DNA of 64,000 bases from Acidimicrobiia bacterium (GCA_044867425.1 JBIOUX010000035.1:11477-75476), one strand, 5' to 3'. Counted from the first letter of the stretch, positions 1 to 64,000 are shown. Program-made: numbers and translations. Notes: generated by a model not told the origin, from the letters alone.

Positions 1-372
1 CCGGCCGGGCTCCACCACGGCCACGCGCTGGGCGGAGCGCAGCGCCCGGGACGTCAGCTCGGGCCAGCCGGCCACGGCGATGGTGCCGCCGGGCAGCTCC
101 ACGGACAGGAGCGCGGCGGTCGGGTCCCGCTCCAGCTCGGTCATGGCGGCGTAGGCCTCGGCCACCGGGTCGAGGGCGCACAGCATCCGCGACGCCAGCC
201 ACCACAGCGGCCCGGCCGACGGACGGCGGGCGATCAGGCGCCGGCAGGCGATGACCAGGCCCGCGGGGTCGTCGGCGAAGGCAGCCAGGGCCTCGGCGGC
301 CTCCACCGCGGCCAGGCCGACGTCGGCCTCGGGTGCCCGGGCCACCCACCGCAACCGCTCGATCGGATGCAC
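1..372 (-). CDS. Conserved hypothetical protein, runs off the left edge
   Basis: Hand translation from GTG at 372: MHPIERLRWVARAPEADVGLAAVEAAEALAAFADDPAGLVIACRRL..., open to the window edge. Confidence 0.7.
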   Translation of the reverse strand, partial: MHPIERLRWVARAPEADVGLAAVEAAEALAAFADDPAGLVIACRRLIARRPSAGPLWWLASRMLCALDPVAEAYAAMTELERDPTAALLSVELPGGTIAVAGWPELTSRALRSAQRVAVVEPGR

Positions 373-390
373 GGCTTACGACGGTACCTT

Positions 391-732
391 GTGAGCGTGA
401 AGGTCCTCGGCTGCATCCACGAGCTCATGTTCTCGACCAAGCTGCGCGACGCCGCCGTCAGCCTCGGTCACGACTGTCACATGGTCCGCCGGGCGGCCGA
501 CGTCCCCGCCCACCTCGACGGGACCGACCTGGTCATCATCGACCTGATGGTGGCGGGTGGCGGGGCGCTGGAGGCGGTGACCGCAGCCCGGGAGGCGGGG
601 GTGGCGGTGGTGGCCTACGGCGAGCACGTGGCCGTCGACGTGCTCCAGGCGGCCCGGGAGGCCGGCGCCGACCAGGTCCTCAAGCGCAGCGACTTCGCCC
701 GGGCCCTGCCCACCCTCCTGGGCCCCTCCTAG
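391..732 (+). CDS. Atypical single-domain response-regulator receiver-like protein
   Basis: LVIIDL, VVAYGEHV and AREAGADQVL match the CheY-like fold; start probably GTG 391. Confidence 0.65.
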   Translation: MSVKVLGCIHELMFSTKLRDAAVSLGHDCHMVRRAADVPAHLDGTDLVIIDLMVAGGGALEAVTAAREAGVAVVAYGEHVAVDVLQAAREAGADQVLKRSDFARALPTLLGPS

Positions 733-744
733 GGCGGCCGCCTG

Positions 745-2013
745 ATGTCGCCCGGGCCCCGCCTCGACGACATGGTGGCCGCCACCCCGGCGAGCCGGGA
801 CCGCTACGTCGACTTCCTGCGGGCGGCCAGCATCGTGGTGGTGGTCCTCGGGCACTGGACCATCTCGCTCATCGCCTGGGACGGGGGTGTGATCCGTTCC
901 ACCAGCGCCCTCGGCCTCGGGTCGGGGCTGTGGCTGGCCACCTGGGTGCTCCAGGTCATGCCCGTCTTCTTCTTCGTGGGCGGCTACGCCAACCTGGTGG
1001 CCTACGAGTCGGCCCGCCGGGCGGGCCAGTCGGCCGGCGCCTTCATCCGCAGCCGGCTCCGCCGCCTGCTGCTCCCGTCGCTCGTGCTCCTGGGTGTGTG
1101 GGCCGTCGTGCAGGTGGTTCTCCACCTGACCGGCACCGGCGCTCCCACCGGACCCCGCTTCGGCGACTTCGTGCTCCTCCGGGGGGTGCGCCCGCCGGGC
1201 CAGACAATCCCCTTCGGGCCCTTGTGGTTCCTCGGGGTGTACCTGCTGGTCGTGTGCCTCAGCCCCGTGACCGTCTGGCTCCATCGCCGCTTCGGCGGGT
1301 GGGTGGTGGCGGTGATGGCCGCCGGGGCGGTGCTGTGCGACCTGGTCGGCTTCATCGGCGGTCAGGCGGGCGTGCGCTACTTCAACGTGGTGTTCGTCCT
1401 CCTCCTGCCCCACCAGCTGGGTCACTTCTACGGCGACGGCAGCATCCTGCGCTGGTCCCGGCGCCGGCTGGTGGCCATGTGCGTCGTCGGGCTGGCCGGG
1501 CTCATCACCCTCACCAACCCATGGCTGTTCCGCCTCTTCGGGGACGACCGGTTCCGCTGGTTCCCCGGCATCGGGCACTATCCCCGCAGCCTGCTCGGCA
1601 CCGATGTGGAGCGGGTCTCCAACGCCTACCCGCCCACGCTGTGCTACCTGCTGGTGGGGTTCTGGCTGATCGGCCTGGTCATCCTGGTCCGGCCGGCGCT
1701 CAGCCGGTGGCTGCAGCGGCCCGGCGTGTGGAAGGCCACCATCGCCGTGAACGGGTCGATCATGACCCTGTTCCTGTGGCACATGACCGCCTTCCTGCTG
1801 GCCATCCTCCTCCTGTGGCCCCTCGGCTTCGGCCACGACCGCACGCCCTCGTTGCGCTGGTGGGCGGAACGGCCGCTGTGGCTGGGGGTGGCGGGGGTCA
1901 TCCTGGCCGTGCTGGTGGCGCTGTTCTCCCGCTTCGAAGCGGCCGGCCGGCGGCCGCGCCCGGCGCCCGCCCAGGCCAAGGCGACGCCGCCGGTTACCAG
2001 TCGGCGATCGTGA
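745..2013 (+). CDS. Acyltransferase family 3 (OafA-like) membrane protein
   Basis: RDRYVDFLRA..VVVLGHW, QVMPVFFFVGGY and LWFLGVY motifs; many TM helices. Confidence 0.85.
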   Translation: MSPGPRLDDMVAATPASRDRYVDFLRAASIVVVVLGHWTISLIAWDGGVIRSTSALGLGSGLWLATWVLQVMPVFFFVGGYANLVAYESARRAGQSAGAFIRSRLRRLLLPSLVLLGVWAVVQVVLHLTGTGAPTGPRFGDFVLLRGVRPPGQTIPFGPLWFLGVYLLVVCLSPVTVWLHRRFGGWVVAVMAAGAVLCDLVGFIGGQAGVRYFNVVFVLLLPHQLGHFYGDGSILRWSRRRLVAMCVVGLAGLITLTNPWLFRLFGDDRFRWFPGIGHYPRSLLGTDVERVSNAYPPTLCYLLVGFWLIGLVILVRPALSRWLQRPGVWKATIAVNGSIMTLFLWHMTAFLLAILLLWPLGFGHDRTPSLRWWAERPLWLGVAGVILAVLVALFSRFEAAGRRPRPAPAQAKATPPVTSRRS

Positions 2014-3073
2014 AGCCGGGGGCGACCAGCGCCGGCTCCCCGCCCCGGCTGCGCCGGAAGAGGCTGCCCCCGTCGGCGTAGAGCAGGTGCTCACCGGTGG
2101 CGTCGAAGTCGAGCCAGGCCGGAGCCATGCCCTCGGGCAGGAGGTCGAGGGCGGTGCGGGTGTCGACGTCCATCAGCAGGGTCCTCGCCGGCCCCGTGTA
2201 GTCGTCATCGAAGCAGCAGGCGAAGGCGGAGTTGACCACCGCCAGCCGCCCGCTGCCCGCCTGCCAGGTGGGATGGCGGGAGTCGCCGCCTCCGCCGGGC
2301 ACCACCACCTCGGTGGTCTCCGACAGGTCGCGGGCGTTGACGGTGTCGAGCACCGACACCGAGTCGCCTTCGAAGGAATGGGTGATGGCCAGCCGTCGCG
2401 AGTCGGGCGCCCAGGCCAGGCGGGTGAAGGCGGCGTCGGCGAAGAAGGCGGCGCGGTGCTCCTCGTCGTCGGGGAAGCGGATGCGCCGGCGCTCCTCCCC
2501 CGAGCGCAGGTCGTGGATGACCACCACGTTGTGGCAGCCCCGGGTGCCGTCCGGCCGTTGGCGGCCGGGGGCGGCGAAGGCCAGCCAGCGGCCGTCCGGG
2601 CTCACCGCCGGGGAGATGCCCGAGCCGATCCGGTGGGGGGTGGACCGGCGGTCGGTGGGGACCCGGTAGATGGACCCCTCACCGCAGTCGCCGGCCAGCG
2701 AGTAGAAGGCGTGGCGGCGGTCAGGGGTGAGCGCCGCCCCCTGGAGGACCAGGCCATCGCCGGGGGGGTGGTGGGTGGCCAGCACCCGCACCGGGGTGCC
2801 GTGGGCCGGGTCGAGGAGAGCGACGACGCCGGTGTCGGGGGCGAGGGCGAGGATGGCCGGCGGGGTCCCGACGGGGAGGGCCACGGCGTCGACGGGAACG
2901 GCGGGCGTGGCCGGCGCCTGAGGGGCGGTGACGATGTTGGTGCCGTCATCTCCGTCGAAGAGGGCCAGCATCAAGCCGCCGACGAGCATCACGGACGACA
3001 CGGCCAGGGCGCGGACGGCGGCCCGGCGCCGGGCGCCCGGCAACCGGAGTCCATCGTCTCCTTCGGCCTTCAT
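1994..3073 (-). CDS. Membrane-anchored TolB/PD40-like beta-propeller protein
   Basis: N-terminal TM; SPAVSPDGRWLAF and WAPDSRRLA repeats. Confidence 0.7.
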   Translation of the reverse strand: MKAEGDDGLRLPGARRRAAVRALAVSSVMLVGGLMLALFDGDDGTNIVTAPQAPATPAVPVDAVALPVGTPPAILALAPDTGVVALLDPAHGTPVRVLATHHPPGDGLVLQGAALTPDRRHAFYSLAGDCGEGSIYRVPTDRRSTPHRIGSGISPAVSPDGRWLAFAAPGRQRPDGTRGCHNVVVIHDLRSGEERRRIRFPDDEEHRAAFFADAAFTRLAWAPDSRRLAITHSFEGDSVSVLDTVNARDLSETTEVVVPGGGGDSRHPTWQAGSGRLAVVNSAFACCFDDDYTGPARTLLMDVDTRTALDLLPEGMAPAWLDFDATGEHLLYADGGSLFRRSRGGEPALVAPGFTIADW

Positions 3074-3194
3074 CCCCGCTCGCCTCCGACTCCGCCCCAA
3101 CTCCGTCCACGATATCTGGGGAAGTGCCTGTTTCCTCCCCGCCGGGACCCATCCTCACACGCCCGATCCGAAGTCGGGCGGACCCCGGGCGGCA

Positions 3195-3256
3195 CCCCAT
3201 TCATCGCGCGTTAGCCAAACCCGGCTGGCAGCCGGGTTTCGTTAACTCGAGAGGGG
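3195..3256. repeat. Palindromic REP-like element, copy 1
   Basis: cgcgttagccaaacccggctggcagccgggtttcgttaac; near-identical reverse-complement copy at 26359-26417. Confidence 0.75.
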
Positions 3257-3320
3257 AGACACGGCCCCGCAGGCGGGCCGGTGAGGATCGTGGGAGTGAT
3301 CGCTCCTAGAATGTCTGCTC

Positions 3321-4070
3321 GTGCGGATGCGGGTGGAGGAGCTGGCCGGTCGCAGCGGCGTGTCGGTCGACACCGTGCGCTTCTACCAGAAGCAGCGGCT
3401 GCTGCCGGCGCCCGAACGCCAGGGCCGGGTCGCCTGGTACACCGCCGATCATCTGGAGCGCATGGAACGGGTCAAGGAGCTGCGCCGGCGGGGGTTCACG
3501 CTGGCGGTCATCCGCCGCTTCCTCTCCGGTGAGCTCGACGCCGCCGACGAGCCTCTGGCCGCCGCCGTGGCCGAGGCCAGCTCGGGCGACGACGAGTTCC
3601 TCACCGAGGCCGAGCTGGCCGAGCGCTCCGGCGTGCCCCTGGCGCTCATCGAAGCGGTGTCCCGGGAGGGTCTGCTGGTTCCCCGCTTCCACGAGGGCGA
3701 GCCCCGGTACACGGCCGACGACGTGCGCATCGTCTCCGCCGGCCTGCGCCTCCTCCAGGCCGGGCTGCCCCTCCCCGGGCTGCTCGAGCTGGCCCGCCGG
3801 CATCACGGCGCCATGCGGGAGGTGGCGGCTCAGGCCGTGGACCTCTTCGACACCTCGGTGCGCCAGCCGCTGCGGGCCACCGACCTGCCCGAGGACGAGA
3901 AGGCAGAGCGGCTGGTGGACGCCTTCCGGACGCTGCTGCCGGCCGTCTCCGAACTGGTGGCCCACCACTTCCGGCGCGTGCTCCTCCAGGTGGCCCAGGA
4001 GCACCTGGAGTCGGTGGGGGAACCCTCGGAGCTGGCCGCCGCAGGCGCCGAAGCGGCGAGGACCCGATGA
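3321..4070 (+). CDS. MerR-family transcriptional regulator (two MerR-like HTH domains)
   Basis: ELAGRSGVSVDTVRFYQKQRLL; second HTH ELAERSGVP. Confidence 0.85.
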   Translation: MRMRVEELAGRSGVSVDTVRFYQKQRLLPAPERQGRVAWYTADHLERMERVKELRRRGFTLAVIRRFLSGELDAADEPLAAAVAEASSGDDEFLTEAELAERSGVPLALIEAVSREGLLVPRFHEGEPRYTADDVRIVSAGLRLLQAGLPLPGLLELARRHHGAMREVAAQAVDLFDTSVRQPLRATDLPEDEKAERLVDAFRTLLPAVSELVAHHFRRVLLQVAQEHLESVGEPSELAAAGAEAARTR

Positions 4071-4792
4071 CGCCCGGCGCCGGCGCCACGCTGCCCACCG
4101 GCGAGGCCAAGGTGGCGGCCGTCGACGCCATGTTCGATGCCATCGCCCCCCGCTACGACCTGTGCAACCGGGTGATCAGCCTGGGCCTGGACGTGGGGTG
4201 GCGCCGGCGGACCGTGCAGGCGCTGGGCCTGCCCGCCGGCGCCCTGGTGCTCGATCTGGCCTGCGGCACCGGCGACCTGTGCCGGGAGCTGCGCCGGGCC
4301 GGTCTCGTGCCCGTGGGGGTCGACCGTTCGGCGGGCATGCTGGCCGCCGCCGGGGCTCGGGGTGTCCCCGACAATGGGCGCGCCCCGGCGCCTCTGGTGC
4401 GGGGCGACGCCCTGTCCCTACCGCTGCGAGCCGGGGCCGTCGACGGGGTGGTGTGTGGCTTCGCCCTGCGCAACTTCGCTGGGCTGCCTCCGGTGTTCGC
4501 CGAATGCGCCCGGGTGGTGCGCCCCGGTGGGGTGGTGGCCTTCCTGGAGGTGGACACTCCCGACTCGGTGGTGATGCGGGCCGGGCACAAGGTCTGGTTC
4601 GGGGGTGTCGTGCCCCTCATCGGCGCCCTGCTGTCCGACGCTGCCGCCTACCGCTACCTGCCCCGCTCGGTGGCCTACCTCCCTCCGCCCGGCGAGCTGG
4701 CCGGGCTGCTGGCCGGCGCCGGCTTCGCCCGGGTGGGGCGCACCCGCCTCTCGGGCGGGATCGCCCAGCTGGTGACGGGGGTACGGTCATGA
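4067..4792 (+). CDS. menG: Demethylmenaquinone methyltransferase (UbiE/MenG)
   Basis: MFDAIAPRYDLCNRVISLG, VLDLACGTGD, AYRYLPRSV; ATGA overlap with merR. Confidence 0.88.
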   Translation: MTPGAGATLPTGEAKVAAVDAMFDAIAPRYDLCNRVISLGLDVGWRRRTVQALGLPAGALVLDLACGTGDLCRELRRAGLVPVGVDRSAGMLAAAGARGVPDNGRAPAPLVRGDALSLPLRAGAVDGVVCGFALRNFAGLPPVFAECARVVRPGGVVAFLEVDTPDSVVMRAGHKVWFGGVVPLIGALLSDAAAYRYLPRSVAYLPPPGELAGLLAGAGFARVGRTRLSGGIAQLVTGVRS

Positions 4793-6006
4793 AGCTCCTG
4801 ACCAGCCGGACCCGTCCGCTGCCCGGCGGCATCGACCACCTCCTGTCCCGCCTCGGTCCCGACGGCTTCGCCTGGCTCCGCGACGGCTGCGGCTTCGTCA
4901 CCGCCGGGGTGGCGGCCCGCATCCCGGTCGGGCCCGGGGCGGGCCGCTTCGAACGGGCGGCGGCCGACCTGTCAGGGTTCTTCGCCGCCATCGAGGTCGA
5001 CGACGCCGTCGACCTCCCCGGCACCGGGCCGGTGGCGGTGGGGGCCCTGCCCTTCTCCGACTCGGCGGCGGGCGAGCTGGTGGTCCCTGCTCTGGTCGTG
5101 GGCCGCGACGCCGGCGGGACGGCCTGGGTCACCGAGACGGAGCCGGCGGCGGCGGCGGCCTCGCCGGCGGCGGCGCCCGGGGTGAACGGACTGTCCTTCT
5201 CGGCCAAGGAACACCCCGACAAGGAGGAGTGGACCTCCAACGTGCGCCGGGTGCTGGGCGCCATCGGCGCCGGGCACGTGCGCAAGGTGGTGCTGGCCCG
5301 CGAGGTCGTGCTCGAGGCGGACAAGCCCTTCGACCGCCAGAAGCTGCTCGAGCGCCTGGGCCACAGCCACCCGACGTGCTTCACCTATGCCGCGGGCGGC
5401 TTCGTGGGGGCCAGCCCCGAGCTGCTGGTGCGCCGGCGGGGCGACGAGGTGGAGTCGTGCCCCATGGCCGGCACCGTGGCCCGGGGCTCGACCCCGCCCG
5501 AGGACGACGCCCTGGTCGACGCCCTGTCCCACTCGGCCAAGGAGGCCGAGGAGCACTCGCTCCTGGTGGAGGCCGTGGTCGACGCCCTGGCCCCCCTGTG
5601 CGCCGAGGGCCCCGAGGCGGCCGCCGCCGAGGTCGTGCGCCTGCCCACCGTGTCCCACCTGGCCACCCGGGTGCGGGGGCGACTGGCGGCGCCGGCGCCC
5701 TCGGTGCTGTCCCTGGCCGGCAAGCTCCACCCCACCCCGGCCGTCGGCGGCCTCCCCCGCCCCGCCGCCCTGGCCGCCATCGCCACCCTGGAGGGCTTCG
5801 ACCGCGGCCTCTACGCCGGCCCCGTCGGCTGGGTGGACGCCTCCGGCGAAGGCGAGTGGGCCGTCGCCCTGCGGGGCGCCGAGCTCGACGGCTCCCGGGC
5901 CCGCCTGGTGGCCGGCGCCGGCATCGTGGCCGGCTCCGATCCCGACGCCGAGTGGGACGAGACGGAAGCCAAGCTCCAGGCGATGCTCTCCGCCGTCCGG
6001 TCCTGA
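4789..6006 (+). CDS. menF: Isochorismate synthase
   Basis: KVVLAR, FVGASPELL, LHPTPAVGG, AGAGIVAGS; real start ATG 4789 overlaps the menG stop. Confidence 0.88.
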   Translation: MKLLTSRTRPLPGGIDHLLSRLGPDGFAWLRDGCGFVTAGVAARIPVGPGAGRFERAAADLSGFFAAIEVDDAVDLPGTGPVAVGALPFSDSAAGELVVPALVVGRDAGGTAWVTETEPAAAAASPAAAPGVNGLSFSAKEHPDKEEWTSNVRRVLGAIGAGHVRKVVLAREVVLEADKPFDRQKLLERLGHSHPTCFTYAAGGFVGASPELLVRRRGDEVESCPMAGTVARGSTPPEDDALVDALSHSAKEAEEHSLLVEAVVDALAPLCAEGPEAAAAEVVRLPTVSHLATRVRGRLAAPAPSVLSLAGKLHPTPAVGGLPRPAALAAIATLEGFDRGLYAGPVGWVDASGEGEWAVALRGAELDGSRARLVAGAGIVAGSDPDAEWDETEAKLQAMLSAVRS

Positions 6007-6024
6007 CTTCTCTGGCGACGCGTC

Positions 6025-7491
6025 CTACAGCGACGCCCAGACGTTCTTCGGACGGGAGAACTCCCGGATGCCGGCCAGGCCCCCGAGGCGGCCGTAGCCG
6101 CTCTGCTTGGTCCCGCCGAAGGGGACGGAGCCGGGAACGCCGGGGAAGCCGTTGATCCAGACGTTGCCCGCCTCCAGTGCCGCCGCCATGCGGTGGGCCC
6201 GCTTGAAGTCGTTGGTCTGGATGTAGGCGGCGAGGCCGTAGGGGTGGTCGTTGGCGATGGACAGCGCCTCGGACTCGGTCTCGAAGCGCTGCATGGACAT
6301 GACCGGTCCGAAGATCTCGTGCTGGGCCAGGTCGGAGGCGTTGTCGACGTCGGCGAAGATGGTGGGGGCGATGAAGTAGCCGTCGGCCAGGTCCCCGTCC
6401 AGCCGGTGGCCACCGGTCACCAGCCTGCCCTCCCGGTTGCGCTGCGTGCGCTCCACCACCCCGAGCACCCGGTCGCACGCACCCTGGCTGATGACGGGGC
6501 CCATCCTGGTGGTGGGTGAGGCCGGGTCACCGATGGGGATCTGCTCCACCATGGTCCGGCACCGCTCGATGATCTCGTCGTAGACGGGCGCCTGGACCAG
6601 GACCCGGGTACCGATGAGGCAGGCCTGCCCGCTCATGTAGACGACGGCGGAGATGGCGAGCTCGGCGGCTTCTTCGAGGTTGGCGTCGGCGAAGATGATG
6701 TTGGCCGACTTGCCCCCCAGCTCCAGCGTGACCGGGGTCAGGTTGGTGAGAGCGGCGGCCAGCACTTCTTTGGCCACGGCGCTGCTGCCCATGAAGTGGA
6801 TCTTGTCCACCCCGGGGTGACGGACAAGGGCGTCGCCGGCCTCGGGACCGCCCGGCACGATGTTGACCACGCCGGGCGGGAAGCCGGCCTCGAGGAGCAG
6901 CTGGCCCACCCGCAGGGCACTGAGCGGAGCGGGGCGCGACGGCTTGAGCACCACGGTGTTGCCGGCCGCCAGCGCCGGGGCCAGCGTCATGCCCAGGGAG
7001 GGCACCGGACCGTTCCAGGGGATGATGATGCCCACCACGCCATAGGGCTCGCTGAGGGTGTAGTCGAGGGCGGGCTCCGGCCAGGTGGTGATGACGTCGC
7101 CGCCCACCTTGTCGGCCCAGCCGGCGTTGTAGGTGAAGGCGTCGGCGATGGTGGCCGGCCCCTTCCCCGCCATCCAGATGGGCGTGCCGTTCTCGAACAC
7201 CGACAGCCGGCCGATGGCGTCCGCCTGCTCCTTCATCAGGGCGGCGAAGCGCAGCATGACGTCGCGGCGACGGTCGACGGTCCAGGACCTCCATTCGGGC
7301 GATGCCGCCCGGGCCGCCCGCACCGCCTCGTCGATTTCCCTGGCGCCGGCCAGGGGCACCCGGACGGTGGGCTTGCCCGTGGCCGGGTACTCGTGCTGGA
7401 ACTCGCCGCCGCTGGCCTCGGTCACCAGCTCGTCGCCGATGAGCAGTCCCGGCCGGGGGAAGAAATCGAGGTCCGCCTCCGCGATGGTCAT
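6025..7491 (-). CDS. Aldehyde dehydrogenase
   Basis: IIPWN, LELGGKS, catalytic GQAC, EIFGPV, PFGGTKQSGYGR. Confidence 0.93.
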   Translation of the reverse strand: MTIAEADLDFFPRPGLLIGDELVTEASGGEFQHEYPATGKPTVRVPLAGAREIDEAVRAARAASPEWRSWTVDRRRDVMLRFAALMKEQADAIGRLSVFENGTPIWMAGKGPATIADAFTYNAGWADKVGGDVITTWPEPALDYTLSEPYGVVGIIIPWNGPVPSLGMTLAPALAAGNTVVLKPSRPAPLSALRVGQLLLEAGFPPGVVNIVPGGPEAGDALVRHPGVDKIHFMGSSAVAKEVLAAALTNLTPVTLELGGKSANIIFADANLEEAAELAISAVVYMSGQACLIGTRVLVQAPVYDEIIERCRTMVEQIPIGDPASPTTRMGPVISQGACDRVLGVVERTQRNREGRLVTGGHRLDGDLADGYFIAPTIFADVDNASDLAQHEIFGPVMSMQRFETESEALSIANDHPYGLAAYIQTNDFKRAHRMAAALEAGNVWINGFPGVPGSVPFGGTKQSGYGRLGGLAGIREFSRPKNVWASL

Positions 7492-8168
7492 CTCCGCCTC
7501 CTTGTGGGCGTGCTCGCCTCACTCGCCGTGCTCGCCTGACTCGCCGTGCTCGCCGTCCCGGCCAGCAACGCCAGGCACGACTCGGCCACGGCCTCGGGGT
7601 CGTGGCGATCGGGGTCGAACCACTTGTAGTGCCAGGTCGTCGCCCCCAGCAGCACTTGGGCTCCGTACCAGGGGTCGACGGGCGGGATCACCCCGCCGTC
7701 GACGGCCTCCTTGACCAGGGCCACGATCTCCTTGAGAAAATGGCGCTCCTTCTCCACGATCTCCGCCTCGTAGCGGTCGTCGAGCGCACCCCGGTCGTCG
7801 AAGAGCACCTTGACCATGCCGGCCCGCTGCGCCACCTCGGTGACCTGGTTCCGGATGAAGGCCACCAGGCGCTGGCGGGGATCGCCGATGTCCCGGCTCT
7901 CCTCGAGCTGGCGGATGGCGGCGGAGATGGCCCGGTCGTGGATGAGGTAGAGCAGGTGGGCCTTGGACGGGACGTAGTGGTAGAGGCTGGCCCGCCGGAA
8001 GTCCACGGCGGCGGCGATGTCATCGAGGGTGGCCGAGTCGTAGCCCCGGAGGCCGAACGCCCGGACGGCGGCGTCGATGATCTCCTCCAGCCGGGCCAGG
8101 TACTCCGGCGACGGCTGGTCCAGCCGGGGCCGGCCCCGACGCCGCCGGGGAGCAGCAACCTCAGCCAT
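7488..8168 (-). CDS. TetR/AcrR-family regulator (KstR2-like C-terminal domain)
   Basis: GYDSATLDDIAAAVDFRRASLYHY HTH; ATTWHYKWF C-terminal motif. Confidence 0.88.
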   Translation of the reverse strand: MAEVAAPRRRRGRPRLDQPSPEYLARLEEIIDAAVRAFGLRGYDSATLDDIAAAVDFRRASLYHYVPSKAHLLYLIHDRAISAAIRQLEESRDIGDPRQRLVAFIRNQVTEVAQRAGMVKVLFDDRGALDDRYEAEIVEKERHFLKEIVALVKEAVDGGVIPPVDPWYGAQVLLGATTWHYKWFDPDRHDPEAVAESCLALLAGTASTASQASTASEASTPTRRRR

Positions 8169-8184
8169 CCGATCCCCTCGTGTC

Positions 8185-8222
8185 TTTCGATCGACATTTA
8201 TTTCGATCGACGCATCTGTCGA
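8185..8222. promoter_or_regulatory. Probable TetR operator
   Basis: AT-rich; direct repeat TTTCGATCGAC (8185, 8201) and palindrome TCGAC-N6-GTCGA (8207-8222) just upstream of tetR. Confidence 0.5.
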
Positions 8223-8294
8223 AAAAAATAGGCGCGGCGGGCGCGGGTGTCAATGCCCCGTGCTTCCGGCGGGCAGAGGCGCCACACTGGTGGA

Positions 8295-10244
8295 ATGCGG
8301 GCACGAAAGGGACATCTCGTTCTCATGGTCGCCGTCGCCACACTGGTTCTGGGCGGGTCGGCGGCGACGGCCATTCCCCTGGCTCGGGTCCCCACCGAAG
8401 CAGACCCCCTGGTCTTCACGGGGACGGGGGTGCCTTCGGTGCCGGACACCGCCGCCACTCCTCCGACCGTGGAGTTCCTCCGCCGGGGCCTGCTGGCTGG
8501 CCTGGAGCCGGTCATCCCGGCGGTGACCCCCGCCGCGGCATCGCCCAACGATGCCTTCGCGGCGCTGCCTGCCGATGGCTTCGCCGCCTACGCCACCGGC
8601 ACCGCCCACCACACCGACCAGGAACTCTCGGGTGAGGACGTCGGGGCCGAGATCGACATGGCCGCCTCCGACGCCGCCTACGCCTCGCGTGCGCTGCTTG
8701 CGCTCAGCGATGAGCTGGGCCGCCCCATCGTGGGTCCGCTCGCCGCCGGCAACGGCTTTGGGCGGGGCCGGGCCCTGCAGGTCACCCCTCCCGAGGCACT
8801 CGGGACCGACGCCGACCTCGAGGACCTTGACGATCCCGCCGAGGCCAAGGCGCCGCCGTCGAAGGCACCGGTGTCCAAGGAGACCCAGTTTGACCTGAGC
8901 CCAGTCCTCCGGGCTGACACCTTCCAGGCCGAGGCCTCGGCCCGCGCCGTGGCCACCGGCTGTGTCATCGGCAACGATCTGGCGCGCGGGTCCGCCTCGG
9001 CCAATGACACCGACCTCGTCGACTCCGATCCCGACGACAACAGCACTCAGCCGCTGCTGTCGGTCGGCGCCGACGAACCGCCCCGAGCGGTGACCCAATC
9101 GATCTCCCGCGCCACGCTCGTGCCACTCGGTGACAGGCCGGGGCGCTTCGGGGTCATGGCCGAGACCCGCCAGACAATCGCGCCGATCACCTTCGGACTG
9201 CCCGGGATCGAGGAGAAGTTCACCGTCGAGGTCGGAGGGGAATGGGCGCTGCGGGCCCGGGCCGACGGGAAGACGGGGACCATCAGCTTCGGACCGGAGC
9301 CGGGCTCCGGCGACCAGCCGATGCTGCGCCTCATCCAGGGCAAAGAGGTGATCGACGAGGTCGGATTGCGGGAGATCGGCGGCCGGACGGGGATCTACAT
9401 CGACGGCAAGCCCGTGGGCGAGATCCGGGTCGGGGGGGAGGCGCGCGCCATCGGGGGCAACGTCAAGTCCACGCCCACCGAGACACCGACGTTGGCCGCC
9501 GCCGCCGTCGACATCGTGGTCATGCGGCTCTTCGATCCGCGGGCCGAGATGCGTGTCGGCCACATGGAGGTCGCCGTGAGGCTGCCCGCCGACGGCGTCG
9601 AGTGTCCCGGGATCGCACTCAAGAAACAGTCCCAGCCCGCTTCCGTCCGGCCCGGCGACAAGCTCAGCTGGACAGTCAGCATCTCGAATCCGAACGACTG
9701 CGCCCTCGACAAGGTCAAGGTGCAAGACGCCACGACCGTCACCGCGGGGGTGAGCTGGCGAGCCGTCACGACCACTCCGAAAGCGTCGCGGGCCACGGAC
9801 GGCAGCCTCCTCTTCGAGGGCATCGGGCCCATCCGCACCGGTGAAACGAAGACCGTGCGGATCGACGGGGAGATCGACGCCGGTTCTGCGCCCGGCAGCA
9901 TCGTCAACCGGGCCACCGCCGTAGGGACCTGTGGCCCCGCGCCGGTGTCCGGCGCCGCGGAGGCCTCCATCCCGGTCGAGGTCGCCTCGCCGCCCGGCCT
10001 GGTGCAGGGGCCGTCGGCGCCCGCGGACGAAGGCGGATCGGGTCGCTCCGCCGCCGGCGCTCAGGGCGAGAATCTGATCCGTCCCGCGCCGGCCCCCTCC
10101 GGAGGTGAGTCGGCCGGGGGCTCCGATGAGGCTGCCGGCAATCTGCCCCGCACCGGAGGCCCGGCCGGGCTCCTGCTCGGCGTCTCCCTGCTGGCAACAG
10201 GAAGGTTGCTCCGACGCCTGCGGCGTCGGAAGGGGTCGTCCTAG
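8295..10244 (+). CDS. Secreted DUF11-domain protein with LPXTG-type sortase signal
   Basis: Signal peptide; KKQSQPASVRPGDKLSWTVSISN (DUF11-like); LPRTG + hydrophobic stretch + RRLRRRK. Confidence 0.7.
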   Translation: MRARKGHLVLMVAVATLVLGGSAATAIPLARVPTEADPLVFTGTGVPSVPDTAATPPTVEFLRRGLLAGLEPVIPAVTPAAASPNDAFAALPADGFAAYATGTAHHTDQELSGEDVGAEIDMAASDAAYASRALLALSDELGRPIVGPLAAGNGFGRGRALQVTPPEALGTDADLEDLDDPAEAKAPPSKAPVSKETQFDLSPVLRADTFQAEASARAVATGCVIGNDLARGSASANDTDLVDSDPDDNSTQPLLSVGADEPPRAVTQSISRATLVPLGDRPGRFGVMAETRQTIAPITFGLPGIEEKFTVEVGGEWALRARADGKTGTISFGPEPGSGDQPMLRLIQGKEVIDEVGLREIGGRTGIYIDGKPVGEIRVGGEARAIGGNVKSTPTETPTLAAAAVDIVVMRLFDPRAEMRVGHMEVAVRLPADGVECPGIALKKQSQPASVRPGDKLSWTVSISNPNDCALDKVKVQDATTVTAGVSWRAVTTTPKASRATDGSLLFEGIGPIRTGETKTVRIDGEIDAGSAPGSIVNRATAVGTCGPAPVSGAAEASIPVEVASPPGLVQGPSAPADEGGSGRSAAGAQGENLIRPAPAPSGGESAGGSDEAAGNLPRTGGPAGLLLGVSLLATGRLLRRLRRRKGSS

Positions 10245-10849
10245 CCTGAGGGCGCCGGAGCCGGGGCCGGCTCCACAGGCGCCGGTGCCGGTGCCGGTTC
10301 AGCGGGTGCGGGTGCGGCGGGCGCGGGCTCGGTGGCTGGCGGCGTCGCGGCCGGTGGCGGCCCTGTCTGGAACTGGACATCGCTCTCGTCAGCCGTCTGC
10401 ACCGCCTGCTGCTCGGCGCCCTGCTTGACGGCAAGCTCCAACTTGACCCGCTTGATCGCCTTCGAGAACCCCGCGACGTCCTCCATCTTCAAGACCGTCA
10501 CGTCCGTGGCGATGACCGCCCCGCCGGACGTGACGTAGACAACGGCCCCCGGGATCACGTCACTGGCCAGCTCGTTCTTGTTCACCGTCTTGGCCACCCT
10601 GGCCGTGTTGGGGGGCTGCTTCACCTCCTTGCCACCTCCGCTGCCGCCGCCCCCGCTTCCTCCCGTGCCGGTGACGAGGACAACCAGGAGGATGACGGCC
10701 AGGATCCCGGCCGCGCCGGAGGAGAGGAAGGCCCAGCGGCGGTACTTGTCCTCGTCGGCACCGACGGCGACTCCGCCCTTGGCGTCCGCCTCCAGCAGGT
10801 CGTTGAGAGTGGTCACCGGGAAGTCGATGGTGTCTTCGAGCGTCGGCAT
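10241..10849 (-). CDS. Single-pass membrane protein, possible RcpC/CpaB-like beta-clip domain, Pro/Ala tail
   Basis: GGGAGG RBS before ATG 10849; TM helix; VIPGAVVYV..DVTVL..LELAV pattern. Confidence 0.55.
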   Translation of the reverse strand: MPTLEDTIDFPVTTLNDLLEADAKGGVAVGADEDKYRRWAFLSSGAAGILAVILLVVLVTGTGGSGGGGSGGGKEVKQPPNTARVAKTVNKNELASDVIPGAVVYVTSGGAVIATDVTVLKMEDVAGFSKAIKRVKLELAVKQGAEQQAVQTADESDVQFQTGPPPAATPPATEPAPAAPAPAEPAPAPAPVEPAPAPAPSG

Positions 10850-11018
10850 GGACGCTGCCTCCCTCGTCCGCCTCTCGGGCATCGGCATCGTACCGGCCCT
10901 CCTGCTCGCGCCACCAGTGAACTTGGTTGACAACGGCGACAACGCTGCGAGACCCTTTTTTGCCACATCAGACGCTTTGTACGGGTGGCATCCGGCCGAA
11001 GAGAGAGAGGAGCGTCCC

Positions 11019-11282
11019 ATGGGTATGCAGGGCGCCGACATCATGCAGATGCAGCAGCTCGAGCAGCGGCTCTCCCAGGAGAGCCAGGCGGTCCGCGAGC
11101 TGATGAGCCGGATCGATCAGGCCCTGTCGAACACCCAGTGGACGGGCCCGGCGGCTGACCGCTTCAAGCAGGAATGGTCGGGCAACTTCGTCAAGGCCCT
11201 GAACACGCTGTCCGAGGCACTGGGCCAGAACGCCTCGGCGGTTCGCAACCGCTGGCAGGCGTTCGAAGCCGCCGCCCGCTGA
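11019..11282 (+). CDS. WXG100/ESAT-6 family type VII secretion substrate (87 aa)
   Basis: Helical 87 aa with central W-T-G (TQWTGPAADRFKQEW); GAGGAG RBS; directly upstream of the FtsK ATPase. Confidence 0.92.
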   Translation: MGMQGADIMQMQQLEQRLSQESQAVRELMSRIDQALSNTQWTGPAADRFKQEWSGNFVKALNTLSEALGQNASAVRNRWQAFEAAAR

Positions 11283-11328
11283 CACCAACCCTCCCCCGGT
11301 TCCCCTTCTGAGTGGCGGGAGGCTCGCG

Positions 11329-14300
11329 ATGCACGTGTCATTCATCGTCGAGGGGGACGAGCGGGAGCTCGACCTCGACGTCGGCCAGGGACAACCGACG
11401 GTTGGCGACCTGTACGCCGCGCTGACGGGACAACCGGAGGCCAGCGGCCTGCTGCTGGACGGGCGGTACTGGCCGCCCGACGCCCCCCTGGCTGAGGTCG
11501 CCCTCCGCCAAGGGTCGGTGCTGGAACCCGCCTCCGGTCCGCCGCCTTCGACGGCCGGTCCCGAACCGGTGGCCGAGCTGTCGGTCACGGGCGGCCTGGG
11601 GTCGGGTGACACCGTGCCCCTGCCTGCCGGGTCCCACAAGGTGGGGCGTGGCCCTGACGCTGACGTCGTGCTCGACCATCCCACGGTGTCGCCCGTCCAC
11701 GCCCGGGTGGAGGTCACCAGCACCGGGGCCGTGGCCGTGGCCGACGCCGGCTCGAAGAACGGCACGGCGCTGGAGGGCTACCGGCTCAAGGAACCGATCC
11801 GGGTCGAGCCGGGCCAGGTGCTCCAGGCCGGGGCCGTCCTCTTCCGGGCGGGCCCGGCGCCGGCCACCGACGCCCCCGTCCTCGGCCGCCCGCGGCGCAG
11901 TGGCACGGCGGCCTTCAACCGGCCGCCGCGAGCCCGGGTGCAGAGCTCGCCGTCGACGCTGCGCACGCCGGCCGCCCCCAAGGAAGGTGGGTCGGCCAGC
12001 AGCTTCGGGGTGGGGGCCATGATCGCCCCCGCCGTCATGGGCGTCGGCTCCGCCATCATGTTCGAAAGGCCCATCATGGCCGCCTTCGCCCTCCTCTCGC
12101 CCATGATGATGTTCACCAACCGCATGGAGGAGAAGCGCCGGGCCGGAAAGGAACGGGCCCGGGGGGACCGCGAGTTCGCCGAGGCGCTGGTGGCGTTCCG
12201 CCGGGCCCTGCTCAAGGGGCGCCAGACCGAGCTGGCCCGCCGCCGCCAGCTGTTCCCCGACCCGGCCGAGGTGCTCCGCCGGGCGGTGACCCCCAGCGTG
12301 CGCCTGTGGGAGCGGCGCCCGGGGCACGAGGACTTCCTCCAGGCGTCGGTGGGCACCGCCACGCTGGCCTGGACCCCACCCCTCGACTCCCCCGGGGGCG
12401 AGCACCCGGTGGAGGTGGAGGAGACCATCTCCTCGCTCGGCTGGCTGCCCAACGCCCCGCTGGCCACCGACCTCGGCCCCGGACACACCCTGGGGGTGGT
12501 CGGCGACCGCACGGCCGCCGTGGCCCTCGCCCGCGGCGTGATCTGCCAGCTGGCCGTCCACCACGGACCGGCCGACCTCCGGGTGGCGGTGCTGACCGAC
12601 CCCGGCCACGCCGCCGACTGGGACTGGGTGAAGTGGCTGCCCCACGTCCGCAGCCTCGACGAAACCTCGGGCCGCCATCTGCTGGCCGCCCGTCCCGAAG
12701 ACGTGGCCGCCGTCCTCGACGAGCTGACCACCGTCCCCGAGACCAAGGGCCCCGGTGTGCGGCCCAACGAGACGCCTGAAGGTCCCATCACCCTGGTGGT
12801 GGTCGACGCCCCGGCGCTGATGGAAGGCCGCAACGCGCCCGCCCGCGATGTGCTCTCGGGCGACGGGGTGCCGGCCTGCGGGCTGGTCCTGGTCCGGTCG
12901 GCCGATCAACTCCCGGCCCTGTCCACCAGCATCGTCGAGCTGTCCGACGGCCTGGGTGGCGCCCGGTACCGGGAGCCGGGCATCAACCTGACCATCGAAG
13001 GCATGCTGGTGGGGGGCATGCCCGAACGCCTGGCCCGGCGGGCGGCCCGGGCCCTGTCCGGCCTGGAGGACCCGGAGGTCCCCGACCTGGGCGCCGACCT
13101 GCCCGACGGCGTCGCCCTCGTCGACCTCGTCGGCGGTGAGGTCAGCCCCGACACGATCTCCCAGCGGTGGAAGTCGGCCGGCCGGGTCCCCCGCATGGTG
13201 GGGCCGATCGGCGTGGCCGGGGACGGGCCCGTCGAGATCGACTGGGTGGCCGACGGACCCCATGCCCTGGTGGCCGGCACCACCGGGTCGGGGAAGTCGG
13301 AGATGCTCCGTTCGGTGGTGGCGGGACTGGCCGCGTCCCTCGACTCCGAGCACCTCAACTTCGTCCTCATCGACTACAAGGGCGGCTCCGCCTTCGCCCA
13401 GTGCGCCGGGCTGCCCCACACCGTCGGCATGGTCACCGACCTCGACGAGCACCTCGGGGCCCGAGCCCTGCGGTCCCTGGAGGCCGAGCTGCGCTACCGG
13501 GAGACCCGCCTGCGCGACGCCGGCGCCTCCGACCTGAAGCAGTACCTCCAGGACGGCCACCCCGAGCCGCTGCCCCGGCTCCTCATCATCATCGACGAGT
13601 TCGCCACCATGGCCGCCGAGCTCCCCGACTTCATCGATGCCCTGGTGGGCATCGCCCAGCGGGGCCGCAGCCTCGGCGTGCACATGATCCTGGCCACCCA
13701 GCGGCCGGGAGGCGCCGTCAACGACAACATCCGGGCCAACACCAACCTGCGGATCAGCCTGCGGGTGCAGGAGGCCGCCGAGTCGTCCGACATCATCGGC
13801 ACGCCCATGGCCGCCCAGATCGGCCGCCGGCAGGCGGGGCGGGGCTACCTGCGCCTGGGCGCCTCCGACGTCTTCCCGTTCCAGGCCGCCCTCGTCACCG
13901 GGGTGACCCGCAAGGAGGAGACCACCTCCGTCGGCGAGTCCCGCTTCGTGTTCGGCCCCGAGCCGCTGGTGCGCGACCAGCTGCCGGAGACCACCAAGAC
14001 CGCCGCTCCCGAGGGACCGTCCGACCTGGAGCGCCTGGTGGCCGCCGCCGCCGAAGCCGCCCGTCTGGGCGGCCTGGCCGAGCCGCGCCGTCCCTGGCCC
14101 GAGGCACTCCCCGCCATGGTGGCGCTGGGCGACCTGGTCGAAGAGGCGGGCGGGGCGAGCGCGGCGGTGGTCGGGGCCGGGGCGCCCTTCGCCCTGGCCG
14201 ACGAGCCGGACCGGCAACGGCGGGCCCTGTTCTCCTGGACACCGACGGCGGGCAACCTCTTCGTGTGCGGCGTGGCCGGTTCGGGGGCCACCACCACCCT

Positions 14301-15627
14301 GGCCACGGTGGCCACCTCCCTGGCCAACACCTACCGGCCCGAGAAGCTGTGGTTCTACGGGCTCGACTTCGGCACGCAGGCGCTGGCGCCCCTGAGCGGA
14401 CTGCCCCACTGCGGCGGCATCGTCGGCCCCAGCGACCGGGAGCGCCAGTTCCGCCTGGTGCGCTACCTGGCCGACGAGCTCGAGCGCCGGCGCCGCCACA
14501 TCGCCGCCAGCGGGGCCACCCGCATCGACCCCGGCGACCCCAACTCGCCGTTCCCCACCATCGTGGTGCTCATCGACAACTACGGAGCGCTGCACTCAGC
14601 GTGGGAGGACACCACGGGCATGGCCATCCGCGACCTGCTGGCCCGCACCATCGCCGACGGGCCCGGGCTGGGCGTGGTGGCGGCCATCGCCGCCGACCGC
14701 CCCCTGTCGCTGCCCGGCAACATCGCCTCGGTGACGCCCAACAAGATCGCCCTGCGCCTGGCCGAGCCGAGCGATCTTTCCTTCTTCGGCCTGAATCCCC
14801 GCGAGGTCGGCAAGCTGGGCGTGGGGCGCGGCATCGACGCCGGCACCAAACTCGAAGTACAGATCGCCGTTCCCCATGCCGACGGGCTGGCGGCGGCCGT
14901 CGCCGAGGCCACCGCGGCGGCGGGAACGGTGGAGGCCGCGGCGCGGCCGCCGGCCATCGGGGCGCTGCCCGACGACGTCCCCGCCAACCTCGTCCAGGAT
15001 GCGCTGCACATCGAAGAGACGGAATGGTTCCTGCCCATGGGCGTCGGCGACCTGACGCTCGGCCCCGCCGGCCTGCGCCTGCTCGAATCCGAGCACGCGT
15101 TCGTGATCGGCCCGCCCCGATCGGGGAAGTCGACCGTGCTGGACGCGGTCGCCGCCATGGTCGGCAAGGCCCGGCCCGATGTTGTCATCACCGTGATCGG
15201 GACCCGGCGCTCACCGCTCCACGACGCCCCCGAGGCCGCCCATGTGGTACGCAGCGCCGAAGAGCTCAAGCCGGCGGTGGCCCGCATCAAGGAGGACACC
15301 GCACCCCAGCTGGTGCTCATCGACGACGCCGACGCCCTGGACGACGACCTCGAAGGCACCCTGGCCGGCCTGGTGGCCACGACGCGCGGCGACCTGCACC
15401 TGGTCGTCGCCGCCCGCCCCGACCCCATCCGGTCGAACTACGGCCACTGGACGGCTCGGGTCCGCACCTCCCGCCAGGGCCTGGCGCTGCGCCCCAACCT
15501 CGACCAGGACGGCAACCTGCTCGGGACGATGTTCCCCCGGGGCGGGCCCACCACTTTCGAGGCCGGCCGGGGCTACCTCGTGGCCGAGGGCGTTTCCCAG
15601 CTCCTCCAAGCCGCCCGACGAGGCTGA
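11329..15627 (+). CDS. Type VII secretion ATPase EssC/EccC-like (ubiquitin-like + FHA + TM + three FtsK domains)
   Basis: FHA (VGRG..VSPVHA..DAGSKNGT), FNRPPR, two TMs, RLWERRP, GTTGSGKSE, IDYKGG, GRSLGVHMILATQRP, GPPRSGKS. Confidence 0.92.
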   Translation: MHVSFIVEGDERELDLDVGQGQPTVGDLYAALTGQPEASGLLLDGRYWPPDAPLAEVALRQGSVLEPASGPPPSTAGPEPVAELSVTGGLGSGDTVPLPAGSHKVGRGPDADVVLDHPTVSPVHARVEVTSTGAVAVADAGSKNGTALEGYRLKEPIRVEPGQVLQAGAVLFRAGPAPATDAPVLGRPRRSGTAAFNRPPRARVQSSPSTLRTPAAPKEGGSASSFGVGAMIAPAVMGVGSAIMFERPIMAAFALLSPMMMFTNRMEEKRRAGKERARGDREFAEALVAFRRALLKGRQTELARRRQLFPDPAEVLRRAVTPSVRLWERRPGHEDFLQASVGTATLAWTPPLDSPGGEHPVEVEETISSLGWLPNAPLATDLGPGHTLGVVGDRTAAVALARGVICQLAVHHGPADLRVAVLTDPGHAADWDWVKWLPHVRSLDETSGRHLLAARPEDVAAVLDELTTVPETKGPGVRPNETPEGPITLVVVDAPALMEGRNAPARDVLSGDGVPACGLVLVRSADQLPALSTSIVELSDGLGGARYREPGINLTIEGMLVGGMPERLARRAARALSGLEDPEVPDLGADLPDGVALVDLVGGEVSPDTISQRWKSAGRVPRMVGPIGVAGDGPVEIDWVADGPHALVAGTTGSGKSEMLRSVVAGLAASLDSEHLNFVLIDYKGGSAFAQCAGLPHTVGMVTDLDEHLGARALRSLEAELRYRETRLRDAGASDLKQYLQDGHPEPLPRLLIIIDEFATMAAELPDFIDALVGIAQRGRSLGVHMILATQRPGGAVNDNIRANTNLRISLRVQEAAESSDIIGTPMAAQIGRRQAGRGYLRLGASDVFPFQAALVTGVTRKEETTSVGESRFVFGPEPLVRDQLPETTKTAAPEGPSDLERLVAAAAEAARLGGLAEPRRPWPEALPAMVALGDLVEEAGGASAAVVGAGAPFALADEPDRQRRALFSWTPTAGNLFVCGVAGSGATTTLATVATSLANTYRPEKLWFYGLDFGTQALAPLSGLPHCGGIVGPSDRERQFRLVRYLADELERRRRHIAASGATRIDPGDPNSPFPTIVVLIDNYGALHSAWEDTTGMAIRDLLARTIADGPGLGVVAAIAADRPLSLPGNIASVTPNKIALRLAEPSDLSFFGLNPREVGKLGVGRGIDAGTKLEVQIAVPHADGLAAAVAEATAAAGTVEAAARPPAIGALPDDVPANLVQDALHIEETEWFLPMGVGDLTLGPAGLRLLESEHAFVIGPPRSGKSTVLDAVAAMVGKARPDVVITVIGTRRSPLHDAPEAAHVVRSAEELKPAVARIKEDTAPQLVLIDDADALDDDLEGTLAGLVATTRGDLHLVVAARPDPIRSNYGHWTARVRTSRQGLALRPNLDQDGNLLGTMFPRGGPTTFEAGRGYLVAEGVSQLLQAARRG

Positions 15628-15641
15628 CCCGGCCGGCTGCC

Positions 15642-18641
15642 ATGGCCACCGCCACCCGTTCGCCGCTGGTCGAGCAGGCGGAGAAGATCGACCGCCTGGC
15701 TCAGCACCTGTCGAACGGCCAGCTCCTGGAGAAGGCGGTGCGGCTGGCCGGGTCCGACAGCGTCTGGAGAGGGGCGCTGCGCGACGGGTTCATGGGCTGG
15801 ATCGCTCATGCCCTCGACTTCTGGATGCGCAACCAGCTCGCCGAGGGCATGCGGCTGGTGGCCCGGTCCCTGTTCAACCGGGCGGCGGACATCGAACGGG
15901 CCCAGCAGGCCATGGCCGCCGGCCAGGTCGGCGTCGTGGGCCCCGGGATACCCGCCCCCCTGAACTACGCCCCGGGGACCCCGCCTTCCTACGGAAGCAT
16001 CGGTGGGCCAGGGGTGGTCCCCGAGATGAATGGTCAGGAGGTGCGGGGCCTCTCCCACCTGCTCTTGGCCACCGCCGACGACGTGTTGAACTTCGGCCGC
16101 ACGGTGGAGGCGGCGCTCGACCCTCCGCCGGCGCCGCCACCGCCTCCCGGTGCGCCGCCAACCGTGAGCCCCGTCCCTCCCGACGCCGACGCGGCCGTCG
16201 GCTTCCCCCACGCGTACCTGGAGATCGCCACCCAGCTCCGCAACGCCGCCAGCGACCTGGCCCGGCGGGCCGACGAGTGGCTCCTCGGCGAGGACGCCAG
16301 CCTCCCCGGTATGGCCTCGGTCGATCTCGGTGTCATGAACGCCGCCGCCCAAGGCGCGGCCGCCGTCGCCACGTCCTCGGGCGCCGCCGCCGATCAGGCC
16401 CAGGCGCCGGGGGTGCCCACCGCCACCCCCGAAGACCAGGTGCCGCAGCCGCCGGTCGAAGAGCAGCAGCGCGACGCCGAAGCGCTGGCCAGGGATTACC
16501 CCCCGGACAAGGTGCTCGACGATCCCCGCGAACTCAAGAAGCTGGCGGCCGAGCTGGACAAGCACCAGGGCCACGAGGCGTTCGCCGCCCGGTTCGTCGA
16601 GAAGTTCGGCGCCAAGAACGTCTTGGCCGTCCCCCGTGCCCTGCAGGCGTGGCAGAACGGGTGGGAGAAGGGCCAGCACACCCTGGGCCCGGGTCAGCGC
16701 AGCCTGCCCTTTGGCAAGCCACAACCGGAAGCCACCAAGGAGGATATCGAAAGCGTCCTCTACGGCTTCTCCGGCACCCTGGCCACCGCCACCCGCTCCG
16801 AACACTTCGATCAGAAAGTCGAGGACCAGATCCTCGCCACCAAGGATCCCCTCGCTCTCTCCTGGCTGCTGAGCGACCACGACGCCCATTTCGACGCCGA
16901 CTTCCTGGTGGAGGCGTTCGAGCACGGCGTCAAGGACGTGATCCTCAAGGAGGCTTCCCTGTCCGGGATCGGCAGCCCCTACGCCACCAGCGAGAGCCCC
17001 CTCGAGCTCCGGACCGGCAAGCTCTACACGGACCCCAAGATCGCCGTCCTCAATGCCATCTCCCGCAACGAGGAAGCGGCGATGAGGATCGCCGACATCG
17101 AGTTCAAGCCTCCGCTCAAGGTGTACTTCGGCCTCCGCCCCGACGTCGAGGTCAAGAACATCGTCGAACTCCTCTACCAGGGTGGTTCAACGGACGGCGG
17201 CTATGGCGACAAGGGCGCCGCCCTCGGTCGCATGCTCGACACGGCCCACCGGGGCTTCTGCGACAACGGCGACGCCGCCAGCGCCAAGAGGGTCGTGGAC
17301 CAGATCACGAAAGGTGCCACCAACGACAAGGACGTCAAGCGAGCTGAGGAGTCGCTGCGCCGAATAGGTGCCCGTCAGCCCGTTACCGACGAAGAGGCGA
17401 GCAACGCGCTCGCCAACGTCCGCAAAGATGACAACCATCCGGCCCGGGAACTCCTTCTGACCCAAGCGGCAGAACGCCATAGCGTGTCAGCCACCTTCGT
17501 CGCCGACGCAGCAAGCGGCAAGAAGTACGCCGGCGAGGTTCTCTACGAAACTCGGAGCGCTTGGGACGTCGTGCGTAAGAGCATGACTGATCCGAACGGT
17601 ACCGCCGAGCAGCGAGCTGACGCCGAGAAAGCCCTCGAACGGACGATCACCAAAGTAGGCAAGGGCGAAGAACTCTCCAACGAAGCCCGCCGAGGCATGG
17701 CCGACAACCTCGCCCTACGCTTCGGGGATCTAGCCTACGTTCTTTTTTCTCCAATTTCTGCGCCTGCGCAAGGGTGGGTGAATGCTTCGAAGGACGACCT
17801 AAAAGCGACTCTTGCCGAAGTGGCTCGCGACAAGGAAGCACGGGAAACTCTGATGCTTGGGATCGGAGCCTGGTCCTCAAAGACATATGACGAAATGGCT
17901 ACGAAACTAGCCGCTGGGAGCTCTGACAACGACGTTCTGAAGAAATTCGCTCCGGAGATGATGCAGATGGGCGACGCATTCTGTCAGATGATAACCGCCG
18001 TACAGGAAGCCGGTGTAAAAGAGCGCGACGAAGCGCTGGCATTACTTCAGCGATATCGCTTCGGAGTCGATATCGTATTTGACCTTGTTGAGCAGATTCC
18101 AGTCGTCACCACAGCCAAAGCTTCCGTCGATAGCGCCTTAGGCCATCTCCCCGGCGGAATCGCACCAGATTACGAGGAGGCGCTTCGGTCCGGCATCGCA
18201 AAGAACCTGTCGGGCGTCGACATGGGCAACGTCATCGCTAGGACGAAGGCGGAAGCTCTCAGTACCGTGAGCCAAGTGGATGTCATCGTTATTGAGAACA
18301 TGATGAGTTCGATGGCTCGAAAACCAACCCTTATGGTCGGCATGGGCCTGAACACATGGGGCAGTTGGCCAGCCTTTATGCTGCGTGAGCCACCACCGCC
18401 GTCCGACGCTTCCGTCGACCCGACCGCACTTGCACAGTTCGTGAAGCCCGAGTATATGGACCCCGCGGGGGGCGTTAGGTTTCCTTTGCCTGGGACCCCG
18501 GATTATGGCGACTTTCAAGAGTGGTATCTCGATCCCTCGCTCGACAACCCTCTTCTAGAACAGGCCAGCTTTATCACTGCTGAAGTCAGGAATAGCATGA
18601 ACACCTGTATGATGAAAATCCAGTGGGAGAAGTCACTGTGA
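15642..18641 (+). CDS. Putative T7SS polymorphic effector (999 aa): WXG-like N-terminus, helical middle, variable C-terminal domain
   Basis: ATG 14 nt after the essC stop; SVWRGALRDGF WXG-like motif; Pro-rich linker; GC content drops after ~17340. Confidence 0.8.
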   Translation: MATATRSPLVEQAEKIDRLAQHLSNGQLLEKAVRLAGSDSVWRGALRDGFMGWIAHALDFWMRNQLAEGMRLVARSLFNRAADIERAQQAMAAGQVGVVGPGIPAPLNYAPGTPPSYGSIGGPGVVPEMNGQEVRGLSHLLLATADDVLNFGRTVEAALDPPPAPPPPPGAPPTVSPVPPDADAAVGFPHAYLEIATQLRNAASDLARRADEWLLGEDASLPGMASVDLGVMNAAAQGAAAVATSSGAAADQAQAPGVPTATPEDQVPQPPVEEQQRDAEALARDYPPDKVLDDPRELKKLAAELDKHQGHEAFAARFVEKFGAKNVLAVPRALQAWQNGWEKGQHTLGPGQRSLPFGKPQPEATKEDIESVLYGFSGTLATATRSEHFDQKVEDQILATKDPLALSWLLSDHDAHFDADFLVEAFEHGVKDVILKEASLSGIGSPYATSESPLELRTGKLYTDPKIAVLNAISRNEEAAMRIADIEFKPPLKVYFGLRPDVEVKNIVELLYQGGSTDGGYGDKGAALGRMLDTAHRGFCDNGDAASAKRVVDQITKGATNDKDVKRAEESLRRIGARQPVTDEEASNALANVRKDDNHPARELLLTQAAERHSVSATFVADAASGKKYAGEVLYETRSAWDVVRKSMTDPNGTAEQRADAEKALERTITKVGKGEELSNEARRGMADNLALRFGDLAYVLFSPISAPAQGWVNASKDDLKATLAEVARDKEARETLMLGIGAWSSKTYDEMATKLAAGSSDNDVLKKFAPEMMQMGDAFCQMITAVQEAGVKERDEALALLQRYRFGVDIVFDLVEQIPVVTTAKASVDSALGHLPGGIAPDYEEALRSGIAKNLSGVDMGNVIARTKAEALSTVSQVDVIVIENMMSSMARKPTLMVGMGLNTWGSWPAFMLREPPPPSDASVDPTALAQFVKPEYMDPAGGVRFPLPGTPDYGDFQEWYLDPSLDNPLLEQASFITAEVRNSMNTCMMKIQWEKSL

Positions 18642-19384
18642 TACTGACTCGCAAGTGCTGTTACGTGGCTGGATCGGGCGCAAAATTTTCCAAAGTTGGC
18701 CTAACTCCACCGTTGCTCGTCGCTTTCGCGATCTTCTTTGCAACGTTCGCTGGGTGCTCTGACTCAGGAAACGCTGATAGCAAGGGAAATGGTAACGACT
18801 CCAGTTCCACTGACGCTTCCGCCATGGCGGAGATCGACCCACCTCTCGATGAGTGGGCCACCTCTGCAACCGCTGAGTACGGCAAGCAAGTAGAAGCGGG
18901 GGGCCAACCTGACTTCAATGCCGTTGCCCGCGCGATCGCGCCTGCCACTCAGGCTCTCACTGCCGCGCTTTGTGAATCGTTCCGCAACGACGATGCCTTC
19001 ACTGACTCCGGGAAGGCATCCGAACTCGAGAAGCAAGTCGCGTTTGCGGCCGACGAAGCCTTAGCGCGCGCCCTGGCACACAAGCCACGGCTGCTTGTCG
19101 CGCTTGGAATGACGACTTGGGGTCAGTGGCCCCCGTTCGCATTGAAGGATCCAGCTCCTGCGCCCGACATGCCCGTAGGAGATCTGTCGCAGGGTCTGTC
19201 ACAGTTCCTCAAGCCAGAGTTTATTGGTGAGGATGGAGGCCTTTCGATACCCAGCAAAGGCGCCCCAGGCTATCAAGAGTTTCAGGCTTGGTTCTATGAC
19301 CCGGCGCTCGACAACCCCTTGTTGGAGCAAACCACGGTCACTACACAGTCGTTCAATGGTTGGACTGATACGTGCTCCAAGTAG
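18638..19384 (+). CDS. Lipoprotein Lip1, putative cognate immunity protein; paralogue of the effector C-terminal domain
   Basis: GTGA overlap with the effector stop; lipobox FAGC; shares TWGxWP, QFxKPE and DPxLDNPLLEQ...TC with the effector tail. Confidence 0.8.
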   Translation: MILTRKCCYVAGSGAKFSKVGLTPPLLVAFAIFFATFAGCSDSGNADSKGNGNDSSSTDASAMAEIDPPLDEWATSATAEYGKQVEAGGQPDFNAVARAIAPATQALTAALCESFRNDDAFTDSGKASELEKQVAFAADEALARALAHKPRLLVALGMTTWGQWPPFALKDPAPAPDMPVGDLSQGLSQFLKPEFIGEDGGLSIPSKGAPGYQEFQAWFYDPALDNPLLEQTTVTTQSFNGWTDTCSK

Positions 19385-19466
19385 CAGCAACTTGATTAGT
19401 GCGAGCCTTGCAGTTCGACTGGGGCTCGAGAAAGGAGATGAGCCAGAAGAATCAATGGTCAGGTGC

Positions 19467-19650
19467 ATGAGGCGCCGGAGGAGAATCGTCCTCTTCAGCT
19501 CGGCCTTTGGAACACTCCTTGCGGCCGCGGCGACCAGCGAAGGAGGCGAAAGCGACAGCGGTGGTGAATCAAGCTCTACGAGAGTACGAGAGCGCGTCAG
19601 CCGCTGAAGCGGAAAAGTACGCCGAGCCCGTTGCGGTCGCCCACCTCCAG
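19467..19650 (+). pseudogene. Truncated remnant of another array lipoprotein
   Basis: MRRRRRIVLFSSAFGTLLAA signal-like start, then in another frame ALREYESASAAEAEKYAEPVAVAH, resembling Lip5 ILAEPLAVSY. Confidence 0.45.
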
Positions 19651-20343
19651 AATCGTGAAACCGCAAGCAAGCCTGCGGACACTAGAAACGCACACGTCCG
19701 CCTGATATACGTTGCCCTTGCGATATTGGGGATCGTGGGCTGCGCGGGAGAAAGCGGCGGCAGTGGTTTCGCCGAGGCGCGGCAGACTTACGAGCAGGAA
19801 GCCTCTGAGCGCGCCGACACTTTGGCTGGTCTGATGGCGGATGCGTACGTCGGACAGGCCTCCTCGGGTGTTCCTAGTCTCAACACCGTGGCCGAGCAGT
19901 TCGAAGGACAAGTCTCAGGCCTCAATGAGTTCCTCTGCGACCGCGTCGAGGTCTTGGCAAAGCAGGCTGGCTCCGGGGACACCAGAGCGAGTCGCCTCGA
20001 CGATGTCCGAGTCGCAACGGAGGAGATTGTGCAGGACGCAGTCGCAGGAGCACTCCTTGAAAAGGCCTTGTCTGCCCCCGCCGAACAGCGGGACCAGCTT
20101 CTCGACGGCCTTGGCGTCGAGGGCTCCGCACCGGATGGCACCGCACTTCGGGGCACGGCTGCTCTCCAAGACGTTGGGCTTCTCGACGGTCAGGGGCGTC
20201 TCAAGATCCCAGAACGAGAGACGGACGCGCATATCCGCTATGAGAGATGGGCATTCGGAGAGGCCCGAAGCTTCGGAGGAAGCGTCAGCAAGCTTATCGC
20301 CGGCACAAGAGCGAAGCTCGAGCAATGCACCTCTTCCGCGTGA
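19507..20343 (+). CDS. Lipoprotein Lip2 (array member, subfamily B); true start uncertain, probably near 19690
   Basis: Lipobox IVGC; LNEFLC, LLDGQGRLKIP, Y-x-x-W and terminal Cys shared with the family. Confidence 0.72.
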   Translation: MEHSLRPRRPAKEAKATAVVNQALREYESASAAEAEKYAEPVAVAHLQNRETASKPADTRNAHVRLIYVALAILGIVGCAGESGGSGFAEARQTYEQEASERADTLAGLMADAYVGQASSGVPSLNTVAEQFEGQVSGLNEFLCDRVEVLAKQAGSGDTRASRLDDVRVATEEIVQDAVAGALLEKALSAPAEQRDQLLDGLGVEGSAPDGTALRGTAALQDVGLLDGQGRLKIPERETDAHIRYERWAFGEARSFGGSVSKLIAGTRAKLEQCTSSA

Positions 20344-20392
20344 TCCGATACAACGGAACTAGAGAACCGGATTGTGGCTAGCTGATAACGAT

Positions 20393-21692
20393 CAGCGTCT
20401 GGAGGGGGGCGCTGCGCGACGGGTTCATGGCCTGGATCGTCCACGCCCTGGATTTCTCGATGCGGAACCAGCTGGCCGAGGGCGTGCGGCTGGTGGCCCG
20501 GTCCCTGTTCAACCGGGCGGCTGACATCGAACGGGCCCAGCAGGCCATGGCCGCCGGCCAGGTCGGCGTGGTGGGCCCCGGGATGCCCGCCCCGCTCAAC
20601 TACACCCCGGGGACACCGCCCCCCTATGGCGACATCGGGGATGGAACGACGGCCCCTCAGTTCGATCCCGAGCAGCTGAGAGGGCTCTCCCACCTGCTGC
20701 ATGCCACTGCTGACGAGGTGTCCAACTTCGCCCGCACCATTGACGCGCCCGCACCATTGACGCGGCACTCGCCCCGCCGCCGCCACCGCCGCCGCCGGGT
20801 GCGCCGCCGGCGGTCAGTCCCGTCCCTCCCGACGCCGAAGCCGCCGTCGGCTTCCCCAGGCGTACTTGGAGATCGCCAACCAGCTCCGCAACGCCGCCAA
20901 CGACCTCGCCAAGCGCGTCGACGCCATGATGCCTACCGGGACGAGCCCCTGGCCTCGACCACCATCGACCTCGGCATCGTCGGCCGGGCTGCCGGCGGCG
21001 GCGCCGCCGCCATCGCCACCGGCGCCGCCGCCGCCGCCGACCAGGTGCCGCAACCTCCGGTCGAAGAGCAGCAACGCGACGCCGAAGCGCTGGCCCGGGA
21101 CTACCCCCCGGACAAGGTGCTGGACGATCCCCGCGAACTCCAGAAACTGGCCACAGAGCTGGAGAAGCACGAAGGCCACGAGGCGTTCGCGGCACGGTTC
21201 GTCGAGAAGTTCGGGGCGACAAATCTGACCGCCGTTCCTCGCACGCTGCAGGCATGGCAGAACGGATGGCAGATCGGCCGGGAGACTTCGACTCCAAACC
21301 AGCGAAACCTGTTCTACGGCAAGCCCCAACGTGAACCCACCAAGCAGGACATCGAAAGTGTCCTCTACGCCTTCTCCGGCACCCTCGCCACGGCCACCCA
21401 TCGCAGCCCCAAGCTCGAGACCGAGTTGGACAAGCTGGCCAACACCAAGGACCCGCTGGCTCTCTCCTGGCTGCTCAGCGACCACAACGCGCACTTCGAC
21501 GCCGATTTCCTCGTGGACGCTTTCGAGCACGGCGTGAAGGACGTGATCCTCAAAGAGGCCAGCGACAACTATCTTGCCTGGTGCGACCAACCATGGAACA
21601 CGATAGCTGAACGTGCACACCGAATGGCTGATAAGGCTACGGCTGAGATGCATCAGTGTATGACTGAGATCGGTTGGATAGAATCCTCGTGA
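20393..21692 (+). pseudogene. Degenerate second effector cassette: copy of effector 15758-16955 fused to a different C-terminal tail
   Basis: High nucleotide identity to the effector starting at the SVWRG codons; no original start; 17-bp tandem duplication at 20731-20764; frameshifts; large internal deletion; tail NYLAWCDQPWN...HQCMTEIGWIESS. Confidence 0.8.
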
Positions 21693-21747
21693 ACGTTCCC
21701 GAGGAGACCAAAATTGTCCAGCGCTTAGGATCACGAACTCGTGAAAC

Positions 21748-22467
21748 ATGGAGGGCGCAGCATTGATATCCGCCATTGGTAAGCCGCATCTTCTGCGAGC
21801 TTCGAGATTGCTCGCTGGAACGCTCGGCGTGGTCGTTCTTGTGGCCTGCTCTAGTGGACCCTCTAAAGGAAGCACAGACCAGGGAGCCCTTGACACTGTC
21901 TTCCAGGAGATTCGACCATCGACGGCGGAGTGGGCAGCAACCCTGGCTGCGGAATTGCAGCGCCGACGCCAAGACGGCGAGATCGACATGGAGGCGATGC
22001 GAGGACTCGCGGGGCGCACTGGAATGCCTCTCTCGGACTCGATCTGCACGACTATCAAGGAAAACGACAGCATCGCCAACTCAGAGGAAGATGCAGAGTC
22101 GGCCAAGGAAGTTCTGCATGACTTTGTCGATCGCGAAGTGATGGTAGCTATAGCCAAGTATCCGGTTCTTCTTTACGACCTCAAGGTCCAGTGGCCGCCC
22201 TCTTGGCTTTTAGATCGGTCCCGTCAGCCCGACTATACGGCGCCGATTGAAGGCATCAACCCGGAATACCTTAAGGCTTCTCTTCGCCCTGAATTCGTCG
22301 CTGGCGATGGCTCGGCAGTCCTGCCTGACCGTGGAAGCAAGGAGTATGAAAACTTTCTCGCCTGGAAGCACCTTGCGAAGAACAATACTTTGGCCGCACG
22401 CGGCTACGCTTTGTCAGGTACGGTCGATGACGCCATCACCGATTGCATTGACCGGCTTTCCGACTAG
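21748..22467 (+). CDS. Lipoprotein Lip3 (array member, subfamily C)
   Basis: Lipobox LVAC; central SIC; KYPVLL, WPPSWL, LRPEFV, YENFLAW, terminal DC. Confidence 0.8.
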   Translation: MEGAALISAIGKPHLLRASRLLAGTLGVVVLVACSSGPSKGSTDQGALDTVFQEIRPSTAEWAATLAAELQRRRQDGEIDMEAMRGLAGRTGMPLSDSICTTIKENDSIANSEEDAESAKEVLHDFVDREVMVAIAKYPVLLYDLKVQWPPSWLLDRSRQPDYTAPIEGINPEYLKASLRPEFVAGDGSAVLPDRGSKEYENFLAWKHLAKNNTLAARGYALSGTVDDAITDCIDRLSD

Positions 22468-22503
22468 AAGGCGAAAGATCGTGCTTGGTGATGAACTTGT
22501 CTG

Positions 22504-23310
22504 TTGCATTTTGGCACAGCGGTGTGTCAGCTAAGCATATTGTGGTTCAAGTCCGTGGGCGCCCGAACGGCATACCAACGTCGGCCTTGCAATATTCGGT
22601 TCCCGGCCTGCACCCTCCGAGTCAACGAGCACGATCGGCCCGTTGGCTTGTTCATCGCCATCGGCATCAGCGCGGCCCTTGCCGCATCCGCGTGCTCCGA
22701 AGGGTCGTCGAAGGAGGAGCGTTACCGAGCCGCCGTGAGCAACGTCTGGGCGTCCATTCGGCCAGCGACCGCTCAATGGGCGGTCAATGTCTCTTCGGAG
22801 ATGAGAGACCAGCTACAGACAGCGGGCGCGCTTGATCTTGTATCGGTGCAAGGCGATGCGGGGCGTAGTGGCGAACCGGTAGCCAACTCGGCCTGCGAAG
22901 CCGTCAAAAAGAACGATGACGTCGCCGCCTTGGATAACCCTACTGAACCGGCCAGAGAACTCAGGATGCTCATCGCCAGGGAGTTCATGCTCGCTATCGG
23001 CAAACAACCCAGCCTCATTTATGACCTCAAATTGACATGGCCGCCTTCCTGGCTACAAGACCCTTCAAGGCAACCAGACACCACTGCTCCCATTCAGGGA
23101 CTCGACCCTCAATGGCTTCGAGGGCTCCTGCGACCGGAATTCGTTGCGGAAGACGGCGGAGTCCGGTTCCCCGAGCCAGGAGATCCGCAGTATAGGAATT
23201 TTCTCGCTTGGGCCGACCAGAGCGACAACGGCTTGGCGGCTAGGGCAGGGTCTCTCACACGGAGCGTCACGGACAAGATCGAGGACTGCATTCGCGAGCT
23301 TCGGGATTAG
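22504..23310 (+). CDS. Lipoprotein Lip4 (array member, subfamily C); start uncertain
   Basis: Lipobox ASAC; WPPSWLQDPSRQPD, LRPEFVAEDGGVRFP, YRNFLAW; close paralogue of Lip3. Confidence 0.78.
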   Translation: MHFGTAVCQLSILWFKSVGARTAYQRRPCNIRFPACTLRVNEHDRPVGLFIAIGISAALAASACSEGSSKEERYRAAVSNVWASIRPATAQWAVNVSSEMRDQLQTAGALDLVSVQGDAGRSGEPVANSACEAVKKNDDVAALDNPTEPARELRMLIAREFMLAIGKQPSLIYDLKLTWPPSWLQDPSRQPDTTAPIQGLDPQWLRGLLRPEFVAEDGGVRFPEPGDPQYRNFLAWADQSDNGLAARAGSLTRSVTDKIEDCIRELRD

Positions 23311-23313
23311 AAG

Positions 23314-24000
23314 TTGTTGACCATCAATCGCGTCATTGCAAAATCCAGATGCGCTGCCGCTTTCGGCTTGGCTGGCTCTCTTTTCGTGTTCTCGGGCTGT
23401 TCGGGAGGAAGCAGCGGCGGGAACTTTGAGGAAAACCTTGCTTCCTATGCGCCGGCGTACAGGCCGGGTAGATATCCTTGCCGAGCCCTTGGCGGTCAGT
23501 TATGTAGGCAAATTAGCGGCAGGCGACACGGACCCCTCACCGGAAGTACTCGAGGAATTTTCGCGATGATCTCTCCGGCCTCGGCGATTTTCTCTGTCAG
23601 CGTCTCCGGGCGCTCCAGGATGCTGCGGGCTCCAGAGAGAGCAAAGAGAAGAACATGCTCGCGGCGGACGAGGTCTCAGAGCGAATCATCAGAGACGGCG
23701 TCATCGCCGCCCTCCTCAACCGCGCCCTCGCCGCCCCACCCGAGCAACGGGACCAACTTCTGGAACTTCTCCACGTTAAGGCCATCGCTCCCGACGGGTC
23801 TGAGTTGAGGGGCACGGCTGCCCTTCAGGACGCAGGTCTCTTCGATGGTCAAGGAAACGTTCGCATTCCGGATCGGTAATACGCCGCAATACACCCAATA
23901 CTTGGATTGGTCTACGGATGAGGCTACGGGCCTCGCAGGTTTCAAACTAGTCAGAGGCGTGAAGTCCAGAATTCAGGAATGTGCCGCTCCAAGACCATAA
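23314..24000 (+). pseudogene. Frameshifted lipoprotein Lip5 (subfamily B)
   Basis: Lipobox FSGC; segments ILAEPLAVSY / LGDFLCQR...APDGSELRGTAALQDAGLFDGQG / YLDWSTDE...RIQEC lie in different frames; homologous to Lip2. Confidence 0.75.
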
Positions 24001-24032
24001 TTGCTCGCCGTGCGAAGTGCGGGGACATCGCG

Positions 24033-25094
24033 TCATCCGCCCTTGGCCGCCAAACCCATCACGTGGACCTTGCGCGGTCCCCACAGGTACAGGTTGCCGT
24101 CGGCGCCCATCGTCATCCGGGCCACCGTCTCGAGCATCCGCTTGGGGGCCTTGATGTCGGAATCCCCCCTCTCGGCGAGGACGACAACCCGTTCGTCGTC
24201 CTGCGAGATGCCATACACCACGCCGGTCTTCGGGTCGACGGCGATCCCCCGCCGTCCGAAACCGCCTTCCACGTCCTCGGGCGTCTCGCCGAGGCGAGCG
24301 GACATCATGCGACCGCTTCCGGCCTCGAGGGGTCGCCCCGAGTAGAGCTGGCCGTCGGCGATCCACAGCTGACCGTCTGAAGAGTCGAAGGCGATCCCGC
24401 CGATCGAGTTGTAGTGGTAGCCAGCCAGTCCGGCGTCCGGATTGTTGGGGGGCTTGGGGTCGCCCTCCTTCCGGGGCCCGCCGGTCACGGTCGTGGCCCG
24501 TCCGAAGCGGTCGATGCGGTCGACCTTGTGGGTGTCGGCCAGGTAGATGTCGTCGGAGCGCTCGTCGATGGCGATGCCGACAAGGACGCGGCTCAATCCC
24601 GGAGGGTTGGAGGAGGCCACGGCAAAGGGGCCGGTGTAGTTGAGGATGAGTCCGCTGGTGTCTTCCCGTATGAATCTGAGGCTCTCCCGGCGGGAGCCAG
24701 TGACGGCCTGGTAGAGCGTCCCGCCGCCGCTCACGGCGAGCGCTGTGGTCGTCCCGCCCTTGTCGACGGTCGGCTTCCCCGACCGGGGCAACGTCACGAG
24801 GCGGCCCTTGTCGAAGTCCTGGAAGAGCTTGCCCCCCTCCAGTTGCTCCTTCTTCGGCGCGATGCCGAGATGGACGGTCCCGTCGGCGGCGACGGCCAAG
24901 GCGCTGACATACTCCCGATCAGGGTCGAAGTCGATCCCGACCTCAGCGGCGTCGAAGAGCTCGATCACCTTCCCGTGCTTGGCCTGCGGGAACCGTTCCG
25001 CCCCAGAGCAGGACGGCACCGCGCCCACCAGGACGGCCAGGATCATCGCCCAGCCTCGGCCGCCCCGCCACGAGGCGCACCCGGAGCGCCTCAC
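24033..25094 (-). CDS. Secreted/lipoprotein NHL-like beta-propeller protein
   Basis: Signal with VPSC; repeats GIAIDE..IYLAD, GIAFDS..LWIAD, GIAVDP. Confidence 0.7.
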   Translation of the reverse strand: MRRSGCASWRGGRGWAMILAVLVGAVPSCSGAERFPQAKHGKVIELFDAAEVGIDFDPDREYVSALAVAADGTVHLGIAPKKEQLEGGKLFQDFDKGRLVTLPRSGKPTVDKGGTTTALAVSGGGTLYQAVTGSRRESLRFIREDTSGLILNYTGPFAVASSNPPGLSRVLVGIAIDERSDDIYLADTHKVDRIDRFGRATTVTGGPRKEGDPKPPNNPDAGLAGYHYNSIGGIAFDSSDGQLWIADGQLYSGRPLEAGSGRMMSARLGETPEDVEGGFGRRGIAVDPKTGVVYGISQDDERVVVLAERGDSDIKAPKRMLETVARMTMGADGNLYLWGPRKVHVMGLAAKGG

Positions 25095-26194
25095 TTGCGG
25101 ACCTTGCCTTTGAGGTCAGTCCGGATCTCGGAGATGACCTCGCCACCGGCCTCCATGTAGGAGCCGAACCCGAAGATGGCGTACAGGTTGCCTTTCGAGT
25201 CGAAGGTGAAGCGCTCGTCGAGGTCGTCCGAACCGGAGAGGAACAGGAGATCTCCCTTGCGGTCGAGGCGGGCGACGCCCTCGTCGGAGGCGGCGTTGAT
25301 CACCGAGAAGTACAACTTCTTCCGCTTGACATCGAACCGGACTCCCCCGGTGAAGCTGACCTCCGGGAACAACAGAAAATGGGCCATTCCGGAGCTATCG
25401 ATGCGGATGAGCTCGCTGCCGCCGCCGATGTAGAGGTCACCCATGTCCGGGTCGTAGGCGATCCCCTCCACGCCGTCGTACCCGTCGAAGCGCAAATCCT
25501 TGGCCGGCACCGGCTGCGCGGCGGCGACCGCGTCTTTGGGGCTGACACCGGGCGAGGTGCGCTCCTCCCCGCGGGCGCCGCTGATCGTCGACATCCGGCC
25601 GTCCGTTTCGAAACGGTCCACCTTGTGTCCGTCGCTCAGAAAGAGCGCTCCAGTCCCCGGATCGACCGCCATCCGAACGACCTCGTCGAGGCCGGGGTCG
25701 GTCACGGCGGTTCCGGGGATGGGCGCGTAGGACCCCAGCCGCCGGACGCGCCCGTCGGATGACCGAAGCGAGACAGTGGAGTTCCGGTCGGCGAGATAGA
25801 TCTCTCCTTCGGGCCCCAGGGCGATCGCCGTGAGTCCGGCGTCCGCATCCGAATTTGAAGGCAGGAGCTTCTGGACCTGGCCGGCGGTGGACACTGACAC
25901 GAGCGCTCCGCTCTTGAGGACTGCGTAGATGGTCTCCCCCGGCCCGACGGCGAAATCCTCGATGCTGGCGCCGAGCTCGTACCGATCCGTCACCTGAACG
26001 GTCTCCCCGGGGACGGGCGACGGACGGGAGGAGGAGGAGGAGTCGCCGCCGCGCACCATGATCAGCACCCCGGCGGCGAGCATGACGGCCACGACGGCGG
26101 CTGCGGTGCCGATCACGAGCCGGGAGCGACGGAACCTGCCCTGCCGCCCTGCCGGCGCCGTCTCAAGGGGAGCCTGCGGTTCCTCGACATTCAT
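25091..26194 (-). CDS. Membrane-anchored NHL-like beta-propeller protein
   Basis: GGAGG upstream of ATG 26194; TM helix; AIALGPEGEIYLAD, GIAYDP repeats; shares HKVDR motif with the downstream gene. Confidence 0.7.
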   Translation of the reverse strand: MNVEEPQAPLETAPAGRQGRFRRSRLVIGTAAAVVAVMLAAGVLIMVRGGDSSSSSRPSPVPGETVQVTDRYELGASIEDFAVGPGETIYAVLKSGALVSVSTAGQVQKLLPSNSDADAGLTAIALGPEGEIYLADRNSTVSLRSSDGRVRRLGSYAPIPGTAVTDPGLDEVVRMAVDPGTGALFLSDGHKVDRFETDGRMSTISGARGEERTSPGVSPKDAVAAAQPVPAKDLRFDGYDGVEGIAYDPDMGDLYIGGGSELIRIDSSGMAHFLLFPEVSFTGGVRFDVKRKKLYFSVINAASDEGVARLDRKGDLLFLSGSDDLDERFTFDSKGNLYAIFGFGSYMEAGGEVISEIRTDLKGKVRK

Positions 26195-26358
26195 GGCGAC
26201 CCTCGTGGTCCTCCGGTGTGGCGCGCGAAATCGTGCCATCAATCCCCCGAACGCGCTCACGAATTTCAACTCCAGAGCCTGCGTCGACGCCGGCTGACGG
26301 ATACAGGCAACCGCCCTATCGAAGAGTGTGCATTCACCCAGTGAAGCCACCAATGAAA

Positions 26359-26417
26359 CCCCATCCCGCGTTAACGAAACCCGGCTCCCACCCGGGTTCG
26401 GCTAACGCGCAACGGGG
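26359..26417. repeat. Palindromic REP-like element, copy 2
   Basis: cgcgttaacgaaacccggctcccacccgggttcggctaacgcg; reverse complement of the element at 3195-3256. Confidence 0.75.
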
Positions 26418-26541
26418 TCCATTGAAGCGTCGGCGAACGTCGGCGACGCCTGACAGATTCGGTCACAGGCTGCGGGTCAGAAAATAGGAATCCAACGCTT
26501 GGGATCGTCTGTAACCTGGCCCGCCGGCGAGGGAGGCGGAC

Positions 26542-28020
26542 ATGAATCGTCGAGTGGCGTGGGCATTGGCCGTGGTGCTGGTGGCGGCGGGGTGTGGTGG
26601 GTCGGAGAGCTCTGATTCCAGCTCGCCGGATCCGGAGCCGAAGTCGACCTCGACGTCGAAACGCGCCGCCGGGGCCAACGGGCCGATCGTGCTCGTCGAC
26701 TCTGAAGGCGCCCTCAGCGTGGTCGATCCCGCGGGAGAGGGCGCCCGACCGATCCAGGCCCCGGGAATCGACACCGGTGCCTGGTCGTCCGCCCTCCTGG
26801 CTCCCGGACTCGCCTTCTTCGAGACGGACGACGGGGGCCTGCTCCTGGTGGACGCGATCGCCGGAACGGCCGAGGTCATCTGGGAGGAGGTCGGCAGCTT
26901 CGACGACCCCCTCCAACTCGGGGGCGGGAAACGCTTCGCGCTCTTCACCGGGGAGGTCGACACGGAAGGGATCATCGTCGACCTGACCACCCACCGGAGC
27001 CGGCCGCTCCGTGACCTGATCACGGCCGACGACGCCGACCCGGAGAACTACAGCGCAGCCGGCTTCGCCCGGATCTCGCCCGATGAGCGCTTCCTCGCCA
27101 TCGAGGACGGCAACGACGTGCGGTTCTATACCCTCGAAGGCGGCACCGAGCTGACCCAGATCGGCGCCAGGACACCTGGCCGTTTCAACGGTTTCACGGC
27201 CGACGGGAAGTCGGCCTACGTGAGCGAGGGCCTGGCCGGCCCTGACGAGCCGCCCCGGTCCCGGCTCCGGCGACTGATGTTCGACGAAGGCGGCATGGAG
27301 GCGGCGCCGGTCGAAGTGGACGGGGGTGTGGTCGGAGTGGTGGGCGGATCGGCGCTCCTCCTCCAGGGGGCCGAGGAATCACCCCACTACTCACTCGTGG
27401 GTGACGACGGCCAACTCCGTCCGCTCGATCTCAGCCTCTCCGCCGGCGACAAAGGTATCGGCGTCGTCCCCACCGCCACCGCCGGCCATGCGGTGTTCGG
27501 CGTGAGTTCCTCCGAAGATGGCGCCTCGGCTCGATGGGGAGTGGTGGAGGAAGGCGGCCAGGTCCGGAGCTTCGACGACCTGAACGGCTTCCAGAGACTG
27601 CGCTCCGGGCGCGACTTCGTCTTCCTCACCGACATCGGCGCACTCCTTACCGGGGAAGGAGAGCGCAAGGGCTCCCTGGCGGTCATCGACGTCGAGGCGG
27701 GAAGCCGGCAGAAGACCAAGTTCGATTCGGAAGGGCACGAGCTCATCTCCCAGGGCGCGTCCCTCTCGCCCGACGGGTCCCGGGCGGCGGTGACCTCGAG
27801 GGACGACCCCCCGCTCACCTGGTTGGTCCCCCTCGACGGCGCCAAGGTGACCGAGATCAAAGGCAGCTTTGGGAAATGGTCACCCGACGGCACTCAACTC
27901 ATTGGTTTCCGGCTCGAGGGCGACACCGCCCACATCGTCATCCGTGCGGTGGGAGACGGCAAAGAACGCGACCTCGGCCCAGCGAGCGATGCCATCTGGA
28001 CACCGGCCGCTGCCGGCTGA
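26542..28020 (+). CDS. Lipoprotein, TolB-like beta-propeller
   Basis: GGGAGG RBS; lipobox AAGC; ISPDERFL, LSPDGSR, WSPDGTQL. Confidence 0.78.
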   Translation: MNRRVAWALAVVLVAAGCGGSESSDSSSPDPEPKSTSTSKRAAGANGPIVLVDSEGALSVVDPAGEGARPIQAPGIDTGAWSSALLAPGLAFFETDDGGLLLVDAIAGTAEVIWEEVGSFDDPLQLGGGKRFALFTGEVDTEGIIVDLTTHRSRPLRDLITADDADPENYSAAGFARISPDERFLAIEDGNDVRFYTLEGGTELTQIGARTPGRFNGFTADGKSAYVSEGLAGPDEPPRSRLRRLMFDEGGMEAAPVEVDGGVVGVVGGSALLLQGAEESPHYSLVGDDGQLRPLDLSLSAGDKGIGVVPTATAGHAVFGVSSSEDGASARWGVVEEGGQVRSFDDLNGFQRLRSGRDFVFLTDIGALLTGEGERKGSLAVIDVEAGSRQKTKFDSEGHELISQGASLSPDGSRAAVTSRDDPPLTWLVPLDGAKVTEIKGSFGKWSPDGTQLIGFRLEGDTAHIVIRAVGDGKERDLGPASDAIWTPAAAG

Positions 28021-28075
28021 CTCATCGAGAGCAGGCGCTGACTCCACACCCTCGCTCGCGACCGATCCTGGCGGC

Positions 28076-28771
28076 GTGACCCCGGGCCCAGGCCTCCATC
28101 CGTCCTCGATCGCTCGGGTGCGACGGTGTTGGGCGGCGCGGGTCGGAGTGCCTGACACAACGGACGGGACCTCAATCCGCCGCGATCGAGGCGACGTCTT
28201 CGTCGCCGTGCGGATCGCCGGTGCGGTTCTCGTGCGCGCTCCAGCGGCCCTGGCTGACGCCGTCATGGACTGGCCCGGCGAGCGCCTGCTCGATCCGGCC
28301 GCGTTGACGGCCGCGTTTGGCCGGGACGGCCGGGTGCTGGGGCCGGCGTCGCTCGCGTACGCCGACGCCGGATCGGTCGTCGCTCACCACACCGCCGCTG
28401 TCCCAATCGACCCAGGCGACAAGCGTCTCGCGCCCTTCGCCGCGACGATGAGCGCGGAGGAGTGGTACGAGTGCGGCCTTGGAGGCAACCTGGCGGGGTG
28501 CTTCGCAGTGACGATCAGCGACGCGCTCGTGGCGGTCGCCGGGTACGAGATGTGGGACGAGGCGCTAGCTCAGATCTGCGTCGCCTCTTCGGTTTCGGCG
28601 CGTCGGCAAGGGCATGCGAAGGCCGCCGCTTACGCCGCTGCCAACGACGCCATCAGTGCCGGTCTTGTTGGTCAGTGGCGCTCGGCCGCCGCGAACCCTG
28701 CGTCGGCCGCCCTCGGCCAGGCGCTCGGATTCGTCCGACTCGGTGAGCAGCTCACGATCGTTTTCGAGTAG
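28076..28771 (+). CDS. GNAT-family N-acetyltransferase
   Basis: ARRQGHA acetyl-CoA motif, NPASAAL..LGF. Confidence 0.75.
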   Translation: MTPGPGLHPSSIARVRRCWAARVGVPDTTDGTSIRRDRGDVFVAVRIAGAVLVRAPAALADAVMDWPGERLLDPAALTAAFGRDGRVLGPASLAYADAGSVVAHHTAAVPIDPGDKRLAPFAATMSAEEWYECGLGGNLAGCFAVTISDALVAVAGYEMWDEALAQICVASSVSARRQGHAKAAAYAAANDAISAGLVGQWRSAAANPASAALGQALGFVRLGEQLTIVFE

Positions 28772-28898
28772 TCCCTGCGCAGCTGACAAGGGGATTTCAT
28801 ACACAGGCCCGGGACGGGCCTTCCTGCCAAAGATTTCCAGCTGACGGGCGCGGCGGCGGCATGCCAGAATCCCGCCTCGAGAGAGGGGTCGGACAGGC

Positions 28899-29957
28899 AT
28901 GCGGGAACGGACGGGCGAACGCGCAATCCGGGTGCTCGTCGGCGCGCTGTGCCTCCTGGCGGCCACGCTGGTGCCGCCGGCGGTGGGAGCGTCCACTGAG
29001 GCGAGGTCTGAGACCTGTCCGGGGCTGGAGGCCATCGTCCTGCCGTCCGGTGCGGTCACCTGCACCCATGGTCCGGACCCTCTGGATGGGCTGGTCGGGC
29101 ACCAACCCCACGGGGCCGGCGACGCCGAGCACTCCGACGGCGACCTCCTCCCGACCGACCCCGACGGGAACGGGGCCCATGCGGCGGTCCCGGAAGGCAT
29201 CCGCTGCTTCGGCGACGGCCGGGACGGCAACCGGGTGCAGGCCCTCTACGCCGTCCCCTCCGACCGTCCGGACCGGTACGAGGACGTGGCCCCCCAGATC
29301 CGGCGCTGGGCGGCCCAGACCGATTCGGTCTTCGCCTCCTCTGCCGCCCTCTACGGCGAGACCCGTCACATCCGCTTCGTGACCGACGACCGCTGCCGGC
29401 TGGCGGTCGAGCGGGTCGTGCTCTCCCCCGCCGCCGACGACAACTTCCGGGCCACCGTGCTGGAGCTGGCCGCCCAGGGCTACCACCGCCCCGACCGCCG
29501 GTACCTGGTGTGGATGGACTCCGACGTCCTGTGCGGCATCGGCCAGCTCCACCGCGACGAGCGCAGCACCGGGAACCTCAACGACGGCACCGGCGCCGGC
29601 CTGGTGGCCCGGGTCGACACCCGCTGCTGGGGCCTCCTCGAGCTGATGGGGACCTCGGTGGAGGCCCACGAGCTGGTCCACACCCTGGGCGGTGTGAACC
29701 TGGGCGCCCCGCATGCCACCCCCCTGGGGCACTGCACCGACGACGGCGACATCATGTGCTACCAGGACGCCCCCATCACCAAGCTGGCCGACGTGTGCCC
29801 CCCGGAAGACGACGCCCTCCTCGACTGCAACGGCGACGACTACTTCAACCCCACGCCCGTCGCCGGCAGCTACCTGGCCACCCACTGGAACGTGGCCAAC
29901 AGCTCGTTCCTCTCTTCCGCCGAGGGCAGGCCGGGGCGACCCGTCAGCGCCGGCTGA
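28899..29957 (+). CDS. Secreted Cys-rich HExxH zinc-metallopeptidase-like protein
   Basis: Signal peptide; AHELVHTLG; DIMCY; LLDCNGDDYFN. Confidence 0.72.
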   Translation: MRERTGERAIRVLVGALCLLAATLVPPAVGASTEARSETCPGLEAIVLPSGAVTCTHGPDPLDGLVGHQPHGAGDAEHSDGDLLPTDPDGNGAHAAVPEGIRCFGDGRDGNRVQALYAVPSDRPDRYEDVAPQIRRWAAQTDSVFASSAALYGETRHIRFVTDDRCRLAVERVVLSPAADDNFRATVLELAAQGYHRPDRRYLVWMDSDVLCGIGQLHRDERSTGNLNDGTGAGLVARVDTRCWGLLELMGTSVEAHELVHTLGGVNLGAPHATPLGHCTDDGDIMCYQDAPITKLADVCPPEDDALLDCNGDDYFNPTPVAGSYLATHWNVANSSFLSSAEGRPGRPVSAG

Positions 29958-32094
29958 CGATCCCGAGGATCGGCCCGCGCAGCTGCCTCGTACCGAAGAC
30001 CGAGCCGAGATCCGGAGCGTCCCCGAACGCCTGGACGTAACCGCCGGCATCGGTGGTCCAGTAGCCCCGGCCCGTCGGGCTCGAGGCGATGCCGGTGACC
30101 GTGCCTCCCCGGGGTCTCGGTGAGCCGAGGTTGGGGGCGTCGCCGAAGGCGGTCACGTTGCCGTCCCCGTCGACGAGCCAGTAGCCCCGCCCCGTCGGTG
30201 TCGCCGCGAAGCCGTAGATGGGCGCCTGAGGTGGAGCGGGAAGCGAGCCGAGTTCGGGTGCGTCGCCGAAGCCGTAGACCCGGCCGGCCTGGTTGGCCAG
30301 CCAGTATCCCCGGTTCGTCGGGGTCACCGCTAAGCCCACGGTGGCCGACCCACCCGACCGGTTCCCAGTGGTCAACCCGATGTCGGGCGCGTCCCCGAAG
30401 GGGAACACGCGCCCGGCGAAGTGCAGGAGGGCGTAACCATTGCCGCTGGGCGTCCCTGTCATGGCCGTGATCCCGTCCCCGTTCTTGAGGTCCTCGGGAA
30501 GGTTCTCGTCGTCCTCGGGCAGCGAACCGAGGTCGGGGACACCGACGGGGAAGACCTTGCCGCTCTCCCCCGCCAGCCAGTACCCCGAGCCATCGCCGGC
30601 GGGAGCCAACCCGACGATCTGCTGGTCGATCGGCGTGTCGGCCAACGACCCCTTGAAGGGGGCGTCGCCAAAGGCGAAGACGCCGCCGTCGGCACCGTAG
30701 AGCCAGAAGCCCCGGGCCTTGGGGTCATCGTCCAGGATGGCCACCCTGGCTTCGGCGGTCCGCAACACGCCGCCCATGGGGTTGAACAGCCGAAGCACCA
30801 GGCTCTCGTCCGGCTCGTCAGCGGCATCACCACTGATGGGGATGTCGACGGTCGCCGTCGTCTGACCCGGGGGGAAGGCGAGGATGCCCTCGGTGGCCAC
30901 GAAATCGGCGCCGTCCTGGGCCGAGTCGCTGGCCGTCGTGTACCGGACGGAGACCCCCTCGGGGGCGGCGGCGCTGAGCGAGACCACCACCCGCGCCGGG
31001 TTGGTCCCCTCGTCGCCCTCAATGAAGGCGGTCCCCACCGTGTCGATCGCGGGGATTCCGTCGTCGTGGGCCAGGAAGGAGCTGTGGGCCGTGTTCCAGT
31101 GGCTGGCCAGGTAGGTGTCCGGCTGGGGCGACGGGTTGAAGTAGTCGTCGTCTCCGCAGTCCAGCAGGGCCTCGTTGTTGATGCCGCACACCTCGCGCAT
31201 CTGCACGAGGTCGGCGTCCTTGTAGCACATGAGGTCGGCGTCATCGGTGCAGTGGCCGTTGGTGGATGCATTGGGAGCGGAGGCCTGGACCCCGCCCAGC
31301 GTGTGCACAAGCTCATGGGCTTCGGCGGAGTGGCCCGGGCGGCCCCAGCACTTGGCATCCACCCGCGCCACCTGACCGGGGACTCGGCCCCCGTTGTTGG
31401 AGTTGCCCGAGCTGGCACGGTCGTCGCCGTACTTCTCACCCAGTCCGCAGGTGATGTTCGAGTCCATCCACACGAGGTACTTCCGGTCCGGGCGCTTGAA
31501 GCCCCGGACGCCCAGCTCGGTCACCGTGTTCTGGAACGTGTCGTCGGCCACGGGCGACATCACCAGGTTGGCGACCACGAGATCGCAGACCTTGTCGGTC
31601 ACATACCGCACGTGGCGGATGACGCCGAACCGGGCGGCCGATTCGCTGACGACGGTTTCCACCTCGGCGGCCCACCGGCGGATGGAGGGCAGCACCTGGG
31701 CGTAGCGGTCGGGGTGGTCCGAGGGACGGGCGTAGATCAACTCCACCCGGTTGCCGTCGGTGCCGTCCCCGAAACAGCGGACCCCGCGGGTGACCGGGGC
31801 CGGCACCTCGGTGAAAGCCTCTGGCCGCTCGGAGATGGTGTCGCCCACCGGCTGTTGCAGCCCGCGGGCCAGTGCCAGCCGAGCCGGCAGCGGCGGTTCG
31901 GGGAGCGCCGGGTCGGAGCCATGGCTACAGGACACATAGCCCCCGGGGCGAATGATCTGCTGCTCACCGGGGCACAGATCGGCGGTCTTCCGGCCGGAGC
32001 CGTCCGCCGGCACGGGCTGAGCGATCCAGGCTCCGGGAAGGACGATGACCCCCAGAAGCCACACCAGCCACGGACGCGAGACATGGAGCGACAT
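29944..32094 (-). CDS. Secreted HExxH metallopeptidase-like protein with Calx-beta domain and GYWL surface repeats
   Basis: AHELVHTLG; Calx-beta (ADFVATEGILAFPPGQT...DEPDE); C-terminal GYWL..G.VF.FGDA repeats. Confidence 0.75.
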   Translation of the reverse strand: MSLHVSRPWLVWLLGVIVLPGAWIAQPVPADGSGRKTADLCPGEQQIIRPGGYVSCSHGSDPALPEPPLPARLALARGLQQPVGDTISERPEAFTEVPAPVTRGVRCFGDGTDGNRVELIYARPSDHPDRYAQVLPSIRRWAAEVETVVSESAARFGVIRHVRYVTDKVCDLVVANLVMSPVADDTFQNTVTELGVRGFKRPDRKYLVWMDSNITCGLGEKYGDDRASSGNSNNGGRVPGQVARVDAKCWGRPGHSAEAHELVHTLGGVQASAPNASTNGHCTDDADLMCYKDADLVQMREVCGINNEALLDCGDDDYFNPSPQPDTYLASHWNTAHSSFLAHDDGIPAIDTVGTAFIEGDEGTNPARVVVSLSAAAPEGVSVRYTTASDSAQDGADFVATEGILAFPPGQTTATVDIPISGDAADEPDESLVLRLFNPMGGVLRTAEARVAILDDDPKARGFWLYGADGGVFAFGDAPFKGSLADTPIDQQIVGLAPAGDGSGYWLAGESGKVFPVGVPDLGSLPEDDENLPEDLKNGDGITAMTGTPSGNGYALLHFAGRVFPFGDAPDIGLTTGNRSGGSATVGLAVTPTNRGYWLANQAGRVYGFGDAPELGSLPAPPQAPIYGFAATPTGRGYWLVDGDGNVTAFGDAPNLGSPRPRGGTVTGIASSPTGRGYWTTDAGGYVQAFGDAPDLGSVFGTRQLRGPILGIVSRR

Positions 32095-32226
32095 GTCCTC
32101 CCCCTCTCGCCGTCTGTGGCCCGAGTCTACGATGACGACGGTCGTCCTCGCCGGGGAATAAGCCGAACTCGACGGCACGCCGGCGGTCGCTACCCTGGAG
32201 GTGACGCCTCGGAGGAGGTTCGGAGC

Positions 32227-33657
32227 ATGCACCCCAACTCTTTCCTCGCATTCACGATTCTCGCCGCCCCCGGCGGGGGCACCGGCGGCTTCGGCGGCGG
32301 CGGTGGAGGAGGCGGCGGCTTCGGGGGTGGCGGCGGCGGCGGATACGGCGGGGGCGGCGGCGGCTACGGCGGGGGCGGCTACGGGGGTGGCGGCTACGTC
32401 GGCGGCGTCGAGGTGTGGCTGCTCCTGGTGGCCATCGTGGCCTTCATCCTGATCTCGATGGTGGCCAGCTACATCCGCAACAGCCGGCTCTTCGCCAGCG
32501 AAGGGGTGGCGGCGCCCACCGGTTGGGGGCGCGTCCGCCCCATCTCCCGGCAGCGCCTGCGGGAGCGGGCCCGGGAGGTGGAACTGGCGGCCGAGGAAGC
32601 CCTCACCGACGACCCCGCCTTCGCTCCCGAAGCGGTCAAGGCGGGAGCCGCCCAGCTCCACCACGACATCGTGACCGCTTGGAACGCCGGCGACCGGGAC
32701 GCCCTCGGCCGGCTCATCGGCCCCGACCTGCTGGTGGAGTGGTCCCGCCGGCTGGACGACTTCGACCGCATGGGCTGGCACAACACCACCGAGGCCCTGG
32801 GCGAGCCCCACATCGACTACGTGGGCCTGGTGAACCGGACCGAGGACGTCGAGGACCGCGTCACCGTCCGCATCGAGGTGCCGCTGCGGGACATCGTGCT
32901 CGACCGCCAGGGCCAGATGGTGACCCGCAACGACGACGCCAACGCCGACGGGCGGGTCACGCTGGCGGAGTTCTGGACGCTGGGCAAGCGCGACGGGCGC
33001 TGGACCCTGGTGTCGATCGAGCAGGACGCCGAGGGCGCCTACCACCTCGACGACACCATCGTCGCCTCTCCCTGGGGTGACGACCGGCTCCGGGACGAGG
33101 CGGTGACCGAGCAGGCGGTGGCGTCGGCGGTGGCGGACGTCCAGATCCGCGAGATCGCCGATGTCGACTTCGAGGGCAGCGCCCGCACCGCCGCCCTGGA
33201 CATGGCCAACATCGACGGCCGCTTCGCCCCCGACGTCCTGGAGGCGGCCGCCCGCCGAGCGCTGGCCTCATGGGCCGAGGCCGTCGACGGCGACGACACC
33301 GCCCTCGACACCATCGCCACCCCGGAGGCCGTGCAGGCCATGCTCTATCCCAACGATCCCTCGCGCCGGAACCGCCTCGTGGTGCGGGGCCCCAAGCTGC
33401 GCCGCCTGCGCATCGTCGAGGTCGACGCCGGCGCCGACCCGCCGGCCATGGTCGTGGAAGCCGAGGTGGCCGGCCGCCGCTACATCGAGGACCGGAACAC
33501 CGCCACGGTGGTGTGGGGACGCAACGACACCGAAGCGGTCTTCTTCGAGAGCTGGCGGATGGTGCTCTCGGGACACGACGACACGCCCTGGCGCATCGCC
33601 GACCCCGACGCCCGGATCACGGCACGGGAGCGCCCCAGATCGGGAACCAGCGGCTGA
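32227..33657 (+). CDS. TIM44-like domain membrane protein with Gly-rich N-terminus
   Basis: GGGGYG repeats, TM, DPAFAPEAVK...AWNAGD...EFWTL..R.DGRWTLVSIEQ; second similar domain. Confidence 0.72.
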   Translation: MHPNSFLAFTILAAPGGGTGGFGGGGGGGGGFGGGGGGGYGGGGGGYGGGGYGGGGYVGGVEVWLLLVAIVAFILISMVASYIRNSRLFASEGVAAPTGWGRVRPISRQRLRERAREVELAAEEALTDDPAFAPEAVKAGAAQLHHDIVTAWNAGDRDALGRLIGPDLLVEWSRRLDDFDRMGWHNTTEALGEPHIDYVGLVNRTEDVEDRVTVRIEVPLRDIVLDRQGQMVTRNDDANADGRVTLAEFWTLGKRDGRWTLVSIEQDAEGAYHLDDTIVASPWGDDRLRDEAVTEQAVASAVADVQIREIADVDFEGSARTAALDMANIDGRFAPDVLEAAARRALASWAEAVDGDDTALDTIATPEAVQAMLYPNDPSRRNRLVVRGPKLRRLRIVEVDAGADPPAMVVEAEVAGRRYIEDRNTATVVWGRNDTEAVFFESWRMVLSGHDDTPWRIADPDARITARERPRSGTSG

Positions 33658-34189
33658 GCTCGGGCTCCACCGCCAGCTCCCCTTCCAGGACGGCGCGCAT
33701 CTGCAGCTCGAGCTGGTTGTCGCGCTTCTCGGCGCCGGCGGGAGCGAAGGGGTAGAAGGTTCCCCGCTTGTAGAGGTAGACGAGGTGGGCGAGCTTGCCG
33801 CCCTCGTCGCGGAACGGGAACACACTGGCCAGGAGCTGCGGGCCGAAGCCACGGTCGGTCAAGGTGGCGTTCACCATGTGGACGGCGGTGACCAGGTCCT
33901 CGACCTCGGCGTCGTGCAGCACCACCCAGTGGTAGCCGTAGCTGTCGCCCGTCTGGGTGATCTCGGCGCCGGAGTCCCGGGCCGACAAGGCCAGCAGATC
34001 GGCGATCTCCGCCCGGGCGGATTCGAAGTCGCCGCCGGTGGCGGGCCGGAAGCAGACCGCCGCCGCCCCCGCCGGCCGCAGGTTGAGCGACGCCTCCAGG
34101 GCGATGGCCGCCCCGGGCACGGCGAAGAGGGCGTCGAGGTTGGCCGCCTTGGGCTTGGACCGGCCGAGCAGGGAATCGAGGAACTTCAC
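33617..34189 (-). CDS. pspAB: PspA-associated protein PspAB
   Basis: NLDALFA, DSYGYHW, LVYLYKRGTFYPFAP, ELSRWFPIWG. Confidence 0.8.
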   Translation of the reverse strand: MKFLDSLLGRSKPKAANLDALFAVPGAAIALEASLNLRPAGAAAVCFRPATGGDFESARAEIADLLALSARDSGAEITQTGDSYGYHWVVLHDAEVEDLVTAVHMVNATLTDRGFGPQLLASVFPFRDEGGKLAHLVYLYKRGTFYPFAPAGAEKRDNQLELQMRAVLEGELAVEPELSRWFPIWGAPVP

Positions 34190-35100
34190 GCCGGGCGGCC
34201 CATGGCCCGTTCCAGCTCGGAGAGCTGGGCCAGGCGGCGTTCCAGGGATGGGTGGGTGGCGAACAAGGACGACAGCGAGAACCCCGGGGCCAGGGCGGGA
34301 GCGAAGAAGAAGGCGTTCAAGGGTTCGGCCGCCCGCAGGTCCCGGGTCGGGATCGACCCCATCTCGCCTGTCACCTTGACCAGGGCCGAGGCCAGGGTGG
34401 CGGGCGCACCCGTGACCACCGCCGCCCCCCGGTCGGCGGACAGCTCCCGGTAGCGGGACAGCATCCGGGTGAGGAAGAAGGCCACCACGTAGGTGCAGGC
34501 CGACACCAGGAGGACGAGGACGAACGACAGGCCGCCGCGGCTGTCGTCGTCATCGTCCCCCGAGTTCAGGATGCCCAGCTCGAGGGCGAAGCGGGACATC
34601 AGCCCGGCGAGCATCCCCGCCGCCGAGGCGATGGTCATGACGGCGACGTCCCGGTGGGCGACATGGGACAGCTCATGGGCCAGGACGGCCTCCAGCTCGG
34701 GCGGGTCCAGGCGCCGCATCAGCCCGGTGGTGGCGCAGATCACGGCCGCCTTCGGGCTGCGGCCGGTGGCGAAGGCGTTGGGCAGGTCCGACTCGGCGAT
34801 GGCCACCTTCGGTTTGGGCAGGTCGGCCAGGGCGCACAGCCGGTCCACGATGCCGTGGAGCTCGGAAGCCTCGTCGGGTTCCACGACCCGCGCCCCCATG
34901 GAGAACAGGGCCAGGCGGTCGGAGCACCAGTACTGGAAGAACAACATCCCGGCGGCCACGAGGACCACGAGGATGGCCGGAGCGCCGGTCGAGATCAGAA
35001 AGGCGACCAGGGCGACGTAGATGACGCCCAGGAGGAACATGACCGTCACCATGCGGACGCCCAGACCGGTGTCCCGGGGATACCTCCGGGACACCGTCAC
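34186..35100 (-). CDS. htpX: Zinc metalloprotease HtpX
   Basis: PNAFATGR, AHELSHV, SRYRELSADRGAA, FATHP. Confidence 0.9.
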   Translation of the reverse strand: MTVSRRYPRDTGLGVRMVTVMFLLGVIYVALVAFLISTGAPAILVVLVAAGMLFFQYWCSDRLALFSMGARVVEPDEASELHGIVDRLCALADLPKPKVAIAESDLPNAFATGRSPKAAVICATTGLMRRLDPPELEAVLAHELSHVAHRDVAVMTIASAAGMLAGLMSRFALELGILNSGDDDDDSRGGLSFVLVLLVSACTYVVAFFLTRMLSRYRELSADRGAAVVTGAPATLASALVKVTGEMGSIPTRDLRAAEPLNAFFFAPALAPGFSLSSLFATHPSLERRLAQLSELERAMGRPA

Positions 35101-35104
35101 CGGA

Positions 35105-35389
35105 TCACCCGGGGAGGAACCCCTCGTCGTCTCCCTCGAGGAGCTGGCGCACCTCCCCGAGGGTCGAGTCAGGGCCGGGGAGGAACAGCTCGGAGGGCCC
35201 GAGGTGGTCGTCGGCGACGGGGGTTCCCAGCTCCCGCACCCGGGCCAGCAGGGCATCCAGGGAGGCCCGGAAGCTGGCCTCGTCGCCCGAGTCGACCGCC
35301 ACCACCAGCTTCTCGTCGAGCTCGTTCAGCTCGTCGAGGGCGCCGTCGGGCACCTCCAGCTGGCCCTCCTCCAGGATGCGCAGGATCAC
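35105..35389 (-). CDS. pspAA: PspA-associated protein PspAA
   Basis: MILRILEEGQ..LNELD..PSELFLP..EGFLPG. Confidence 0.8.
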   Translation of the reverse strand: MILRILEEGQLEVPDGALDELNELDEKLVVAVDSGDEASFRASLDALLARVRELGTPVADDHLGPSELFLPGPDSTLGEVRQLLEGDDEGFLPG

Positions 35390-36129
35390 CGCTCCTCCTT
35401 CCCGCCTTCGATGGCCTTGGGCGGGGCACCCTGCCCCAGCTCCGCCTTCAAACGTGCCAGGTCGGAGTCAACCGCCGCTCCCGCCGACAGCTTGGTCAGC
35501 TCGGCTTGGATATCTCCGCCCGGTTCGGCGGTCACGTCCTCGAGGGCGCCGGAGGCGATGAGCTCGTCGACGGCACCGGCCCGGGCCTGGAGCTGAGCCG
35601 TCTTGTCCTCGGCCCGCTGGATGGCCAGCCCCACGTCGCCCATCTCCTCGGAGATGCCCGAGACCGCCTCGCCGATCTTGGAGGTGGCCTCGGCGGCCGT
35701 GTAGGTCGCCTTGATGGTCTCCTTCTTGGTGCGGAACGCCTCCACCTTGCCCTGGAGCCGCTGGAGGGCGGTGGTGAGCTTGGCCTCCTCGGCGGCCAGC
35801 TGGTCATGCTGGACCTTGAGCCCCTCGATCTGGGTGCCGATCCCCGCCTTGCGGGACAGGGCCTCCGTGGCCAGGTCCTCCTTGCCGGCGGCGAGCGCCT
35901 GTCTGGCCTGGCCCTCGAGCTTGGCCGCCGCGCTCTGCAGCTGGGTGGCCTGCAGCTCGATGCGCTTGCGGGAGGTGGCCACGTCGGCCAGGCCCCGGCG
36001 CACCTGCTGGACCATCTCCAGCTGGCGCTCGTAGCTGTAGTCCAGCGTCTCTCTCGGGTCCTCGGCCTTGTCGAGGATCTTGGACGTCTTGGCTTTCATG
36101 ATGTCGGAGAACCGCTTCATCAGTCCCAT
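35386..36129 (-). CDS. pspA: Phage shock protein A (PspA/IM30)
   Basis: AEDPRETLDYSYE, EDLATEAL, ARAGAVDEL coiled coil. Confidence 0.92.
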   Translation of the reverse strand: MGLMKRFSDIMKAKTSKILDKAEDPRETLDYSYERQLEMVQQVRRGLADVATSRKRIELQATQLQSAAAKLEGQARQALAAGKEDLATEALSRKAGIGTQIEGLKVQHDQLAAEEAKLTTALQRLQGKVEAFRTKKETIKATYTAAEATSKIGEAVSGISEEMGDVGLAIQRAEDKTAQLQARAGAVDELIASGALEDVTAEPGGDIQAELTKLSAGAAVDSDLARLKAELGQGAPPKAIEGGKEER

Positions 36130-36182
36130 GGTCCCTGACCTTAGATCGCTCGGGGGCGTGGTGGTGCCCGGGGTGGTTCCGC

Positions 36183-37334
36183 CTACCAGCTGCCGCTCGC
36201 TCCCCGACCCGAGGAGCGTCCGCCTCCCGACGGCCCGGACCGGTCCCGGCCGGAGCGGGAGGAGGAGCGGGAGCCTGAGGACGGGCGTCGCTTCTTCGGG
36301 GTCGACACCTCGCGTTCGTCGTGGTACTCGCAGTGCTCGCAGTCCTCGATGACCCGGTCGACGCCGCCGTGGTCATAGGTGGCGGCGGTGACCGTCTGTC
36401 GCGAAGTCCGCATCGTCTTGAAACTGCACTTCGGGCAGGCCTTGTAGCTGGAGAAGAGCTTGCCGTGACGCTCGATCCGGTGGGCCCCGCACGAGGTGCA
36501 CTCGTAGACGTCGTACTCCACCGAGTCCAGCTCCTCTTCGAGGTTCTGCCCTTCGCCGAGGAGCGGCCGCTCCGCCTCCCGGCCCTTGATGCGCTTCATC
36601 TCCCGGTTGCACTCGGCGCACCGGCGGGGCTTGATCCGCTGCCAGGTCACGAACCCACCGGCGCCGAAGAGGGCGGCCCCGCCCCCGCCGAGGGCGTACC
36701 AGACGGCGCTGGGGATCCCCCCGCCGGTCTCCTCGCCGGCAGGCCCGTCTGCGCCCCCCAGGACGCCTACGAGCCGCTCGGCGAGGCCACCGCCGGAGGG
36801 ACTGAGGGCGGCGTCTCCGCCGCCGGCCGAGCCATCTCCCAGCGCCCGGAAGCGGGCGGTGATCTCGCGTGCGCCGGTCAGGATGCCGTCGCCGTAACGG
36901 CTCTCCCGGAAGGAGGACAGCATGGCGTCGATGACCTGCTGGGCTTCGTCGACGTAGCTGTCGGCGAACCCGTCGCCGATGACCACCCGGGCTTGGCGGT
37001 CGTCCACGGCCACCAGGAGGAGCACCCCGTCGTCGATGCCGGCGTCACCGATGCCGAAGTGGTTGAACAGGTCGGTGGCGAAGTCCTCGATCGTCGCTCC
37101 GGGGTCGTAGTCGTCCACCGAGGAGATGGCCACGGCCACCGCGTCGACGGCCGTCTCGGCCTCCAGGGCCTGGAACAGGCGGACGATCTCGGCCTCGGTC
37201 GGGTCGTCGATGACCCCGGCGATGTCGTAGACCCAGCTGTTGGTGTTCTCGGGGTACTCGGCGGCGCCGGCGGCGGGGGCGAGGACGAGGGTGAGGCCGG
37301 CGGCCACGAGCAGCGCTCGGACGGCGGACATCAT
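36183..37334 (-). CDS. TPM-domain membrane protein with C-terminal zinc ribbons
   Basis: VYDIAGVI, DDGVLLLVAVDDR; four CxxC pairs; GGRSSGRGASGSW tail. Confidence 0.82.
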   Translation of the reverse strand: MMSAVRALLVAAGLTLVLAPAAGAAEYPENTNSWVYDIAGVIDDPTEAEIVRLFQALEAETAVDAVAVAISSVDDYDPGATIEDFATDLFNHFGIGDAGIDDGVLLLVAVDDRQARVVIGDGFADSYVDEAQQVIDAMLSSFRESRYGDGILTGAREITARFRALGDGSAGGGDAALSPSGGGLAERLVGVLGGADGPAGEETGGGIPSAVWYALGGGGAALFGAGGFVTWQRIKPRRCAECNREMKRIKGREAERPLLGEGQNLEEELDSVEYDVYECTSCGAHRIERHGKLFSSYKACPKCSFKTMRTSRQTVTAATYDHGGVDRVIEDCEHCEYHDEREVSTPKKRRPSSGSRSSSRSGRDRSGPSGGGRSSGRGASGSW

Positions 37335-37435
37335 GGGCTCACCTCCGGCACGAAGGACCACAAGCTAGCGGCCGGGCGGCTGAATTTCCGGTGAAATTCC
37401 TTCGTTCCGTTCCCGGCAGAAAAACCCCGCGCCCG

Positions 37436-39181
37436 TCACAACGCCGCCGCCACCACCTCCCACGCCCGGCGGTGGCGCTCCACGTTGACGCTCCGGTCAC
37501 CGGTGGCCACCACGATCACGTGCACGCCGCCGGCCACCAGAGCCTTCTCCAGGGCGGGGATGACGTCGCCGGCGCGGTCCACGCGCTCGGCCGGAAGGCC
37601 ATAGGAACGGGCCACGCTCACCAGGTCGAGGCCGTGAGGGGTTCCGAAGAGGGCCTCGAAGTCGTCCGGGCCAACCGCCGGCGCCGACGCCTGGGGCAGG
37701 AAGGAGAAGATCCCGCCGCCGTCGTTGTCCACCACCACGAGGACGGCGTCGAGCCCGGCGCGGGCGGCGAAGGTGAGACCGGCGGCGTCATGGAGGAAGG
37801 CCAGGTCGCCCAGGAGCCCGACCACCGGGGCTCCGGCCCCGCGGGCGCCGGCGGCCACCCCCAGGACGGTGGAGGTGAACCCGTCGATGCCGTTGACGCC
37901 CCGATTGGCCAGCACCCGCAGGCCGGGCCGGGGCCGGGCAAAGGCCTCCAGGTCGCGGACGGGCATGCTGGAGGCCACCACCAGGGTGGCACCGGCGGGG
38001 AGGCCGTCACAGACGTCACGGGCCACGCGACCCTCGAAGGGTTCGCCGGAGGCGTCGAGAAAGGCGTCGAGCGCGCCGCGGGCGGCGGACTCGGCCTCCC
38101 GCCAACCGGCGAGCCAGGCCTGTGACCGCGGCGCCGGCGAGGACGTTTCGCCCAGTCGCTCGATCAGGCCGTCGAGCACCCGCGCCGGATCGGCGGCCAG
38201 GCGCCACGCCGCCGAACGGCCGGGGTCGAGCCAGGCGGCGTCGGGATCGACCAGGACCTGGGGGACGGCGGAGTCGAGCCAGGCGCCGGCGGCCTTGGAC
38301 GTCAGAGCGGCCCCGAGGCGCAGCACCAGGTCGGGCCGGTGGGTGCCGGCGAAGCCGGGGACCCGCAGCAACGCCTCGTAGGTCGAGATGGTGGTCGCAC
38401 CCGGCTGGCGCAGGCCGGACAGCGGGTCGGCCAGGACGGGCCAGCCGGCGGCGCCGGCAAAGCGATCGACCACGTCGAAGGCACAGCCCGCCCCCCATCC
38501 GGCCACCACCACGCCCCGCTCGGCCGCCTCGACGGCGCCCGCCAGCCGGTTCAGCTCGTCCTCTGCCAGCGTCAAGACGCCGGGGATGCTGGCCGTCCAC
38601 GGCCGGTCCCCGGTCCGGCCGGGAACCTCGGGGATCTCGTCCCCGCTCGGCACCAGCGGCTCCCGGAAGGCGAGGTTCAGGTGCACGGGGCCGGCCGGTG
38701 GGCCCGCCGCCTCGGAGAAGGCCCGGGCGGCCAGGGGCCGCCAGGCGCCAATGGCCGCCGGGTGATCCTCGGGGCAGAGATCTCCGAAGTAGCGGACAGC
38801 CGGGCCGTAGAGGTTGACCTGGTCGGTGGTCTGGGGGGCGCCGGTGTGGCGCAGCTCCGGCGGCCGGTCGGCCGTGCACACCAGGAGGGGCACCCGGGCG
38901 TGGTGGGCTTCCAGGACGGCGCCGTGAAGGTGGGCGGCGGCCGTCCCCGAGGTGCACAGCACCGCCGCCGGGCGGCCCGAGGCCTTGCCCACCCCGAGGG
39001 CGAAGAAGGCCGCCGAGCGCTCGTCGAGGAACACGTGGACCCGCACCCGCGGGTCGGCGGCCAGGGCCAGGGCCATGGGCGTGGACCGGGACCCGGGCGC
39101 CACCGCCGCCTCGGTCAGCCCGGCCCGGGCCCACTCGTCGACCAAGGCCCGGGCGAAGGCGGTGTTCACGTCGCGGCTCAT
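37436..39181 (-). CDS. menD: SEPHCHC synthase
   Basis: APGSRSTPMAL, DERSAAFFALG, CTSGTA, NRGVNGIDG, DNDGGGIF. Confidence 0.94.
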   Translation of the reverse strand: MSRDVNTAFARALVDEWARAGLTEAAVAPGSRSTPMALALAADPRVRVHVFLDERSAAFFALGVGKASGRPAAVLCTSGTAAAHLHGAVLEAHHARVPLLVCTADRPPELRHTGAPQTTDQVNLYGPAVRYFGDLCPEDHPAAIGAWRPLAARAFSEAAGPPAGPVHLNLAFREPLVPSGDEIPEVPGRTGDRPWTASIPGVLTLAEDELNRLAGAVEAAERGVVVAGWGAGCAFDVVDRFAGAAGWPVLADPLSGLRQPGATTISTYEALLRVPGFAGTHRPDLVLRLGAALTSKAAGAWLDSAVPQVLVDPDAAWLDPGRSAAWRLAADPARVLDGLIERLGETSSPAPRSQAWLAGWREAESAARGALDAFLDASGEPFEGRVARDVCDGLPAGATLVVASSMPVRDLEAFARPRPGLRVLANRGVNGIDGFTSTVLGVAAGARGAGAPVVGLLGDLAFLHDAAGLTFAARAGLDAVLVVVDNDGGGIFSFLPQASAPAVGPDDFEALFGTPHGLDLVSVARSYGLPAERVDRAGDVIPALEKALVAGGVHVIVVATGDRSVNVERHRRAWEVVAAAL

Positions 39182-39195
39182 GACAGGATCGCCGG

Positions 39196-39921
39196 GTGCG
39201 AGTCGTGCTGCTCCACGGGTTCACGCAGGGTCCCGGGTCCTGGTCTTCGCTCGCCGCCCGGCTCGGCGAGGGCCACGACGTGGTCACCCCCGCCCTGCCC
39301 GGCCACGGGGGCGCCGGCGCCGTCACGGGAAGCTTCGAGGAGGAGGCGGTGGCCCTGGCCCAGTCGGTGGGCCCGCCGCCGGCGGTGTGGGTGGGCTATT
39401 CCCTGGGCGGCCGGCTGGCCTTGCGGATCGCGCTCGAACGCCCGGACCTGGTGGAGAGGCTCGTGCTGCTCGGCGCCACGGCCGGCCTGGCCGACCCGGC
39501 CGAGCGGGAGGCCCGCCGCCGGCGGGACGAGACCCTGGCCTCGGGCCTGGAGCGCAAGGGCCTGGACCGGTTCCTCGACGGCTGGCTGGCCCAACCCCTC
39601 TTCAAGAGCCTTCCTCCCGAGGCCGCGGGCCTGGAGGAACGCCGGACCAACACCGTGGAGGGCCTGGCCTCGGTGCTGCGCCGGCTGGGGACGGGCGCCC
39701 AGGAGCCGGTGTGGGACCGCCTTCATGAGCTGCGCATGCCGGTGCTGATCATGGCCGGCGAGCACGACAGCACCTTCGTGGCGCTCGCCTTCCACCTGGC
39801 CGCCGCCATCGGCGGGGAGGGCGAGGCGGGGCTGTCCTTCGTCCCCGGCGCCGGCCATGCCGCCCACCTGGAACGTCCCGACGCCTTCGCCCACATCCTG
39901 GAACGGTTCCTCGACCGCTGA
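39196..39921 (+). CDS. menH: SHCHC synthase (alpha/beta hydrolase)
   Basis: LHGFTQ, GYSLGGR, WLAQPLF, GHAAHLE; adjacent to menD. Confidence 0.85.
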   Translation: MRVVLLHGFTQGPGSWSSLAARLGEGHDVVTPALPGHGGAGAVTGSFEEEAVALAQSVGPPPAVWVGYSLGGRLALRIALERPDLVERLVLLGATAGLADPAEREARRRRDETLASGLERKGLDRFLDGWLAQPLFKSLPPEAAGLEERRTNTVEGLASVLRRLGTGAQEPVWDRLHELRMPVLIMAGEHDSTFVALAFHLAAAIGGEGEAGLSFVPGAGHAAHLERPDAFAHILERFLDR

Positions 39922-39926
39922 GCGGA

Positions 39927-40871
39927 TCACGGCCCGTCCTCCCCCGGGACGTCCTCGCCGGCCGGGGTGTCGGGGTCATCCGACAACGGGGCGCCGTAGC
40001 GGGCGAGCAGCTCGGGGTCGGGCACCGGGCGGCGGACGTCGAGCATCCCGTCGACGGGGACGAGGGGGTCCGCCACCACGTCGGCGGCCAGCAGCACGGC
40101 GGTACCCAGCCCGCAGGCGAAGGGCAGTTCGGGAAGGCAGGCGGCCAGCGCCACCCCGGCGGCCAGACCCACCGACGTCTCGTACAGCGAGGACACGATG
40201 GCGGGCACGCCCGCCGCCTCGGCGAGGGCCAGCGCCGGCCGCACGCCGCCCAGGGGTTGGGTCTTGACCACCAGGGCGTCGGCGGCGGCCAGCCGGCGCA
40301 GCCGGGAGGCGTCCTCGATGGTCCGCACCGCCTCGTCGGCGGCGAGGGGCACGGGCACGAGGCGCCGGAGCCGGGCCAGGTCCTCCAGGGTCTCCACCGG
40401 CTGCTCGGCCAGCTCGATGTCGTACTTGGCGAAGCGGAACAGGGCGACGACGGCCTCGTCCAGTCCCCAGAAGGCGTTGGCGTCGATGCGGATGCGCCCG
40501 GCGGGCCCGAGGGCGTCACGCACGGCCGCCACCCGGTCCAGGTCGGCGCCGGCCGGATCGGCGCCCACCTTGACCTTGACCGTCCCGACCCCCGCCGCCC
40601 GGGCCTCGGCGGCGAGCAGGCCCGCCTTCCGCGCCGGTACCGCCGGCACCAGGGCGTTGACCGGGATCTGTCGCCGCACCGGTGCCGGCCAGGGCTCGGA
40701 GCACGCCTCCTGGCAGGCGGCCCAGCAGTCGACGGGGTCCGACGGATAGCCGGGCAGAGGCGACCACTCCCCCCACCCGGCGGGGCCTTCGACCAGGAGG
40801 GCGTCGCGGCGCGTGCGCCCGGCCAGCGGCGTGCGCAGCGGCAGCCGGACGGCGAAGGCCCGGCGGGTCAT
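39927..40871 (-). CDS. menC: o-succinylbenzoate synthase
   Basis: GWGEWSP, VKVKVG, RIDAN, EQP, AADE. Confidence 0.88.
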   Translation of the reverse strand: MTRRAFAVRLPLRTPLAGRTRRDALLVEGPAGWGEWSPLPGYPSDPVDCWAACQEACSEPWPAPVRRQIPVNALVPAVPARKAGLLAAEARAAGVGTVKVKVGADPAGADLDRVAAVRDALGPAGRIRIDANAFWGLDEAVVALFRFAKYDIELAEQPVETLEDLARLRRLVPVPLAADEAVRTIEDASRLRRLAAADALVVKTQPLGGVRPALALAEAAGVPAIVSSLYETSVGLAAGVALAACLPELPFACGLGTAVLLAADVVADPLVPVDGMLDVRRPVPDPELLARYGAPLSDDPDTPAGEDVPGEDGP

Positions 40872-41728
40872 GACATCCACAGGCCGGCGGCCAGCAGGGC
40901 CGAGGTGACGAGCTGGAGGCGGGCGGTGCCCACCAGGACGGCCACCAGGGACGGCGGGTCGCGCCGGGTGGCGACGATCCGCAACGGGGGCAGGGCAAGG
41001 GGGACGGCCAGCAGCGCCAGCCCCGCCGGCGGACGGGCCACCGCCAACCCGGCCACGGCGGCGAAGGCACCGAGGACGCAGGCCCGGTACAGGGTCCGGG
41101 TCCTGGCCGGCCCCAGGCGGACGGCCAGGGTGCGCTTGCCCGCGTCGGCGTCGGTGTCGATGTCCCGCAGGTTGTTGGCCACCAGGATGGCGCAGGCCAG
41201 CAGCCCCACCGGCAGGGCCGCCACCAGGGCGACGGTGGGGAGGCGCTCCAGGTGGACGTAGGCGGATCCGGCAGTGGCCACGAATCCGAAGAAGACGAGG
41301 ACGGCCGCCTCCCCGAATCCCGAATACCCGTAAGGCCGGGGCCCGCCGGTGTAGAGGACGGCGGCGGCGATGCAGGCGGCCCCGACCAGGATGAGGCGCA
41401 GGTCCACCGCCACCGCCAGGGCGAGCCCGGCGCCGGCCGCCACCAGGAAGGCGATCCCGGCGGCCGTCCGCACCGCCTCGGGGGCGACCACCCCGGAGGC
41501 CGTCAACCGCACGGGCCCCTGGCGACGGGCGTCGGTGCCCCGGCGGCCATCGGAGTAGTCGTTGGCGTAGTTGACCCCGACCTGGAGGGCGACGGCGACA
41601 ACCAGCGCGGCCCCCGCCCGCCACGCCCGAAGCGGACCCTCGGAGGCGGCGGCGGCCGTGCCCACCAGCACCGGGGACACCGAAGCAGGCAGGGTGCGGG
41701 GCCGGGCGCCGGCCACCCAGGGGTTCAC
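40868..41728 (-). CDS. menA: DHNA polyprenyltransferase
   Basis: [32 protein letters not shown]. Confidence 0.92.
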
Positions 41729-41732
41729 TCGC

Positions 41733-42579
41733 CTAGGGCCGGTGGGGGAACTTCCCGAAGTCGGGCGGCCGCTTCTCCACATAGGCGTCGCGCCCCTCCT
41801 GGGCCTCCTCGCTCATGTAGTAGAGCAAGGTGGCGTCGCCGGCCAGTTGCTGGATCCCGGCCAGGCCGTCGGTGTCGGCGTTGAAGGCGGCCTTGAGCAG
41901 GCGCAGCGCCAGCGGGCTCTTGGCCAGCATCTTGCGGCACCAGGCGACCGTCTCCGCCTCCAGGGACTCGAGGGGCACGACCTTGTTGACCAGGCCCATG
42001 CGCTCGGCTTCCTCGGCGTCGTACTGGTCGCACAGGTACCAGATCTCCCGGGCCTTCTTGTGGCCCACCATGCGGGCCAGGAGGCCGGCCCCGTACCCGC
42101 CGTCGAAGGAACCGACCTTGGGCCCCGTCTGGCCGAAGCGGGCGTTGTCGGCGCAGATGGTGAGGTCGCACACCACATGGAGGACGTGGCCGCCGCCGAT
42201 GGCGTAGCCCGCCACCATGGCCACCACCGGCTTGGGCAGCCGGCGGATCTGCACCTGGAGATCGAGCACGTTGAGGCGCCCCACGCCGTCGTCGCCGACG
42301 TAGCCGTCGTCGCCCCGGATGCGCTGGTCGCCGCCGGAGCAGAAGGCGTCGGGCCCCCTCGCCCGTCAGGATGATCACGCCCACGCTGCGGTCGTTGCGG
42401 GCCCGCTCGAAGGCGTCGGAGAGCTCGAAGAGGGTCTGGGGCCGGAAGGCGTTGCGGACCTCGGGCCGGCAGATGGTGAGCTTGGCGATGCCCTCGGCCG
42501 TCTCGTAGCGGATGTCGGTGTAGTCCCCGTCCGGCTTCCAGTCGGGGATGGCGGCGGTGCTATCGATCATGGGTGTCAT
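41733..42579 (-). CDS. menB: 1,4-dihydroxy-2-naphthoyl-CoA synthase, interrupted by a 1-nt insertion in a G-run at 42354-42358
   Basis: [10 protein letters not shown] in one frame; [27 protein letters not shown] in another; deleting one G restores EGPDAF. Confidence 0.88.
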
Positions 42580-42676
42580 CACTCCCAGAGCGTTCGCTAC
42601 CAGCATCACACGGTAGCTGTCCGGGGCCAGAAATTCGAAGGCGGACGATGGGCGATCCTCCCTAGGGTGACCGGCC

Positions 42677-44479
42677 ATGACCACGAGGCTCGCCTTTCCC
42701 ATCAGCGTCGTCCTGGCCGCCCTGCTGGTCCTGGTCGCCTTGACCACTCAGGTCGGTTCGGATGACCGCTCCTCCGTCGACGCCGCCGTCACCAAGCTTC
42801 ACGCCATCTTCGACGGCGAGCAGGAACGGCTCATGAAGGCCTACCCGACGTGGGCCTCCAGCCTCGGGGACCATCGCTACGACGACCGCTGGGACGACCT
42901 GAGCCCGGCCGCCATCGAGCGGAACCATCGGTCCAACATCGACGCCCTGGAGAAGCTCGAGGCCATCGACCGGTCCGTCCTGCCCGTCGACGAGCAGTTG
43001 AACTACGACCTGTTCCGCAGCCAGTACCGGGATTTCGTCGAGGAGCACCGCTTCCGCTCGTTCCTGATGCCTCTCGACCAGAACGGCGGCATCCAGACCG
43101 AGGACGAGCTGCGCGACAGCCTCCGGTTCGAGACCGAGGCGGACTACCGGAACTGGGTCGTCCGGCTCCAGACCTTCGGCCCGCACATGGACCAGACCAT
43201 CGCCCTGCTGGCCCAGGGGATTACCGAGGGCCGGACCCAGCCCCGGGTGATCATGGAGCGCATCCCGGCCCAGATCGCGGCCCAGGTGGTGGACGACCCC
43301 GAGCGGAGCCCATTCTGGATCCCCTTCCAGGAGATGGCCTCCGGCTTGGCTCCGGACACCCAGGAGCGGCTCCGGGCCGATGCCCGCCGCGCCATCACCG
43401 AGGTGGTGGTCCCCGCCTACCGTCGCCTCCAGGCCTTCTTCTCCGAGCGCTACCTCCCCGCCGCCCGCACCTCCGTCGGGGCCTGGGCCCTGCCCGAGGG
43501 CGACGCCTACTACGCCTTCAAGGTCCGCACCGAGACAACGACCGACAGGAGTCCCGAGGAGATCCACCAGCTCGGCCTGGCCGAGGTGGCCCGCATCAAG
43601 GCGGAGATGCAACAGGTCATCGACGAGGTCGGCTTCACCGGGAGCTACGCCGAGTTCCTCGAGTTCCTGCGAACCGACCCCCGCTTCTACTACGGGGACC
43701 GGGAGGAGCTCCTCGCCTCCTACCAGGCCATCACCAAGCGGATCGACCCGGAGCTCACCCGGCTCTTCGGGAAGCTGCCCCGCCTCCCCTACGGGGTGAA
43801 GCCCGTCCCCGACATCGCCGCCCCCGACACCCACACGGCGTACTACAACGAGGGCACGGCCGACGGCACCCGGGCCGGTGCCGTCTACGTGAATCTCTAC
43901 AAGCCCGAGGTGCGGCCCAAGTACGAGATGGAAGCGCTCATGGCCCACGAGGGGGTGCCGGGGCACCATCTGCAGATCTCCCTGGCCCTGGAGCAGGGCG
44001 ACGTCCCCTGGTTCCGCCGCCACGCCCACTACACCGGCTTCGTCGAGGGCTGGGGCCTCTACAGCGAGAGCCTCGGCTCTGAGCTCGGACTCTACCGGGA
44101 CCCCTACAGCCACTTCGGCCAGCTCACCTACGAGATGTGGCGGGCCATCCGGCTGGTGGTCGATACCGGGCTACACGCCAAGCACTGGACCCGGGACCAG
44201 GCCATCGCCTTCTTCCGGGACCACGCGGGCAAGGCCGAACACGACATCACGAACGAGGTCGACCGCTACATCGGCTGGCCGGGCCAGGCCCTGGCCTACA
44301 AGATCGGCCAGCTCAAGATCACCGAGCTGCGCCGGCGGGCCGAGGAGCGCCTCGGCGACCGCTTCGACATCCGCGCCTTCCACGACACGGTGCTCGGCTC
44401 CGGGGCGGTGCCTCTCGACATCCTGGAGCGCAACGTCGACGCCTGGATCGAACAGCAGCTCGCCGCCAAGAAGCCATAA
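42677..44479 (+). CDS. DUF885-family secreted metalloprotein
   Basis: [37 protein letters not shown]. Confidence 0.9.
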
Positions 44480-44544
44480 CTGTCGCACCCGCGGTTTATG
44501 ATCTCTCTGAAACGAACGCATGTTCGATGAGAAGGGAGATCGTC

Positions 44545-44781
44545 GTGACCTGGATCCTGACCGGAGCCACCGTGATGATGTTGAGCGTGATCGCCGTGGC
44601 CTACCGGCGTGCCGACCGGGAGCGGTGCCAGGCCGCCCACCCCACCGCCCTGCGCCTCGCCTACCCGCTCCTGGTGGCGGCCAACGGCGACACCCCCGTG
44701 GCCGCCGCACCCTGTCCGCCCCGCCGGGAACGCCACCTGGTGGTGGTCTGCACCGACGGCAAGGAGATCACCCGGCGATGA
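44545..44781 (+). CDS. Small hypothetical membrane protein (78 aa)
   Basis: AAGGGAG RBS before GTG; N-terminal hydrophobic helix; AAHPTA..RHLVVV. Confidence 0.45.
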   Translation: MTWILTGATVMMLSVIAVAYRRADRERCQAAHPTALRLAYPLLVAANGDTPVAAAPCPPRRERHLVVVCTDGKEITRR

Positions 44782-47700
44782 GGGCCTCCACCCGCCTCTC
44801 GATGGCACCCAGGCCGAGAGCCCGGGCCGTCCCCAGGCTCTGCTCCAGCATCGCCGCCGCTCGCCCGGCGTCCTCCGGCCGGCCCTGGCGCACCAGGACC
44901 CGGGCGCACTCCAACTGGGAGCGGGCCAGCCACACCGGGGCCGGGAGGCGCTCCTCGGTGCGCATCGCCTCCTCGAAGTGCGCTCTCGCCGCCTCGAGAC
45001 GGCCCTCGGTGGCGGCCAGCAGGCCGAGGTAGTGGTCGATGGGCCCGGTGGTGGCGGCGCCGTTGGTGGCGAGCAGACCGGCGTAGGGGGCGAGCCCTTC
45101 GTAGAGAGTCCCGGCCCGCTCGGCGTCGTCGAGGAGGAACGCCACCTCCGCCAGGATCGTCGCCCCGAACATCCAGGCGAAGGGCAGCGCGAAACCAGTG
45201 GCGGCGAGCTCGTCGAAGAAGACCCGGGCTTCCTCGAGACGGCCGAGTTCGCACAGCGTCAGGCAGTAGGCGGCCAGGGGCAGCGGCGACCGCCGCGGGC
45301 GGCGCATCGCCCGGCTGAAGAACTCCAGGGTCTCCCCCAGCCGGCCCTGGTCGTATCGGAGCCAGAACAGCTGGATGCCGAAGAAGCTGAAGGCGTCGGG
45401 CTGGCCTGACGCCTGGTTCAGGGCGAAGGCTTCGTAGGCCAGGGCCTCGGATTCCTCCAACCGACCTTGGATCCGGCTGAGGTGCGAACGTCCAGCCGTG
45501 GCGATGAAACGCAGGAACGGCTCACGAACGTCGTCGGCCATCCTGGTCGAGCTGGCGATCAGCGCTTCGGCGACGTCCAGATCCCCAGCCATGACCGCGG
45601 TCATGAACCCCCACGTGGGGGCCCAGAAGGCCAGGGCCGGGTCGCCGAGCTGCTCGGCCACCGCGCCGAGCTCCGCCGTGTGGGCCCGCAGGGCGCCAAC
45701 ATCGAGCGACGTGAAGATGGGGACGTAGCCCCGCACGAGGGCATCCGCCAAGGTCGGGAGATCGCCCAGTCGCCGGGCCATGTCCAGCCCGGCCGTGGCC
45801 AGCTGCAAGCGGCGCTCCGGCTCCGTGGCGAAGACCAGCTCGGACGCCAGGGTGACCAGCAGCCGGGCCCGGGTGGCGGAGTCACCCGGGCCCAGGGCGT
45901 CGAGTGCAGCCTCGACGACCTGCACCCGCTCGTCGTCCACCTCGTTGAGGAGGCTGAAGAACGCCCGGTGGTTCGCCAGGGCGGCGCGTCCCAGGCGCTC
46001 AGCGTCACCGAGGCCCTGGGCCCGGCGGGCGGCCTCCAGCAGTGTCCGGCGATGGTCGGCATCGCCCGCCCGGCGCTGGGCCTCGCCCAGGGAGATCAGC
46101 AAGTCGCACCGCAAGGCCTCGTCCGCCTCGCCCTCGGAAGACGCCAGCAGGTCGAGGGCGTGGCGGTAGTAGTCGAGTGCCTCTTCAAAAGCCAGACCGG
46201 CGCCCGCCCGGTCCCCGGCCCGCCGGGCGTAGTCCACAGCCCGCACCACCTCGCCGAGGCTGGCCGCCTCGCTGAAGTGGCGGGCGAGCTCACTGACGTG
46301 GGTGTCGGCGTCGGGTCGGGCCTCGAGGATCTCCCCGATCCGGCGGTGCAGGCGCAGGCGCCGGGTGCTGGGCATGTCCTCGTAGAGGGCGGAGCGGACG
46401 AGGGCGTGGGCGAAGGCGTAGTGCTCGGCCCGCCCGCTGGTGGCCGCCACCAGGCGCGCCTCCTCCGCCTCTTCCAGCGAGTCGAGCACCGCGTCCCGGT
46501 TCACGTCACCCACCGCGGCCAGGAGCCCGACATCGAACTCGCGCCCGATGACCGCGGCCAGGGAGAGCACCTCGTTGGCCGACGGGGGTAGCTGGGCCAG
46601 GCGCCGGCCCACGATCTCCCGGACCCCTTCGGGGATGCCGAGCTCACCCAGCGGGCGGGCGGTGATCCAGCGCTGCTCCCGGCGGATGACGGCGCCCGTT
46701 TCGGCCAGGTGGCGGAGCAGCTCGCCCACGAAGAACGGGTTGCCGTCCGTCTCGCTGTGGACGGCGCGGGCGAAGGCCATGTCCTCGGGTTCGAGAGGAT
46801 GACCGGCGGCCGCCTCGATGAGGGCCGTGGTCTCGCCCTCATCCAGTCCCTTGAGCGACATGCGCTCGACGTCGGGTTCGCGCCGGAGGTCGGCCACGGT
46901 CTGGGCCAGCGCCGAGCCACGGGGCACGTCGGTCTCGCGGTAGGTGGCCACCACCAGGAGCCGGTCCGCCTCCCCGGACCGCATGAGGTGGCGCAAGAGG
47001 AGCAACGTCGGTTTCCCCGCCCAGTGCAGGTCGTCGAGCAGCAGCAGGACGGGCGCCGAGCGCGCCATCCCGGACAGGAAGTCGCGTACCGCCTCCAGCA
47101 ACCGGTAGCGCTCCGTCTCGGGCTCCGCCCGTAGCGGCTCGGCGAGCTCCGGCATCCGGGATGGCAGCCCCGGCACCAGGCGGGCCACCTCGCCGCCCAG
47201 CGGGCCCAGCTGGTCCCGCAGGTCGGCCGGCGGGCAGGCGGCCACGTAGCGTCCCAGCGCCTCGGCGAAAGGCTGGTAGGGCAGGCCGGGCTCCTCCTCG
47301 CAGCGCCCGTAGAGCACCACCCCGCCCTCGGGGTGAACGAGGTGTGCCAGTTGCGCCATGAGTCGGGTCTTGCCGATACCCGGCTCTCCAGCCACCAGGA
47401 CGAGGGCCCGCCGGCCGATGATGGCGTTCTTCCACGCGCCGGTCAGGCGATTCAGCTCGGTGCGCCGGCCCACGAAGCGGAAGGCGGCGGCCCGTTCGAT
47501 CCCGGCCGGGAGGGGGATGGAGAGGCCGATCTCGGGAGCCCAGTCGACTTCGTAGGCCCCGACCTCGCCAGGGAGGCCCTTCAGCTCCAGGTTGCCGACG
47601 CCCGAGAATCGGTAGCCGGACTGGCCGCCGACCAGCAGGCGCACCACCGGGCTGACCAGGATCTGCCCGCCCTGTGCGGCGTGGCACAAGCGGGAGGCCT

Positions 47701-48094
47701 CCACCACCGGGAGGCCGAAGCAGTCTTCCGCCTCGAAGCTGATGTCACCCGAGCTGATGCCCAGGCGGGCGTCGAGCCGGGAATCGGAGGGGGCCGAGCG
47801 GTTGTGCCGGTCGAAGGCCCGCTGAATGGCGACGGCGGCGTCGACAGCGGCGGCGGCGCCGGCGAAGGTGGCCATGATCCCGTCACCGAGGCTCTTGACC
47901 ACCCGTCCCTGGTGGAGCAACACGGCTTCGCCCAGGAGCCAGTCGTGGGTGCGCCGGAGAGCATCGGCCGCCCCTTCGGTCAGGCGCGACCACCGCTCGG
48001 TCGACGCCACCAGGTCGGTGAACAGGACCGTGGCCGTCGAACGCCCTCCCCCTCCGCCCGGCGTCACGGGGCCATCGTAGGCTCCGGCCGACAA
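44768..48094 (-). CDS. Class III adenylate/guanylate cyclase with AAA ATPase and TPR-like region
   Basis: VLFTDLVAST, KSLGDG, EASRLC; GEPGIGKT, LDDLHWA, GNPFF. Confidence 0.88.
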   Translation of the reverse strand: MSAGAYDGPVTPGGGGGRSTATVLFTDLVASTERWSRLTEGAADALRRTHDWLLGEAVLLHQGRVVKSLGDGIMATFAGAAAAVDAAVAIQRAFDRHNRSAPSDSRLDARLGISSGDISFEAEDCFGLPVVEASRLCHAAQGGQILVSPVVRLLVGGQSGYRFSGVGNLELKGLPGEVGAYEVDWAPEIGLSIPLPAGIERAAAFRFVGRRTELNRLTGAWKNAIIGRRALVLVAGEPGIGKTRLMAQLAHLVHPEGGVVLYGRCEEEPGLPYQPFAEALGRYVAACPPADLRDQLGPLGGEVARLVPGLPSRMPELAEPLRAEPETERYRLLEAVRDFLSGMARSAPVLLLLDDLHWAGKPTLLLLRHLMRSGEADRLLVVATYRETDVPRGSALAQTVADLRREPDVERMSLKGLDEGETTALIEAAAGHPLEPEDMAFARAVHSETDGNPFFVGELLRHLAETGAVIRREQRWITARPLGELGIPEGVREIVGRRLAQLPPSANEVLSLAAVIGREFDVGLLAAVGDVNRDAVLDSLEEAEEARLVAATSGRAEHYAFAHALVRSALYEDMPSTRRLRLHRRIGEILEARPDADTHVSELARHFSEAASLGEVVRAVDYARRAGDRAGAGLAFEEALDYYRHALDLLASSEGEADEALRCDLLISLGEAQRRAGDADHRRTLLEAARRAQGLGDAERLGRAALANHRAFFSLLNEVDDERVQVVEAALDALGPGDSATRARLLVTLASELVFATEPERRLQLATAGLDMARRLGDLPTLADALVRGYVPIFTSLDVGALRAHTAELGAVAEQLGDPALAFWAPTWGFMTAVMAGDLDVAEALIASSTRMADDVREPFLRFIATAGRSHLSRIQGRLEESEALAYEAFALNQASGQPDAFSFFGIQLFWLRYDQGRLGETLEFFSRAMRRPRRSPLPLAAYCLTLCELGRLEEARVFFDELAATGFALPFAWMFGATILAEVAFLLDDAERAGTLYEGLAPYAGLLATNGAATTGPIDHYLGLLAATEGRLEAARAHFEEAMRTEERLPAPVWLARSQLECARVLVRQGRPEDAGRAAAMLEQSLGTARALGLGAIERRVEALIAG

Positions 48095-48095
48095 T

Positions 48096-49196
48096 TCAGG
48101 ATGGGCGGTGACCAGGGACTTCAGCTGCCCGGCGCAGGTGGTCGACCAGGTCGTCCAGCCGGGCGTGGGCGTTGAGGCCGCTGGTGGAGGGCATGACGTA
48201 GGCGGGGACGCCGGCGAAGCCGCCGGGCTGCGTCCCGGGCCGGGCCCGGCGGTCGACGGCGGCCCGCCAGCCGGCCAGGCCGACGAAGACGACCGCGCCG
48301 GGGCGGAGCCACTCCACCAGGCGGCGCACCCGCTCGACGCCGGCGGCGTATTCGGCCGGACCCAGGAGATCGGCCCGGGGGGTGGCCCGCTTCACCAGGT
48401 CGGTCATCCCCACACCGTCCACCGTCAGGGCGTGGAACGGGTCGCGGGCCCGGGACACGAGGCCCGCGTCCCGCGCCGCCGGCCAGAAGCGGTTGGTGGC
48501 CCCGGCGTAGCCGTAGCCGGCGTCGGCGGCCACCAGGGACGGATTGAGGCCGCACACCAACAGGCGCATGCGCGGGCCCACGAAGTCGGGCAGGGTGCGG
48601 GCCCGCCGGGCCCGCACCCAGGCGGCGTCGCCTGCCACCTCGGTCCGCTCCACGTCGAAGCCGGCGCCGGCCACCACCTCGGCGAAGCGCTCGGGGGGCC
48701 AGCGGGCGAAGAAGCGGCCCCCGGGGTGCGGGGTGTCCCCGAGAGCAAACTCGTCGTCGCTCAGGTACCCCTCGTCGTCGCCCACCAGGGCGGTGATCTC
48801 CAGCGGGGCGTCGAGCGCCAGGGCCCGGTGCAGACGGGCCAGCGCCAAGGGGAGGCGGACCTTGGCCACATGGACGTACGTGTTGCGGGCCCAGGCCCCG
48901 CCCAGCGAGCCGTCCCGGAAGGGAAGCGCCTCGAGGTCGCCCTGGACCACCACGACCCCCGGTGCCCGGCTCCGGGCCCGGTCCACCATGGCGGCGGCGG
49001 CGTCGATCCCGACCACCGTGCCTGTTCCGGCCAGCGCCGGAAGGTACACGCCCGGCCCACAGCCGAGATCGGCGCAGGGCAGCCCCGGAAGGACGGAGGC
49101 GGCGAGGGCGGTCGCCCGGGCGGCATGGCGGGCGGGCCGGCGGGCGTCGTACTCGGTGGCCTGGGCCTCGTAGATTCCGATCGTGGCCCGGTCCAC
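48096..49196 (-). CDS. SAM methyltransferase fused to mismatch-specific uracil-DNA glycosylase (MUG/TDG family)
   Basis: DLGCGPG; then CGLNPS, NRFW, TDLVKRAT, MPSTSGLNA. Confidence 0.8.
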   Translation of the reverse strand: MDRATIGIYEAQATEYDARRPARHAARATALAASVLPGLPCADLGCGPGVYLPALAGTGTVVGIDAAAAMVDRARSRAPGVVVVQGDLEALPFRDGSLGGAWARNTYVHVAKVRLPLALARLHRALALDAPLEITALVGDDEGYLSDDEFALGDTPHPGGRFFARWPPERFAEVVAGAGFDVERTEVAGDAAWVRARRARTLPDFVGPRMRLLVCGLNPSLVAADAGYGYAGATNRFWPAARDAGLVSRARDPFHALTVDGVGMTDLVKRATPRADLLGPAEYAAGVERVRRLVEWLRPGAVVFVGLAGWRAAVDRRARPGTQPGGFAGVPAYVMPSTSGLNAHARLDDLVDHLRRAAEVPGHRPS

Positions 49197-49201
49197 CGCC
49201 G

Positions 49202-49678
49202 CTACCAGCCCGCCGTTCCCGGCCCTCCCTTGAAGGGGCCGTGGATGCGGGCGGTGATCCAGCCGCCGTAAAAGTCGCCCGCCTGGGCGGCGACCCGCTC
49301 CCCGTCCACGAAGCAGCCGTCCACCCGCCCCGGATAGAAGGCGACGTACCCGGTCAGAGTCCCGTAGCCGGCGGCGGGATCGGGATAGGACCAGGCCGCC
49401 TCGGCCACGCGCCGGTCGCCCGCCTGGGCGCTCCAGTAGACGGCCACGCCCTTGAACTCGCAGAAGGAGCGGCGAGTCTCGGCGCTGAGGACGCCGGTGA
49501 CCACGTCGCCGGGCGGCAGGTAGTACACCGGCGGGTGGCTGGTCTCCAGCACCCGCAACGCCCGCTGCGACTCGGCGATGACCTCTCCGCCCAGGTGCAC
49601 GGTCACGTGCTCGGCGCTGGCCTCCACCCGGGGCGGCCGGGGGTAGTCCCACACCGACTCGGGCCGACCACCGCTCAT
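49202..49678 (-). CDS. DUF427 domain protein
   Basis: ESVWDYPRPP, LETSHPPVYY, CEFKG, FYGGWIT. Confidence 0.88.
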   Translation of the reverse strand: MSGGRPESVWDYPRPPRVEASAEHVTVHLGGEVIAESQRALRVLETSHPPVYYLPPGDVVTGVLSAETRRSFCEFKGVAVYWSAQAGDRRVAEAAWSYPDPAAGYGTLTGYVAFYPGRVDGCFVDGERVAAQAGDFYGGWITARIHGPFKGGPGTAGW

Positions 49679-49687
49679 GCCCCGAGG

Positions 49688-49790
49688 TTAAGGCGTCCCG
49701 GGCGGCCGACGCCTGAAGGCGGCGGACGGGGTGGCGGCGGAGGAGAGGGAAACCGTCGCCACCCCGAACGCCGGAGGGGGCACGCCCCAG
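49688..49790 (-). ncRNA. Candidate small RNA or structured leader with a pyrimidine-rich (anti-SD) loop
   Basis: 14-bp stem 49727-49740/49753-49766 with loop UUUCCCUCUCCU on the minus strand; flanking hairpins; PhoP-like boxes upstream. Confidence 0.4.
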
Positions 49791-49804
49791 TCAAGCGACC
49801 GGAC

Positions 49805-49843
49805 CTGGGACGTACCTGCACCTCACCTGTGAGCTCCCTGTGA
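49805..49843 (-). promoter_or_regulatory. PhoP-type direct-repeat box array
   Basis: Minus strand TCACAG-N5-TCACAG-N5-GTGCAG-N5-TCCCAG, exact 11-bp period. Confidence 0.6.
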
Positions 49844-50740
49844 ATGACTGGCAAGCTGGCGGCGATGGTTCCACGGTTGGAGATCAGGCCGTGGCAGGCG
49901 GACGACGCGGCGGCGCTGGCCACCGGCCGGCCCGGGGTCGAGGCCGCTGACGCGATCCTGGCTCCTGACGCCCTGCGCCCCGCCCATGGCCAGGTGGGGC
50001 CCGGCCAGGTGTGGCTGCGCGCCCTCGCCGCGACCGTGGACGGCGAGCCGGTGGCTGGCGCGGCGGTGTGGTCGTCGCACTGGCACCCGGTGCGCCTGTG
50101 GGCCTACGTCGAGGTGTTGCCGGCGTGGCGGCGCCAGGGAGTCGGCGGCGCCCTCCTCGCCGCCCTGCGCCGGCAGGCCGAACCGGACGGGCGGACCCTG
50201 CGGGCCAAGGTCCGGCGCGACGGCCCATCGGGCGGCTTCGCCGTGGCCATGGGACTCACCACCGTCCTCATCGAGTCCACCGGCCGGGAGGTCGACCCCG
50301 CCCGCCTGCCCGATCCCCCGGCCCGGGTGCTGGCCGCCGACCTGGGCAGCGCCGAGGTGGCCGGCGTCTTCCGCCGCTGGTACGCCGCCGTGCATCCCAC
50401 CGACCCTCCCGGTCCGCTCACCGACGAAGACGTGCGCCGCACCCACCTGGCGGAAGCGGCGGGCGGGGTGATCGTGCGCCACGACTGGGGGCCGGTGGCG
50501 GGCATCGGGCTCGCCTTCGACGAGGGCGAGATGTGGGGCTTCTCCGGCGGCTCGCTCAACCCCGGCGCCACCGGGGCCGCGGAGGTGGTCCGGGACCTGG
50601 TGCTGGGAGCGGCCCGGCTGGTTCCCGCCGGACGGCGCCTGGTGCTCGAGGTGGACGACTCCATGGCCGACGTGGCGGCCGCCGCCGATCTCCTGGGCGC
50701 CGCCTACGGCGACACCGTCCACGTGGTCGCCGAATCCTGA
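49844..50740 (+). CDS. GNAT-family acetyltransferase
   Basis: VEVLPAWRRQGVGGALL. Confidence 0.75.
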   Translation: MTGKLAAMVPRLEIRPWQADDAAALATGRPGVEAADAILAPDALRPAHGQVGPGQVWLRALAATVDGEPVAGAAVWSSHWHPVRLWAYVEVLPAWRRQGVGGALLAALRRQAEPDGRTLRAKVRRDGPSGGFAVAMGLTTVLIESTGREVDPARLPDPPARVLAADLGSAEVAGVFRRWYAAVHPTDPPGPLTDEDVRRTHLAEAAGGVIVRHDWGPVAGIGLAFDEGEMWGFSGGSLNPGATGAAEVVRDLVLGAARLVPAGRRLVLEVDDSMADVAAAADLLGAAYGDTVHVVAES

Positions 50741-52134
50741 GCGGGCGGCGCCAGGGGGAGCTCGACCACGAACCAGGCCCCGGGACCGGCGGCGGCCTCC
50801 AGGCGGGCCCGGCCGCCGTGGGCTTCGGCCACTGCGGCCACGATGGACAGGCCCAGACCGGAGCCGCCGGTGGCCCGGCTGCGGGCGGCATCGGCCCGGT
50901 AGAAGCGCTCGAACACCTGGTCACCCACGCCCGCCGGCAGCCCCGGGCCCTCGTCGCGGACGTCGAGGCGGGCCCGGCCGTCCTCGGCCATGACCCGGAC
51001 GTGCACGGGCGTGCCCGGGGGGGTGTGGACGGCGGCGTTGGCCAGCAGGTTGGCCGCCACCTGGCGCAGGCGGGCTTCGTCGCCGGTCACCACCACGGGG
51101 GCGTCGCCGGTGAGGGTGATGGTCCGTTCCGGGGAGACGGCCCGGGCGTCGGCCACGGCGTCGGAGGCGAGGCGGAGCAGGTCGACGGGCGCCTGCTCCA
51201 GGGGGCGCCCCTGATCGAGACGGGCCAGCAGCAGGAGGTCCTCCACCAGGACTCCCATGCGGGTCGCCTCCTCCTCGATGCGCCGCATGGCGTTGGCCAG
51301 GTCCTCGGGACGCTCCGAGGCGCCCTGGCGGAAGAGCTCGGAGTAGCCCCGGATGGAGGTGAGCGGGGTGCGCAGCTCGTGGCTGGCGTCGGCCACGAAG
51401 CGCCGGAGGCGCTCCTCGGAGGCGGCCCGGCGGGAGAAGGCGTCCTCGATCTGGCCCAGCATGGCGTTGAGAGCCAGCCCCAGGCGGCCCACCTCGGTGT
51501 CGGGTTCGGCCCGCTCCACCCGCCGGGACAGGTCGCCGGCGGCGATGGCCTCGGCCGTGGCACCGATCTCGCCCAGGGGCCGCAGCCCGATGCGCACCAC
51601 CCAGGCGGAGAGGGCGGCCAGGGCCCCAAGGACGATGGCGGAGACCACCACCATGATCCCCACCAGCCGGCGCAGGGTGGCCTGGTTGGCTTCCAGGGGC
51701 AGGGCCACCACCAGGGATCCGCCGTCGGTTAGGGGTGTGGTGAGGATCCGCCAGGTGAAGTGGGAGTTCCCCGCCGAGGCCACCTCGCCGTAGGCCTCCC
51801 GGGGCGGCAGGTCGGGCGGCAGGTCGGGGCGGGGCTGGCCCGGGCTCACGTAGCGGACGGTGGGGCCGAGGGGCTGGCGCAGCTCGGCGTAGGTGCCGGA
51901 GAGGATCACCGAGCGGCCCGACGGCCGGGAGCCGGGGAATACGCCGCCCCGGGACAGCTCGGTGAACACCGGCGCCCGGGAGTCGCGCAGCTGCCCGTCC
52001 ACCCGTTGCTCCAGGAAAGTGGACAGCGCCCGGTAGGTGGCCAGGTTGGCACCCATCAACCCGGCGGCCACCACCACCAGGACCCCCGCCAGCAGCCGGG
52101 CCCGCAGCGACATGTAGGCCGACCCTGCGGCCAC
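50704..52134 (-). CDS. Sensor histidine kinase (PhoR-like)
   Basis: Two TMs, HAMP, ASHELRTPLT, N/G boxes GSGLGL. Confidence 0.92.
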   Translation of the reverse strand: MAAGSAYMSLRARLLAGVLVVVAAGLMGANLATYRALSTFLEQRVDGQLRDSRAPVFTELSRGGVFPGSRPSGRSVILSGTYAELRQPLGPTVRYVSPGQPRPDLPPDLPPREAYGEVASAGNSHFTWRILTTPLTDGGSLVVALPLEANQATLRRLVGIMVVVSAIVLGALAALSAWVVRIGLRPLGEIGATAEAIAAGDLSRRVERAEPDTEVGRLGLALNAMLGQIEDAFSRRAASEERLRRFVADASHELRTPLTSIRGYSELFRQGASERPEDLANAMRRIEEEATRMGVLVEDLLLLARLDQGRPLEQAPVDLLRLASDAVADARAVSPERTITLTGDAPVVVTGDEARLRQVAANLLANAAVHTPPGTPVHVRVMAEDGRARLDVRDEGPGLPAGVGDQVFERFYRADAARSRATGGSGLGLSIVAAVAEAHGGRARLEAAAGPGAWFVVELPLAPPAQDSATTWTVSP

Positions 52135-52826
52135 TAGTTCGGCAGCCGGAGGGTGTAGCCCACCCCCCGGACGGTGTGGATCAGGCGGGGCTCGATGCGG
52201 TCAACCTTCTTGCGCAGGTAGGAGATGTAGGTCTCCACCACGTTGGCGTCGCCCCCGAAGTCGTACTCCCACACGTGGTCCAGGATCTGTGCCTTGGACA
52301 GCACCCGGCGGGAGTTGACCATCAGGTAGCGCAGGAGCTTGAACTCGGTGGGGGTCATGGGCAGGGGCTCTCCTGCCCGGAACACCTCGTGGGTGTCCTC
52401 GTCGAGCTCCAGATCGGCGAAGACCAGGCGACCTTCGGGTTCGACCGCTCCGGTGCGGCGCAGCACCGCCCGCACCCGGGCCACCAGCTCCTCCAGGGAA
52501 AAGGGCTTGGTGACGTAGTCGTCGCCGCCCAGGGTCAGCCCGGCCACCTTGTCCTCGGTGGCGTCCCGGGCGGTGAGGAACAGGACGGGGATGCGCAGCC
52601 CCTCGGCCCGAAGGCGGCGGGTGACCTCGAAGCCGTCGAGGTCGGGCAGCATCACGTCGAGGACGATGAGCTCGGGGCGAAAGGCGCGGGCCCGGGCCAG
52701 CGCCTCCCGGCCGGTGGTGGCGGTGGCCACCTCGAAGCCGACGTAGCGCAACGCCGTGCCGACCAGATCGGTGATGTTCGCCTCGTCGTCGACTACCAGG
52801 ACACGGGCCTCGGCCACGGATCCCAT
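52134..52826 (-). CDS. OmpR-family response regulator resembling mycobacterial PhoP
   Basis: EARVLVVDDEANI, GLTLGGDDYVTKPFSLEE, ILDHVWEYDFGGDANVVETYISYLRKK. Confidence 0.92.
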   Translation of the reverse strand: MGSVAEARVLVVDDEANITDLVGTALRYVGFEVATATTGREALARARAFRPELIVLDVMLPDLDGFEVTRRLRAEGLRIPVLFLTARDATEDKVAGLTLGGDDYVTKPFSLEELVARVRAVLRRTGAVEPEGRLVFADLELDEDTHEVFRAGEPLPMTPTEFKLLRYLMVNSRRVLSKAQILDHVWEYDFGGDANVVETYISYLRKKVDRIEPRLIHTVRGVGYTLRLPN

Positions 52827-52863
52827 TCTTATTCCGACCCACCCATTGGTCGCGCCCAGCCCG

Positions 52864-54069
<1,206 letters not shown>

Positions 54070-54091
54070 CGCTCTACTCCAGCGCCGCCGC

Positions 54092-54119
54092 CTGTGAACA
54101 GGCTGTGGAGCGCCTGGGA
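54092..54119 (-). promoter_or_regulatory. PhoP-type direct-repeat box upstream of the htrA-RR-HK operon
   Basis: Minus strand TCCCAG-N5-CCACAG-N5-TCACAG, 11-bp period, ending 23 bp from the htrA start. Confidence 0.6.
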
Positions 54120-54224
54120 GCCTCCGTAAACCTGGGATGAACCGCCGGGCGACAGAAAAGAGGAGAGCGCCCGGATCGTCACGAATTCACCGTAGTCGGC
54201 GCCCCCGCGCCGCCTGGAGGCCTC

Positions 54225-55154
54225 ATGTTCCGCGGTACAGCCCCCCGGCTGGCCATCTTGCTTCTGGCCAGCGCCGCCGTCCTCCCCGTCACCGCGCCCG
54301 CCCAGGCGGCGCCGCCCCAGGAACGGACGGTGCGTGTCTTCGACTTCGCCTACGACCCGGTCCCGATCCAGGTCGAGGCGGGCGACACCGTGGTCTGGGT
54401 GCTGGATCAGTCGGCCCAGGCCACCCACTCCGTGACGTCCGACGACGATGGTGGCTTCACCGCCGACCTCGTTCCCGGTACCCCGGACAACGTGTTCCGC
54501 CGCAAGTTCACCACCGCCGGCAAGTTCGCCTACTACTGCCGGTTCCACCTGTTCTCCAACAGCATGGTCGGCCAGGTCCAGGTGACCGACCCGCCGCCGC
54601 CCACCACGACGACCACCACCGAGCCGCCGACCACGACCACCACGGCGCCGCCGCCCACCACCACCACGACGGCGCCGCCGCCTCCGCCGACCACGACCAC
54701 CACCCGGCCGCGGCCCACCACGACCACGACCCAGCCGCCGGCCGCCCCCCCGACCACGCAGCCGCCGGCATCGGCCAGCACCGACGACCACGACACGACC
54801 GACACCACCGCCCGGGCCACCACCACGACGGGCAAGCCGACGACCACCACCACGGGGAAGAAGAAGCCGGCTGCGACGACCACGACCAAGGCCCCGGAGA
54901 CGACGACCACGTCGGCGGCGCCGGCCCTGCCGGCGGAGTGGATCCCGACGCCCGACCTCGTCCCCGGCGGGGCGCCGACGACCACGACCACCGAGCCTGG
55001 GACCGAGGTGGCCGCCGGCCACGAGTCGAAGAAGGGCAAGGGCGGCGGAGGTGGCGGGTTCCCCGTCGCCGTCGCCGGCGCCCTCGGGCTGCTGGTGCTG
55101 GGCGGCGGCGTGTGGGCCTGGTACCACCGCTCCAGCCGCTACCTCCCGGCCTAG
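54225..55154 (+). CDS. Cupredoxin (plastocyanin-like) surface protein with Thr/Pro-rich stalk and C-terminal TM
   Basis: HSVT...YYCRFH....MVG type-1 Cu ligands; PPTTTTT repeats. Confidence 0.8.
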   Translation: MFRGTAPRLAILLLASAAVLPVTAPAQAAPPQERTVRVFDFAYDPVPIQVEAGDTVVWVLDQSAQATHSVTSDDDGGFTADLVPGTPDNVFRRKFTTAGKFAYYCRFHLFSNSMVGQVQVTDPPPPTTTTTTEPPTTTTTAPPPTTTTTAPPPPPTTTTTRPRPTTTTTQPPAAPPTTQPPASASTDDHDTTDTTARATTTTGKPTTTTTGKKKPAATTTTKAPETTTTSAAPALPAEWIPTPDLVPGGAPTTTTTEPGTEVAAGHESKKGKGGGGGGFPVAVAGALGLLVLGGGVWAWYHRSSRYLPA

Positions 55155-55176
55155 ACCGGCGGTTTAGGGTGGGCGG

Positions 55177-55719
55177 GTGAACACCTGCCCCACGCTCACC
55201 ACCGATCGCCTCGTCCTCCGTCCCTTCCGGGACGATGACCTGGGTCCGTTCACGGAGGTACTGCGGGCCGAGCCGGTCCGGGCCTCCCTCCTCCTCCCCG
55301 CCGACGTCGGACCAGGACGGGCCTTCTCCGACATGGCCGCCAACCTGGGGCAGTGGCAACTGCGGGGGACGGGCCACTGGGCCCTGGAGGAGCGGGCCAC
55401 CGGCGCCCTGGTGGGGCGGGCCGGGTTGCACCGCCCCGGCTGGGAGGACTGGCCCGGGGTCGAGGTGGGCTGGGTGCTGCACCCCCACCACTGGGGCAAG
55501 GGCTATGCCACCGAGGCCGGCGCCCAGGCGCTCGCCTACGCCTTCGAGACATTGAGCCTTCCCGAGGTGTTCAGCGTCATCCTGCCCACCAACGAGCGCT
55601 CCCAGGCGGTGGCCCGCCGGCTCGGCTTCACCCTGATGGAGGAGCGGATCCTGTCCTTCTTCCCCACCCGCCCCCACGGGATCTGGCACCTCCCGGCCGG
55701 CGGCTGGAAGAGCAACTGA
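55177..55719 (+). CDS. RimJ/RimL-type GNAT acetyltransferase
   Basis: LTTDRLVLRP, EVGW, WGKGYATEA, NERSQAVARRLG. Confidence 0.88.
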   Translation: MNTCPTLTTDRLVLRPFRDDDLGPFTEVLRAEPVRASLLLPADVGPGRAFSDMAANLGQWQLRGTGHWALEERATGALVGRAGLHRPGWEDWPGVEVGWVLHPHHWGKGYATEAGAQALAYAFETLSLPEVFSVILPTNERSQAVARRLGFTLMEERILSFFPTRPHGIWHLPAGGWKSN

Positions 55720-55735
55720 GGGCGGACGGATCGGG

Positions 55736-56911
55736 ATGTCCACCGTCCATGTCATCGCCATCGGCTCCCTCGACGAGTTGACCGCCGCCCTCGACGAGCT
55801 GGACCCGGCCGGCGACGACCTCGTGCTGGTCCATCCCGAGCACCACAGCGTCGTGGCCGGCGACGGGCAGGACATCGCCGGCGCCCACAGTGTGTTCGGC
55901 GAGTCCATCGCCGTGGCCGCCTCCGCCCTGCCGGTGAGTGCCGGTGAGGCCGCCGTGCGCCTCACGGAGGTGCTCATGGCCGGGCTCGGGTCGTTGCCCT
56001 ACCGGCACCATCCCTTCCCCCTCGGGCTGTGCGGGCCGGCGGTTGCCCTCCGGAGGGTCCTGGCCTCCCTGCCCGACGGCGCCGACGACGCCGACCGCCT
56101 GGCCGGGGCTCTCCTGGCCGGGAACGCCGACCTGGCACTGGACAGCGGCGGCCAGGTCTTTCGGGTCCTCGACGGGTCGGACACCGACGTCGTCGCCGTC
56201 GCCGGCCGGTTCCATGCCGGCACCGAACGGCCGGTGGTGGCCATCGATCCCGCCCCGCCCGGGGTCCGACATGTTCCCGGGGAGAACCCGCGCCTGGCCG
56301 CCCTGGCCGCCGCCCTGGCCGACCCCGGCGGTCGCGACCTGGCCGCCCTCCTCCGCTACGACGGCGCCGTCGACCCGGCGCCGGACAAGGCGGTGGAAGC
56401 GGCGCCCGACATCCTGGTCATGCCCTTCTGGACGCCGGAGTTCTGTGCCGTCCTGTTGCGAGCGGCCGAGGTTGCCGGCATGTGGGCCTCGGACCCTGAC
56501 GACCCCGTCCCGGGCGCCGAGGTGTCGCTCTTTGCCCTCTTCCCGCGGCTGGCCGGCCTCCTGGAGGAGGACCTGATGACCCGGGTGTGGCCCCGGCTGC
56601 ACGAGCACTGGCCGGAGGCGGCCGCCACCGGACTGCATGACGCCTTCGTCATCCGCTACGAGCCGGGCGGGTCGAACGAGGGTCTGCCTCTCCATCACGA
56701 CGTCGCCCAGGTGAGCGCCACCGTGCGGCTCAACCACGGCTACCGGGGCGGCGCCCTGTCCTTCCCTCGCCAGGGATGGGACACCGCCGGCGTCCCCGTC
56801 GGCCACCTGGTGGCCTGGCCGTCCCTCGTCACCCACCCCCACCGGGCCGAACCGGTACAACACGGCGTCCGCTACGGCCTGACCATCTGGTTCGCACTAC
56901 CCGGCGTCTGA
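55736..56911 (+). CDS. 2OG-Fe(II) oxygenase, PLOD/lysyl-hydroxylase-like, with degenerate N-terminal GT-like domain
   Basis: FVIRYEP..LPLHHD..VSATVRLN..YRGG..THPH..GVRY; PDILVMPFWTPEFC. Confidence 0.7.
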   Translation: MSTVHVIAIGSLDELTAALDELDPAGDDLVLVHPEHHSVVAGDGQDIAGAHSVFGESIAVAASALPVSAGEAAVRLTEVLMAGLGSLPYRHHPFPLGLCGPAVALRRVLASLPDGADDADRLAGALLAGNADLALDSGGQVFRVLDGSDTDVVAVAGRFHAGTERPVVAIDPAPPGVRHVPGENPRLAALAAALADPGGRDLAALLRYDGAVDPAPDKAVEAAPDILVMPFWTPEFCAVLLRAAEVAGMWASDPDDPVPGAEVSLFALFPRLAGLLEEDLMTRVWPRLHEHWPEAAATGLHDAFVIRYEPGGSNEGLPLHHDVAQVSATVRLNHGYRGGALSFPRQGWDTAGVPVGHLVAWPSLVTHPHRAEPVQHGVRYGLTIWFALPGV

Positions 56912-57795
56912 GTCGTCCTCCTTGGGCCGGGCCTGGACGTGGGTGAAGCCGAAGCGGCCCTTGATGCAGAGGTTCCCCCGGGTGACGAACTGGTCGTGGG
57001 GTGAGGTGACCCGCACGATCTCGTTGTCCTGCACGTGGAGGGTGAGGGTGCAGCCCACGCCGCAGTACGGGCAGATGGTGTCGGTGCGGGTCTGGCGGGC
57101 GGGTTCCCACTCCCCCGCCTCCCGGAGGCGGAACTCGGCGGCGAAGGACAGGGCGCCGGTGGGGCACACCTCCACGCAGTTGCCGCAGTACACGCAGGCG
57201 GAGTCGGGCAGGGGCGCGTCCCACTCGGTGGAGATGTGCGAGTCGAACCCCCGGCCGGCCACGGCGATGGCGAACGTCTGCTGCCACTGCTCGCCGCAGG
57301 CGTCGACGCACTTGTAGCAGAGGATGCAACGGGCGTAGTCCCGCACATAGAGGTCGTTGTCCACCTTGGCCGGCTGGGCGGCCACGGTGGCTGCCCCGGG
57401 CCCGTAGCGGGCCGGCTCCGCGCCGTAGTCCGCCATCCACCTGTCCACCTCCGGGCCGGCGCCGGAGAGGTCGACGGAGCTGGCCAGGAACTCGAGCACC
57501 AGGCGCCGGGCGAGGCGGGCCCGGGGCGTGGCCGTGTGCACGACCATGCCCGCCTCCACCTTGCGGGAGCAGGCCGGGGCCAGGACCCGGGCGCCCTCCA
57601 CCTCCACCATGCACACCCGGCAGGCGTTCTTGGGGGTGAGGGTGTCGCCGTAGCACAGCGTGGGGATGTCGGCTCCCGCCGCCCGGGCCGCCTCCAGGAT
57701 GGTGGCCCCCTCGGGCACCCGGCGGGCCTCGCCGTCGATGGTCACGTCGACCATCCGCCGGGGCGGCCCCAGGGGTACGGACACCGGTTCCGCGC

Positions 57796-57799
<4 letters not shown>
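56897..57799 (-). CDS. Fe-S subunit of formate dehydrogenase (2Fe-2S + 2x4Fe-4S + molybdopterin-type Fe4S4 domain)
   Basis: IPTLC..CRVCMVE; CILCYKC; CVYCGNC; TICPYCGVGC..NLCIKGRFG. Confidence 0.88.
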
Positions 57800-59540
<1,741 letters not shown>

Positions 59541-59544
<4 letters not shown>

Positions 59545-61439
59545 ACTGTCTCCACCCGCACCGCCGCCGCCTTGAACTCGGCCGTGCCCGACTTGGGGTC
59601 GGTGGCTTCGATGGTCAGCCGGTTGGTGTCGACCTCGTCGGGAAAGTGCAGCGTCATGAACACCAGCCCCGGGGCCAGGCCGGGGTCGATCCGGGCCGGG
59701 ACCTCCACCGAGCCCCGCCGGGAGGTGACCCGGACCCGGGTCCCGTCCATCACCCCGAGGGCGGCGGCATCGGCCGGGCTCAGGTCGAGCGTCTCTCCCC
59801 GGCGCAGGGGCGAGGCGTAGCCGCCCGACTGCACCCCGGTGTTGAAGGAGTCGAGCCGGCGTCCGGTGGTGAGCCGCAGGGGGTACTCGTCGTCGAGCGC
59901 CTCCACCGGCCCCTCGTGGGCCACGGCCGAGAACGGCGCCGGCCGGCCCCGGCGGGCCGGGTCCTCCTCCCACAGCCGGCCGTGGAGGAACGACGGCTCG
60001 AGGGTGTCCTCGGAGTAGCAGGGCCACTGGATCCCGCCCAGCTCCTCCAGCCGGCGGTAGGTCATCCCGGCGTGAAGGGGCGAGAGCGAGCGCAGCTCGT
60101 CCCACACCGCCTCGGCCGACTCATAGGTCCAGTCGTGGCCCGGATCGACCCGCCCGGCGAGGGCGAGCAGGATCTCGATGTCATCCCGGGCCCCGGCCGG
60201 CGGTTCCAGCGCCTTGCGCACCCGCTGCACCCGGCGCTCGGAGTTGGTGACCGTCCCCTCCGCCTCGCACCACGCCGCGCTGGCGGGCAGGACCACGTCG
60301 GCCAGCTCCGCCGTCTTGGTCAGGAGGATGTCCTGGACGACCAGGTGGTCGAGGCCCTCGAGGAGCGAGATGGCATGGCCCACGTCGGCTTCGGACTGGG
60401 CCGGGTTCTCGCCCAGCACGTACAGGGCCCGCAGGTCGCCCCGGCCCATGGCCTCGAACATCTGGGTCAGGTGCCAGCCGTAGGCCGGTGGGATCGCACT
60501 TCCCCAGGCGGCGTCGAAGCGGGCCCGGACCTCGGGGTCGAGGATGTCGGCGAAGCCGGGCAGGCGGTTGGGGATGGCCCCCATGTCGCCGCCGCCCTGG
60601 ACGTTGTTCTGGCCCCGCAGGGGGTTGAGGCCGGCGCCGTAGCGGCCGACGTGGCCGCACAGCAGGGCCAGGTTGATGAGCGAGAGGACGTTGTCGACGG
60701 CGTTATGGTGCTCGGTGATCCCCAGTGTCCAGCACAGCTGGGCCCGGTCGGCCCGGGCGTAGGTGTGGGCCAGCTCGCGGATCTGGGCGGCCGGGACACC
60801 GGTCTCCGCTTCGGCCCGGGCCGGCGTCCACTCCTCCACCGCAGCGGCGAACTCGTCGAAGCCGGTGGTGGCCCGGGCGATGAACCGGCGGTTCTCCAGG
60901 CCGGCGTGGAGGATCTCCCGGGCCACGGCGTGGGCCAGGGCAATGTCCGTCCCCACCCGCAGCGGCAGATGGGAATGGGCGAAGCGGGCCGTCGACGTGC
61001 GGCGCGGATCGACCACGAACAGCCTGGCTCCCCGACGCTGGGCCTGGATGACGTGATGGAAGAAGATCGGGTGGGTCTCCCGGGCGTTGGAGCCCCACAG
61101 GACGACCACGTCGGCCTCCTCGACCTCCTTGTAGGAGCTGGTGCCGCCTCCGGCCCCGAATACCGTCGCCAGACCGACGACGCTGGGCGCGTGTCAGGTG
61201 CGGTTGCAGGAGTCGATGTTGTTGGTGCCGATGGCCACCCTCATGACCTTCTGGGCCATGAAGTTGACCTCATTGGTGGCCTTGGAGCAGGAGAACATCC
61301 CCACAGCCTGGGGACCGCTCTCGTCCCGCACCCGGGCCAGCCCTCCGGCGGCGGCGTCAAGGGCCTCGTCCCAGGACGCCTCCTGCAGGACCCCGTCCCG
61401 ACGCACCATCGGTCGTGTCAACCGCTCATAGGTTCGCAT
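59541..61439 (-). CDS. fdhF: Selenocysteine-containing formate dehydrogenase catalytic subunit (in-frame UGA at 61194-61196)
   Basis: NNIDSCNRT-[UGA]-HAPSV; LRGQNNVQGG; frame continuous across the UGA. Confidence 0.88.
61164..61193 (-). promoter_or_regulatory. Bacterial SECIS element
   Basis: Hairpin CGUCGUC-GGUCU-GGCGACG 11 nt after the UGA; apical GGUCU as in E. coli fdhF. Confidence 0.8.
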
Positions 61440-61610
61440 CGCCTCACCGTACCGTCGCCGTCACACCCTCGTCGCACCACATCCGGGGCCTGTTCGGTGG
61501 GCCGAAGGCACGGAGGAAACCGGACACCCGGCACGAATTTCTTCAACACGGCTTTACGTTCCCCCCGGTTCGTTTCCGCCCTCAGCAACCCACCAAGGAG
61601 TACGCAAGCA

Positions 61611-63371
61611 GTGCGACCTCGACCGGGGATTGGACAGTTGGCGGCGCTGGCCGTCGCCTTGGCTTTGCTCGTCTCGGCGACGGGCGCGGGAGTCTCGAAC
61701 GCAGCGGACAACCCGGAGCCGGTGGCGGCCGCCCCCAGGCAGGGCTACTGGCTGGCCGGAGCGGACGGCTCGGTCTACGGGTTCGGCTCCGCCGAACACT
61801 TCGGGGCGGTGCCCGCCGGCGTGCGCCAAGCCATCGCCGGGGTGGCCGCCACCCCCTCCGGGGAGGGGTACTGGCTGGTGAGCAGCGACGGTGGGGTGTT
61901 CAGCTTCGGCGACGCCCCCTTCCTCGGTTCCACGGGCGACCTGAGGCTCAACCGCCCCGTGGTCGGCATGGCCGCCACCCCCACCGGTGACGGCTACTGG
62001 TTCGTGGCCGCCGACGGCGGGCTCTTCTCCTTCGGCGACGCCGCCTTCTACGGCTCCACCGGGGCCATGCGCCTCAACCGGCCGGTGGTTGGGATGGCCG
62101 CCACCCCCACGGGCCGGGGGTACTGGTTCGTGGCCGCCGACGGGGGCGTGTTCAGCTTCGGCGACGCCGTCTTCTACGGCTCCACGGGGTCGTTGCGGCT
62201 CAACAAGCCGATCGTGGGCATGGCCGCCTCCCCGACGGGCGCCGGCTACTGGCTGGTGGCTTCCGACGGCGGGGTGTTCGCCTTCGGCGACGCCGGCTTC
62301 TTCGGTTCCACCGGCAGCCAGCGGCTCAACGCCCCCATCGTGGGCCTGACCCCGACCCCGACCGGCCTGGGCTACTGGTTCGTGGCCGCCGACGGCGGCG
62401 TGTTCAGCTTCGGCGACGCCCTCTTCGCCGGTTCGGCCGGCGGGATGCGCCTGCCCCGTCCCATCACCGCCCTGGCCGCGGTCCCTCCCCACGGCTCCCA
62501 GGCCAGCTTCCATCCCGACGACGAGGGGCCGATCCCCGACGACCCGGCACCGCCCACTCCGCCGGACGACGGCCCCGACCGGTCGGCCACGGTCGCCCCG
62601 CCGGCGCCGACGGGTCCCTTCGACGTCGCCCTGATCGGTGACACGGGCTACGACGCCGACCAGGACAAGGTGCTGTTCGAGATCCGCTCGGACATCGGCG
62701 AGGAGGGGCCGGACTTCACCATCCACGTCGGCGACATCTGGAGCGAGGCGGACGGTGAATGCCGGGAGGAGGACTACCAGCGGGTGCACGACGTCTTCGA
62801 GGGCTTCGACGCCCCCTTGGTCTACACACCTGGTGACAACGAGTGGGCCGACTGTCCGGGCAGCTCATCGAAGGCCCTCGAGACCATCCGGAGGATCTTC
62901 TTCTCCACCAACGAGACGCTGGGCCGGCGTCGCATGACCGTCGAGCGCCAGCCGGGCATGCCGGAGAACGCCCGCTTCACCCGGAGCGGGGTGGTCTTCG
63001 CCACCATCAACGAGCCCGGCCCGGACGGCAGGAGCGGCACCCATCGCGACCTCAACATCGAATGGCTCAACGCCGCCTTCGACCACGCCGAGGCCAGCGG
63101 GGCGCCGGCGGTCGTGGTGGCCTGGCAGGACAACCCCTTCGAACCCGACGGGGGCCGCCTGCTCGAGACGCTGGAGGACCGCACCGAGACGTTCGGGAAG
63201 CCCGTCACCCTCGTCCACGGCGACACCCATCACCATGAGCTGGATCACCCCTGGGGGGACAACTTCACCCGGGTCGAAGTCGAAGGCGACAGCTCGTCGG
63301 GAGAGTGGATGCGGATGACCGTGGACCCGTCGAGCCCCGAGGTCTTCCGCTTCCACCGGGAACGCGCCTAG
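61611..63371 (+). CDS. Secreted protein: GYWL surface repeats plus calcineurin-like metallophosphoesterase
   Basis: AAGGAG RBS; six GYW..A.DGG.F.FGDA units; GDTGY, HVGD, PGDNEW, HGDTH. Confidence 0.8.
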   Translation: MRPRPGIGQLAALAVALALLVSATGAGVSNAADNPEPVAAAPRQGYWLAGADGSVYGFGSAEHFGAVPAGVRQAIAGVAATPSGEGYWLVSSDGGVFSFGDAPFLGSTGDLRLNRPVVGMAATPTGDGYWFVAADGGLFSFGDAAFYGSTGAMRLNRPVVGMAATPTGRGYWFVAADGGVFSFGDAVFYGSTGSLRLNKPIVGMAASPTGAGYWLVASDGGVFAFGDAGFFGSTGSQRLNAPIVGLTPTPTGLGYWFVAADGGVFSFGDALFAGSAGGMRLPRPITALAAVPPHGSQASFHPDDEGPIPDDPAPPTPPDDGPDRSATVAPPAPTGPFDVALIGDTGYDADQDKVLFEIRSDIGEEGPDFTIHVGDIWSEADGECREEDYQRVHDVFEGFDAPLVYTPGDNEWADCPGSSSKALETIRRIFFSTNETLGRRRMTVERQPGMPENARFTRSGVVFATINEPGPDGRSGTHRDLNIEWLNAAFDHAEASGAPAVVVAWQDNPFEPDGGRLLETLEDRTETFGKPVTLVHGDTHHHELDHPWGDNFTRVEVEGDSSSGEWMRMTVDPSSPEVFRFHRERA

Positions 63372-63489
63372 GAAGCCCCACGCTCCCTGCCTGCCGCTTC
63401 GTCCCTTTCCCTCAAGGCCGGGAGGAAGGGAATGAGCGGCGGGCCGTGGAACCACACATGGTCAGCAACGTACGCTTGACACAGCCCAC

Positions 63490-64000
63490 ATGGCACACAT
63501 CCCCCTCGTAGCCACCATCTCGCTCAGCGAGCACGAGCTCACCCGGTTCTTCGTGGCCGTGGTGGCGCTCATGGCCTGCGCCCACCTGGTGGGGAGCCTC
63601 TTCGGTCGCCTCAAGATGCCCCGCGTCATCGGCGAGATCGCCGGTGGGCTGCTGCTCGGTCCCACGGTGCTCGGCGCCATCTCCCCCTCGGCCCAGGCCT
63701 GGGTCTTCGACGCCTTCCCCGAAGAGGGGAAGCTCCTGGCCATGATGTCGTCCTTCGGCGTGGTCCTCCTCATGTTCTTCTCGGGCATGGAGACCCGGGC
63801 CCGCTTCGCTCGCGAAGACCGCAAGGTCGCCATCCCCGTTCTCATCGGCGCCACCGCCCTGCCCTTCCTGGCCGGGCTGGCCGCCCCCCTGGTCTTCGAC
63901 TTCAGCCCCTACATGGGCGCCCGGGGCAACGACGCCTCGCTGGTCATCGTCATCGGCATCGCCGTGGCCATCACCTCGATCCCGGTCATCTCCAAGATCT
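63490..64000 (+). CDS. Cation:proton antiporter (CPA2), partial
   Basis: MPRVIGEIAGGLLLGPTVLG, LLMFFSGME, AITSIPVISKI. Confidence 0.85.
   Translation, partial: MAHIPLVATISLSEHELTRFFVAVVALMACAHLVGSLFGRLKMPRVIGEIAGGLLLGPTVLGAISPSAQAWVFDAFPEEGKLLAMMSSFGVVLLMFFSGMETRARFAREDRKVAIPVLIGATALPFLAGLAAPLVFDFSPYMGARGNDASLVIVIGIAVAITSIPVISKI

Follow-up and report, generated by a model that had tools for sequence, protein, structure and literature searches.

Lipoproteins that share the C-terminal domain of a neighboring putative type VII secretion substrate in an uncultured actinobacterium

RESULTS

Gene content of the locus

The window (the whole 64,000-nucleotide stretch of DNA analyzed) contains a gene for a secretion ATPase, a long gene here called Eff1, the remnant of a second such gene (Eff2), and five lipoprotein genes or gene remains, Lip1 to Lip5 (Table 1).

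TABLE 1 Features of the locus, with positions counted from the first nucleotide of the window
Feature	Position	Strand	Description	Source or motif
WXG100-like ORF	10578..11282	+	Last ~80 aa WXG100-like; has the look of a small type VII secretion system (T7SS) substrate	NCBIfam/Pfam
Secretion ATPase	11329..15627	+	FHA-domain, EssC/EccC-like FtsK/SpoIIIE ATPase, 1,432 aa	
Eff1	15642..18641	+	Putative T7SS substrate, 999 aa: WxG motif (W42-R-G), proline-rich linker, long helical body	
Compositional island	17300..24000	+	C-terminal third of Eff1 plus all lipoprotein genes	GC3
Eff1 C-terminal domain	18240..18638	+	aa 867 to 999, common to the lipoproteins	
Lip1	18623..19384	+	Predicted lipoprotein of the Eff1 tail's subtype; start overlaps the end of Eff1	Lipobox ...ATFAGC
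Lip2	19507..20343	+	Predicted lipoprotein of the deeply separate Lip2-type clade; true start uncertain	Lipobox IVGC, Cys at nt 19741
Eff2 remnant	20393..21559	+	Copy of Eff1 residues 40 to 439 without start or first helix	
Eff2 tail	21564..21692	+	42-aa end of another effector C-terminal subtype, joined in frame where an internal part was deleted	
Lip3	21748..22467	+	Intact predicted lipoprotein, Lip3/4 subtype	Lipobox LVAC
Lip4	22504..23310	+	Intact predicted lipoprotein, the nearest lipoprotein to the Eff2-type tail	Lipobox ASAC
Lip5	23314..24000	+	Broken Lip2-type lipoprotein gene in three frames	

The ORF at the head of the locus matched the NCBIfam model TIGR03930 (WXG100_ESAT6) with an E value of 7.4e-6 and 26.1 bits, below the cut-off of 44.85, and gave a weak match to Pfam PPE (E = 4e-4). 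The secretion ATPase has the domain content expected of the T7SS ATPases EssC and EccC, namely, an FHA domain (Pfam, E = 3.9e-14) and FtsK/SpoIIIE repeats (E = 1.1e-52). Its NCBIfam matches were to EssC (7e-153), EccCa (6e-118), and EccCb (6e-87); none of the three reached its equivalog cut-off (510.9 versus 778.4 for TIGR03928 and 395.4 versus 509.15 for EccCa). It was the sole EssC-like ATPase gene that tblastn found in the genome. Eff1 begins 15 nt downstream of it, and the same synteny is found in the related genome G007.

Eff1 itself matched 0 Pfam and 0 NCBIfam families, and none of its seven relatives matched a WXG100 or LXG model at E values of ≤1. W42 is invariant across these seven relatives, and a W-x-G motif is readable in Eff1, P0002, P0003, P0026, P0056, and P0061 as a turn in an N-terminal helical hairpin; P0002, P0003, and the G007 protein are the full-length relatives. 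The Pfam family DUF6571 matched the helical body weakly in two of the seven relatives (best E = 1.5e-7), gave no match in Eff1, and reached 12.6 bits in Eff2, below the 27-bit gathering cut-off. Judging from its sequence and neighbors, Eff1 is likely a protein exported by a type VII secretion system. It ends in ...DFQEWYLDPSLDNPLLEQ...MNTCMMKIQWEKSL.

The start of Lip1 at 18623 precedes the Eff1 stop at 18641, so the two genes overlap. A predicted lipobox cysteine ends the signal peptide in Lip1 (FAGC), Lip2 (IVGC), Lip3 (LVAC), and Lip4 (ASAC). These calls were made with a scripted rule of our own, read from the sequence without a trained predictor, and the lipoproteins are thus predicted ones; a lipobox was present in 41 of the 77 sequences scanned. 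A close homologue of Lip1 carries the NCBI label Acidimicrobiia. P0021 shares 87% identity with Lip2, whose closest effector tail is that of P0046 (57%). Lip3, which contains ENFLAWKHLAKNNTLAARG, and Lip4, which contains RNFLAWADQSDNGLAARA, are identical at 59 of 117 positions. In Lip5 we found a match to amino acids 129 to 237 of Lip2 (49.5% identity, E = 3.5e-27), together with a piece bearing an FSGC lipobox and a C-terminal piece in other frames; its DNA is 68% identical to that of Lip2 over 122 nt.

An exchangeable cassette of lower GC3

The GC content at third codon positions (GC3) breaks inside Eff1, from 0.85 to 1.0 over amino acids 1 to 550 to 0.47 to 0.72 past amino acid ~680. It is similarly low in Lip1 to Lip4 (0.62 to 0.67) and in the Eff2 tail (0.52), versus 0.93 in the EssC-like gene, 0.84 to 0.88 in the flanking genes, and 0.82 in the constant part of Eff2. 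A like drop occurs in another cassette, C192 (0.85, then 0.69, 0.67, and 0.70). Protein identity is mosaic in the same way: Eff1 and P0061 are 60 to 85% identical at the N terminus and 20 to 35% identical past amino acid ~680, and P0002 has the opposite pattern. The constant parts of Eff1 and Eff2 are 77% identical in DNA, whereas the tails have just 11 of 42 residues in common. The N-terminal part of Eff1 is thus conserved and its C-terminal module exchangeable; the exchangeable cassette, lower in GC3, comprises the C-terminal third of Eff1 together with the lipoprotein genes. Downstream lies a displaced, orphan module made up of the Eff2 remnant, Lip3, Lip4, and the disrupted Lip5.

The second effector and its tail

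The initial annotation had described the second effector as degenerate and only ~40 amino acids of its tail as surviving. Both points are borne out, as are its quoted peptides, all of which are present in the sequence at the positions given. Homology to Eff1 sets in exactly at 20393 and runs against Eff1 nucleotides 15758 to 16954 (77.1% over 1,213 nt by blastn); by tblastn, 263 of 417 residues are identical, with frame changes. A stop codon lies directly upstream of the point where homology begins at Eff1 residue 40, at least two frame changes fall within the proline-rich part, and Eff1 residue 439 is followed immediately by the last 42 residues (21564 to 21689) of the ORF at 20427 to 21692, which terminates in DNYLAWCDQPWNTIAERAHRMADKATAEMHQCMTEIGWIESS. 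Eff2 is therefore a startless, frameshifted, internally deleted copy of Eff1. As the genome is a draft metagenome-assembled one, errors of assembly could account for the frameshifts of Eff2 and Lip5.

The same annotation had placed this tail as homologous to that of Eff1 and nearer to Lip4 and Lip3 than to Lip1. We scored local alignments of the 42-aa tail against 1,000 shuffles of the tail itself. With Lip4 the score was 70 (z = 13.6), and none of the 1,000 shuffles scored as high; none did so with Lip3 either (z = 4.8), and one did with Eff1 (z = 5.8). With Lip1 and Lip2, 524 and 290 of the 1,000 shuffles scored as high (z = −0.1 and 0.6, respectively). The Eff2 tail is thus related to Lip4, Lip3, and the Eff1 tail, without a detectable relation to Lip1, and the earlier placement holds. 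The identities in the alignment of tails run the same way: 13 of 38 for Eff2 and Lip4, 10 of 38 for Eff2 and Lip3, and 7 of 34 for Eff2 and Lip1, versus 9 of 38 for Eff1 and Lip4 and 16 or 17 of 35 or 36 for Eff1 and Lip1. Lip4 is the clear match of the Eff2 tail; Lip3, encoded directly downstream of it, is a far weaker one.

The best matches of the Eff2 tail overall are the effector tails of P0031 (22/41), P0050 (22/41), and P0041 (19/41); the unclassed fragment P0034 shares 18 of 42 residues. Among 73 family members, its best lipoprotein is Lip4 of its own cassette (13/35). The tail ends in an effector-specific extension, C-M-x-x-x-G-W-I..., that is absent from the lipoproteins.

A domain common to effector tails and lipoproteins

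Profile-profile comparison (hhalign) of effector C termini with lipoproteins gave a probability of 99.5% (E = 6.6e-23) over 115 columns. The common domain, which is mostly helical and has two cysteines, makes up the last ~120 residues of Eff1 and the C-terminal half of the lipoproteins; Eff1 and Lip1 are identical at 45 of its 118 positions. A few BLAST matches had hinted that the N-terminal half of the lipoproteins is also homologous to effectors, but the profile comparison aligns the last ~115 columns only. Searched against its own genome, the C-terminal piece of Eff1 found Lip1 (E = 9.6e-29, 41%), Lip4 (1.5e-12), and Lip3 (1.3e-3), and besides these no match below an E value of 0.5.

Only G, P, W, and C are invariant in the domain, which makes an enzymatic toxin unlikely, and "toxin" as a label for Eff1, seen from its sequence, would be an assumption. 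The cysteine pair is conserved in effector tails and lipoproteins alike. Searches of Pfam, NCBIfam, and known folds gave no match to a known toxin family or fold. The model of mature Lip1 is all helical (pLDDT 91.6, pTM 0.86), and no enzyme-like fold matched it (best Foldseek E = 1.3; best Z in the VIA wide search, 7.5, to generic helical chains). For the model of Eff1 amino acids 700 to 999, the best Foldseek E value was 0.1; the alpha-pore-forming toxins SmhB, AhlC, and ClyA appeared as weak rows only (E = 0.3 to 0.95, TM = 0.16 to 0.21) and are not taken as evidence. With an effector profile as the query, the PDB yielded no match under an E value of 0.09, and the best protein atlas score, 0.85, was under the useful range. 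Complex prediction for Lip1 (mature residues 20 to 209) with Eff1 amino acids 740 to 999, run twice and without controls, gave no verdict (score 0.00) and weighs neither for nor against binding.

A profile search of 1.84 billion representative proteins found 70 at E values of ≤1e-3, mostly of 210 to 260 aa, plus long effector-like proteins with the domain at the very end. Relatives occurred in 2 of 264 genomes in an order-wide profile search and in 1 of 401 in a sample of the class, that one being the window's own genome. Among the matches listed in a scan of genome contigs, only G007 had a relative; scans of metagenome contigs found 0. Word-based homologue searches were nearly empty (3 and 6 proteins).

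In a joint tree of 61 domains from effector tails and lipoproteins, the two kinds are interleaved. The effector label needs six changes on the tree, at least four of them forced by strongly supported branches, and effectors formed one group in 0 of 200 bootstrap trees. Constraining the tree to hold effector tails apart from lipoproteins cost 126.6 lnL and was rejected (AU test, P = 1.3e-6). The Lip3/4-type clade (15 lipoprotein rows, support 99/95) and the Eff2-type effector tails are sister groups (98/87), and the Lip2-type clade (18 rows, 100/100) contains three effector tails. Tails nested within lipoprotein clades include P0046, with Lip2 and P0021 (90/85), and P0047 and P0056, with P0045 (97/77); they are 57 to 65% identical to their lipoprotein neighbors in the tree. 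In the representative library, the best-matched effector-lipoprotein pairs, compared as proteins, were P0056 and P0045 (65%), P0046 and Lip2 (57%), and P0006 and P0009 (56%).

Matching of tails to neighboring lipoproteins

Each cassette of the window has one lipoprotein of the same domain subtype as its effector tail, and each also has one nonmatching Lip2-type gene (rank 37 of 44). For P0031, a full-length stand-in for Eff2, Lip4 ranked first of 44 lipoproteins (40/122); Lip1 ranked second to fourth of 43 or 44 for Eff1, and Lip3, although beside the Eff2 tail, ranked only 14th of 44.

We examined seven cassettes from four genomes; they are not independent, and two come from unpublished genomes. 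In all seven, a lipoprotein gene that follows the effector-like gene is homologous to the effector's C terminus, and this holds across four apparently unrelated C-terminal families. No BLAST match between these families was significant (best cross-family E = 0.049). The idea that they make up one superfamily was rejected when hhalign gave a probability of 0.8% for the main family versus that of G001 and G003, the one pair compared. A look of G-x-L-x-x-P ... F-x-x-W across the tail families is an impression only. The lipoprotein start overlaps the effector stop in Eff1/Lip1, G007:C2, G007:C7, C192, G001, and G003, and tandem look-alike lipoproteins occur as Lip3/Lip4, C192 a/b, and G003 a/b.

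The effector's own neighbor was its best lipoprotein in five of the seven cassettes, a result equaled by 8 of 5,040 label permutations. The single lipoprotein of G007:C2 is of the nonmatching Lip2 type (14 of 107 residues identical, rank 42 of 44), and the effector of G001 matched the G003 lipoprotein marginally better than its own (4.4e-6 versus 1.4e-5). Lipoproteins from other samples (P0009, 41%; P0010, 39%) resemble Eff1 no less than Lip1 does (38%), so fine, allele-level specificity is not visible. The initial annotation had proposed allele-specific pairs, each effector being matched to its own downstream lipoprotein. What stands is a match by subtype in the window and by own neighbor in five of seven cassettes; the matching is not visible at the level of alleles, is far weaker for Lip3, and is absent by subtype from G007:C2.

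That proposal had further implied co-evolving specificity, and a single lipoprotein clade apart from the effector C termini was set beforehand as the outcome against it. No such clade was found; rather than two lineages evolving in parallel, however, the interleaved tree points to shared descent or domain exchange. In motifs shared by effector tails and lipoproteins, third codon positions are identical at 6 of 18 and 7 of 20 sites, and blastn found no DNA similarity between effector tails and lipoprotein genes within the window. Given the scrambled third codon positions and the absent DNA matches, we reject recent gene conversion as the source of the matching, which has the look of common ancestry or exchange of the domain long ago.

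DISCUSSION

Interpretation of the cassettes

We favor the reading, with a probability of roughly 0.45, that the locus carries exchangeable cassettes of effector tail and lipoprotein belonging to a polymorphic T7SS substrate, the lipoproteins being cognate protective partners. They would partner the effector at the outer surface of the membrane and would most probably act in an immunity-like way: a lipoprotein may meet the exported or incoming tail and neutralize it as two copies of one fold associate like with like; it could, for instance, cap or poison a self-association on which the tail depends. Neutralization of this kind would force the lipoprotein into the tail's subtype. Tails and lipoproteins of one subtype would come from one ancestor, the matching reflecting common descent, and domains may have moved several times between effector 3′ ends and lipoprotein genes in events that are old rather than recent conversions. 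An immunity-like pattern is seen in Lip3 and Lip4, which are intact while Eff2 and Lip5 are broken; known polymorphic toxin loci likewise retain orphan immunity genes. The more specific idea that similarity to self is the code, so that tail and surface lipoprotein of the same fold pair like with like in an arrangement that arose or was kept in at least four C-terminal families without significant mutual sequence matches, is possible, although we hold it to be doubtful.

The pair might instead serve recognition or docking, tail and lipoprotein being a polymorphic ligand and receptor of one fold used for surface anchoring or kin discrimination. A domain without conserved polar or catalytic residues, with only G, P, W, and two cysteines, suits such a role, as does the Lip1 model, a compact helical bundle. 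Both partners would be extracytoplasmic, as the lipoboxes of the lipoproteins and the shared cysteine pair suggest, and subtype matching and polymorphism are expected here just as under protection. Yet the survival of Lip3 and Lip4 in intact form next to a dead effector fits protection better, and an anchor does not need several lipoproteins per cassette, nonmatching ones included; we consider this alternative somewhat unlikely.

It is unlikely that no functional pairing exists and that the genes are merely paralogues of a fast-evolving envelope domain, produced by local partial duplication and traveling together on a mobile cassette. Shared descent would account for the interleaved tree, the cassettes are foreign in composition and move as units, matching reaches the subtype level only (with one cassette lacking a matching lipoprotein), and the tandem look-alikes suggest local duplication. 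Against this, a tail-homologous lipoprotein gene that overlaps the effector stop recurs in four families without significant mutual BLAST matches, and repeated, independent origin of the same layout argues for selection on it; in addition, the shared motifs are kept at the protein level despite scrambled synonymous sites. That the lipoprotein genes are a donor library, raw material that recombines with the effector 3′ end to give new tails, is improbable: effector modules are indeed mosaic and some tails nest within lipoprotein clades, but no tail resembles any lipoprotein gene of the window in DNA, the terminal extension of the Eff2 tail has no counterpart in the lipoproteins, and intact signal peptides and lipoboxes speak for expressed products, not silent cassettes.

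Under cognate protection or any other reading, effector tail and partner are homologous in all the cassettes that we examined, which span four tail families, and the domain appears to have been exchanged repeatedly between effector tails and lipoproteins. If the pairing is functional, it would provide a simple, testable specificity code, in which same subtype binds same subtype, and would explain the joint birth of new effector-partner pairs, because one duplication yields both. The T7SS of uncultured soil actinobacteria would then join the short list of systems with paralogous recognition partners. Were similarity to self truly the code, actinobacteria would have a new type of cassette, for effector and immunity or for self-recognition, that follows one general principle of design. 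Even without a functional pairing, the locus clearly exemplifies the exchange of cassettes within an unannotated family of T7SS substrates.

Comparison with known systems

Literature searches found nothing relevant on DUF6571, an actinobacterial family of unknown function, or on type VII secretion in Acidimicrobiia or toxin-like immunity proteins. To our knowledge, where polymorphic effector systems have been described, the immunity or partner protein has no sequence relationship to the toxin domain that it neutralizes. Allele-matched self-recognition is known from Proteus IdsD/IdsE, Dictyostelium TgrB1/TgrC1, and Myxococcus TraA, which are polymorphic and adjacent, with specificity set by allele pairing. 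In such pairs a secretion system delivers one component and its counterpart resides in the envelope; the Tgr partners are paralogues. Their protein families are unrelated to those described here, and the likeness to the present locus, which is known from its genes, is one of analogy. TraA is mentioned in PMC5562445.

The polymorphic T7SS toxins of Firmicutes (EsaD/EsaG, TspA/TsaI, and TelC/TipC; PMC9484751, PMC7456083, PMC6193138) are followed by immunity genes, some in tandem or orphan arrays. They are alike in having an FHA-bearing EssC-type ATPase in the locus, a conserved N-terminal part with an exchangeable C-terminal module, a partner gene right after the effector gene, further copies of the partner, a second module in decay, and a cassette of foreign composition. 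In contrast to those toxins, Eff1 matches no LXG or WXG100 model, its tail is without a catalytic signature, the partners are lipoproteins homologous to the effector's own C-terminal domain, and the host is an uncultured actinobacterium.

In CDI, Rhs, MafB, and other polymorphic toxins, according to the accessible portion of the survey by Zhang et al. (2012; PMC3482391), recombination likewise swaps C-terminal modules, cognate immunity genes lie alongside, and orphan modules that have been displaced retain part of the constant region. In that portion of its text, Imm65 is the only lipoprotein named among the immunity proteins, and neither "homologous to the toxin" nor "related to the toxin" occurs as a phrase. 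Compared with the toxins covered there, every partner at the present locus is both a lipoprotein and a homologue of the effector tail, and an exported protein paired with look-alike surface lipoproteins does not seem to have been described before.

Effector tails and downstream lipoproteins share a domain

The locus encodes two putative T7SS effectors, Eff1 and the degenerate Eff2, and the lipoproteins Lip1 to Lip5. When the last 133 amino acids (aa) of Eff1 were searched against its whole genome, only this locus was matched: Lip1 (E = 9.6e-29), Lip4 (1.5e-12), and Lip3 (1.3e-3). Profiles built from 44 lipoproteins and from 7 effectors aligned at 99.5% probability (E = 6.6e-23, 115 columns), pairing lipoprotein residues 90-209 with effector residues 874-994. 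Among 1.84 billion representative proteins the domain profile had 70 matches at E ≤1e-3, 41 of them at ≤1e-10; most were 210-260 aa long, and several of 800-1011 aa carried the domain at their C-terminal extreme. Among 77 sequences there were 41 lipoproteins, called by our own lipobox rule, and 10 long effectors; a further 7 fragments were recognized as effector pieces from upstream sequence.

Features of the locus and neighboring open reading frames (window coordinates)
Feature	Position (nt)	Strand
665-aa DUF11-containing ORF	8247-10241	
ORF with weak WXG100-like end	10578-11282	
FHA-EssC/EccC-like ATPase	11329-15627	+
Eff1, 999-aa protein	15642-18641	+
Lip1	18623-19384	+
Lip2	19507-20343	+
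Eff2, decayed second effector copy	between Lip2 and Lip3	+
Lip3	21748-22467	+
Lip4	22504-23310	+
Lip5, broken Lip2-like gene	23314-~24000	+
Three genes directly 3' of the cassettes	24033-26353; 26542-28020	-; +
Convergent ORF, smaller	28899-29957	+
Convergent ORF, larger	29944-33045	-

Pfam and NCBIfam held no family for Eff1 or any Lip; the effector body gave weak DUF6571 matches in two of seven relatives (E = 1.5e-7 at best). G, P, W, and C are the only residues invariant across the domain, and two Cys are kept in both lipoproteins and effectors. Models of mature Lip1 (pLDDT 91.6, pTM 0.86; helical with a long ordered loop) and of Eff1 aa 700-999 (pLDDT 85.9) gave no convincing match in a PDB fold search. 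The family is very sparse: it was found in 2 of 264 genomes searched in the order, in the window's own alone in a class sample of 401 genomes, and in neither of two metagenome scans; G007 was the sole genome among the matches listed in a scan of genome contigs. P0008, labeled "Acidimicrobiia bacterium" at NCBI, is 68% identical to Lip1.

Several neighboring features were also recorded. Two ORFs lie upstream of the ATPase, and in genome G007 size-matched ORFs stand in the same order ahead of the ATPase and effector (L015 2534-4564, 5687-9982), a synteny read from ORF sizes only. The products of the three genes 3' of the cassettes have signal or lipoprotein-like N termini, one with a weak NHL-repeat match, and genome G001 has two similar-looking ORFs 3' of its effector's lipoprotein. 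The convergent ORFs have a long similar stretch in common that includes H-E-L-V-H-T-L-G-G, by eye a zinc-protease-like HExxH; the smaller has no Pfam match, and the larger also has a long repeat-like C-terminal region. At window 19507-19741, the Lip2 lipobox Cys is 78 codons past the sole upstream ATG, GTG, or TTG start far enough away for a signal peptide to fit, and P0021, a close relative, starts ∼27 residues ahead of its Cys; Lip2 may have a nonstandard start or a long N-terminal extension.

The effectors are modular

Identity between Eff1 and its homologue P0061 is 60-85% in the first ∼200 aa, 50-78% around aa 360-600, and just 20-35% past aa ∼680; for P0002 the trend is reversed. GC3 is 0.85-1.0 in Eff1 aa 1-550, 0.82 in the Eff2 constant part, 0.93 in EssC, and 0.84-0.88 in flanking genes, and falls to 0.47-0.72 in Eff1 past aa ∼680, 0.52 in the Eff2 tail, and 0.62-0.67 in Lip1-Lip4. 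Together with the lipoprotein genes, the effector's C-terminal third therefore makes up a compositionally foreign cassette on a native 5' part.

Eff2 DNA (20393-21559) aligns with Eff1 nt 15758-16954 at 77.1% identity. The copy opens at Eff1 residue 40, immediately 3' of a stop codon, undergoes at least two frame changes within a proline-rich stretch, and goes from Eff1-equivalent residue 439 directly to a tail of 42 aa. The window comes from a draft MAG (227 contigs, 93% complete), and the frameshifts may therefore be assembly errors; indel error instead of decay could account for them. They sit in a C/G-rich, proline-coding stretch (window 20740-20990); a 421-codon frame is nonetheless open throughout.

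All peptides cited in the initial annotation were found, and its proposal that the Eff2 tail is closer to the lipoproteins following it than to Lip1 held against 1,000 shuffles of the same tail, except that the real match is Lip4, not the adjoining Lip3. Lip4 (13/38 identical; z = 13.6) and Lip3 (10/38; z = 4.8) scored above all shuffles; Lip1 (7/34) was at chance level, with 524 of 1,000 shuffles equally high. Aligned identities were 17/36 for Eff1-Lip1 and 11/42 for Eff1-Eff2. P0031 (904 aa), the full-length representative of the Eff2 tail subtype, is identical to it at 22/41 tail positions and only 37% identical to Eff1 overall. The Eff2 constant part is Eff1-like and its tail is of another subtype; judged from sequence, this is polymorphic effector behavior, with an apparently older module displaced and decaying.

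Tails resemble lipoproteins by descent within subtypes

We built a tree of 61 domains over 127 columns (38 lipoproteins, 15 effector tails, 5 lipoprotein-like N-truncated sequences, and 3 unclassed). Left out were 16 sequences: 3 spurious repeat matches, the Eff2 tail, and 12 fragments covering <95 of 129 profile positions. Three effector tails fall inside a deep clade of Lip2 type (18 rows, support 100/100), P0046 clustering with Lip2/P0021 (90/85) and P0047/P0056 with P0045 (97/77). All 12 remaining tails fall with Lip3/4-type lipoproteins in a 29-row clade (97/99), where the Eff2-type tails (P0031, P0050) are sister to 15 Lip3/4-type lipoproteins (98/87); Lip1-type lipoproteins fall outside it. 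Six changes of the effector label are required to explain the tree, and strongly supported branches force at least 4 of them; effectors formed one group in no bootstrap tree. Separate clades for the 15 tails and the 38 lipoproteins, the pattern that the initial annotation named as contrary to matched pairs, were rejected (cost of 126.6 log-likelihood units; AU P = 1.3e-6). The interleaving also indicates similarity by descent within subtypes and not parallel coevolution of two separate lineages. High identity was seen in some effector-lipoprotein pairs taken from different samples (P0056-P0045, 65% identical; P0046-Lip2, 57%; P0006-P0009, 56%).

Recent gene conversion was rejected as the cause of the match, since effector-lipoprotein DNA similarity was undetectable and third codon positions in the best-shared motifs agree at just 6/18 (Eff2-Lip4) and 7/20 (Eff1-Lip1). 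The common residues are therefore maintained by protein-level selection in both genes.

Neighbor matching across cassettes

In the main family, no lipoprotein matches the Eff2 tail better than Lip4, which also ranks 1 of 44 for the P0031 tail (40/122 identical; Lip3 ranks 14). For the Eff1 tail, Lip1 ranks 2 of 44 (49/124) and Lip2 ranks 37. The single downstream lipoprotein of cassette G007:C2, Lip2-type, ranks 42 of 44 (14/107). Four further cassettes have effector-like genes with a common N-terminal part and other C termini. In G000:C192, unlinked in the window's genome, two downstream lipoproteins share 37% and 36% identity with the final ∼200 aa of the effector (tblastn E = 1.3e-28 and 4.2e-23; blastp 4.3e-30 and 5.1e-24). 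G007:C7 has one, 45% identical over 89 aa (tblastn 8e-21; blastp 2.4e-22), G001 has one (3e-6), and G003 has two (4.7e-14 and 7.3e-8). Cassettes 6 and 7 are from the unpublished genomes G001 and G003, for which depositors' permission is needed before publication.

The G000:C192 region 18890-23636, outside the window, holds a third effector-like gene, which adjoins no secretion ATPase and has an N terminus 51% identical to P0056. Two lipoprotein genes with overlapping starts follow, similar to the effector end in their C-terminal ∼200 aa, and at the junction GC3 drops from 0.85 to 0.67-0.70.

In all-against-all BLAST of 7 effector tails and 11 lipoproteins, the best lipoprotein match came from the effector's own cassette in 5 of 7 cases, G007:C2 and G001 (a near tie) being the misses. 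At least five matches arose in only 8 of 5,040 cassette-label permutations, a value that overstates independence because the seven cassettes covered belong to four related genomes. Between the four tail families no BLAST match was significant (best cross-family E = 0.049), and profile comparison of one pair gave a probability of 0.8%. In 6 of 7 cassettes, the lipoprotein gene begins before the effector gene ends.

Possible function of the pairs

An operon with a secretion ATPase, an exchangeable foreign cassette, extra partner copies, and intact Lip3/Lip4 next to a dead effector fit a polymorphic effector-immunity layout. What is unusual is the homology of the putative partner to the effector tail, which suggests that neutralization or reception could occur by like-with-like association on the membrane's outer face. 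We tentatively favor this reading, at a probability of about 0.45. A nontoxic recognition or anchoring pair, with which the lack of a catalytic signature in the domain agrees, is appreciably less probable; that tail and lipoprotein are merely cotraveling paralogues is somewhat less probable again, and use of the lipoprotein genes as a donor library for tail diversification seems improbable.

Literature searches on DUF6571, type VII secretion with Acidimicrobiia, and toxin-like immunity yielded nothing relevant, and within that scope a homologous tail-lipoprotein pairing seems undescribed. In the survey of Zhang et al. 2012 (PMC3482391), Imm65 is reported as the sole lipoprotein among the immunity proteins.
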